Part shown: in pieces, positions 1 to 32,000 of the stretch
Layout of the letters: the number at the start of each line of letters is the position of its first letter
How positions within the stretch are numbered: the first letter of the stretch is position 1
Assembly: GCA_022705325.1 (NCBI GenBank)
Contig: JAKJER010000009.1
Location: forward strand, 38,532 to 70,531
Reading direction: 5' to 3'
Source of the DNA: Planctomycetota bacterium
GTDB taxonomy: Bacteria > Planctomycetota > Phycisphaerae > SM23-33
DNA: 32,000 nt
The notes under the pieces: model-generated
What the model was told of the DNA's origin: nothing
The model's database searches: none
Seen by the model: only the letters and a program-made list of their open reading frames with translations
Program-made: the position numbers and the translations under genes

Positions 1-3000
1 CCTATCAGTCGGCGGGCCAGACTCGGGGCATCTCGCTCCACTATGATTCCCTGCGAGCCGACCCGGTGCACGTGTACTACTTCAGCCTTACGCAGCTCTA
101 CGAGACCATGCAGGAAACGGACCCCAACCTGGACTACCAGATCGTCGTCCGCGTCCGGGCCCGGCTGGGCGAGACGATCCTGACGGTGGACGGGCTGGAC
201 AGCAAGCTGGCCGTACCCATGGGGCTCATGGGAGGCGAGCTGTTCTTCGAGATTCCCAACGACCTGGCGACCGACCGATACTACGGCATCGGCATTCCCA
301 TCGACTTTACCGGCGAGGAATTCGAGTCCGGCGGTTACACCATCCAACTCGAGGCGGGCCTCTACTCCTACACGGAAGACGACGACGGCAACCGCAAGTA
401 CACCGGGCGGATGATGGAAGTCACCACGCCCTTGCCGATCGTCAAGACCATGGACGGCCCGTTCGGTGCGGGCTGGGGCATGGAAGGCTGGATGGAGATC
501 CTGCCCGGCGACGGCTTCGTGCTCCTGGTCGACGGCAACGGAAACGAGCAGATCTTCTCCGCCCCCACCCAGGCGGGCGAGCCGTTCACCTCGGTCTCCT
601 CGGACTACTCCGAACTGAAGCAGTTGAGCGACGGGCGATTCACCCGCCGCATGCTCGACGGCACGGTCTATACCTTCAACTTCGACAACAAGCTCGAAAC
701 CGTCGCCGACCGCCACGGGAACACCACCACCTACGAGTACGACGACGACGGGTTCGTGCTCTCCATCACCGATCCGGTCGGCTTGAAGACCGTCTTCGAC
801 TACCACGGCAACCAGGTCTCGACAATTACCGACCCGGCCGGACGGATCACGCGCTTCGAGTACGGCAACCGCACATACAACGACGAAACGTATTCCGTTC
901 TCACCAGGATCATCGACGCCGACGACACGGACCGCTGGTTCCGCTACGAGAATGAAGACCACCCGCTCCTGGTGACCGGCCAGATCCATAAGCGCGGGCT
1001 CGAGGAGAGCATTACCTACGACGACGCTCTGTGGCGGGTCTCCGGGGGCGAACGAGTCGATGGCAAGACGGTGACGCTGGAGCCTGCCCAGGTCCGCGAA
1101 GGGTTTGTTGCCGAGCGCGACGACGAGGATCTGCTGATCTGCCGCGATCCGAAGCAGCCGACGGAACTGGCCGAACTGAGCCGAGTCGTGACCGAGACGG
1201 TGGGCGGCGTCACGACGGAAGTGATGAAGAACCAGGCCCAGGCCGAGTTCAAGGACTTCAACGAGCACCAGAAGCGATACGTCCTGGGGATGAACGGCTC
1301 GTACCTGCTGACCGAAGAGCTGGACGCCTCGGGCGGCACGGTGGCGGACGCCAAGCCCACGCGCGAGTTCACGCGGACCGAGTTCGGCGGGATCGCCGAG
1401 GAAAAGGACGCCCTCGGCAACATCATCAAGCAGGAGTACGACGAGTACAACAACGTCATCAAGATCACCGACTACCCCGACGGGCCCGGCACCGCTCGCG
1501 AGGCTGTCAACACCTACGACTACGACACCGAACACTGCAATCTGCTGATTGAGAAGACCGAGCAGATCAGCGACGGCCTGTTCCGGCGGACGACCTACGG
1601 CTGGACGCTCGCTTCCGGCGGCGACACGATGGTCCAGACCATCTACGACGACCTCGAACTGGGCAACATCGTCACCACCACCCATTTCTATGGCGATGGT
1701 CAGGTCCGCAGCACGATCGACGGCGTGGGGAACATCACCACGTACGTGTACGACACGTACGGCCGGCTCACCAGCATCACCTATGCGGGCGGGGCCGTCC
1801 GCAGGTTCGAGTACGGCGATCTGACGGGCAACCAGACGGCCGTCATCGACGAGAACGGCAACCGCACGGAATTCGTCTACGACGAGATGAACCGCGTCAC
1901 CGCGATTCGGAACATCATGGGCGTCGGCGCGACGTATACCACGCAGTACGACTATGACGAGGCGGGCAACCAGGTCGGCATGACCGACGCCCGGGGCAAC
2001 ACGACGAACTTCGCCTACGACGTATTGGGCCGCCGGATCAGCCGCGTGGACGAACTGGGACAGGCGACGTACTGGGGCTACGAGTACGGCGCGTTCACGA
2101 CGACGTATCTCGTGGCTACAGGGCCCGAGTACAGTTATGTGTACGAGAAGACGCCGCGCGGGTTCGTCCAGGTGACGGTCTACGACGAGTACTACCGCGA
2201 GAAGTACTACTACGACACCATGGGCAACCGCACCGAGACCGTGCGGGATGAGCTGGGACGGATCATCAAAGAGGTCGGCCCGTGGGGCACGCTGGCGACG
2301 TACGAATACAACGGGCGGGGCAAGGTCATCACGCGCATCGGGCCGGGCGACGGGGACGCGGGCATCATTCACTACGTCTACGACGACCTGGACCGCCTGA
2401 CCGTGCGGCGGGTTGAGAACGGCCTGGACGGCGCTGACGGCGACACCACCAACGACCAGGCCTACCGCTGGACGTACAATCATCTCGACCTGCCCACCGT
2501 GGAAGTCGACCCCGAGGGCTACCGCAAGGTCATCCACTATGACGCGGCCGGCAACCAGACGCAGGTGGTGGAAGCGGCCGGAACGCCTGAGGCCCGCACC
2601 ACGGACTTCGTGCAGTACGACGAGCGGAACCGGTTGCTCCAGACCCGTCTGGACGGCGTCTATCTCACGACGTACGAATATGACGCCGCAGGCAACCTGA
2701 CGGCCGAGATCGACGCCCGCGGGGCCCGCAAAGGGTACGCCTACGACGCGATAAACCGGCTGATCGAGACCACCGACGGCGAGGGCAACAAGACCGAGAC
2801 GATCTACGATGAGGTCGGCAACGTGGTGGGCGTGATCGACGGGCGGGCCAACGGCAGCCGCAGCGACACCACGTACCTCACCACGTTCGTCTACGACGAG
2901 GTCAACAGGCGGGTCGCGATGATCGACGCCGCCGGCGATCGCACCGACTACGAATATGACGAGGCGGGCAACATCATCACGATCACCAGCCCCCGGACCG

Positions 3001-6000
3001 ACGAGGGCGGCGGGCGATACGTGACCCGTCAACAGTGGGATGCCCTCAACCGCCTGATCGAGGTGGAAGACGCCGAGGGCAACAAGACCGAGTATCTCTA
3101 CGACGAGATGGGGCACCTGACGGCCGTCATCGACGCCCGGGCCCACGGCAACCGCGGCAGCAGCGCGTACCGCACGACGTACCACTTCGACCGGACCACC
3201 TACCGCAATGACTATGTCCGGGACGCCCTGGGCAACGTGGTCTACTTCGACTATGACCAGGCGGGCAACAAGATCCGCGAACGTTCTCCCCGCGACCACC
3301 AACTGGTCGCCACGGAGTACACGTACGACCGCCTCGACCGCTTGACCAGGACCACGTACGCCAAGGACACCGACGTGGAGACGTTCGAGTCCTGGGCCTA
3401 CGACGGGCTGGGCCGGGTGACCAGTGCCGTCGCCCTTACCGGCGGGACCACCACCTACAGCTACGACGGGGCCACCCTGACCACCACCGTCCGCAAGACC
3501 GACGGTACGAATACGTTCGTGGAGGTCTACCGCTACGACGTGGCCGGCAACCTCATCCAGTACGTCGACCCGCGTCCGCAGGCCTACCGTACCGTCTACA
3601 CCTACTATGACAATGACCTGCTCGAAAGCGTCACGTGGGCGGCTGGCACGGATGAGGAGGCTGTCGAGACGTACTTCTATGACCGGGCCAAGAACCTGGT
3701 TGCCGTGGTCGGCCCGCGGAAGAACGCGACTACGGGTCAGTTCTACCGGACGACCTTCGAGTATGACGCGCGGAGCTTCCAGATTGCCATGGTCGACGCC
3801 GAAGGCGTCCGGACGGAGTACGACAACGACGCGGCCGAGAACGTCATCGAGATGCGGAAGTACGATCGCAGCGGCACTGTGGACCGCGTGACCCGCAACG
3901 TCTACAACGGCGTGAGCCAGCTCGTCAAGCAGGTCGATCCGCTGGGGCGGGAGACGACTTACGAATACGACGAAGTCTACAACGTGCGGTTCGTCCATAA
4001 GCCGGAGAGCGACGCCGACGGTGCGCCGGTCTACAGCGAGTCCACCTACGACCCGCTGAATCGGCTGGTCCGCCAGCGGGATTTTGCCGGGTACACCACG
4101 CAGTTCCGCTACAACGAGGCGCTGCTGGTGAAGGTGATCGACGCGAGGGGTTACGAGACCCTCAACGAGTACGACCCGCGTGACCGGATCAAGAAGGTGA
4201 CGCAGGACATCGGCGGCGGCAGCCAGGCCGTCACGGAATACGCGTACGATGACGGCGCCCGGACGCGCGAGGTGAAGGACCCCGACGGGAACGTGACGCG
4301 CGAAACGTACGACCTGCTGGGGCGGATGACCTCGTCCACTCGGGCGTACGCTACTGCCAACGCTTTCACCGTTACCTACCGCTATGACGAGGCCGGCAAC
4401 CGTACGGAGGAGATCGACCCGCGTGGCGAGTCCTACGAGACGGCTTACGAGTACGACGGCCTCAACCGCGCCCGCAAGATCACCTGGGCCCCGGGGGTCC
4501 CCCTGGAGATGAGCGAGGTCAGGTACGATTACGATAAGGCCGGCAACTGCACGCGGTACGTCGATCCCCTGGGCAACGCGACCACGTATGCGTACGACGG
4601 CGTCGGCAACCTGGTGTCCGAGGTCGGTCCGACCGGGTTGGTCACCCTCTACCAGCGAGACGCTTATGGCAACGTGGTGACGGAGATTGACGGCTGGGGC
4701 GGGCAGACGGATAGCGAGTATGACAAGCTCGATCGTCTGACCTCCAGTACGGCCCACGTCGGCGGCGACACGTTCACCAGCTCCATCCAGTACTTTGACT
4801 CGCCCAGCCGTTCGCTTCTGACCGACGCCCTGGGCAACGTTACCGAAACGTGGTTCGACGGGGCCGATCGCCTGGTTCGCCAGAAGGACGCCGGCGGGTA
4901 TATCACCTACCAGGAGTACGACGGCGCCGGCAACCTGGTCAAGACGACCGATCCGGGCGGCAACGTCACGCGGTACGAGTACGACGGCCTCAACCGCCTG
5001 TCACAGGTCATCGCCTTCGCGGGCCAGGGAGCGGCTGAATACGTCAAACGCCGGGTTGAATACGATGCGGGCGGACGGGTGCTGCGAGACACCGACGCCG
5101 ACGGGGTCGTCACGATATACGAGTACGATTCGCTGGACCGGGCGACGATCATCCGTCGGGCGGCAGGACGGCCCGAGGAGACCGTCTCCCAGATGGGCTA
5201 CGACCCGCTCAGCGGGCGACTGAGCTATGAGGCGGGCGCGACCCGGACGGAATACCAGTATGACGCGCTGGGCCGCACGACGGCGGTCACCCAGGCGGCG
5301 GGCACGGCCAAGGCCGCCACCAATCGCGCCGAGTACGACGCTGCCGGAAACGTCACCGCGGAGGTCGACGTCACCGGCGCCAGGACCGAGTACACATATG
5401 ACGCACTCGGGCGGGCCCGGACGTCCATCCGCGTGTCCAGCGACGCCCCGCCCGGCTACACCATCGAATACGTGTACGACGACACGGCCCACAACCGGAG
5501 CGTCAGGACGATCTATCCGGAAGGCCGGACGGTCACCACGCACTACAACGACGAGGGACGGGTCGCCCAGATAGACGACAGCCGGGACGGCAATTGCCTC
5601 TACACCTACGACGCGATGGGCAACCTCATCTACTCCAAGGAGGGCCTGCTGGAGCGCAGCTACGGGTACGACGAACTCAATCGCCGGACCGCCATCACCG
5701 ATGCCGACGGCAATTCGACCGTCACCGTCTACGATCCCATCGGACAGATCGACAGCGTCACCGACGGCAACGGGGCGACGGTGGATTACGAGTGGGACGC
5801 CCCCGCCCGCCGCATGACCATTACAGAACGGGACGGCGGGCAGACCGTTCTGCTGTACGACCAGATGCGTCGACTCGCGAGCATCACCGACAGTTCCGGC
5901 AATGTCACGACCTATACCTACAACGCATTCGGACAGAAGCTGGCCGAAACCACCGCCTTCGGGGCGCGAACCTATACGTACGATGCAGCCGGACGGGTGA

Positions 6001-9000
6001 GCGACATCCAGGACCGCAACGGTCGCGCGATCTCGTATACGTACGACGAGCTTGGGTGGCAGACCGGCGAAACCTGGAAGAACGAGACCGGTTCGGTGGT
6101 CTGGACCGTGGAATACAACCGCGACGCCGCGGGACGACTCACCCGCGCTGCCGACGCCAATGCCGTCTACAGCTTCCAGTACGACGACCTGGGACGCCAG
6201 AACGTCGTGCTCGTGTCCGGGCAGGAAGGACTTGAGGACTTCGTATTCGATTATGACTACAACGGCGAGGACCTCGAGACCAGGCTGGTTGCCCGGGCCG
6301 GCGCCAGCGAACTGCTGACCAACGAGTACGCCTACCCGGCGGACGAGAACTACCGCCTGTCGAATATCTCGCAGGCCGGGGCGGCCGTGGCGGCCAAGTC
6401 GGTCGTCTTCGACTACGACGACGCGGACTACTCCACGCGAAGCGTCAGCCGCTACTCGGACCTGGCCCGCACGCAACTGGTGGCCCAGACGACCATCGAC
6501 TACAACAACCGTCGCCTGACCGACGAGATTGTCCACCGCGACTCCCAGGGCACGCTGCTGCACAGCCTGCGCATCGCCAGTTCCACCGGCGACGGCTACG
6601 ACGGGGCCGGCCGGATCACCGGAATCAGCAGCTCTGTTGACGGCGACGTCGCGTATACCTACAGCAACGAGGGCCAGCTCGAGCTGGTGGATTACTCCAG
6701 CGCCGCCCGGGCGGACGAGGCCTACGGCTGGCCCGATAACGGCAACCCGGAAGGCGTGGAGGTCGGCGCGGACAACCGCGTTCTCTCCGACGGCACGCGA
6801 ACCTACCAGTACGACGCCGAGGGCAACGTTCTCGAGGCCCGCGAGGCCACCGGGCAGGCCCGGGCCTACACCTACGACAACCACAACCGCCTGGTCCTGG
6901 TCGAAGACAAAGACGCGGACGGGACGGTCACGCGGCGGACGCAGTATCGCTACGACGCGCTGGGGCGACGGCTGGCCTCCGTCGTGGACGAAGACGCCAC
7001 CGACGAGATCGAAGGCGACAGCCGTTACTACGTCTACGACGGCACGAACGTGCTCGTGGAGTATGTCGACGAGGTCCTGGCAGTGGCTGGGGCGGAACTG
7101 GCCCAGGGCAACGGGACCGACACGGTCTTCACCGGCCGGCTCGACCACGGGCGCGTGGCGCCCACGTCGGTGCGGGTGCGGGCCGCTGGAGTGGAACTCA
7201 CCGACGACGGCGGCGGCGTGCTCTCCGGTCCGGGCGGAATGGTCGGCGCGATCGACTACGCCACCGGCGAATGGACGGTGGACACAGGCGCCACCGTGCT
7301 GAACATCGGCGAGGCCGTCCAGGCCGACTATCGCTTCCGCACCGAACCCCATCGCGACGCGACCTATCTCCATGGCGTCGGCTATGACAGCGCCCAGGCC
7401 GAGGAACGGGCCGACGGCAGCGTCTACTGGTACCTCACCGACCACCTCGGCAGCGTCACCGACGTGGTCGACCAGGACGGCACGCTGGTCGATCACGTGC
7501 AGTACAACTCCTTCGGCGAAGTCACCGCCCGCAGCAACGAGGACCTGGACAACCGCTACCTGTACACCGGCCGCGAGTACGACAGCGAGACCGGGCTGTA
7601 CTACTATCGCGCCCGCTACTACGACCCGCAGCTCCGCCGGTTCCTCAGCCGCGACCCGGCCGGGCTGTCCGGCGGCGATACGAACCTCTACCGTTACGTG
7701 GGCAACAGCCCGACCACGCACGTGGACCCGACCGGCAACTTCGGCATGTATGCCTCGCCGATGCGCCAGATGGAGCAGCGATTCAAGGCCTTCTGGGGCC
7801 TGAGCGACGAGTTCGTCGACCCCAACGCCTGGTGGCATGATCCCAAGAACGGCCTGTTCACCCAGCAGTCCCAGGTGGCCGCCAACTGGTTCTTCGGTTT
7901 CATGCCCCCGCCCAACATGAACTGGCTGGAGGCGATCGCCTGGCCGGTCACCAAGATCATCAACGACGTCAAGGAAACGCTGGTCAAGGACGCGATCGAG
8001 CGGGTCGAGGCCCGCGGCGGCGAGTGGGGCGTCATGGACACCCTGATGCTCACTGCCGCCACCAGCACGGTCGACATCGCCAATACCATCGCCGGGATCG
8101 TCTCGCCCACCTACGGCATGCTCCAGTTAGGCCCCATGATCGTCCACGCCCCGGAACTGATCTCCAACGGCTACAAGGGCGTCAGCGGTCTGCTGCACCG
8201 CGACTTCAGCGACGAGAATATCATCGAGACCTGCAACGTGGTCATGCTGGTCGCCCTGCCCGTGGCCATGAAGGGCGTCCACATGGTCCTGGAGGGGGGA
8301 CCGGTCGCCCGCCCGGTCGGCGGCAAGGGGTTCTGGTCCAACAAGGTCGCCCCCGTCCTCAACAGCATCGACAACCTGATGTTCAGCGAGCTGCCCGGCG
8401 TGTTCAAGACCGGCAAGCTCCGAACCGGCAGCACGCTGGGCGCCAACCTCCGCGGCCTGCTCGCCGACACCGTCAGCCTCTTCAAGTCCGACATCCGCGA
8501 GCTGATCACCTCGGAGTCCAAGGTCGCCAAGACCGCCAAGCCCACCGTGGCCAAGCAGGTCGCCGCCACCGCCGATGACGTCAAACCCCCCGCCAACAAG
8601 TCGTCCGATTTCCTTCGCGAGGCCGACTCGCCCGAGGTCAACCGACAGTACGATCTGCCCGAGAAGGTCAAGCCCACGGCTGAAACCCTCTACATGGACG
8701 AGAAGCAGATCGAGACCTTCTTCCGCACGGCCGACGCTAAGGGTTGGGCCAAGGACGTCGCCCGCACGATGGACAACATCCCCGAGTTGGCCAAGCAGGT
8801 CCGCGAGATCCTCAAGCCCGCCCGCGAGGCCCAGATGCAGACCCTGATGAAGGAAGTGCCTTGGCTGAACAATCGCAATCCGACTGCCGTCGCCATTAAG
8901 AACTTCCTGCGCTGGTGCGACGACGACGGCACGGGCCACTGGCACGCCTTCCGCAAAGGGCTCCTCGACGCCATCGAAAACAAGAAGATGACCCTCAAGG

Positions 9001-12000
9001 AGTTCGAGGTCTTCGGCTTTGCGCCCAAATGGCTGCGCGAAGGCATGATGGAGGCGACGATCGAGTCCGGCGACATGATCGTTGCCCAGGGCGCCAAGGG
9101 CACCTCCATGCCCGCGCTCTGGCTGGAGTACAAGGCCGCCCGCAATCTCCGAGAGGGCGGCCCCGTCAGTGCCAAGTACTATGAGATCACATGGGAGCTC
9201 GGATTCAAGGTTGAGAAGTATGCCAAGAAAGGGCCCATGGAGGCACAGACGGACATCGATGTGACGTCCGCCCGGATCGTCGAGGCCGCCAATGCCGTCA
9301 TCCGGGAAATGCAGAACCAGGCCCTCGACGGGGACATGACGGCTCTAAATGCCTTCGAGAAGTTGACCGCGTCGTCGGACTGCACGCCGCTTATCCAGTG
9401 GATCACCGGCGAGGTCAGCAAAGAACTCGGCCCGGCCAAGACGCTGCTGAACGAGATCGACATCCTGAACAAGAACACGCAGGTGAACAATCTCCGCCTG
9501 GATCTGGTCAACGTCGGCAAGCAGGTCGAGAACGCCCTGGCCAAGCAATTCCCGAAGTTTGCCGCCAAGAACGCCATCGACGTGTTCGGCTACACGTTCC
9601 GTCCGCAGACGCACGTCGAGACTATCATGGGCGGGTTGAAGTACTTCCCGGATCGCGGAGTAGCCCCCGCCTGGGTGCCGGGGCGGGCCATCACGACGAT
9701 CAAGGAAGTCCTGGATTGGCTGCCCACCAACTACCTGCCGCTGCGCAGCGACGTCGAGTCGCTTCCGTTTGCGCCCAATGCGGTCGAAACCACCGAGCCC
9801 GCCAAGCCCGTGTCGGCCGGTCAGGCCTACCCCGACGACGATCTGGGCGAAGGCGACAGTGCGGGTCCTGCTACGTCAGCAGAAGACTCCGTCGAGAAGG
9901 ACTTCACCGCGACCGTGCGCCGGATGGCCGAAGTGGCCGCTTCCGCCTGGGCCAGCTACCTGGGATTCGACGTGCCCGTGACCATCCAGGTGGCCGGGCG
10001 CGACCTGCCCGCGGGCGTTCTGAGCTGGGCGGCTATCCGAGAGTACGACGCTCAGGGCCGGCCCAAGGTCGGCGTGATCTTCGTCGATCTAGACGCAAAT
10101 GGGCGTCAATGGTTCGTCGATTCCACTCCGCTGGACCAGGAGGAGTTCCTCGGCGGCGTCGAACCGTTCTCGTACCGCGCCGACGCCACCGGCGACGCCT
10201 ACGGCTGCTATGACCTGCTGACCACGCTGCTGCACGAGGTGGGCCACATGATCGGCTTCACCGACTCCTTCGCCGGTTTCGCCGCCAGCGTGACTGGCGA
10301 CTCAGCCGGGCAGTCGTTCTTCATTGCAGACGGCGTCAAACTGGAACTCACTCCCGATCGCGACCACCTGGCCGGCGCCCGCGTCGATCTGATGAGCAAC
10401 ACGCTGCCGCTCTCGCAGCGCCGCCTGCCCTCGCCCAGCGACATCCAGGTCCTTCGCTCGGCCTGGAGCGGACTGACGGCCGCGGGCGGCTGGCAGGTCG
10501 AACTGCTGCCCGAGGATGCCGAGTTCCTGGCCCTCAGCAGCCAGCGGCTGGGCTTCGTCCTCATCGACGAAGCGGTCGCCGCCGACGCCGTCGACCCGCA
10601 CAGCGGCATTTTCAACGGCGACTTCGCCATCTCCGATCCTGCCGATCCGAACTTCGGCTGGCGGACGTTCGGGCAGGTCGACATCGCGGACTCGATGGCC
10701 ATCCTGGGCGAATCCGGCGAGTGGCTGTTCAGCGACCTGTCCCAGACGTTCCGGGTCCCGCTCGGGGCCAACGAACTGCATCTGACGCTGTCGAACGTGC
10801 TGCTGGAGTCGCTGGTGGGCGTGCCCGGCGATGCCTTCGAGATCGCCTTGCTCGATGCCGCCAGCGGGCTGTCCGTTCGCGGACCGATGACCGGACTGGA
10901 CGGCGGCGACGCCCTGTTCAACCTCCAGGCCGACGGGACTGTCTGGTTCGCCCCGGGCGTGCGGCTGGAGGAGTTCCCCGAGGCGGTCTCGGGCCAGATC
11001 ATCTCCCTCGAAGGACCGCTCCACCTGACCGTCTATCTGCCGCCCGCCATCCAGGGCGGCGTGGCCGTGCTCCTGGCGGACCTGGTCGGTTTCGGTCAGC
11101 CGCAGGCCTCTGCCCAGGTCGATTCGGTGACCCTGACGGCAGGCCCCGTCGAGAACGAGCCTCCCGTGGCCGTCGACGACCAGGCCAGTGCCGGGCCGGA
11201 CACGGATGTCACCATTTCCGTCCTGGACAACGACAGCGACGTCGACGGCAGCCTGATGCCGGCCACGGTGGTCGTCTCCACGGCGCCGGCATGGGGCGTC
11301 GCCGTCGCCAATGCCGACGGCACGATCACCTACGCGCCGCAAGGCTTCGTCGGCGAGGTCACCTTCGGCTATACCGTCCGCGACGACTGGGGCGATGTCT
11401 CCAACGAGGCCATCGTCACCGTTACCGTCGGGGCCAACACGCCCCCGACGGCCGACGATTCCATGCTGGTCATCGACGAGGACGTCCCCTCTTCCGGCGC
11501 CGTCACAGGGAGCGATGCCGAGGGCGATCCCCTCACCTTCGCCCTGGTGGACGGAACGGCCCACGGCAGCCTGGAGTTCAACGGGGACGGAACGTTCACC
11601 TACACGCCGGACGGCGACTGGTTCGGCGCCGACAGCTTCACCTTCACCGCCAACGACGGCGAGTTCGACTCTTCGTTGGGCACGGTCAGCATCACCGTCA
11701 ATGCGGTCAACGACGCCCCGACGGCTGACGACGCCGACTTCGCCACAGACGAAGACCTTCCGCTGGAGGGCCTGCTGAGCGGCGCCGACATCGAGAATGA
11801 TCCGCTCACCTTCGCCCTCGTCCAACAGCCCGCGCACGGCTCGGCTGTCGTCAATGGCGACGGGACGTTCACCTATACCCCGGACGCCGACTGGTTCGGG
11901 GACGACAGCTTCACCTTCACCGCCAACGACGGCGAGCAGGATTCTCCGTTCGGCACGGTGAGCATCACCGTCAATCCGATCAACGACGCCCCGGCCGCTG

Positions 12001-17376: not shown

Positions 17377-17547
17377 AGGAGTGCTGCGGGGCTGGCGTTT
17401 CTTCGTCAGAGACTGCTGATAGGCCCCGCAAAGCCGACCCGCCGAAAAGAATGGACGCATGTGCGGGCGGCGGTACAATACAGTTGGTCCGCGCGTTTGA
17501 CGGTGTGGCAGCTCAAGGTCCAGTCGCCAGAAGACCGGAGGTGGTGC

Positions 17548-17874
17548 ATGGCCTCAGAATACGTCGATTGCTGCGAAAACCCGTCCCTGGAGAAGGTCAA
17601 GGTGTTCCTCTCGACGGACTACGACATCGTTGCCATTCGGCGATGCCGCTCGTGCGGATGCTACTGGTACTACTGGATGAAGGAGCGGACGTTCAGCGAT
17701 GCCGACACCTATGACCGGAGCATCTGGTACGTGCGCCTGAATCCCGAGGAAGCGAACGTTCTTGCCGACGCTTCGGCGGCGCCGGAACTGAGCCTGTTCA
17801 AGGACCGCCCGGGTCTCCTGAAGGACTCCGACGGCATGAACGCCATCCGGGGCATCCCGCGGTTTCTGGAGTAG
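17548..17874 (+). CDS. Small Cys-rich hypothetical protein (108 aa) between the two plus-strand RyR-tail genes
   Basis: GGAGG at 17537-17541 precedes the ATG at 17548 (MASEYVDCCENPSLEKVKVF...). Composition is diverse and protein-like, with high GC3. Cys cluster: CC(8-9) and CRSCGC(33-38). I recognised no family. The listed ORF start at 17461 adds an Arg/Trp-rich stretch with no RBS. Confidence 0.6.
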   Translation: MASEYVDCCENPSLEKVKVFLSTDYDIVAIRRCRSCGCYWYYWMKERTFSDADTYDRSIWYVRLNPEEANVLADASAAPELSLFKDRPGLLKDSDGMNAIRGIPRFLE

Positions 17875-17883
17875 GCGAGCCGA

Positions 17884-19647
17884 ATGAAACAGGTCTGGTG
17901 GCTCTGGAACAGGTTCGTACGACCGGGATGGAAGAAATGGGAATGGCCGGTGGTGGGGGCATTGGCGCTGGTCGCCTTTTCGCTGGGCACCTGGGGGTTC
18001 GCCCGCAAGTCCATCGAGAACGATCAACCCCTGTACTGGCTGGACATCCTGTTCCAGTCGGTGCAGTTGTTTGTACTCCAGCTTTCGCTTCAGTCTCCCA
18101 TGCCGTGGCAGTTGAACGTTGCCCGGTGGCTGGCGCCCCTGGTGGCTGGGTACACCGCCGTCCAGGCCGTGAGCGAGCTGCTGGCCGAGGAGTTCCTGGG
18201 TCTGCGGCTGCGCCTGTGGGGTCGCGGACACGTCGTCATCTGCGGGTTGGGTCGAAAAGGGATGATCCTCGCCCGCGGGTTTCTCCAGTGCGGGCGGCGG
18301 GTGGTGGTGATCGAGCAGGATGCGGAGAATGACCGCGTCCGCCAGTGCCGCGAACTGGGCATCCCCGTCCTGCTGGGCGACGCCGCCCAGGTGCGCCTCC
18401 TGGCCAGAGCGGGCGCGGACCGGGCCGAGTGCCTCTTCGCGTTCTGCGGCGACGACGGGGTCAACGCCGACATTGCCGTCCGGGCTCGCAGCGCGCTGGC
18501 TGGCCGTGACGGTCCGCCTCTGACCTGCGTGCTGCACCTTGTCAACCCGCAACTCCATGCCCTGCTGCAGGATCGCGAACTGGCGGGAGGGGAAGTCGGA
18601 TCCCTGCAACTGGAATTCGTCAATACCTGCGACCTCGGAGCGCGAGTGCTGCTGGAGGAGTTTCCGCTGGCGACAGGCGGACCGGCCGGTCCGCCGAGAA
18701 TCGTGATTGTCGGGCTGGGAGGCCTGGGTGAGAGTCTGCTGGTACACGCAGCCCGGCAGTGGAAGGCGTCGGCTGCGGGCGAAACAGCCCTGGACGTCGT
18801 GCTGGTGGACCGAAGCGCCCGAGAGGTGAGCGAGCGTCTGCTGGCGCAGTACCCGGGGCTCGATCGGGTCTGCTCACTGACGGTCCTCGACATGGACGTG
18901 AACTCGGCGGCGTTCCACCGTGCGGAGTTCCTGGACGGCTTGGCCCCGGACGCTCCGCCGCCGTGCGTGTTCGTCTGCGTGGACGATGACTCCCTCGGCT
19001 TGTCCACAGCCCTGGCGCTGGTGCGGCGCAAGCGGCAACCGGCACCTACTGTCGTGGTCCGCATGGCCCAGGAAACAGGACTGGCCGCGCTGCTGGGTGA
19101 GGATGCTCTCAATTCAGGGCGAGTTCACAACCTGCACGCCTTTGGGCTGCTGGATCGCACTTGCCGGCCGGACCAGATGCTGCGAGGCGTGCGAGAAGTC
19201 CTGGCCCGAGCCATCCACGAGCAGTACCTGCGACAGCAGAGGGAGGCGGGCGTGACGCGCGAGCAGAACTCATCGTTCGTGCCGTGGGAGGACCTGAGCG
19301 AGCACTTTAGAGAATCCAACCGCCAGCAGGCCGACGACATCGCCGCCAAGCTGCGGGCGGTCGGCTGCGCGGCTGTCCCGAACTACAACTGGGACGAGCC
19401 GCTCTTCGCCTTCACGCCCGACGAGGTCGAACGCCTGGCGCGGATGGAGCACGAGCGGTGGATGGCAGCCAAAGAGAAAGCCGGCTGGCGGCCCGGCCCG
19501 ACCAAGAGCGAGACACTCAAGACGCATACCTGTCTGGTGCCGTATGACGACCTGAGCGAGGACGAACGGGAGAAGGACCGCAGCGCCGTTCGACAGATAC
19601 CAGCCTTGCTTCAGCGGATCGGCTTTGGGGTGCACCGGCTGCGCTAG
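17884..19647 (+). CDS. Membrane protein (587 aa): N-terminal TM/pore-like segment + tandem RCK/TrkA-N NAD-binding-type Rossmann domains + RyR-domain tail
   Basis: Hydrophobic helices WPVVGALALVAFSLGTWGF (17944-18000) and ARWLAPLVAGYTAVQAVSELL (18121-18183) flank the short helix WLDILFQSVQLFVLQ. GxGxxG motifs: HVVICGLGRKGMILARGFLQCGRRVVVIEQD (GLGRKG at 18244-18261) and RIVIVGLGGLGESLL...VVLVDRS (GLGGLG at 18712-18729). The RyR tail is at 19189-19644. Confidence 0.85.
   Translation: MKQVWWLWNRFVRPGWKKWEWPVVGALALVAFSLGTWGFARKSIENDQPLYWLDILFQSVQLFVLQLSLQSPMPWQLNVARWLAPLVAGYTAVQAVSELLAEEFLGLRLRLWGRGHVVICGLGRKGMILARGFLQCGRRVVVIEQDAENDRVRQCRELGIPVLLGDAAQVRLLARAGADRAECLFAFCGDDGVNADIAVRARSALAGRDGPPLTCVLHLVNPQLHALLQDRELAGGEVGSLQLEFVNTCDLGARVLLEEFPLATGGPAGPPRIVIVGLGGLGESLLVHAARQWKASAAGETALDVVLVDRSAREVSERLLAQYPGLDRVCSLTVLDMDVNSAAFHRAEFLDGLAPDAPPPCVFVCVDDDSLGLSTALALVRRKRQPAPTVVVRMAQETGLAALLGEDALNSGRVHNLHAFGLLDRTCRPDQMLRGVREVLARAIHEQYLRQQREAGVTREQNSSFVPWEDLSEHFRESNRQQADDIAAKLRAVGCAAVPNYNWDEPLFAFTPDEVERLARMEHERWMAAKEKAGWRPGPTKSETLKTHTCLVPYDDLSEDEREKDRSAVRQIPALLQRIGFGVHRLR
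19189..19644 (+). other. Bipartite RyR-domain tail of the TM-RCK protein
   Basis: LARAIHEQYLRQQREAG...FVPWEDLSEHFRESNRQQADDIAAKL ... LARMEHERWMAAKEKAGWRPGPTKSETLKTHTCLVPYDDLSEDEREKDRSAVRQIPALLQRIGFGV. This is the closest of the three tails to the canonical RyR repeat consensus. Confidence 0.8.
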
Positions 19648-19659
19648 GCGGATGCGTCG

Positions 19660-22536
19660 TCATCCGGCGCGAACGGGGGCTCGCAGAATCGGCACGATCT
19701 TGAAGCCCGCCAATCTCGCCACGGCGGGATAGTTGCGTATGCTGGCGCGGTCCTTGTCCTTGTCCTGTTCGCCCAGTGCCGCGTAGGGTACGAGACAGTG
19801 ATTGAGCCGCCGAGCTCTCTGGCCCTTCTGTTCGTCCTGGGTCCGGGCAGGAGCGCACCTGCTCCATCCGTTGGCCAGCTTGATCTCCATCCAGCCCTTG
19901 TGTTCCTCTTCGGACAGCAACTCGAGGTGGTTTTCCAGGATCGATTTCAGTTCCGCCTCGCTTACGGCGTGGCGGGCGTCCTTCTCGTCCACAAGCTGCA
20001 GGCCGACCAGTCCCAGGATGACCGGGATGCGAACGGCGGCTGCGAAGTTGTCGCCCTTGGCCTCTTCGGGGAGCTTGGCGAAGTCGGTCTTGTACGCGTT
20101 CTTCTGGTCCCCCAGGGGGAACCATGCGGCGTGGATGGCCGGGGCCAGGCGCCAGGCGTGCTGCTGGAACGCCCGGTGCTGGTCTATGATCTCCATGAAC
20201 AGGTCCACTTCCCGGACATTCATCTCCAGCACTTCGTCGCTGGGCAATGCGGAGCGGTGGTAGTTGCCCTTGCCGGCCTGCTTGACCGGCATGACGATCT
20301 TCTCCATGGACCGCGAGCCGTGGCAGTAGTGACCGACTTCGAGCAAGGCGGCCAGCAGGCCCGAATCCATGTTCAGGCGCTCGCGGCTTTGCTTCTTCCC
20401 GGGGGCCATCATCCCCAGCCACGACCGCAGGAGAATCGCTCGCCGCACCGGGAAACACACGTCCCGCGGATCGTCCTGCCACTGCTCGCCGGGCGGGTTG
20501 GACGCGTGGAAGCATTGGCGCGGATTGGGCCCCAGGACGTTCAAGTTGCCGTGCAGGCGGCTCTTGAAGTCCGGGCCTTTCTTGAGCCGGAAGTCGGCGG
20601 CGGCTTCCTTGTGCTCCTTCACGACCTCGTCCTTTTGCGACCAGGGCCGCTCCGGCGGGCCGAAGTTGTCCATGTCGTAGCTGGTGGCCCCGGCAAAGAC
20701 GAAGATGCACCGCCCAATCGGGTGCGTGATCTGGCCTTCCTGGAACTTGCCATCCTGCATCGGGGCCAGCAGGTACTGCAGCCAGCGATAGTTCTGCGAA
20801 TCGAATTCGTCCCAGAACACGATGGGCAGCCCACCTTCCAGGACCTTGTCTCGCACCTGGTGGAAGGCGCCGATCAAGTCGGAGACGTCCTTGAACTGCG
20901 ACAGGTTGAACTCGAGGAAGGACTTCCTGCCGTGCAGGACGCAGTCCGCGATCTGCTTGATTCCGAACGACTTGCCCGCCCCCGGAGGGCCGAAGACCGC
21001 GATCGACAGGGGTTTGGTCTCGCTCGCGTTCCGCTCGTACTCCTGCATCAGTTGTTGAATGTTGCGCAGGGCCTCGATCTCGTCCCGGTCGGCGGTGAAG
21101 AGTTTCCCGTAGCTGGCGTACGGGACATTCCGCAGCCCCTCGAGCCCCAGCAACGCGACGCGCCGGCCCAGCCCGTACAGGGGCTGCTCGCGACTGGGTC
21201 GACCGTCACTGGTTTCCAAGATGCGCCATGTCTCGGCCGCGCCGCAGGCGCCTCCGTCAGCCGTCTGAGAGGGTGCGGCGCCGTCCGCTGACTCATGCGG
21301 CGGAACAATCGCCCGACCCAGTCCACCGAGCCTGCCCCAGTCCGCCTTGGGGGCCCGGGGCAGGTCCTTGGGCGCGGGGCCGTCGCCCGCCAGAATGACG
21401 GCCGCCAAGGCCTCCGTCGGCAGGGCGGGAGCCGGCTCCTTTGTTACACCGTGCCCCATGGCCCGCAGCAGCCGCATCGCGCTCAGGCCGCCGCGGATGC
21501 CTGCCGATATCCCGTCTGATCCCGCCCGCGACAGGTGAACAGCCAGCGCCGACGCGAACGTGGACTGGAAACCATAGGCATCACCTTCGGCGCCGCAGAA
21601 CTCGCGCGACCATTCCCCCTCCATGTAGCCAGGATCGAACAGCAGGGTGAAGCGGTGCCGGGCGGCGCCGTCCGCGTCCTGCACCCGCTCCATCCACATC
21701 GCGCCCTCGCCGTGCAGGGTGATGATCACATGCTTGGCCCGCCGAAGTCCCTCAAGCAGAGGGCTCTGGCACAACTCACGGGCCAGGTCCAGCGCCGTCC
21801 GCTCCCAGGAAATGCCTCGGCTGACGCGGACCTCGCAGGTCCGCAGGTCCCGGATCGACACGACCACCGCCAGCCTGTCGCGCAGGGCGGACGGCCCGCT
21901 CAACGCCCACCAGAAGGCCCCGTGGCAGACAGGTGCGCTGGTCTTCAGGACGATCCATTCCGGCAGGGGCCCGGACCCGTCTTCGGTGAGCGGCTGCAAC
22001 CAGTCCGGAACCTGAAAACGGAACCCGCCCACGTTGTCCTCGGCCAGCACGACCGTCGGCTCGAAATCCTCCCGTACGGACCCGGGCAGGTCGGTCGTGG
22101 GTAGGGGCTGTGAACCGGCTACCGAGCCCAGGCTCAGCGAGCGCCTCACCCGCCACACGTCGGTCCTTTCGTCGTCGGGGGTCTTGCCCAGCTTCCCGAA
22201 CTGGAACTTCTGCCAGAGGGCCGCGGTAGGGGGCGACATGAAGCGGTCCGGTTTTCCGGCGAATCCGATCTCCAGCTTGAACGTTCCCTCGTTCGTCTGG
22301 GCGGCCTGTTGCGCCACCGCGGACAGGATCCGGTGGGCGATGCCGGCGCCGCCGAGCGATACCCCGATCTGGGCCGGGGGCGTTCCGGGGGGCGGGTTGT
22401 CCTCGTTGGTGGGCAGGTAGATGTCATAGTCGTAGCCGTAGTCACCGGTGACGAGGATTCGTTTAGGGTCCGTCATGCCGTGTTCCTGACTGTGCTGTTC
22501 TCTGGTCATGCCTGTCGGTCGTTCTCGGTCAATCAC
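19660..22536 (-). CDS. Multidomain protein (up to 958 aa): degenerate PfkB/ribokinase-like N-domain + classical AAA+ ATPase + RyR-domain tail
   Basis: Walker A is AVFGPPGAGKS (GPPGAGKS = 20968-20991, minus strand). Walker B is IVFWDEFD (20800-20823). Sensor-like element FVFAGATS. PfkB-like cues in the N-domain (~21457-22464): ILVTGDYGYDYDIYLP...VSLGGAGIAHRIL, HVIITLHGEGAMW, CGAEGDAYGFQSTFASAL (compare GAGDAF). The start is uncertain. 22536 (GTG) is the longest option. ATG 22476 (MTDPKRILVTGD, preceded by AGGAA) or ATG 22509 is more likely. Confidence 0.85.
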   Translation of the reverse strand: MIDRERPTGMTREQHSQEHGMTDPKRILVTGDYGYDYDIYLPTNEDNPPPGTPPAQIGVSLGGAGIAHRILSAVAQQAAQTNEGTFKLEIGFAGKPDRFMSPPTAALWQKFQFGKLGKTPDDERTDVWRVRRSLSLGSVAGSQPLPTTDLPGSVREDFEPTVVLAEDNVGGFRFQVPDWLQPLTEDGSGPLPEWIVLKTSAPVCHGAFWWALSGPSALRDRLAVVVSIRDLRTCEVRVSRGISWERTALDLARELCQSPLLEGLRRAKHVIITLHGEGAMWMERVQDADGAARHRFTLLFDPGYMEGEWSREFCGAEGDAYGFQSTFASALAVHLSRAGSDGISAGIRGGLSAMRLLRAMGHGVTKEPAPALPTEALAAVILAGDGPAPKDLPRAPKADWGRLGGLGRAIVPPHESADGAAPSQTADGGACGAAETWRILETSDGRPSREQPLYGLGRRVALLGLEGLRNVPYASYGKLFTADRDEIEALRNIQQLMQEYERNASETKPLSIAVFGPPGAGKSFGIKQIADCVLHGRKSFLEFNLSQFKDVSDLIGAFHQVRDKVLEGGLPIVFWDEFDSQNYRWLQYLLAPMQDGKFQEGQITHPIGRCIFVFAGATSYDMDNFGPPERPWSQKDEVVKEHKEAAADFRLKKGPDFKSRLHGNLNVLGPNPRQCFHASNPPGEQWQDDPRDVCFPVRRAILLRSWLGMMAPGKKQSRERLNMDSGLLAALLEVGHYCHGSRSMEKIVMPVKQAGKGNYHRSALPSDEVLEMNVREVDLFMEIIDQHRAFQQHAWRLAPAIHAAWFPLGDQKNAYKTDFAKLPEEAKGDNFAAAVRIPVILGLVGLQLVDEKDARHAVSEAELKSILENHLELLSEEEHKGWMEIKLANGWSRCAPARTQDEQKGQRARRLNHCLVPYAALGEQDKDKDRASIRNYPAVARLAGFKIVPILRAPVRAG
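19690..20154 (-). other. Bipartite RyR-domain tail of the AAA+ protein
   Basis: LAPAIHAAWFPLGDQKNAYKTDFAKLPEEAKGDNFAAAVRIP ... LSEEEHKGWMEIKLANGWSRCAP...RRLNHCLVPYAALGEQDKDKDRASIRNYPAVARLAGFKIV. It has the same two-part layout as the other two tails, but the first half is more diverged. Confidence 0.7.
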
Positions 22537-22578
22537 GTCTGGCCGCTTGTTTCATTTCTGTCAAGTCATCCGATCGGT

Positions 22579-22986
22579 CTATCCGCGTGCGGCCCACGAT
22601 CGGGCCAGATCGCTCCACCCGTCGGTCAAATCATAATCAAGCAACTGCGCCATGGGGATCCACGCGTGCTTGTCGTGCTCCTCGCTCAGCGCGAATGTCC
22701 CGCCGATGACCGCAGTCTCCATGCAGAGCGTTGCCACCCGGACCTTCTCCATCTCGAACCCGAACGCCCCCGCGACGCCCAACACCTCAACGGAGAGCCC
22801 CGTTTCTTCCGTCACTTCGCGCCGCAGGGCTGCATCGAATGTCTCGCCGGGGTCCATCTTCCCGCCGGGCAATTCCCATCGTCCGACGAATCGCTTGCAC
22901 GCGTTAGCGCGGCGGAGCAGCAGGCAGTGACCGTGCTCGTTGCGAATCACCGCCCGGACGGCCAAGCTGTAGGGTTTGGCGAGCAT
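22579..22986 (-). CDS. Nudix hydrolase (135 aa), directly upstream of and co-oriented with the AAA+/RyR gene
   Basis: The Nudix box is read directly: GGKMDPGETFDAALRREVTEETGL (G-x5-E-x7-REUxEExGU). SD GGGAGAAGG precedes the ATG at 22986 (MLAKPYSLAVRAVIRNEHGHCLLLRR). The longer listed start at 23034 has no SD and adds MARRAKGFVSSNREKA. Confidence 0.85.
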   Translation of the reverse strand: MLAKPYSLAVRAVIRNEHGHCLLLRRANACKRFVGRWELPGGKMDPGETFDAALRREVTEETGLSVEVLGVAGAFGFEMEKVRVATLCMETAVIGGTFALSEEHDKHAWIPMAQLLDYDLTDGWSDLARSWAARG

Positions 22987-23368
22987 TGCCTTCTCCCTGT
23001 TGGAGGACACGAACCCTTTCGCGCGGCGGGCCATGGAGGTCGGCTGGACAGTGCCGTCCCACGCTCGCGGGCGAGGGGGCTGCCTGGGCCAAGGACATGC
23101 GCGATCCCGGCGTCAGACCAGCGCCGGCCCGGCGCTACTGCGAAACTGTCACTATGATACCGGCCGGGGTACTCCAGGCAACGAGATTCTCGTCGGTGGG
23201 GCAAACGGAACGTGCCGCTGGTGCTTGGCCGGGCTTGCGGCTTGCCTGCAAGGCAGTAGAATACCGCGAAGGACCGGACGCGGGCGGTCGTGGCCGCGCC
23301 CGCCGGCGTCTCTCTAGCCGAGCGGCGAGCTTTCTCCCGCGGCACGTTCGCGAATAAGGACGACGGTC

Positions 23369-23581
23369 ATGAGTCAACGCTCCTACGTGTTATCGTGCGC
23401 CCTGGTCGCGGCGCTAGGGGGTCTGCTGTTCGGCTTCGATAGCGCCGTCATTGCGATGGGCCTGCTGGCCGGGTGCGAGTTGAACGCTCTGGTCGCCCAT
23501 GCCTGTCGTGTGGCTGCGTACGTGTGCAGCCGGGATGGGGCCGTTCCGCCCCTGCCAAGTGACCTGCGCCGCTTGCCCTGA
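23369..23581 (+). pseudogene. 70-codon chimeric remnant: N-terminus of an MFS sugar-porter fused in frame to the C-terminus of a PfkB-family sugar kinase (deletion scar)
   Basis: Residues 1-28 (SYVLSCALVAALGGLLFGFDSAVI) match the conserved first TM and GGLLFG(Y/F)D(T/S)xVI motif of sugar-porter MFS transporters. Residues ~29-64 (AMGLLAGCELNALVAHACRVAAYVCSRDGAVPPLPS) match the PfkB C-terminus (...DAFxxGLLAG...anaxaAxxvxxxGAxpxlP). The RBS AAGGA and ATG 23369 are intact. The ORF is far too short for either family. Confidence 0.6.
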
Positions 23582-23700
23582 GTTGGGCCGGGCTGGCCCG
23601 CGCGCAAAGAACACCTATCTGCAGAGAACCGTCTCCGTCTCTATCATCAAACCAGGGGGCCGTTTCCATCTCGAACAGGGGAGTTGCTGTTCTCGGAGAA

Positions 23701-23844
23701 GATTGCCATCAGTTTGAATAATACGAAGCTGGCGAGTATTAGCTTTTTGAGATTTTCTCTTGCCCTGTAGGCCATTAGCTGGAATAATGTCCGACTTCGA
23801 TTGCATTAACGTACTTGATAGTGCCCTGGCTGGAACAGAGAGTC
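23701..23844 (+). promoter_or_regulatory. AT-rich intergenic dip upstream of the mvhD-like operon; candidate promoter/operator region
   Basis: My hand count gives 48 G+C in nt 23701-23820 (40%), against much higher GC in the flanks. Short direct repeats: GAATAAT at 23716 and 23782, ATTAGCT at 23738 and 23774, AGCTGG twice. No consensus promoter could be assigned with confidence. Confidence 0.3.
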
Positions 23845-24426
23845 ATGAATGTTGACACAAAGGTGAAATTGCCCGCCGTCGCGGCATTCGTTTGCGCTAA
23901 TTGTGCCCGCGGCGGCCTTTCACCCGCCCAGCGTCGCAAGACGCCCGTCCTGCCCACCCTGCCGTGGAAAGTCAGCGTAAAGGAAGTGCCGGTTCCCTGC
24001 GCCGGGCGGGTTCAACCCGAGCACATCCTCAAGGCCTTCGAGGCCGGCGCCGACGTGGTGTGCGTGCTGGGCTGCAAGCAAGGCAACTGTCACTACGCCG
24101 AGGGCAGCCTGCGCTGCCAACGCCGCGTCGAATATGTCGCCCAGTTGCTGGACGACCTGGGGCTGGACGGCCAGCGGGCGATGATGTTCTACCTGCCCGG
24201 TTCGGCGCGAGAGGACATGACCGCCGCCTTGGGAGCGAAGCCCCCGGAGGTCCCGAAGGACCAGGTTGAGCCTGATCGGTTGCAGTCGATGCTTTCCGAC
24301 ATTGCCCAGGAGGTCGCCCAGCGGGCCGGCCAATTGGGCCTCAGCCCGCTGCACATGAACCTGCCCTGGAAGGAACCCACCGACGCCGCATACGAAATGG
24401 AAGAGAACGATGTCGCCGAAGACTAA
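23845..24426 (+). CDS. mvhD: MvhD/FlpD-family protein (methyl-viologen-reducing hydrogenase delta subunit-like electron-transfer protein)
   Basis: VAAFVCANCARGG...VPVPCAGRVQPEHILKAFEAGADVVCVLGCKQGNCHYAEGSLRCQRRVEYVAQLLDDLGL is collinear with the MvhD signature (CxxC...C.GR....ilkAf..GADGV...GC..g.CHy..Gn.....Rv....L...G). ATG 23845 is chosen over the listed 23815. The C-terminal ~60 aa is an acidic extension. Confidence 0.85.
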   Translation: MNVDTKVKLPAVAAFVCANCARGGLSPAQRRKTPVLPTLPWKVSVKEVPVPCAGRVQPEHILKAFEAGADVVCVLGCKQGNCHYAEGSLRCQRRVEYVAQLLDDLGLDGQRAMMFYLPGSAREDMTAALGAKPPEVPKDQVEPDRLQSMLSDIAQEVAQRAGQLGLSPLHMNLPWKEPTDAAYEMEENDVAED

Positions 24427-25315
24427 GTTGTCGCAGACGTTGGAGGCAGGGGGGATGGCCCTGACCGCCGAGTGCCTGGTCCCGCTTGCCCGTGGGGCCG
24501 GTGCCATCGAGGCCTTGGCCGCCCAGTTCCCCTCCTCGCTGGACGCCGTGGTGGTGGGCGATAACCCGCAAGGCGCGGGCGGATCGCCCCTGGCCTGCGC
24601 GTCGATCCTGGCCGGGCGAAAGCTCGAACCCGTTCTGTCGATGGTCACGCGCGACCGCAACCGCATCGCCCTGAACGCCGACGTATTCGGGGCCTCTGCC
24701 CTTGGCGTGTCGGGCCTGCTCTGCTTGAGCGGTGAGCACCAGGCGCTGGGCGCTTGTCCGCAGGCGGGCGGGGCTTACGACATGGACTCAGTCCAGTTCA
24801 CCGCCGCCTTGCAGACGCTGGCGGAGAAGGGCGTGGACTTGACCGGTCAGAGTGTGCAGGACCCGCCGACATTCTTCGTCGGGGCGGCCGCCCACCCGTA
24901 CCTTCGGCCGATCGAACTGAATCTCATCCGCCTCAAGAAGAAGATCCGAGCCGGGGCCAGGTTCCTGATCACCCAGGCCATCTTCGACCTGGCCGGCTTT
25001 GAGGAGTGGATGGGCGCCGTCCGCCAGGCCGGCCTCGACAAGCAGGCGCCGATCATCGCCAGCGTCCTGCCGCTGCGCAGCGTGGAGGAAGCCCTTCGGA
25101 TGCAGGCCAAGCCCACCTACGGTCCGGTGGGGCAGGACGTGATCGACCGGCTGAAGTCGGCCTCAGACGTGGCGGCCGAAGGGATCGCCATCGCCGTCGA
25201 GGTCGCCCGAAAGCTCAAGGCCATCGCGGGTGTCCGCGGCATCCACATCCTGTGCGGCGGGTGCGAAGAGGCGGCGGCGGTCATCGTCCGGGAGGCCGGC
25301 CTGGCGTCCGCCTAG
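24410..25315 (+). CDS. metF: Methylenetetrahydrofolate reductase family protein (short MetF type)
   Basis: MTHFR-like blocks occur in order: SMVTRDRNRIAL, GVSGLLCLSGEH, FVGAAAHPY, LKKKIRAGARFLITQAIFD, IIASVLPLRS, VRGIHIL. The ATG at 24410 overlaps the mvhD-like stop (24424-24426) by 17 nt. Confidence 0.8.
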   Translation: MSPKTKLSQTLEAGGMALTAECLVPLARGAGAIEALAAQFPSSLDAVVVGDNPQGAGGSPLACASILAGRKLEPVLSMVTRDRNRIALNADVFGASALGVSGLLCLSGEHQALGACPQAGGAYDMDSVQFTAALQTLAEKGVDLTGQSVQDPPTFFVGAAAHPYLRPIELNLIRLKKKIRAGARFLITQAIFDLAGFEEWMGAVRQAGLDKQAPIIASVLPLRSVEEALRMQAKPTYGPVGQDVIDRLKSASDVAAEGIAIAVEVARKLKAIAGVRGIHILCGGCEEAAAVIVREAGLASA

Positions 25316-25332
25316 CCGGCTGGAGAAGCCCC

Positions 25333-26757
25333 ATGCCCGACAGATACCACATTCACACTGCTCCGACTCCAGGCCAGTTCCGGCGCGTGGGCAAGTACGG
25401 AAACGTCGACTGGCGCGAGGACTGTTCGCGATGTTCCAACTGCGTCAAGCTCCGCTGCTGCTTCGACGCGTACAAGAAGGAAAACGCCTACAACTACGAC
25501 GCCAAGGCCCCCGTCGAGCCCCTCAACGACTGCAAGGCCTGCCTGTCCTGCGTCCAGGGCTGCACCAAGGGCCTGCTCAGCCTGTCCATCAACCCCGAGT
25601 TCCTGGACATGGGCAACGAGTACTGGACGCCGGACATCATCATCAACACCTGGAACCAGGCCGACGCCGGGCGAATCCCCGTCAGCGGCGCCGGCTACCG
25701 CGGGCCCTTTTGCGGTCCGGGGTTCGATTCGATCTGGACGGACATGTCCGAGATCGTCCGCCCCACCCGCGACGGCATTCACGGCCGGGAGTACATCAGC
25801 ACCGCCGTCGACATCGGCTACAAACCCTTGCGGCTGAGTTTCTCGCCCGAGGGCAAACTGCTGGACGACGAGACGCACCTGGTGGAGACGCAGTTGCCGC
25901 TTCTGCTGGACGTGCCCACGTGCGGGCCGACCAACCAGCCTTTGGCCATGGCCCGGGCGGCAGCGGCCAAGGAGTTGAAAACGCTGGCGGTGGTGCGGGC
26001 GGAAAACGCCGGCGCGATCCCCGTGGAGCACCATTTGGTGGTCGTGCCGATTCTGAATCGCGCCGACCTGGACACCTGCGACTGGCTGATCAAGCAGGTC
26101 TCGATGGTTGAGTTGGAGGACGGCCCGGAACTGGTTGAGATGGTCCGTATTGTCCGGACCCTCAAGCCACACGTGGTGGTGGCCGTCCGCATGGCCCTGG
26201 GCCCCAACGCCGCGGACGAGGTCATGGCGCGAACGAAACAAGGCCTGCGGGTCTTCCACCTGGTCGCGGACCCCAACGGGCGCGAGGTGGGCGCCGCCTC
26301 CCCGCGGCACATCAAGGACGCGCTCCGCGAGATCCACGGCCGGCTGGTCGTCGAGGGCCTGCGGGACGAAGTGACGTTGATTATCTCCGGCGGGATCGCG
26401 CTGGCCGAACACATGGCCAAGGCAATCATCTGCGGTGCGGACCTGGTGGGTGTGGACACGCCGCTGCGGATCTCGCTGGGCTGCACGGTCTGCGGCGGGA
26501 TGCGCAACGGCCGAGGCCCCGAGGCGGGCCAGGAGCTGGTCTCGCTCGGGCGATGCTCGGTCGGCATTCGTCCACACCAGGTAACCTACGCCGCCCAGCG
26601 GATGATCAACCTGATGGGCGCCTGGCACTCGCAGTTGATCGAGGTGCTGGGGGCGATGGGCATTCGAGAAGTCAGGCGCCTGCGAGGGGAGACAGGGCGC
26701 GCCATCTTCATGGAAGACATGGAACGCGAGGCATTCGGTGACCTTATCCGTACATGA
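25333..26757 (+). CDS. Glutamate-synthase-related protein (GltB FMN-domain paralogue, degenerate) with N-terminal 4Fe-4S ferredoxin-type Cys motifs
   Basis: SD GGAGAAG at 25322-25328 precedes the ATG at 25333 (MPDRYHIHT...). Cys motifs CSRCSNCVKLRCC and CKACLSCVQGC. It is a clear paralogue of the next ORF (WTPDIIINTWNQ vs WTSDLILSTWHM; LIISGGIALAEHMAKAIICGADLVGV vs LIVSGGIRTAWDLLKAVALGADGVVIG; RMINLMGAWHSQLIEVLGAMGIREVRRLRG vs RLINLIAAWREQIVEALVRLGMTSIRELRG). It lacks the GGMSFG, QGAKPG and GGTGA motifs. The listed upstream extension (25006-25332) is Arg/Pro/Gly junk overlapping metF. Confidence 0.8.
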   Translation: MPDRYHIHTAPTPGQFRRVGKYGNVDWREDCSRCSNCVKLRCCFDAYKKENAYNYDAKAPVEPLNDCKACLSCVQGCTKGLLSLSINPEFLDMGNEYWTPDIIINTWNQADAGRIPVSGAGYRGPFCGPGFDSIWTDMSEIVRPTRDGIHGREYISTAVDIGYKPLRLSFSPEGKLLDDETHLVETQLPLLLDVPTCGPTNQPLAMARAAAAKELKTLAVVRAENAGAIPVEHHLVVVPILNRADLDTCDWLIKQVSMVELEDGPELVEMVRIVRTLKPHVVVAVRMALGPNAADEVMARTKQGLRVFHLVADPNGREVGAASPRHIKDALREIHGRLVVEGLRDEVTLIISGGIALAEHMAKAIICGADLVGVDTPLRISLGCTVCGGMRNGRGPEAGQELVSLGRCSVGIRPHQVTYAAQRMINLMGAWHSQLIEVLGAMGIREVRRLRGETGRAIFMEDMEREAFGDLIRT

Positions 26758-28315
26758 CACGCAAACGGCGGAAGGTCCGGTCAGCCAGCAGGCCCCCGAG
26801 ATGATCGGCGGCCAGCCTTGCCCGCAGGAACACGTCGAGCGAATCGTCCGCCCGGCGCCCGACCGGTATCGCAATGCTCTGGGCAAGTACAAGATCAACC
26901 GCACTGCCGACTGCATCGGTTGCGGTCTCTGCGCTCGACTCTGCCCGCACGGCGTGCACGTGAAGGACGCCTCCTATACCTTCACGCTTCGCCCACAGGA
27001 CCACCTGTGCGTGGGCCCGGAGTGCATGACCAGCGACCACTTCTGCGTCGATCGCTGCCCGCAGCACGCCCTGTCGCTGGTGCCGAACCCTTCAGCCGAC
27101 TGCATGGGCGATCCCCGCTGGACCTCCGACCTGATTCTCTCCACATGGCACATGGCCGAAACGGGGCATGCCCCCACCAATGGGCTGAACTACCGCACGG
27201 GAGCCAGCAATGGCGGGTTCGATTGCCTGGACCTGGTCTTTCCGGAGAAGCCTTCCAAGGCCGTCGCGCCGGAGGAAGTGGACACCGGCATCGACCTCAA
27301 CCGCAGCGAGGACGGCCGGCCCCAGGTCCACATCGACGTGCCCCTGTACGGTGGGGGCATGTCCTTTGGTTCGGTCAGCATCCACACGATCCTGGCCAAG
27401 GCCCGGGCCGCCACCGCGTGGAACACCTTTACCTGCACGGGCGAGGGCGGATACCCGGACCGGCTCAAGCCCTATGACGACCACGTCATCACGCAGGTGG
27501 CCACTGGGCTGTTCGGCGTGCGGGAAGAGACCATCCAGCGGGTGCGGATTGTGGAGTTCAAGTACGCCCAGGGCGCCAAGCCGGGCCTGGGCGGACACCT
27601 GCTGGGCGACAAGAACACGCCCTCGGTGGCGCGGATGCGCGAGGCGGTCGCCGGCAACGCCCTGTTCTCGCCCTTCCCGTTCCACAGCGTCTACAGCGTT
27701 GAGGACCACAAGAAGCACGTGGACTGGATCAAGGAGATCAACCCCAAGGTGCTGGTCTCGGTCAAGGTGTCCACGCCGACCGACGTAGACATGGTGGCCG
27801 TGGGCAGCTTCTACGCCGGGGCCAACATCATCCACCTCGACGGCAGTTATGGCGGGACGGGGGCGGCCCCCGACATCGCCAAGAAAAACATCGCCATGCC
27901 CATCGAGTACGCCATCGCGAAGGTGCACAAGTTCCTGGTGGCCGAGGGCATTCGCGACAAGGTTACCCTCATCGTCAGCGGCGGCATTCGCACGGCTTGG
28001 GACCTGCTCAAGGCGGTTGCGCTGGGCGCCGACGGAGTGGTGATCGGGACGGCCGACATGGTCGCCCTGGGCTGCGTGCGGTGCTCCTGCTGCGAGAGCG
28101 GCCGGGGCTGCCCGCGCGGCATCGCCAGCACCGACACCGAGCTAAGCCAACTGATGACCCTGGAGTGGGCGACCCAGCGGCTGATCAACCTGATCGCCGC
28201 CTGGCGCGAGCAGATAGTCGAAGCCCTGGTTCGACTGGGCATGACCAGCATCCGCGAGCTGCGCGGACGCAGGGACTGCCTGCGGTACACGCCCCCCGCG
28301 GAGGTGAACGCGTGA
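26738..28315 (+). CDS. Glutamate synthase FMN-binding domain protein (archaeal-type GltB domain 2) with N-terminal ferredoxin-type 4Fe-4S motifs
   Basis: CIGCGLCARLCPHG and CVDRCPQHAL. Catalytic-domain motifs: LYGGGMSFGSVS, CTGEGGY, KYAQGAKPGLGGHLLG, SPFPFHSVYSVEDH, LDGSYGGTGAAP, VSGGIRTAWDLLKAVALGADGVVIGTA, LGCVRCSCCESGRGCPRGIASTD. The start is either GTG 26738 (GAGG 6 nt upstream, overlapping the previous gene by 20 nt) or ATG 26801. Confidence 0.85.
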   Translation: MTLSVHDTQTAEGPVSQQAPEMIGGQPCPQEHVERIVRPAPDRYRNALGKYKINRTADCIGCGLCARLCPHGVHVKDASYTFTLRPQDHLCVGPECMTSDHFCVDRCPQHALSLVPNPSADCMGDPRWTSDLILSTWHMAETGHAPTNGLNYRTGASNGGFDCLDLVFPEKPSKAVAPEEVDTGIDLNRSEDGRPQVHIDVPLYGGGMSFGSVSIHTILAKARAATAWNTFTCTGEGGYPDRLKPYDDHVITQVATGLFGVREETIQRVRIVEFKYAQGAKPGLGGHLLGDKNTPSVARMREAVAGNALFSPFPFHSVYSVEDHKKHVDWIKEINPKVLVSVKVSTPTDVDMVAVGSFYAGANIIHLDGSYGGTGAAPDIAKKNIAMPIEYAIAKVHKFLVAEGIRDKVTLIVSGGIRTAWDLLKAVALGADGVVIGTADMVALGCVRCSCCESGRGCPRGIASTDTELSQLMTLEWATQRLINLIAAWREQIVEALVRLGMTSIRELRGRRDCLRYTPPAEVNA

Positions 28316-30927
28316 ACGGTTTGCCTGAACGTATCCTGACATCGAGAAGCCTGATGTACCCGCCTGTGGACCCGCGGTCGCTGACCCAGCCGACGTCGCA
28401 GGAAGAAGAAGGCGGCTGCGGCGTCACCGGGTTCATCTGCACCGAGCCCGTCCGGGGCAAGTTCATCTACGAGCCCTCGGTCCAGATGCACAACCGCGGC
28501 AACGGCAAGGGCGGCGGGATAGCTGCCGCCGGGCTGGTGCCCGAGGAGATGGGCGTCTCGCGAGAGGTACTCGACTCGCACTACCTCATCCAGGTAGCCT
28601 TGCTGGATCCGTCGGCCGTCAACGAGGTCGAGCAGCAGTTCATCCTGCCCCAGTTCGACGTGGCGCTGGCGACGTCGATTCCGCACATCGACGACTACCG
28701 CGACATCCCCGGGCTGGACGTTCGCCCGCCGGACGTGCGGCGGTACTTCGTCCGCGTCAAGGGCGACGTGTTGCGGACGTTCGCGAAGGCGACCGAACTG
28801 GAGGCCCTGACGCCGCGCGACCTGGAGGACGAGTTCGTTTATCGCAACACGTTCCAGCTCAACGAGAAGTTCTACACCTCGCTGGGCGAGAAGCGGGCGT
28901 TCGTGCTTTCGCACGGGCGCGATCTGTTGATCTTCAAGATCGTCGGTTACGCCGAGGAAAACGTCCGCTACTACCGGCTCCAGGACATGCGGGCCCATGC
29001 GTGGATCGCTCACCAGCGATACCCCACCAAGGGCCGGGTCTGGCACCCCGGTGGGGCCCACCCGTTCATCGGGCTCAACGAGGCCCTGGTGCATAACGGC
29101 GACTTCGCCAACTACCACTCCGTCTGCGAGTACCTCCGCCAGCGAAACATCCGCCAGCAGTTCCTGACTGACACCGAGGTCTCCGTCCAGCTCTTCGACC
29201 TGTGGGACCGCGTCTACAAGTACCCGCTGGAGTACATCATCGAGGCTCTGGCCCCGACCACCGAACTGGACTTCGACCAGCTTCCGTTGGACAAGCAGCG
29301 GATCTACCGCCAGATCCAGGCCACGCACATCCACGCGTCGCCCGACGGTCCGTGGTTCTTCATCATCGCTCGCTCCAAGCCCGATCTGCGGCAGTTCCAG
29401 TTGATGGGCATTACCGACACGGCCATGCTTCGCCCGCAGGTGTTCGCCCTCAGCGACACCGGGCAGGTGAAGATCGGCCTGATCTGCTCCGAGAAGCAGG
29501 CGATCGACGCCACGCTCCGCAGCCTGGCCAAAGAGGACAGCCGCTTCAGCCCGGTGGCCGACCGTTACTGGAACGCCCGCGGCGGCAGCCATACCGACGG
29601 CGGGGCGTTCATCTTCACCGTTACCCGGCAGGACGACAGTACGTGCACGATGGGCTGCGCCGACAAGTTCGGCCTGCCGGTCAGTGTGAACGCCGAGGGC
29701 GTGCGCGTGGACCCGGTCCGGCCGGGACTGAGCGTCGACGACGCCGTGCGGGAGCAAGTCAGCCAGGCCCTGAACGAGGGCGAGCCGGCCGCCTTGGCCA
29801 AGACGTTCATCCAGAAGGTGGGCGTCTGGTCCGGCGACGAGTTGCAGGCTTTCTGCGAGGCGATTGTCCTCTCGGCCGACAACGCAAGGGCCCGTGCTAA
29901 CGCCATCGAAGCGATGACGCTGCTGCTGGACCGGCCCTTCCCGTGCGGGGACAAGCGGCGCAGCTCGCTGCTGGTCCTGATCGGCCAGACGCTGGACCGG
30001 CTGTTCGACGCCGCTCCGCTGTTCGGCCAGCCGGCGACGAGATACTACCGCCGCATAGACTGGGGCAGCCGTTCGCGTCTGGCCGCTCCCGGCGCGGGCG
30101 AGGAACTGCTGGTCATCGACGCCGAGAAGTTTCCGCCCGAGGGCGACGACTGCGACGCCGTGCTGATGCGGAAGGCGTACACGCTAGGCTGGAAACGGTT
30201 CATCGTTTATCGCCTCCGCGGGCAGCGGTTCCACGGCGCCGGGCTGGGCGCCGACACCGCCGCCATTCGCATCGACCTCTACGGCAGCAGCGGGGACTAC
30301 GTCGCCAGCGGCATGGACGGTCTGCAACTCTACATCCACGGCAACGCCCAGGACCAACTCGCCCAGATCGCCAAGCGCGGCAAGCTGGTCATCTACGGCG
30401 ACGTCGGGCAGACCTTCATGTACGGCGGCAAGGGCGGAGAGGTCTACGTGATGGGCAACGCCGCCGGGCGCCCCCTCATCAACGCCGTTGGCCGCCCGCG
30501 CGTGGTCATCAACGGCACGTGCCTGGACTTCCTGGCCGAGTCGTTCATGGCCGGCGACCCGGTCAACGGCGGGGGGTTCGTCATCCTCAACGGCATCGAG
30601 TTTGACCCGCAGGGGCACATCGTCGAACAGGCCTCGCCCTATCCGGGCAGCAACCTGTTCTCGCTGGCCTCGGGCGGGGCGATCTATATCCGCGACCCGC
30701 ACGGAAAGGTCAACGACCGGCAGTTGAACGGCGGCGTGATCAGCTCGTTGGACGACAAGGACTGGAGGTTGATCCGCCCGTACCTGATGGAGAACGAGCG
30801 GCTATTCGGCGTGAGCCTGCGCGACCTGCTGACGGTAGGCGGCGAAGTCCGCCAGCCGCACGAGGTCTACCGCAAGGTCCACGCGGTCAAGCTGTCCGTC
30901 CTGAGCGCGACGGAGACAAAGAAATGA
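28312..30927 (+). CDS. Fusion of a class-II (Ntn) glutamine amidotransferase domain (GltB domain 1-like) and a GXGXG domain (GltB domain 3 / FwdC-like)
   Basis: A strong SD GGAGGTG at 28300-28306 lies 5 nt before the GTG at 28312, which overlaps the previous stop (GTGA). GATase-II cues: GGCGVTGFI, HNRGNGKGGGIA, AHQRYPTKGRVWHPGGAHPFIGLNEALVHNGDFANY. GXGXG domain: FIVYRLRGQRFHGAGLGAD...LYIHGNAQDQLAQIAKRGKLVIYGDVGQTFMYGGKGGEVYVMGNAAGRPL. The listed extension 27997-28311 is junk overlapping the previous gene. Confidence 0.85.
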   Translation: MNGLPERILTSRSLMYPPVDPRSLTQPTSQEEEGGCGVTGFICTEPVRGKFIYEPSVQMHNRGNGKGGGIAAAGLVPEEMGVSREVLDSHYLIQVALLDPSAVNEVEQQFILPQFDVALATSIPHIDDYRDIPGLDVRPPDVRRYFVRVKGDVLRTFAKATELEALTPRDLEDEFVYRNTFQLNEKFYTSLGEKRAFVLSHGRDLLIFKIVGYAEENVRYYRLQDMRAHAWIAHQRYPTKGRVWHPGGAHPFIGLNEALVHNGDFANYHSVCEYLRQRNIRQQFLTDTEVSVQLFDLWDRVYKYPLEYIIEALAPTTELDFDQLPLDKQRIYRQIQATHIHASPDGPWFFIIARSKPDLRQFQLMGITDTAMLRPQVFALSDTGQVKIGLICSEKQAIDATLRSLAKEDSRFSPVADRYWNARGGSHTDGGAFIFTVTRQDDSTCTMGCADKFGLPVSVNAEGVRVDPVRPGLSVDDAVREQVSQALNEGEPAALAKTFIQKVGVWSGDELQAFCEAIVLSADNARARANAIEAMTLLLDRPFPCGDKRRSSLLVLIGQTLDRLFDAAPLFGQPATRYYRRIDWGSRSRLAAPGAGEELLVIDAEKFPPEGDDCDAVLMRKAYTLGWKRFIVYRLRGQRFHGAGLGADTAAIRIDLYGSSGDYVASGMDGLQLYIHGNAQDQLAQIAKRGKLVIYGDVGQTFMYGGKGGEVYVMGNAAGRPLINAVGRPRVVINGTCLDFLAESFMAGDPVNGGGFVILNGIEFDPQGHIVEQASPYPGSNLFSLASGGAIYIRDPHGKVNDRQLNGGVISSLDDKDWRLIRPYLMENERLFGVSLRDLLTVGGEVRQPHEVYRKVHAVKLSVLSATETKK

Positions 30928-31577
30928 CCCCTACCCCAAGTCCCGAATCCGCCGTGTCGCCCCCTCGCCTGGCGGGCCTGGCCCGCGAGGGCCACGTCGT
31001 GCTCTCGGTCTGTGACGACGGGCAGTTCGCCCAGGCCGTCGAGGCGGCCTCGCACGCCAACGTGATGGGCTGTCTCCAGTGCCGCAAGTGCAGTTCGGGC
31101 TGCCCCGTCGCCGCCCGCGCCGACATCCAGCCCCACCAGATGGTCCGCCTGGTCCAGTTCGGACAACAGGATCGCGTGCTGGCCAGCCGGATGATCTGGG
31201 AATGCACGTCCTGCCAGACATGCGTCAGCCGCTGCCCGCAGCAGGTGGACATCGCGTCGATGAACGACGCGCTTCGCCAGATGGCCTGCCGGGCCGGCAC
31301 GGTTGCGCCCGGAACGGCGGTAACCACCTTCAACTCGATCTTCCTGCGGACCATCCAGCGCCTCGGGCGCATGTACGAGATGGGCCTCATGGCCTCGTTC
31401 AAGCTGCGGACGATGCGCCTGCTGGCCGACGTGGGCAAGTTCCCCATGATGCTGTTCAAGCGAAAGTTGTCCATCCTGCCGCCCTGGGTGGGCGGCCGGG
31501 CGGCGCGAAAAGCCCTCTTCCGCCGGGCCAGGGCTTCGGCGAGCGCCGCCGAGTCGCAGATCGGAGGCAAGCCGTGA
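30924..31577 (+). CDS. hdrC: Heterodisulfide reductase subunit C-like 4Fe-4S dicluster protein
   Basis: There are two CxxCxxCxxxCP motifs: CLQCRKCSSGCP and CTSCQTCVSRCP. The ATG at 30924 overlaps the previous stop (ATGA). GGAG at 30911-30914. Confidence 0.8.
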   Translation: MTPTPSPESAVSPPRLAGLAREGHVVLSVCDDGQFAQAVEAASHANVMGCLQCRKCSSGCPVAARADIQPHQMVRLVQFGQQDRVLASRMIWECTSCQTCVSRCPQQVDIASMNDALRQMACRAGTVAPGTAVTTFNSIFLRTIQRLGRMYEMGLMASFKLRTMRLLADVGKFPMMLFKRKLSILPPWVGGRAARKALFRRARASASAAESQIGGKP

Positions 31578-32000
31578 AGTACGCGTTCTATCCCGGTTGT
31601 TCGCTCGAGGGCACGGCCCGCGACTTCTATGCCTCCACGCTGGCGGTGGCCGGCCGGCTGGGGCTGGAACTGCCCGAGATCCCCGGGTGGATCTGCTGCG
31701 GATCCACCGCCGCCCACCAGAGCGACCCGTTGCTCGCGCTGGCCCTGCCTGCCCAGACGCTGCTGGCCGCGAGCAAGCTGGACAGCGGCGGGCGACGCAC
31801 CCCCGTGGCCGTCTGCTGCGCCGCCTGCTACAGCCGGCTCAAGATGGTCAACTACCAGCTCTCCCGCAATGCGGAAACCCGCCGGCGCGTCGCCGAGGTT
31901 GTCGGGAGCGACTACGACGGGCAGACGCCCGTCCTCCATCTGCTGGAGATCCTGGCTGCCGACTTCGGCCCGGCCCGGCTCGCCGAGTACGTCCGCCGCC
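31574..32000 (+). CDS. hdrB: Heterodisulfide reductase subunit B-like CCG-domain protein, 3'-truncated by the window edge (not in the supplied ORF track)
   Basis: My own translation from GTG 31574 (GGAGG at 31563-31567; GTGA overlap with the hdrC-like stop) gives VKYAFYPGCSLEGTARDFYASTLAVAGRLGLELPEIPGWICCGSTAAHQ...VAVCCAACYSRLKM... with no stop to nt 32000. KYAFYPGCSL and the CCG motif are typical of HdrB. Confidence 0.8.
   Translation, partial: MKYAFYPGCSLEGTARDFYASTLAVAGRLGLELPEIPGWICCGSTAAHQSDPLLALALPAQTLLAASKLDSGGRRTPVAVCCAACYSRLKMVNYQLSRNAETRRRVAEVVGSDYDGQTPVLHLLEILAADFGPARLAEYVRR

What the first reader, a model, noticed from the sequence alone, without database searches (positions are those of the whole stretch)
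7725..13955. RHS cage followed in frame by 2,072 residues, far beyond any encapsulable toxin
In characterised RHS, Tc-toxin C and related cages, the sequence after the core boundary (P-x4-DPxG-L/W) is a C-terminal toxin, typically a few hundred residues at most. It is autoproteolytically released inside the shell. Here the boundary reads SPTTHVDPTG-N (Asn instead of the usual Leu/Trp), and the ORF continues uninterrupted for 6.2 kb. The extension contains hydrophobic segments, a metallopeptidase-like motif, five Ig/cadherin-like domains and a solenoid-like end. These features are typical of a surface adhesin or enzyme rather than a caged toxin. Three explanations are possible: the cage serves as an internal module of a giant surface protein, the tail is threaded outside the cage, or an ancestral RHS gene fused with a downstream adhesin gene.
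Basis: partly seen in the sequence, partly recalled or inferred. Interest (0 to 1): 0.65.

Follow-up and report, generated by a model that had tools for sequence, protein, structure and literature searches.

The report
RHS cage inside a giant protein
A bacterial RHS "toxin cage" with an apparently intact self-cleavage site sits in the middle of a 9,500-14,000-residue protein. It is followed by a conserved 2,072-residue multi-domain arm that is far too big to be caged cargo, an arrangement so far described mainly for animal teneurins and mosquito SGS1.

Summary
One frame is open from window nt 3 to the stop at 13955. The Rhs-associated core ends exactly at nt 7736 (HVDPTG|N), and 2,072 residues (222 kDa) follow.

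It is not an assembly artefact. Three independent assemblies are collinear with no indels. A 98% strain variant keeps the frame, with pN/pS 0.05-0.29 in every segment. A Lentisphaerae MAG ortholog (48% identity) is collinear across the boundary for 1,234 tail residues.

The gene is called at 9,555-14,134 aa, so the cage is an internal module.

In 117 close RHS homologues the tail is at most 681 aa (median 178).

Tail layout:
- aa 1-230: conserved, moderately hydrophobic segment, weakly predicted helical
- linker
- aa 321-675: orphan Lys-rich domain, variable between strains
- HExxH zincin-like domain
- beta-rich region
- five tandem-95/cadherin-like repeats
- a terminal domain that also exists as a stand-alone LEPR-XLL protein

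The catalytic R/D/D of the autoprotease is conserved. Asn after DPxG is not unusual.

Best reading: a teneurin/SGS1-like topology. The first 200-300 residues are lodged in the shell and the acidic arm is outside, probably after self-cleavage. This topology and the cleavage are inferred, not shown. New variant of a known kind.

The parts
3..450 (+). Pre-shell region (window protein aa 1-~150) ending in the 'GPFGAGWGMEGW' start of the YD spiral. The frame is open at the window edge, so the gene continues upstream.
   Evidence: This is among the most conserved stretches against the L012 ortholog (58-70% identity). No Pfam hit.
451..7736 (+). RHS/YD-repeat shell region, about 2,430 aa. That is roughly the size of a whole TcB-TcC cocoon and 2-3 times a T6SS Rhs cocoon.
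   Evidence: RHS_repeat 25 stretches, E 4e-174. YD_repeat_2x and RHS_core hits. In the AF2 model of window nt 5337-8696, the last 800 aa of the shell have pLDDT mostly above 90 (whole-model pTM 0.72). Foldseek hits to Tse15, Tse5, RhsA, TLP, teneurins, TcB-TcC and SGS1 at E 1e-46 to 1e-22.
7065..7352 (+). Lineage-specific insert of about 95 aa between the last YD repeats and the Rhs core.
   Evidence: Occupied in only 12-22% of 60 aligned RHS homologues. Conserved in P0123 and L012. Low pLDDT in the model.
7503..7736 (+). Rhs repeat-associated core (aspartyl autoprotease plug). Sequence: R-A-R...SRDPAG-x20-DPTG.
   Evidence: TIGR03696, 85 bits. R, D, D spacing of 13 and 24 residues is identical to BiTLP R2103/D2116/D2140 (sequence read against PMC13018210). 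The first Asp is conserved in 116 of 117 homologues.
7725..7739 (+). Core boundary DPTG|N. The predicted scissile bond is N|F.
   Evidence: DPTGN is conserved in P0123 (DPTGNSGLYAS) and L012 (DPTGNFGMYAS).
7737..8426 (+). Tail aa 1-230: conserved, moderately hydrophobic segment, predicted helical at low confidence. Candidate in-shell anchor.
   Evidence: 59-61% identity to P0123 with no drop across the boundary. 48-52% identity to L012. pN/pS 0.05 for tail aa 1-160. Helices predicted only at low confidence.
8427..8696 (+). Lys/Pro/Ala-rich linker (tail aa 231-320).
   Evidence: Sequence. Lowest identity to L012, about 30%.
8697..9761 (+). Domain X (tail aa 321-675): orphan, Lys-rich, predicted alpha-helical. 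Conserved motifs include DDGxGHW, LWxEYKA, KYAKxGP, WVPGR and NYLPL.
   Evidence: No hit in Pfam, NCBIfam, PHROGs, PADLOC or PDB. Only relatives are L012 and L007. AF2 pLDDT 39.5.
8423..9965 (+). Strain-level divergence island (recombination tract) covering the linker and domain X.
   Evidence: About 9% nt divergence against about 1% elsewhere, compared with L007. pS 0.22 against 0.03, pN/pS 0.17. A 9-nt in-frame deletion at 9785-9793.
9903..10511 (+). Zincin-like domain (tail aa 723-925). HEVGHMIGFTD lies at nt 10233-10265.
   Evidence: 37% identity to aa 1409-1605 of a Planctomycetes tandem-95 protein, P0001. Weak NF038122 and M6 hits, all below cut-off. H833, E834, H837 and H877 are invariant in the three-sequence alignment A2 (window, L007, L012).
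10512..11153 (+). Acidic, Lys-free region of unknown fold (tail aa 926-1139).
   Evidence: 41-46% identity to L012. No family hit.
11154..12536 (+). Five tandem-95 / Big_9 / cadherin-like repeats. Units start at nt 11154, 11436, 11709, 11982 and 12255.
   Evidence: Big_9 E 1e-82, Cadherin_4 and Cadherin_5. tand_rpt_95, 258 bits against a cut-off of 90. Unit starts. Only the first unit is shared with L012.
12876..13943 (+). Terminal domain D (about 356 aa), a module that also occurs as a stand-alone protein.
   Evidence: 58% identity to P0138, a 435-aa stand-alone gene with an N-terminal LEPR-XLL motif (NF012209, 21.8 bits against a cut-off of 17). Absent from L012.
13953..13955 (+). Stop codon of the giant gene.
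   Evidence: Same stop in L007.

Best explanation
**What it is.** The window holds the last 4,650 residues of a 9,500-14,000-residue protein. The organism is a Phycisphaerae (Planctomycetota) bacterium, known only from metagenome assemblies and a MAG. The habitat was not verified here.

**The cage.** An oversized RHS/YD shell of about 2,430 aa, closed by a canonical Rhs core, is an internal module of this protein. What follows the core is not a polymorphic toxin. It is a conserved multi-domain arm.

**Proposed topology, by analogy with teneurins and mosquito SGS1.**
1. The first 200-300 post-core residues are conserved, moderately hydrophobic and predicted helical. They stay inside the shell as an anchor or plug.
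2. The chain leaves the shell at the Lys/Pro/Ala-rich linker.
3. The rest lies outside as a surface-exposed adhesive/proteolytic arm: domain X, a zincin-like domain, a beta-rich region, cadherin-like repeats and terminal domain D.

**Cleavage.** The catalytic Arg and both Asp residues of the Rhs autoprotease are conserved with canonical spacing. The precursor is therefore probably cut at DPTGN|F. The 222-kDa arm would then be held non-covalently through its lodged N-terminus until something releases it.

**Shown:** ORF continuity, the internal position of the cage, conservation of the junction and arm, domain content, and the cocoon fold of the last 800 RHS residues.

**Inferred:** where the chain exits, whether cleavage happens, and surface location.
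For: **Real and continuous**
- L001, L002 and L003 come from three samples. They are 99.97-100% identical to the window over nt 4146-27376 with no gaps.
- L007 (98.1% nt identity) keeps a single frame to the same stop. pN/pS is 0.05-0.29 in every segment.

**Internal module**
- The gene product is called at 14,134, 11,564 and 9,555 aa.

**Conserved architecture**
- Window aa 1-3812 aligns in one HSP at 48% identity to L012/L013, a Lentisphaerae MAG (MHBL01000116.1).
- The junction reads DPTGNFGMYAS there, and the ortholog's tail is 1,528 aa.
- P0123/L006 is 61% identical across the junction.

**Not a polymorphic toxin**
- Identity does not fall at the boundary.
- No toxin family hit.
- The downstream genes differ between the window and L012.

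**Too large for caging**
- 222 kDa, against tails of at most 681 aa in 117 homologues.
- About 35 kDa is the maximum natural cargo for the roughly 250-kDa TcB-TcC cocoon (PMC6868009).
- BiTLP has a 44,000 cubic-angstrom cavity and C-terminal domains of about 15 kDa (PMC13018210).

**Arm modules work without cages**
- P0001 carries the zincin-like domain plus tandem-95 repeats.
- P0138 is a stand-alone domain D with an LEPR-XLL motif.

**Precedent for a lodged segment plus external C-terminus**
- Teneurin: a 126-aa internal linker, then the chain leaves through a gap.
- SGS1: about 230 aa of helices inside, exit through a mid-opening, and autocleavage.

**Autoprotease motif and cocoon fold**
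- The autoprotease motif is intact.
- The cocoon fold is confirmed for the last 800 RHS residues.
Against: - No structural evidence places the first tail residues inside the shell. AF2 gives pLDDT 25-55 for them and 39.5 for the tail alone.
- The hydrophobicity of tail aa 1-230 is modest: maximum Kyte-Doolittle score 1.56 and no clear transmembrane helices.
- Cleavage is untested, and the residue after DPxG is Asn rather than Leu.
- The N-terminal 5,000-9,500 residues could not be retrieved. The secretion route and surface location are therefore unknown.
- Tail aa 1-~700 is a conserved Lys-rich, near-neutral island. It sits between strongly acidic, Lys-poor regions in both orthologs. This might mean that more than the first 300 residues share a shielded environment.
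- The protein libraries searched evidently do not hold giant proteins. Neither the window's own product nor the L012 protein was returned. Rarity and the tail-length comparison are therefore biased.
Confidence: 0.6

Rival explanations
1. Enlarged-cage toxin. The roughly 2,430-aa RHS region forms an unusually large cocoon. Its cargo is the whole Lys-rich, near-neutral first 700 or so tail residues (about 80 kDa: the hydrophobic segment plus domain X, a new toxin). Only the acidic zincin/cadherin arm is outside, acting as a targeting module. In effect this would be a single-chain cage, toxin and receptor-binding device.
For: - The RHS region is 2-3 times a T6SS Rhs cocoon, and its length is conserved in the ortholog.
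- There is a sharp composition switch at about tail aa 700, conserved in both orthologs: K 18-25 per 250 aa and net charge near 0, against K 0-5 and net -20 to -43.
- Tc cargo needs a higher pI than its surroundings (PMC6868009).
- Strain-level variability is concentrated in the linker plus domain X, as in polymorphic toxins.
- The autoprotease motif is intact.
- PMC6868009 explicitly asks whether adding RHS repeats could enlarge the cocoon.
Against: - The empirical cargo-to-shell mass ratio (about 30-35 kDa per roughly 250-kDa TcB-TcC; about 15 kDa for BiTLP) predicts about 35 kDa for this shell, not 80 kDa.
- Domain X is conserved at 39-47% between phylum-level orthologs, like the rest of the protein, and evolves under purifying selection (pN/pS 0.17).
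- No toxin family hit.
- No conserved downstream immunity gene.
- The segment's pI is 5.6-6.5, not basic.
Confidence: 0.17
2. Uncleaved structural scaffold. As in metazoan teneurins, the shell is only a rigid spacer or interaction platform within a giant adhesin. The chain passes through uncut and nothing is ever released.
For: - The sequence after the boundary is conserved like a structural element.
- The residue after DPxG is Asn, not the usual Leu.
- Teneurins show that this topology exists without cleavage.
- The giant-protein context fits.
Against: - Teneurins have lost the DPxG-x-DPxG motif (PMC13018210). Here R, D and D are retained with exact spacing in all three lineages.
- Asn, Glu, Thr and Met after DPxG occur in ordinary RHS proteins.
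- SGS1, which has the same topology, is cleaved.
Confidence: 0.18
3. Whole-tail encapsulation. All 2,072 residues are stored unfolded inside the giant shell and released as cargo.
For: Only the unusual size of the RHS region and the intact protease motif.
Against: - The tail (222 kDa) is nearly as heavy as the shell region.
- At 1.21 cubic angstroms per Da it needs about 270 cubic nanometres even at crystal density. The 78-strand teneurin shell encloses 130 cubic nanometres in total and 44 cubic nanometres free.
- The tail's net charge is strongly negative.
- Its modules are classical extracellular folds that function in cage-free proteins.
Confidence: 0.03
4. Artefact: an assembly chimera, a hidden frameshift or a decaying pseudogene joins an RHS gene to an adhesin gene.
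For: - The repeat-rich, high-GC sequence comes from metagenomes.
- The gene length differs between assemblies.
- One relative, L006, is frameshifted.
Against: - Three independent assemblies are collinear without indels.
- The frame is intact and under purifying selection in a 98% strain.
- A 48% ortholog is collinear across the junction.
Confidence: 0.02

Closest known systems
Metazoan teneurins (e.g. Ten2, PDB 6FB3)
   Same: - YD shell closed by an Rhs core.
- A segment after the core (126 aa) lies inside the shell.
- The chain then leaves through a gap, and C-terminal domains sit outside.
- The shell is one module of a large adhesion protein (PMC5851990).
- Foldseek E about 5e-34 to the window's shell model.
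   Different: - Teneurins have lost the DPxG-x-DPxG autoprotease motif and are not cleaved there. Here the motif is intact.
- The teneurin external C-terminus is about 200 aa; here it is about 1,750-1,850 aa.
- The shell here is about 3 times longer.
- No FN-plug or NHL domain was detected.
Mosquito SGS1 (PDB 8FJP)
   Same: - A large Rhs/YD shell of about 100 strands.
- An intact aspartyl autoprotease that is used.
- About 230 aa of hydrophobic helices after the cleavage site are lodged in the shell.
- The chain exits through a mid-opening and a further domain (Tox-SGS) lies outside (PMC9935623).
- Foldseek E 1.7e-22.
   Different: - The SGS1 tail after the core is about 630 aa; here it is 2,072.
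- SGS1 helices are predicted transmembrane helices; here hydrophobicity is only moderate.
- No sequence similarity between the tails.
- SGS1 is a eukaryotic secreted protein, not a module of a protein longer than 9,500 aa.
Bacterial teneurin-like proteins (BiTLP, PDB 9IFO) and T6SS Rhs effectors (Tse5, Tse15, RhsA)
   Same: - RHS cocoon plus Rhs core with R/D/D.
- Identical D-D spacing of 24 and R-D spacing of 13.
- Best Foldseek hits, E 1e-46 to 1e-39.
- 25-37% sequence identity to ordinary RHS proteins.
   Different: - Their C-terminal domains are short toxins (about 15 kDa for TLPs; median 178 aa in 117 homologues). These are fully enclosed, hypervariable from the boundary onward, and paired with immunity genes.
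- Here the tail is 222 kDa and conserved from the first residue. It has no toxin domain and no conserved neighbour gene.
TcB-TcC cocoon of ABC (Tc) toxins
   Same: - Comparable total shell mass (about 250 kDa).
- Autoproteolytic Rhs core.
- Foldseek E about 2e-27.
   Different: - No TcB/SpvB/mid-domain hits.
- Natural cargo is at most 35 kDa, basic and unfolded (PMC6868009).
- Here the tail is acidic to neutral and 6 times larger.
Giant tandem-95 / cadherin-like surface proteins of the PVC superphylum
   Same: - Proteins of 10,000 aa or more are frequently detected in Planctomycetota and other PVC phyla (bioRxiv 10.1101/2023.11.21.568195).
- The arm shares tandem-95 repeats and a zincin-like domain with P0001.
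- Domain D also occurs in a stand-alone LEPR-XLL protein, P0138.
   Different: No RHS cage with an Rhs core is described as an internal module of such proteins in the papers I read. That paper mentions only RHS-like beta-helix tubules.

Membership tests
RHS/YD-repeat cocoon proteins with Rhs-associated core | Multiple YD/RHS repeats (PF05593 / TIGR01643) | tested here: met
   25 RHS_repeat stretches, E 4e-174. YD_repeat_2x E 1.9e-115.
RHS/YD-repeat cocoon proteins with Rhs-associated core | Rhs repeat-associated core domain (TIGR03696) closing the repeats and ending in P-x4-DPxG | tested here: met
   85 bits against a cut-off of 32.5. Ends at nt 7736 with SPTTHVDPTG.
RHS/YD-repeat cocoon proteins with Rhs-associated core | Catalytic Arg plus two Asp (DPxG-x20-DPxG) | tested here: met
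   The window reads RAR...SRDPAG-x20-DPTG. The spacing is identical to BiTLP R2103/D2116/D2140. Conserved in P0123 and L012.
RHS/YD-repeat cocoon proteins with Rhs-associated core | Beta-cocoon fold | tested here: met
   In the AF2 model of window nt 5337-8696 (whole-model pTM 0.72), 569 of 1,120 residues have pLDDT of 90 or more, nearly all in the 800 RHS residues. Foldseek E 1e-46 to Tse15/Tse5. The upstream ~1,600 aa of repeats were not modelled.
RHS/YD-repeat cocoon proteins with Rhs-associated core | Autoproteolysis at the core boundary | not testable with these tools
   Needs protein chemistry.
Rhs polymorphic toxin systems (T6SS Rhs, TcC, WapA-type) | C-terminal toxin small enough to be enclosed (tens of kDa) | tested here: not met
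   The tail is 2,072 aa, 222 kDa. Homologues reach at most 681 aa.
Rhs polymorphic toxin systems (T6SS Rhs, TcC, WapA-type) | Sequence becomes hypervariable immediately after DPxG | tested here: not met
   59-61% (P0123) and about 50% (L012) identity continue across the boundary. pN/pS for tail aa 1-160 is 0.05. Variability starts only at about tail aa 229.
Rhs polymorphic toxin systems (T6SS Rhs, TcC, WapA-type) | Recognisable toxin domain and adjacent cognate immunity gene | tested here: not met
   No toxin family in Pfam, NCBIfam, PHROGs or PADLOC. The downstream gene is a 1,076-aa RelA_SpoT-RyR protein in the window and a prepilin-like protein in L012.
Rhs polymorphic toxin systems (T6SS Rhs, TcC, WapA-type) | N-terminal trafficking domain (PAAR, VgrG-binding, signal peptide and others) | not testable with these tools
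   The N-terminus lies 4,900-9,500 aa upstream of the window and could not be fetched.
Teneurin / teneurin-like (TLP) superfold | FN-plug and NHL beta-propeller preceding the YD shell | tested here: inconclusive
   No Pfam or PDB hit in window aa 1-199 or in the 736 aa upstream in L012. The only hit is a sub-threshold choice-of-anchor-I (propeller-type) match, E 2e-5.
Teneurin / teneurin-like (TLP) superfold | Post-core segment lodged in the shell, with the C-terminus leaving through a gap (metazoan teneurins, SGS1) | not testable with these tools
   The AF2 tail residues have pLDDT 25-55. The topology is inferred from size and conservation only.
Tandem-95 / bacterial cadherin-like repeat proteins | Tandem repeats of about 95 aa matching NF012211 / PF17963 | tested here: met
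   Five units. NF012211 258 bits against a cut-off of 90. Big_9 E 1e-82.
Zincin metallopeptidases | HExxH plus a third zinc ligand, and a family-level profile match | tested here: inconclusive
   HEVGH and a downstream His (H877) are invariant in the alignment of window, L007 and L012 (A2). HExxH and an aligned His also occur in P0001. Only sub-threshold profile hits: NF038122 19 bits against 80, and Zincin_1 E 0.28.

The most novel reading that the evidence does not exclude
Bacteria of the PVC group already have the 'threaded' YD-shell topology so far described for the animal proteins teneurin and SGS1, but with the autoprotease still active.
- An enlarged, roughly 2,430-aa cocoon inside a giant surface protein would cut its own chain.
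- It would then hold a 222-kDa protease/adhesin arm by a lodged N-terminal segment of about 25-35 kDa.
- The shell would thus act as a self-cleaving holster or release latch for a very large effector, rather than as a container for a small toxin.

A stronger form of this reading is that the natural shell enlargement also raises the cargo limit, and the roughly 80-kDa Lys-rich segment is a new caged effector.
Probability: 0.35. Interest if true: 0.75.

Novelty: new variant of a known kind. Interest (0 to 1): 0.6.

Why it matters
- **It tests a stated rule.** Current structural work treats the cavity volume as a hard limit on what follows an Rhs core in bacteria. The figures given are about 15 kDa for bacterial teneurin-like proteins and at most 35 kDa for Tc toxins. 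The same work asks whether adding RHS repeats could enlarge the cocoon (PMC13018210, PMC6868009).
- **It breaks that rule in a conserved way.** This family has a tail of 1,528-2,072 residues behind an apparently functional autoprotease. It also has a shell region 2-3 times the usual length.
- **It offers a bacterial counterpart to animal proteins.** The exit-through-the-wall topology is known from teneurins and SGS1, both thought to derive from bacterial genes. This family may be a bacterial example of it.
- **It is a natural test case.** It bears on cage enlargement, which is relevant to engineering Tc and Rhs delivery devices.
- **It adds a module type to the giant proteins of Planctomycetota and Lentisphaerae.**

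Tried and rejected
**Retrieving the upstream part of the gene**
- The genome contigs and metagenome-contig scans with window peptides found nothing.
- The look-up of encoding contigs reaches only 10 kb upstream of the neighbouring gene.
- The first 4,900-9,500 residues therefore remain unseen.

**Homologue searches with the tail**
- Tail aa 1-1250 against 5.8 billion proteins gave only two hits, to the zincin-like domain (P0001) and to cadherin repeats (P0002).
- Tail aa 1-720 by HMMER against 1.84 billion representatives gave one fragment, P0123.
- Neither search returned the window's own protein. The libraries evidently lack giant proteins.

**Identifying folds**
- AF2 of tail aa 1-720 as a single sequence gave pLDDT 39.5, which is unusable for fold search.
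- AF2 of 800 aa of RHS plus 320 aa of tail modelled the shell well. It left the tail at pLDDT 25-55, so the 'lodged inside' idea could not be tested.
- Pfam at E up to 5, NCBIfam, PHROGs, PADLOC and PDB sequence or profile searches on domain X, the beta-rich region and domain D found nothing meaningful.

**Ideas rejected**
- Asn after DPxG as a sign of an inactive or special site. It occurs in 4-5 of 117 ordinary homologues.
- Similarity of the tail to any tail of the 120 closest RHS homologues. There are no BLAST hits at E of 0.01 or better.
- Solenoid periodicity in domain D. It is not above shuffles.
- L006 as a clean ortholog. It is frameshifted and skips window aa 1510-2312, so it was used only for the junction.
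- P0129 was not on record.

Full report
**1. Observation**

The + strand frame that the ORF listing reports as 66..13955 is open from nt 3, so the gene enters the window already in progress.
- The first 2,578 residues carry 25 Pfam RHS_repeat stretches (E 4e-174).
- They also carry a single TIGR03696 Rhs-associated core (85 bits against a cut-off of 32.5). Its last residue is the G of SPTTHVDPTG at nt 7736.
- The frame then runs for 2,072 more residues (222 kDa, pI 4.3) to the stop at 13953-13955.

- HEVGH is at tail aa 833.
- There are five Big_9 / Cadherin_4 / Cadherin_5 / tandem-95 units.
- The hydrophobic stretches are only moderately hydrophobic.
- The 'solenoid-like end' could not be confirmed.

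**2. It is not an artefact**

The neighbouring gene led to the source contigs.
- The window is 100% identical to JGI 3300010346 Ga0116239_10000307.
- An NCBI MAG (GCA_029564755.1) differs by 4 substitutions and an ENA assembly by 6. Neither has any indel over nt 4146-27376.
- A 98.1% strain variant (L007) keeps one frame from its contig end through the junction to the same stop. Its only indel is a 9-nt in-frame deletion. pN/pS is 0.09 (RHS), 0.05 (tail aa 1-160), 0.17 (aa 161-720) and 0.23-0.29 (the rest).

The whole tail is therefore coding sequence under purifying selection.

**3. Context**

The same call shows the gene product annotated at 14,134, 11,564 and 9,555 residues in the three assemblies. 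The RHS cage is thus an internal module of a giant protein. Names given by sources to cluster members place the organism in Phycisphaerae, Planctomycetota. Proteins of 10,000 aa or more are frequently detected in Planctomycetota and other PVC phyla (bioRxiv 10.1101/2023.11.21.568195). I could not fetch the upstream 4,900-9,500 residues.

**4. Comparison with ordinary RHS proteins**

The 120 best hits to the last 600 RHS residues are ordinary RHS proteins of 430-1,313 aa at 25-37% identity. In 117 of them the core could be aligned.
- Tail after DPxG: median 178 aa, 95th percentile 396, maximum 681.
- Residue after the G: L 71, E 11, T 7, M 5, N 5 and others. Asn is therefore not remarkable.
- The first catalytic Asp is conserved in 116 of 117.

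None of their tails resembles this one.

The window's core reads RAR...SRDPAG-x20-DPTG. Its Arg-Asp and Asp-Asp spacings (13 and 24) are identical to R2103/D2116/D2140 of the solved bacterial teneurin-like protein. In that protein these residues drive cleavage after DPxG-L. Mammalian teneurins lack the motif (PMC13018210).

An AF2 model was built of the last 800 RHS residues plus 320 tail residues, from a 61-sequence alignment.
- It gives a confident shell: 569 residues at pLDDT 90 or more, pTM 0.72.
- The shell matches solved cocoons: Tse15 1e-46, Tse5 7e-46, TLP 4e-39, teneurins about 1e-34, TcB-TcC about 1e-27, SGS1 2e-22.
- The tail part is unmodelled (pLDDT 25-55).

**5. Relatives of the tail**

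Tail aa 1-720 has a single relative among 1.84 billion representatives. This is P0123, a fragment that is 61% identical across the end of the RHS region, DPTGN and tail aa 1-153. After a frameshift in its 2.9-kb contig, similarity continues to about tail aa 256.

A pattern scan built from that alignment found L012, which is the same contig as L013: MHBL01000116.1, 'Lentisphaerae bacterium RIFOXYA12_64_32'.
- Window aa 1-3812 aligns to it in one HSP at 48% identity.
- The junction there reads MVDPTGNFGMYASSMR.
- Its tail is 1,528 aa. It is collinear with window tail aa 1-1234 at 37% identity and then ends differently, with only one or two cadherin-like units and no domain D.
- Identity is highest at the two ends of the shell (58-70% at window aa 1-300, 72% at the core). 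It does not collapse after the boundary (48-52% in tail aa 1-220).

'RHS cage plus a tail longer than 1,500 aa' is therefore an old, conserved architecture.

Caveat: neither the window's own protein nor the L012 protein was returned by the protein searches. Those libraries evidently lack giant proteins. The rarity of this architecture and the tail-length comparison are therefore biased towards short proteins.

**6. Anatomy of the tail**

| Tail aa | Description | Key evidence |
|---|---|---|
| 1-230 | Conserved, moderately hydrophobic, weakly predicted helical, 25 kDa | |
| 231-320 | Lys/Pro/Ala-rich linker, least conserved | |
| 321-675 | Domain X: Lys-rich, predicted helical, invariant motifs (DDGxGHW, LWxEYKA, KYAKxGP, WVPGR, NYLPL), no detectable family | |
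| 676-722 | Acidic linker | |
| 723-925 | Zincin-like domain: HEVGH plus a conserved His 40 residues on. 37% identity to the C-terminal part of a Planctomycetes tandem-95 protein. Profile hits are below threshold | |
| 926-1139 | Acidic, beta-rich region | |
| 1140-1600 | Five tandem-95 units | |
| ~1714-2069 | Domain D: 58% identical to a stand-alone 435-aa protein (P0138) whose N-terminus carries an LEPR-XLL motif | |

Two further patterns stand out.
- Against L007, divergence jumps about 7-fold in nt 8423-9965, which covers the linker and domain X. pS is 0.22 against 0.03, which points to a recombination tract.
- In both orthologs, tail aa 1-~700 is a Lys-rich, near-neutral island. It lies between the acidic, Lys-poor shell and the very acidic remainder of the tail, which has only a handful of Lys beyond about tail aa 720.

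**7. Mechanism**

Size arguments come from solved systems.

| System | Shell | Cargo or cavity | Source |
|---|---|---|---|
| TcB-TcC | about 250 kDa | about 30 kDa; largest natural cargo 35.1 kDa | PMC6868009, |
| BiTLP | YD shell | cavity 44,000 cubic angstroms; C-terminal domains about 15 kDa | |
| Teneurin | 78 strands | 130 cubic nanometres enclosed, 44 free | |

The RHS region here is about 2,430 aa, or about 265 kDa. By the same ratio it could house about 35 kDa. That fits tail aa 1-230 or 1-320 and not the 222-kDa tail.

Both known cases with longer regions after the core solve the problem the same way.
- In teneurins, a 126-aa linker stays inside. [quoted passage not shown]
- In SGS1, about 230 aa of hydrophobic helices stay inside after the used autoprotease site. 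The chain exits through a mid-opening, and Tox-SGS is outside.

I therefore propose the same topology here. The conserved first 200-300 residues are lodged in the shell. The chain exits at the linker, and the rest forms an external protease/adhesin arm. The R/D/D motif is retained in all three lineages, whereas uncleaved teneurins lost it. I therefore think cleavage at DPTGN|F is somewhat more likely than not. It would leave the arm held non-covalently.

Steps shown: continuity, internal position, conservation, domain content and the cocoon fold. Steps inferred: the lodged segment, the exit point, cleavage and surface location.

**8. Rivals**

- **Enlarged-cage reading.** The first ~700 residues (about 80 kDa) would be cargo of a naturally enlarged cocoon. 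It is kept alive by the composition island, the variable cassette and the oversized shell. It is weakened by the cargo-to-shell ratio and by orthologous conservation of domain X. There is also no toxin signature and no conserved immunity gene.
- **Uncleaved scaffold.** This cannot be excluded without protein data.
- **Whole-tail encapsulation and artefact.** Both are effectively excluded.

**9. Novelty**

The parts are known: RHS cocoon, Rhs core, tandem-95 repeats, zincin-like domain. The topology has animal precedents. The following combination is not described in the papers I could read:
- an apparently active Rhs core in bacteria followed by a conserved multi-domain arm of 1,500-2,100 residues;
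- a shell 2-3 times the normal length;
- all of it embedded in a protein longer than 9,500 aa.

It also contradicts the stated size constraint on bacterial C-terminal domains. I rate it a new variant of a known kind, with interest 0.6.

Noticed in passing
window 14146-22986: Three consecutive genes each end in a RyR domain: RelA_SpoT + RyR (14146-17376, +), TrkA_N + RyR (17884-19647, +) and AAA/bpMoxR + RyR (19660-22536, -). A NUDIX gene follows. This could be a nucleotide-signalling or conflict cluster. PADLOC gives nothing convincing.
   Followed up: partly
upstream of window nt 1 (gene start not in window): The same giant gene is called at 14,134 aa (NCBI MAG), 11,564 aa (ENA) and 9,555 aa (JGI). 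These assemblies are 99.97-100% identical over the shared 23 kb. The differences could come from repeat collapse, frameshifts or start-site calls upstream.
   Followed up: no
window 8423-9965: Recombination-like island against strain L007: about 9% nt divergence against about 1% elsewhere, pS 0.22 against 0.03, and a 9-nt in-frame deletion at 9785-9793. It covers the linker and the orphan domain X and starts about 229 aa after the Rhs boundary.
   Followed up: yes
window 7737-~9900 (and L012 tail aa 1-~660): A Lys-rich, near-neutral composition island (K 18-25 per 250 aa) is conserved in both orthologs. It is flanked by an acidic, Lys-poor shell and by an arm with only a handful of Lys beyond about tail aa 720. 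This is unexplained. It may mark a segment that sees a different environment.
   Followed up: partly
window 7065-7352: An insert of about 95 aa just before the Rhs core is absent from about 80-88% of 60 RHS homologues. It is conserved in P0123 and L012 and is poorly modelled by AF2. It could be an external decoration or part of an exit gate.
   Followed up: partly
L008 526-1833 (P0138): The giant protein's terminal domain D exists as a stand-alone 435-aa gene with an LEPR-XLL N-terminal motif in an unrelated gene neighbourhood (radical SAM, pyridine-nucleotide oxidoreductase). Domain D is therefore a mobile module.
   Followed up: yes
L006 1-2904: This 2.9-kb contig carries a 61%-identical junction. 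It is frameshifted and skips the equivalent of window aa 1510-2312. It has two copies of a Ser/Pro/Leu-rich low-complexity stretch next to the breaks. It is a misassembly or a decaying copy.
   Followed up: partly
L012 2-2209: In the Lentisphaerae ortholog, the 736 aa preceding the window-equivalent start look like a beta-propeller. The only hit is a sub-threshold choice-of-anchor-I match. This suggests a propeller-plus-shell unit, as in TcB, teneurin and SGS1.
   Followed up: partly
window 5001-7838 (-) and 10302-14006 (-): Very long antisense ORFs (945 and 1,234 aa) overlap the giant gene. They are most likely by-products of the 65% GC content rather than genes.
   Followed up: no

Follow-up and report, generated by a model that had tools for sequence, protein, structure and literature searches.

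The open reading frame at 17884-19647 on the plus strand of the window (the whole 32,000-nucleotide stretch of DNA analyzed) encodes a protein of a large, uncharacterized bacterial family that joins a channel-like pore domain, two RCK domains, and an RyR-type sensor module. On balance, we lean towards a role as effector of a conflict system, probably an anti-phage one, in which the protein would be a cation channel gated by a nucleotide. The PADLOC library gave no match to the protein. Literature searches turned up no paper on bacterial RyR domains combined with TrkA-N or RCK, STAND, SLOG, or effector-associated domains. The frame is open over 587 aa and sequence comparison places its N-terminus in common with its homologues. 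The following features were assigned:

17884-19647, plus strand: whole reading frame, 587 aa, with pore-like domain, RCK1, RCK2, and tandem RyR (R12-like) module (Pfam, AlphaFold2, Foldseek)
17944-18018, plus strand: predicted TM1 or outer helix, residues 21-45 (AlphaFold2 helix 2-45, Kyte-Doolittle)
18037-18111, plus strand: predicted re-entrant pore helix, residues 52-64, and filter-like loop, residues 65-76 (AlphaFold2, column counts, hhalign)
18112-18198, plus strand: predicted TM2 or inner helix, residues 77-105 (AlphaFold2 helix 75-111, conservation)
18229-18669, plus strand: RCK1 or KTN Rossmann domain, residues 116-262 (Pfam TrkA_N, NCBIfam, motif)
18691-19179, plus strand: RCK2 or second Rossmann domain, residues 270-432 (AlphaFold2, Foldseek, motif)
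19189-19380, plus strand: RyR repeat a, degenerate, residues 436-499 (AlphaFold2 helices 436-454 and 473-492, conservation)
19417-19644, plus strand: RyR repeat b, canonical, residues 512-587 (Pfam RyR, PDB sequence matches)

Pfam matched TrkA_N to residues 117-204 (E 3e-18) and RyR to residues 515-584 (E 4e-19; 69.1 bits against a cut-off of 27.4). An AlphaFold2 monomer model, made from an alignment of 85 sequences, reached a pLDDT of 89.5 and a pTM of 0.81. Its order is a helix (2-45), a short helix (52-64), a loop (65-74), a helix (75-111), two beta-alpha-beta Rossmann domains (117-262 and 272-432), and two RyR repeats (436-499 and 512-585). The original prediction, made from the DNA letters, had proposed a TM helix, short helix, loop, TM helix, and tandem Rossmann pair, and the model bears this layout out while adding the degenerate first RyR repeat. 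The same prediction had likened the protein to 2TM RCK-gated channels, which agrees with the structural matches: the top PDB match of the whole model in Foldseek was GsuK (4gx1/4gx2; E about 1e-9, up to 515 aligned columns), with pore-carrying chains among the GsuK matches, and the isolated N-terminal domain matched P-loop pores. The TrkA gating ring, MthK, and Slo2.2 ranked after GsuK. Homologues go by the names "voltage-gated potassium channel Kch" or "NAD-binding protein" in some sources.

GsuK, a 2TM K+ channel of Geobacter sulfurreducens, has two RCK domains in each subunit (PDB 4GX0-4GX5). Both GsuK and MthK share with our protein the order M1, pore helix, M2, and tandem Rossmann RCK domains. 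The PDB entries of GsuK include bound NAD and bound ADP, and our protein keeps both GxGxxG motifs. Unlike GsuK and MthK, it has neither a TVGYG filter, an Ion_trans_2 match, nor the C-lobes of their RCK domains, and it carries the tandem RyR (R12-like) module at its C-terminus. The gene context of this family is of the conflict type and not that of a housekeeping gene.

The N-terminal 113 residues were also modelled by themselves, and P-loop channel pores made up almost the whole of the top 50 PDB matches in Foldseek. Pores of MthK head the list, which includes NaK, KcsA, CNG-mimic NaK, KCNQ, and the NMDA receptor. These matches have an rmsd of 3.3-4 Å over about 85 columns and target-normalized TM scores of 0.5-0.6, and their E values of 0.4-2.7 are weak singly, as three-helix domains can match by chance. 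With hhalign, the alignment to 21 canonical K+ pores from related genomes was marginal (P = 0.013). In its register, pore helix falls on pore helix, LFVL(E/Q)SGS on TTVGYGD, P72 on the Pro after GYGD, and R81 on a conserved Gly-Arg/Lys. Sequence profiles gave no match to any channel in Pfam or among PDB sequences: the query and 30 family N-termini did not hit Ion_trans or Ion_trans_2 at E ≤ 10, and a 30-sequence profile of the N-terminal domain, run against all PDB sequences, returned no channel and only a chance match to PSII protein W (E 1.4). The M1/pore-helix/M2 fold is predicted for the membrane domain at the level of modelled structure only.

The AlphaFold2 helix 2-45 combines an amphipathic N-terminus with TM1, and the short helix at 52-64 reads WLDILFQSVQLFV. 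The hydrophobicity of the putative membrane helices is modest. The 19-residue Kyte-Doolittle maxima were 1.66 for TM1 and 1.32 for TM2, the latter under the usual threshold, with family medians of 1.95 and 1.60, respectively. The values of our protein do not exceed those of buried stretches in soluble neighbor proteins. The same scale was applied to the claim that the island has no other membrane protein, and the scan is not discriminating, since the soluble neighbors have equally hydrophobic buried stretches. The N-terminus is probably inside because the mean count of K+R is 5.4 ahead of TM1 versus 2.0 in the outer loops.

Conservation treats the membrane domain much like the rest of the protein. 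Mean column identity is 0.59 for TM1, 0.67 for the pore helix, and 0.70 for TM2, the best-conserved segment of the membrane domain, compared to 0.62-0.71 for the soluble domains. In TM1, W21, L34, and G38 are invariant and G35 is nearly so. In TM2, L77, R81, and P85 are invariant and A80, L83, Y90, T91, and A95 are near-invariant. The polar residues D54, Q61, R81, Y90, and T91 are all invariant or nearly invariant.

A TVGYG-type filter (T(V/I)GYG) is absent from the P-loop, as had been claimed at the outset. The K+ filter is replaced by a signature of the family's own, [TV]L[EQ]SG[AS], rather than simply missing. Our protein has VLQLS at this place (VLQLSLQSP), and its loop at 65-74 reads LQLSLQSPMP. 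The residues that stand out in the pore helix and loop are D54, Q61, L62, VLQ66LS, P72, and W75. Across the 85 sequences, position 66 is Glu in 47, Gln in 28, Asn in five, and Asp in three, and the choice between Glu and Gln showed no clear association with partner type. Since this signature takes the place of TVGYG, K+ selectivity is unlikely. Each subunit would give one M1/pore-helix/M2 unit to a tetramer with a central P-loop pore, where the signature would form a ring of four Glu in most members or four Gln in our protein. Non-selective cation or Na+/Ca2+ permeation would be likelier than K+ selectivity. The pore of our protein may differ or be closed since its clade has Gln at position 66 and does not have the signature Gly. 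The bacterial sodium channels NavAb and NaChBac (BacNav) have the selectivity filter TLESW, and the (T/V)LESG that follows the pore helix at the equivalent position in most family members, which would form a four-Glu ring like the high-field-strength site of BacNav, is a lead in that direction. BacNav channels differ in being voltage-gated 6TM proteins that lack RCK and RyR domains, our protein has Gln for Glu, and the profile search gave no match to them.

A cytoplasmic RCK/KTN region with the GxGxxG nucleotide fold is predicted to follow directly after M2. In RCK1, each residue of the motif G121-x-G123-x-x-G126 … E144 is kept in at least 80 of the 85 homologues, and NCBIfam gave partial matches to KefC, TrkA, and Kch. 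RCK2 had no Pfam match; its motif G277-x-G279-x-x-G282 … D309 is invariant in all 85, and it shows a beta-alpha-beta pattern in the AlphaFold2 model. The GxGxxG…acidic motifs that had been noted in both Rossmann domains are therefore real and conserved across the 85 homologues. About 400-430 columns align to the tandem-RCK proteins TrkA and GsuK in Foldseek. TrkA and KtrA rings also consist of tandem nucleotide-binding Rossmann domains and TrkA is among the top structural matches, but TrkA and KtrA are soluble with a separate TrkH or KtrB membrane partner, whereas our protein has a conserved membrane domain of its own.

The C-terminal region is predicted to form a two-fold pseudo-symmetric helical domain from two packed RyR repeats. 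In repeat a, H445 and Y448 are invariant and W468, N479, and R480 also stand out; this repeat aligns with the first half of the tail in three other RyR-tailed proteins of the same genome. Repeat b has the pocket residues H523, W526, H548, and D565, present in 81, 71, 38, and 59 of the 85 homologues, respectively. PDB sequence matches of the region were a B. thetaiotaomicron RyR-like protein and animal RyR1-3. In Foldseek, repeats a and b together align over 165-194 columns to RyR3 Repeat12 and a Bt/human RyR chimera, with target-normalized TM scores of 0.51-0.65 (about 0.6 for RyR3 Repeat12) for the predicted structure. The ligand residues of RyDEP are H75, W78, H100, and D117 (PMC13232231), and our four residues fit this pocket by motif and spacing, not by direct sequence alignment.

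Phage RyR domains bind cyclic ADP-ribose signals (PMC13232231; 10.64898/2026.06.04.730250; 2026 preprints), making the RyR module a likely sensor beside the Rossmann sites. The phage proteins bind 2'cADPR, 3'cADPR, and cADPR, while RyR3 Repeat12 binds ATP and ADP (PDB 6UHH, 9L9B). They share with our protein the Pfam family PF02026, the fold, and the His/Trp/His/Asp pocket. In contrast, those from phages act against defense and are soluble homodimers of small size, whereas here the module is a covalently linked tandem that closes a membrane protein of the host. The animal RyRs also have a cytosolic RyR module on a P-loop channel-like protein, but they are 6TM proteins of about 5,000 residues with no RCK domains, compared to 587 aa with RCK domains here.

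The genes around the channel gene in the window were assigned as follows:

14146-17376, plus strand: RelA/SpoT-like synthetase with SLOG and RyR tail, 1076 aa (Pfam RelA_SpoT, weak LSDAT_prok, RyR)
17548-17874, plus strand: small Cys-rich reading frame, 108 aa from ATG (sequence)
19660-22536, minus strand: AAA/nSTAND-type NTPase with RyR tail, 958 aa, convergent (Pfam RyR, bpMoxR, AAA)
22579-23034, minus strand: NUDIX hydrolase, 151 aa (Pfam NUDIX, E 1e-22)

The synthetase also has a weak PADLOC match, PDC-S33. The NTPase has an orthologue (L008:2231-4945) that matches nSTAND_NTPase5 and RyR. The channel gene begins 9 nt past the stop of the small Cys-rich reading frame, which had no family match. 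It was considered as a form of the conserved gene of roughly 190 aa found upstream in other loci and this was rejected, as its homologues occur only in one locus, which is 95% identical (L001). The island is not compositionally foreign, with a GC content of 64.9% compared to 65.5% for the window. None of the genes in the 32,000-nt window encodes a TIR domain; the only TIR-RyR protein of this genome is a TIR-AAA-RyR fusion on another contig (C60). Four proteins of the genome have the same bipartite RyR tail.

The gene context was sampled over 86 non-redundant loci from many phyla, and matches to our custom TIR search were cross-checked against Pfam TIR_2. The partners of the channel gene are TIR proteins, other RyR-tailed proteins, NUDIX hydrolases, STAND NTPases, and SLATT proteins, and 55 of the 86 loci have at least one conflict-type partner. 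TIR genes lie near the channel gene in 31/86 loci, with a gap of 300 bp or less in 16 of them, and 40 of 46 TIR genes are co-directional with it. TIR density drops about 13-fold, from 0.076 genes/kb at 0-2.5 kb to 0.006 at 7.5-10 kb. Another RyR-tailed protein is present in 37/86 loci. The nSTAND-RyR NTPase adjoins the channel gene in 21/86 loci and RelA-SLOG-RyR orthologues, paired with NUDIX, do so in 10/86; the NUDIX gene recurs in 10/86 loci, mostly beside the RelA-SLOG-RyR gene. TIR and nSTAND-RyR genes are the most frequent partners across the family, ahead of the RelA/SpoT synthetase of our window. Clusters of this kind are typical of nucleotide-signaling immune systems, suggesting that the channel gene is probably their membrane output. 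This linkage strengthens the proposal that the protein is a candidate membrane effector.

We propose a GsuK-like gating ring of eight Rossmann domains, two from each subunit, that four R12-like RyR modules would extend. The pore would open when a signal derived from an adenine nucleotide binds in the RyR pocket, at the Rossmann sites, or at both. Candidates for this signal are an ADP-ribose derivative made by a TIR protein, for instance a cyclic ADPR isomer, and the product of the neighboring RelA/SpoT-like enzyme; the NUDIX neighbor may clear or buffer the signal. Ion gradients would collapse through the open pore, and the infected cell would be arrested or killed. More tentatively, the protein could be a cation channel gated through its Repeat12-like module by a TIR-derived ADP-ribose signal. 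It would then parallel in prokaryotes, and might even have given rise to, the disputed link between cADPR and the ryanodine receptor of animals. The same possible reading would make it the effector in a multi-component immune system not yet described, in which generator, NTPase, and channel would read one signal by a shared RyR tail.

If this is true, a 587-residue channel carrying an RyR Repeat12 module would be a compact test system. It could show whether and how Repeat12 turns the binding of cyclic ADP-ribose-type nucleotides into gating, a question that is decades old for animal ryanodine receptors and was revived by the two phage studies of 2026. The family would also be a large new effector class for TIR-based and alarmone-type bacterial immunity, and it would bring a new pore signature, in which a P-loop with a non-K+ motif is coupled to RCK domains. 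One RyR sensor tail common to a signal generator, an NTPase, and a channel hints at a wiring principle for multi-component signaling.

Another explanation is a nucleotide sensor, buffer, or hydrolase that is anchored in the membrane and has no conducting pore, in which the three N-terminal helices would serve only as a tether and for oligomerization. Its RCK and RyR domains would bind the signal, or the RyR domain would cleave it like RyDEP, and it would act as a sink, a feedback regulator, or a scaffold that brings RyR-tailed proteins to the membrane. The absence of HMM-level homology to channel pores, the weak fold matches of the isolated domain, and the absence of a known channel's filter signature all speak for this. 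Known phage RyR proteins are cyclic ADPR sponges or glycosidases (PMC13232231), and the catalytic His/Asp pair of RyDEP has counterparts in H523 and D565. However, H548 (His in 38/85) and D565 (Asp in 59/85) vary in the family, which argues against a conserved catalytic role. The bipartite tail is shared by four proteins of the genome, in the manner of effector-associated adaptor domains, which also speaks for this explanation. Against it, the modelled RyR repeats pack against one another like those of RyR3 Repeat12, so hetero-dimerization through the tail is little motivated. An anchor also would not need a re-entrant helix and a TM2 with invariant polar residues, conserved like the soluble domains. 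In the clusters found with the profile of the pore-like domain (at least 2,267 at 50% identity), this domain occurs only with the RCK-RyR architecture, which also speaks against a simple tether. We consider this explanation unlikely.

Less likely still is a housekeeping role as a cation channel (K+ or another ion) under the control of the cell's NAD(H)/ATP status, like Kch, MthK, GsuK, and TrkA, with incidental conflict neighbors. The architecture and the top structural match point to GsuK, a binder of NAD+ and ADP, and the Kch and NAD-binding protein annotations of homologues in some sources fit as well. In addition, among 35 loci whose flanks reach 5 kb or more on both sides, 7 had no labelled conflict partner. 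On the other hand, a full-length orthologue was found in only 1 of 40 related genomes, an accessory distribution, and this genome already has TrkH (on a different contig) and two canonical Ion_trans_2 channels elsewhere. TIR and RyR-tailed genes are closely linked to the channel gene in the same direction, and this linkage fades with distance. The K+ signature is absent and the RyR module has no known role in bacterial ion homeostasis. A peripheral TrkA-like regulator was rejected because the membrane domain lies within the polypeptide and is conserved like the soluble domains, and TrkH is on a different contig.

A comparable pairing is found in type X Thoeris, in which a TIR protein, ThsB, and an "ion channel" effector, ThsK, protect B. 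subtilis against a phage (10.64898/2025.12.03.692087, 2025 preprint). Both type X Thoeris and our family place a TIR gene beside a P-loop channel-like membrane protein, although our window has no adjacent TIR gene. A type X TIR from Table S1 of that preprint was traced to a Vibrio contig, where the probable effector (L102:3369-3995), identified as ThsK from gene order only, is a 208-aa protein with the P-loop TLTYGGF. Unlike our protein, it has no RCK or RyR domain. The possibility that our protein is ThsK was rejected, since BLASTP against this probable effector, with its gene-order identity, gave E values of 3.8 or higher. The type X TIR is ThsB_TIR (PF08937), whereas the TIRs of our family are TIR_2 (PF13676), often fused to WD40/STAND.

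The family is spread over Chloroflexota, Acidobacteriota, Gemmatimonadota, Bacteroidota, Planctomycetota, Desulfobacterota, and other phyla. Unusually long members were considered as carriers of an enzymatic head, such as TIR, and this was rejected, as the additional length consists of extra RyR repeats. One unusually long member has a C-terminal HD domain. On an Arcobacter plasmid, a split homologue adjoins a DUF4062 protein in a mobile context that also has a type I restriction gene, an integrase, and a transposase alongside.

The channel-like gene is part of a five-gene block in the window, which has a G+C content of 65.5% and comes from a 7.0-Mb genome in 108 contigs with an estimated completeness of 97%. 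Around the block lie a giant RHS/cadherin protein and housekeeping genes, and no TIR gene was found in the window. The features of this region are:

3-13955 (+), giant open frame (>4,600 residues) that continues beyond the window, with RHS repeats (15 matches), then bacterial cadherin and Ig domains
14146-17376, RelA/SpoT-SLOG-RyR synthetase-like protein
17548-17874 (+), Cys-rich ORF of 108 aa (CC…CxxCxC)
17884-19647 (+), channel-like gene, 587 residues
19660-22536 (-), convergent AAA/nSTAND-RyR protein
22579-23034 (-), NUDIX hydrolase

The channel-like gene starts 9 nt past the stop of the Cys-rich ORF, and its 3' end lies 12 nt short of that of the convergent gene. The Cys-rich ORF was rejected as the conserved upstream gene of other loci because its only homologue is in the 95%-identical locus L001. 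The most economical reading of the channel-like gene, in which we place moderate confidence, is that its product acts as a ligand-gated P-loop cation channel and is the membrane effector of a modular nucleotide-signaling conflict system.

The protein was examined with domain libraries and an AlphaFold2 monomer model built on an alignment of 85 sequences (mean pLDDT 89.5, pTM 0.81). The domains and structural elements, from the model unless Pfam is named, are:

residues 2-45, long helix
residues 52-64, short helix
residues 65-74, loop
residues 75-111, long helix
residues 117-262, Rossmann domain 1
residues 117-204, TrkA_N (Pfam, E 3e-18)
residues 272-432, Rossmann domain 2
residues 436-499 and 512-585, two helical RyR repeats (a and b)
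residues 515-584, RyR (Pfam, E 4e-19, 69 bits against a cut-off of 27.4)

Pfam did not detect the second RCK domain. NCBIfam gave only partial matches, far below cut-off, to KefC, TrkA and Kch (KTN parts), and PADLOC gave no match. Among PDB sequences, the matches were to animal RyR1-3 (RyR repeats), to a small Bacteroides thetaiotaomicron protein that is RyR-like, and to KefC and TM1088A (KTN domains). The top Foldseek match of the whole model in the PDB was GsuK (E ~1e-9, up to 515 aligned columns, pore-bearing chains included), followed by the TrkA gating ring, KefC-KTN, MthK and Slo2.2. Each subunit of GsuK, a 2TM K+ channel, contains two RCK domains, and GsuK has PDB depositions with NAD and ADP. 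GsuK and MthK are structurally nearest to our protein. The C-terminus matched human RyR3 Repeat12 and a Bt/human RyR chimera (target-normalized TM 0.51-0.65). In the model, a degenerate first RyR repeat, which the original prediction had left unlisted, and a canonical second repeat form an R12-like pseudo-dimer.

The N-terminal 113 residues were also modeled separately as a monomer, from their own alignment (pLDDT 78). Nearly all of the best 50 PDB matches of this isolated domain were tetrameric P-loop channel pores, including MthK, NaK, KcsA, CNG-mimicking NaK, KCNQ, Slo2.2, MloK1 and NMDA receptors. The matches had an rmsd of 3.3-4 Å over about 85 columns and a target-normalized TM of 0.5-0.6, with E-values of just 0.4-2.7, as expected for a three-helix domain. 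The original prediction had proposed a TM helix, short helix, loop and TM helix followed by tandem Rossmann domains. The elements of the model and the Foldseek matches, of both the whole model and the isolated domain, bear out this layout, and the predicted folds support the proposed resemblance to 2TM RCK-gated channels.

Sequence comparisons of the pore-like domain gave less. Ion_trans_2 had no match up to E 10 in 30 family N-termini, and a profile of the domain found nothing relevant among all PDB sequences. As a control set, we took 21 canonical K+-channel pores from the window's genome and 40 relatives and compared profiles by hhalign. One local alignment was obtained (P = 0.013), in the expected register. 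It places the family's D-LLY-LTLQ on the control s..lYfS.vT (pore helix to pore helix), LFVL(E/Q)SGS on TTVGYGD, the near-invariant P72 on the Pro after GYGD, and the invariant R81 on the conserved Gly-Arg/Lys that opens M2. This alignment is weakly consistent with the fold result. The TVGYG-type filter is absent, as had been predicted, and the family signature [TV]L[EQ]SG[AS] stands in its place. Compared with the 2TM RCK-gated K+ channels, the protein lacks both the defining K+ signature and an Ion_trans_2 match, and it was therefore not filed in that family.

Position 66 is Glu in 47 of 85 sequences, Gln in 28, Asn in 5 and Asp in 3. Our protein and its close relatives have VLQ(L/I)S, in which the signature Gly is missing. 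Bacterial Na+ channels have the filter TLESW, of which the family's (T/V)LES is reminiscent. We treat this only as a lead, since no tool result supported homology to these channels. Our guess is that a ring at position 66, of Glu in most members and of Gln in our protein, could allow cation permeation without K+ selectivity.

Mean column identity was 0.67 in the pore helix and 0.70 in TM2, compared with 0.62-0.71 in the soluble domains, 0.59 in TM1 and 0.44 at the N-terminus, a pattern that points to a functional membrane domain. Across the family, hydrophobicity is adequate for TM helices. The median was 1.95 for TM1 (at least 1.6 in 76 of 85 members) and 1.60 for TM2 (at least 1.6 in 42 of 85), the 21 control channels had medians of 2.22 for M1 and 2.12 for M2, and our protein scored 1.66 and 1.32. 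Kyte-Doolittle scanning by itself does not separate these helices from buried segments of soluble neighbor proteins. The distribution of Lys and Arg places the N-terminus and the RCK domains on the predicted intracellular side.

The weak pore homology would fit a membrane-anchored protein that conducts no ions and serves as a sensor, sponge, hydrolase or scaffold, as would the fact that phage RyR proteins work as sponges or glycosidases. We regard this alternative as plausible, if rather unlikely. It is opposed by the conserved polar residues in the re-entrant helix and TM2, as D54, Q61, R81, Y90 and T91, along with P85, vary little or not at all. The intramolecular packing of the two RyR repeats in the model also argues against it.

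The putative channel has several candidate ligand sites. The GxGxxG...(E/D) motifs that the original prediction had noted in both Rossmann domains are kept across the family: G121-x-G123-x-x-G126 and E144 of RCK1 in at least 80 of 85 sequences, and G277, G279, G282 and D309 of RCK2 in all 85. In RyR repeat b, H523 is found in 81 of 85 sequences, W526 in 71 (Phe in 11), H548 in 38 and D565 in 59 (Asn in 20). Repeat a is conserved still more strictly, with H445 and Y448 invariant, W468 in 84, R480 in 83 and N479 in 74. By motif and spacing, H523, W526, H548 and D565 correspond to H75, W78, H100 and D117 of RyDEP, a phage glycosidase in which these residues contact ADPR and are stated to be conserved across PF02026 and animal R12 domains (PMC13232231). 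In two independent preprints from 2026, RyR-domain proteins of phages are shown to bind 2'cADPR, 3'cADPR and cADPR, with affinities in the nanomolar to sub-micromolar range, and one such protein is shown also to cleave them (PMC13232231; 10.64898/2026.06.04.730250). Neither discusses host multidomain RyR proteins. The family is of interest because gating of an RyR module by cyclic ADPR-type ligands could become testable in a small bacterial protein.

A word-indexed search gave 713 significant matches among 8,000 scored candidates. Among the 120 matches listed, all but two had TrkA_N and RyR, and those two had TrkA_N alone. The few named homologues are called 'NAD-binding protein' or 'voltage-gated potassium channel Kch'. 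HMMER with the pore-domain profile alone found at least 2,267 cluster representatives (50% identity) at E ≤0.001 and 1,243 at E ≤1e-10; in the complete proteins, the pore domain always occurred together with TrkA_N and RyR. Several variants, among them P0051, P0053, P0056 and P0074 (730-790 aa), carry an extra pair of RyR repeats, and a single one, P0368 (862 aa), has an HD phosphohydrolase domain C-terminal to the RyR tail.

A scan of species-representative genomes found 279 relatives, nearly all in metagenome-assembled genomes, in Chloroflexota, Acidobacteriota, Gemmatimonadota, Bacteroidota/Ignavibacteriota, Planctomycetota, Nitrospirota, Desulfobacterota, Verrucomicrobiota and others. Only 1 of 40 relatives of the window's genome has a full-length orthologue, and the gene is therefore accessory. 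Distant or split homologues are present on plasmids of cultured bacteria. One example is Arcobacter sp. plasmid p121_Kiel_2759 (CP146529.1, 41427-55978). Here the split genes, named 'NAD-binding protein' and 'RyR domain-containing protein', adjoin a DUF4062 (TIR-like) protein; close by are the R subunit of a type I restriction system, an integrase, a recombinase and a transposase. A housekeeping NAD/ATP-regulated channel is improbable given this patchy distribution, the TrkH and two canonical K+ channels already in the window's genome, and a linkage to conflict genes that depends on distance.

This linkage was measured by clustering all ORFs of 86 non-redundant loci (mean flank 12 kb per locus) and labeling the clusters by Pfam and custom HMMs; custom TIR hits were confirmed as TIR_2.

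Partners within 10 kb of the channel gene
TIR-domain genes, 31/86 loci (46 genes; gap ≤300 bp in 16 loci; 40/46 co-directional; often TIR-WD40)
Any other RyR-tailed protein, 37/86 loci (including the next two classes)
nSTAND-RyR, 21/86 loci
RelA-TPR-SLOG-RyR, 10/86 loci
NUDIX, 10/86 loci (mostly adjoining the RelA-SLOG-RyR gene)
DUF4062-NACHT-TPR, 9/86 loci
Clp-like AAA, 7/86 loci
SLATT 2TM proteins, 4/86 loci
Conserved SLOG-like gene of ~190 aa, 10/86 loci (directly upstream of the channel gene; no Pfam match)

One or more conflict-type partners were found in 55 of 86 loci, and among the 35 loci whose flanks reach 5 kb or more on each side, 28 have a labeled neighbor. As an internal control, partner density was compared with distance from the channel gene. 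It fell from 0.076 genes/kb at 0-2.5 kb to 0.006 at 7.5-10 kb for TIR and from 0.085 to 0.006 for RyR-tailed proteins; the TIR_2 background in the window's own genome is 0.0027 per kb. These data support the protein as a candidate membrane effector, the role originally proposed for it.

If the protein is a ligand-gated effector channel, STAND, WD40 and TPR proteins, many with TIR heads, would be the sensors. An adenine-nucleotide-derived signal would come from nucleotide-modifying enzymes (TIR, RelA/SpoT-like) and be read by the RyR module and/or the Rossmann sites. The gating ring would then open the pore, ion gradients would collapse, and NUDIX would remove the signal.

Of the versions of the system observed, the fullest on a single strand is locus L004, which has two paralogous channel-like genes in tandem (6226-9812) and, after them, genes for a CHASE2-TIR protein, NUDIX hydrolase, RelA/SpoT-TPR-RyR protein and rhodanese. 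Compact operons of a TIR and a channel gene occur in L006 and L052, among others. The ~190-aa upstream gene (L009:9136-9813, L014:2101-2685, L061:9374-9928 and 7 more loci) usually follows an nSTAND-RyR gene. It looks SLOG/LOG-like by its motifs (GVTGHR … AEGADRLV … WDG....G.GGTG) and so may encode an additional nucleotide sensor or processing enzyme. In the four loci with a SLATT-domain 2TM protein (~535 aa; L018:6452-8059, L020:8025-9683, L056:8283-9911, L067:7886-9583), its gene immediately precedes the channel gene, which puts two different candidate membrane effectors side by side.

The nearest functional precedent is type X Thoeris, which pairs a TIR protein with an 'ion channel' effector and has been validated against phage (10.64898/2025.12.03.692087). 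One listed type X TIR was traced to a Vibrio contig (L102). There, a 208-aa protein (3369-3995) without a Pfam match lies between two ThsB_TIR genes, and its P-loop, AFTLTYGGFSP, resembles that of K+ channels. Judged by gene order, this protein is probably the 'ion channel' effector, ThsK. Despite the TLTYGGF P-loop, it lacks RCK and RyR domains and shows no similarity to our protein. On this comparison, our protein was rejected as the type X effector, and the channel-like family is a different one. The family combines known kinds, namely RCK-gated P-loop channels, TIR-linked channel effectors and RyR-domain nucleotide binders. Such a combination appears new to description; our literature search found no paper joining RyR with TrkA-N or RCK in bacteria.

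The window's genome has 19 TIR_2 matches. Outside the window, its RyR matches are confined to one 830-aa TIR-AAA-RyR protein on another contig (L101:6266-8758, -), with an N-terminal TIR_2, an AAA/nSTAND-like P-loop (LSIAVFGPPGAG) and two RyR modules. The bipartite tails of the genome's four RyR-tailed proteins can be aligned along their whole length. The TIR-AAA-RyR gene is solitary, among glycosidase and EngA genes.
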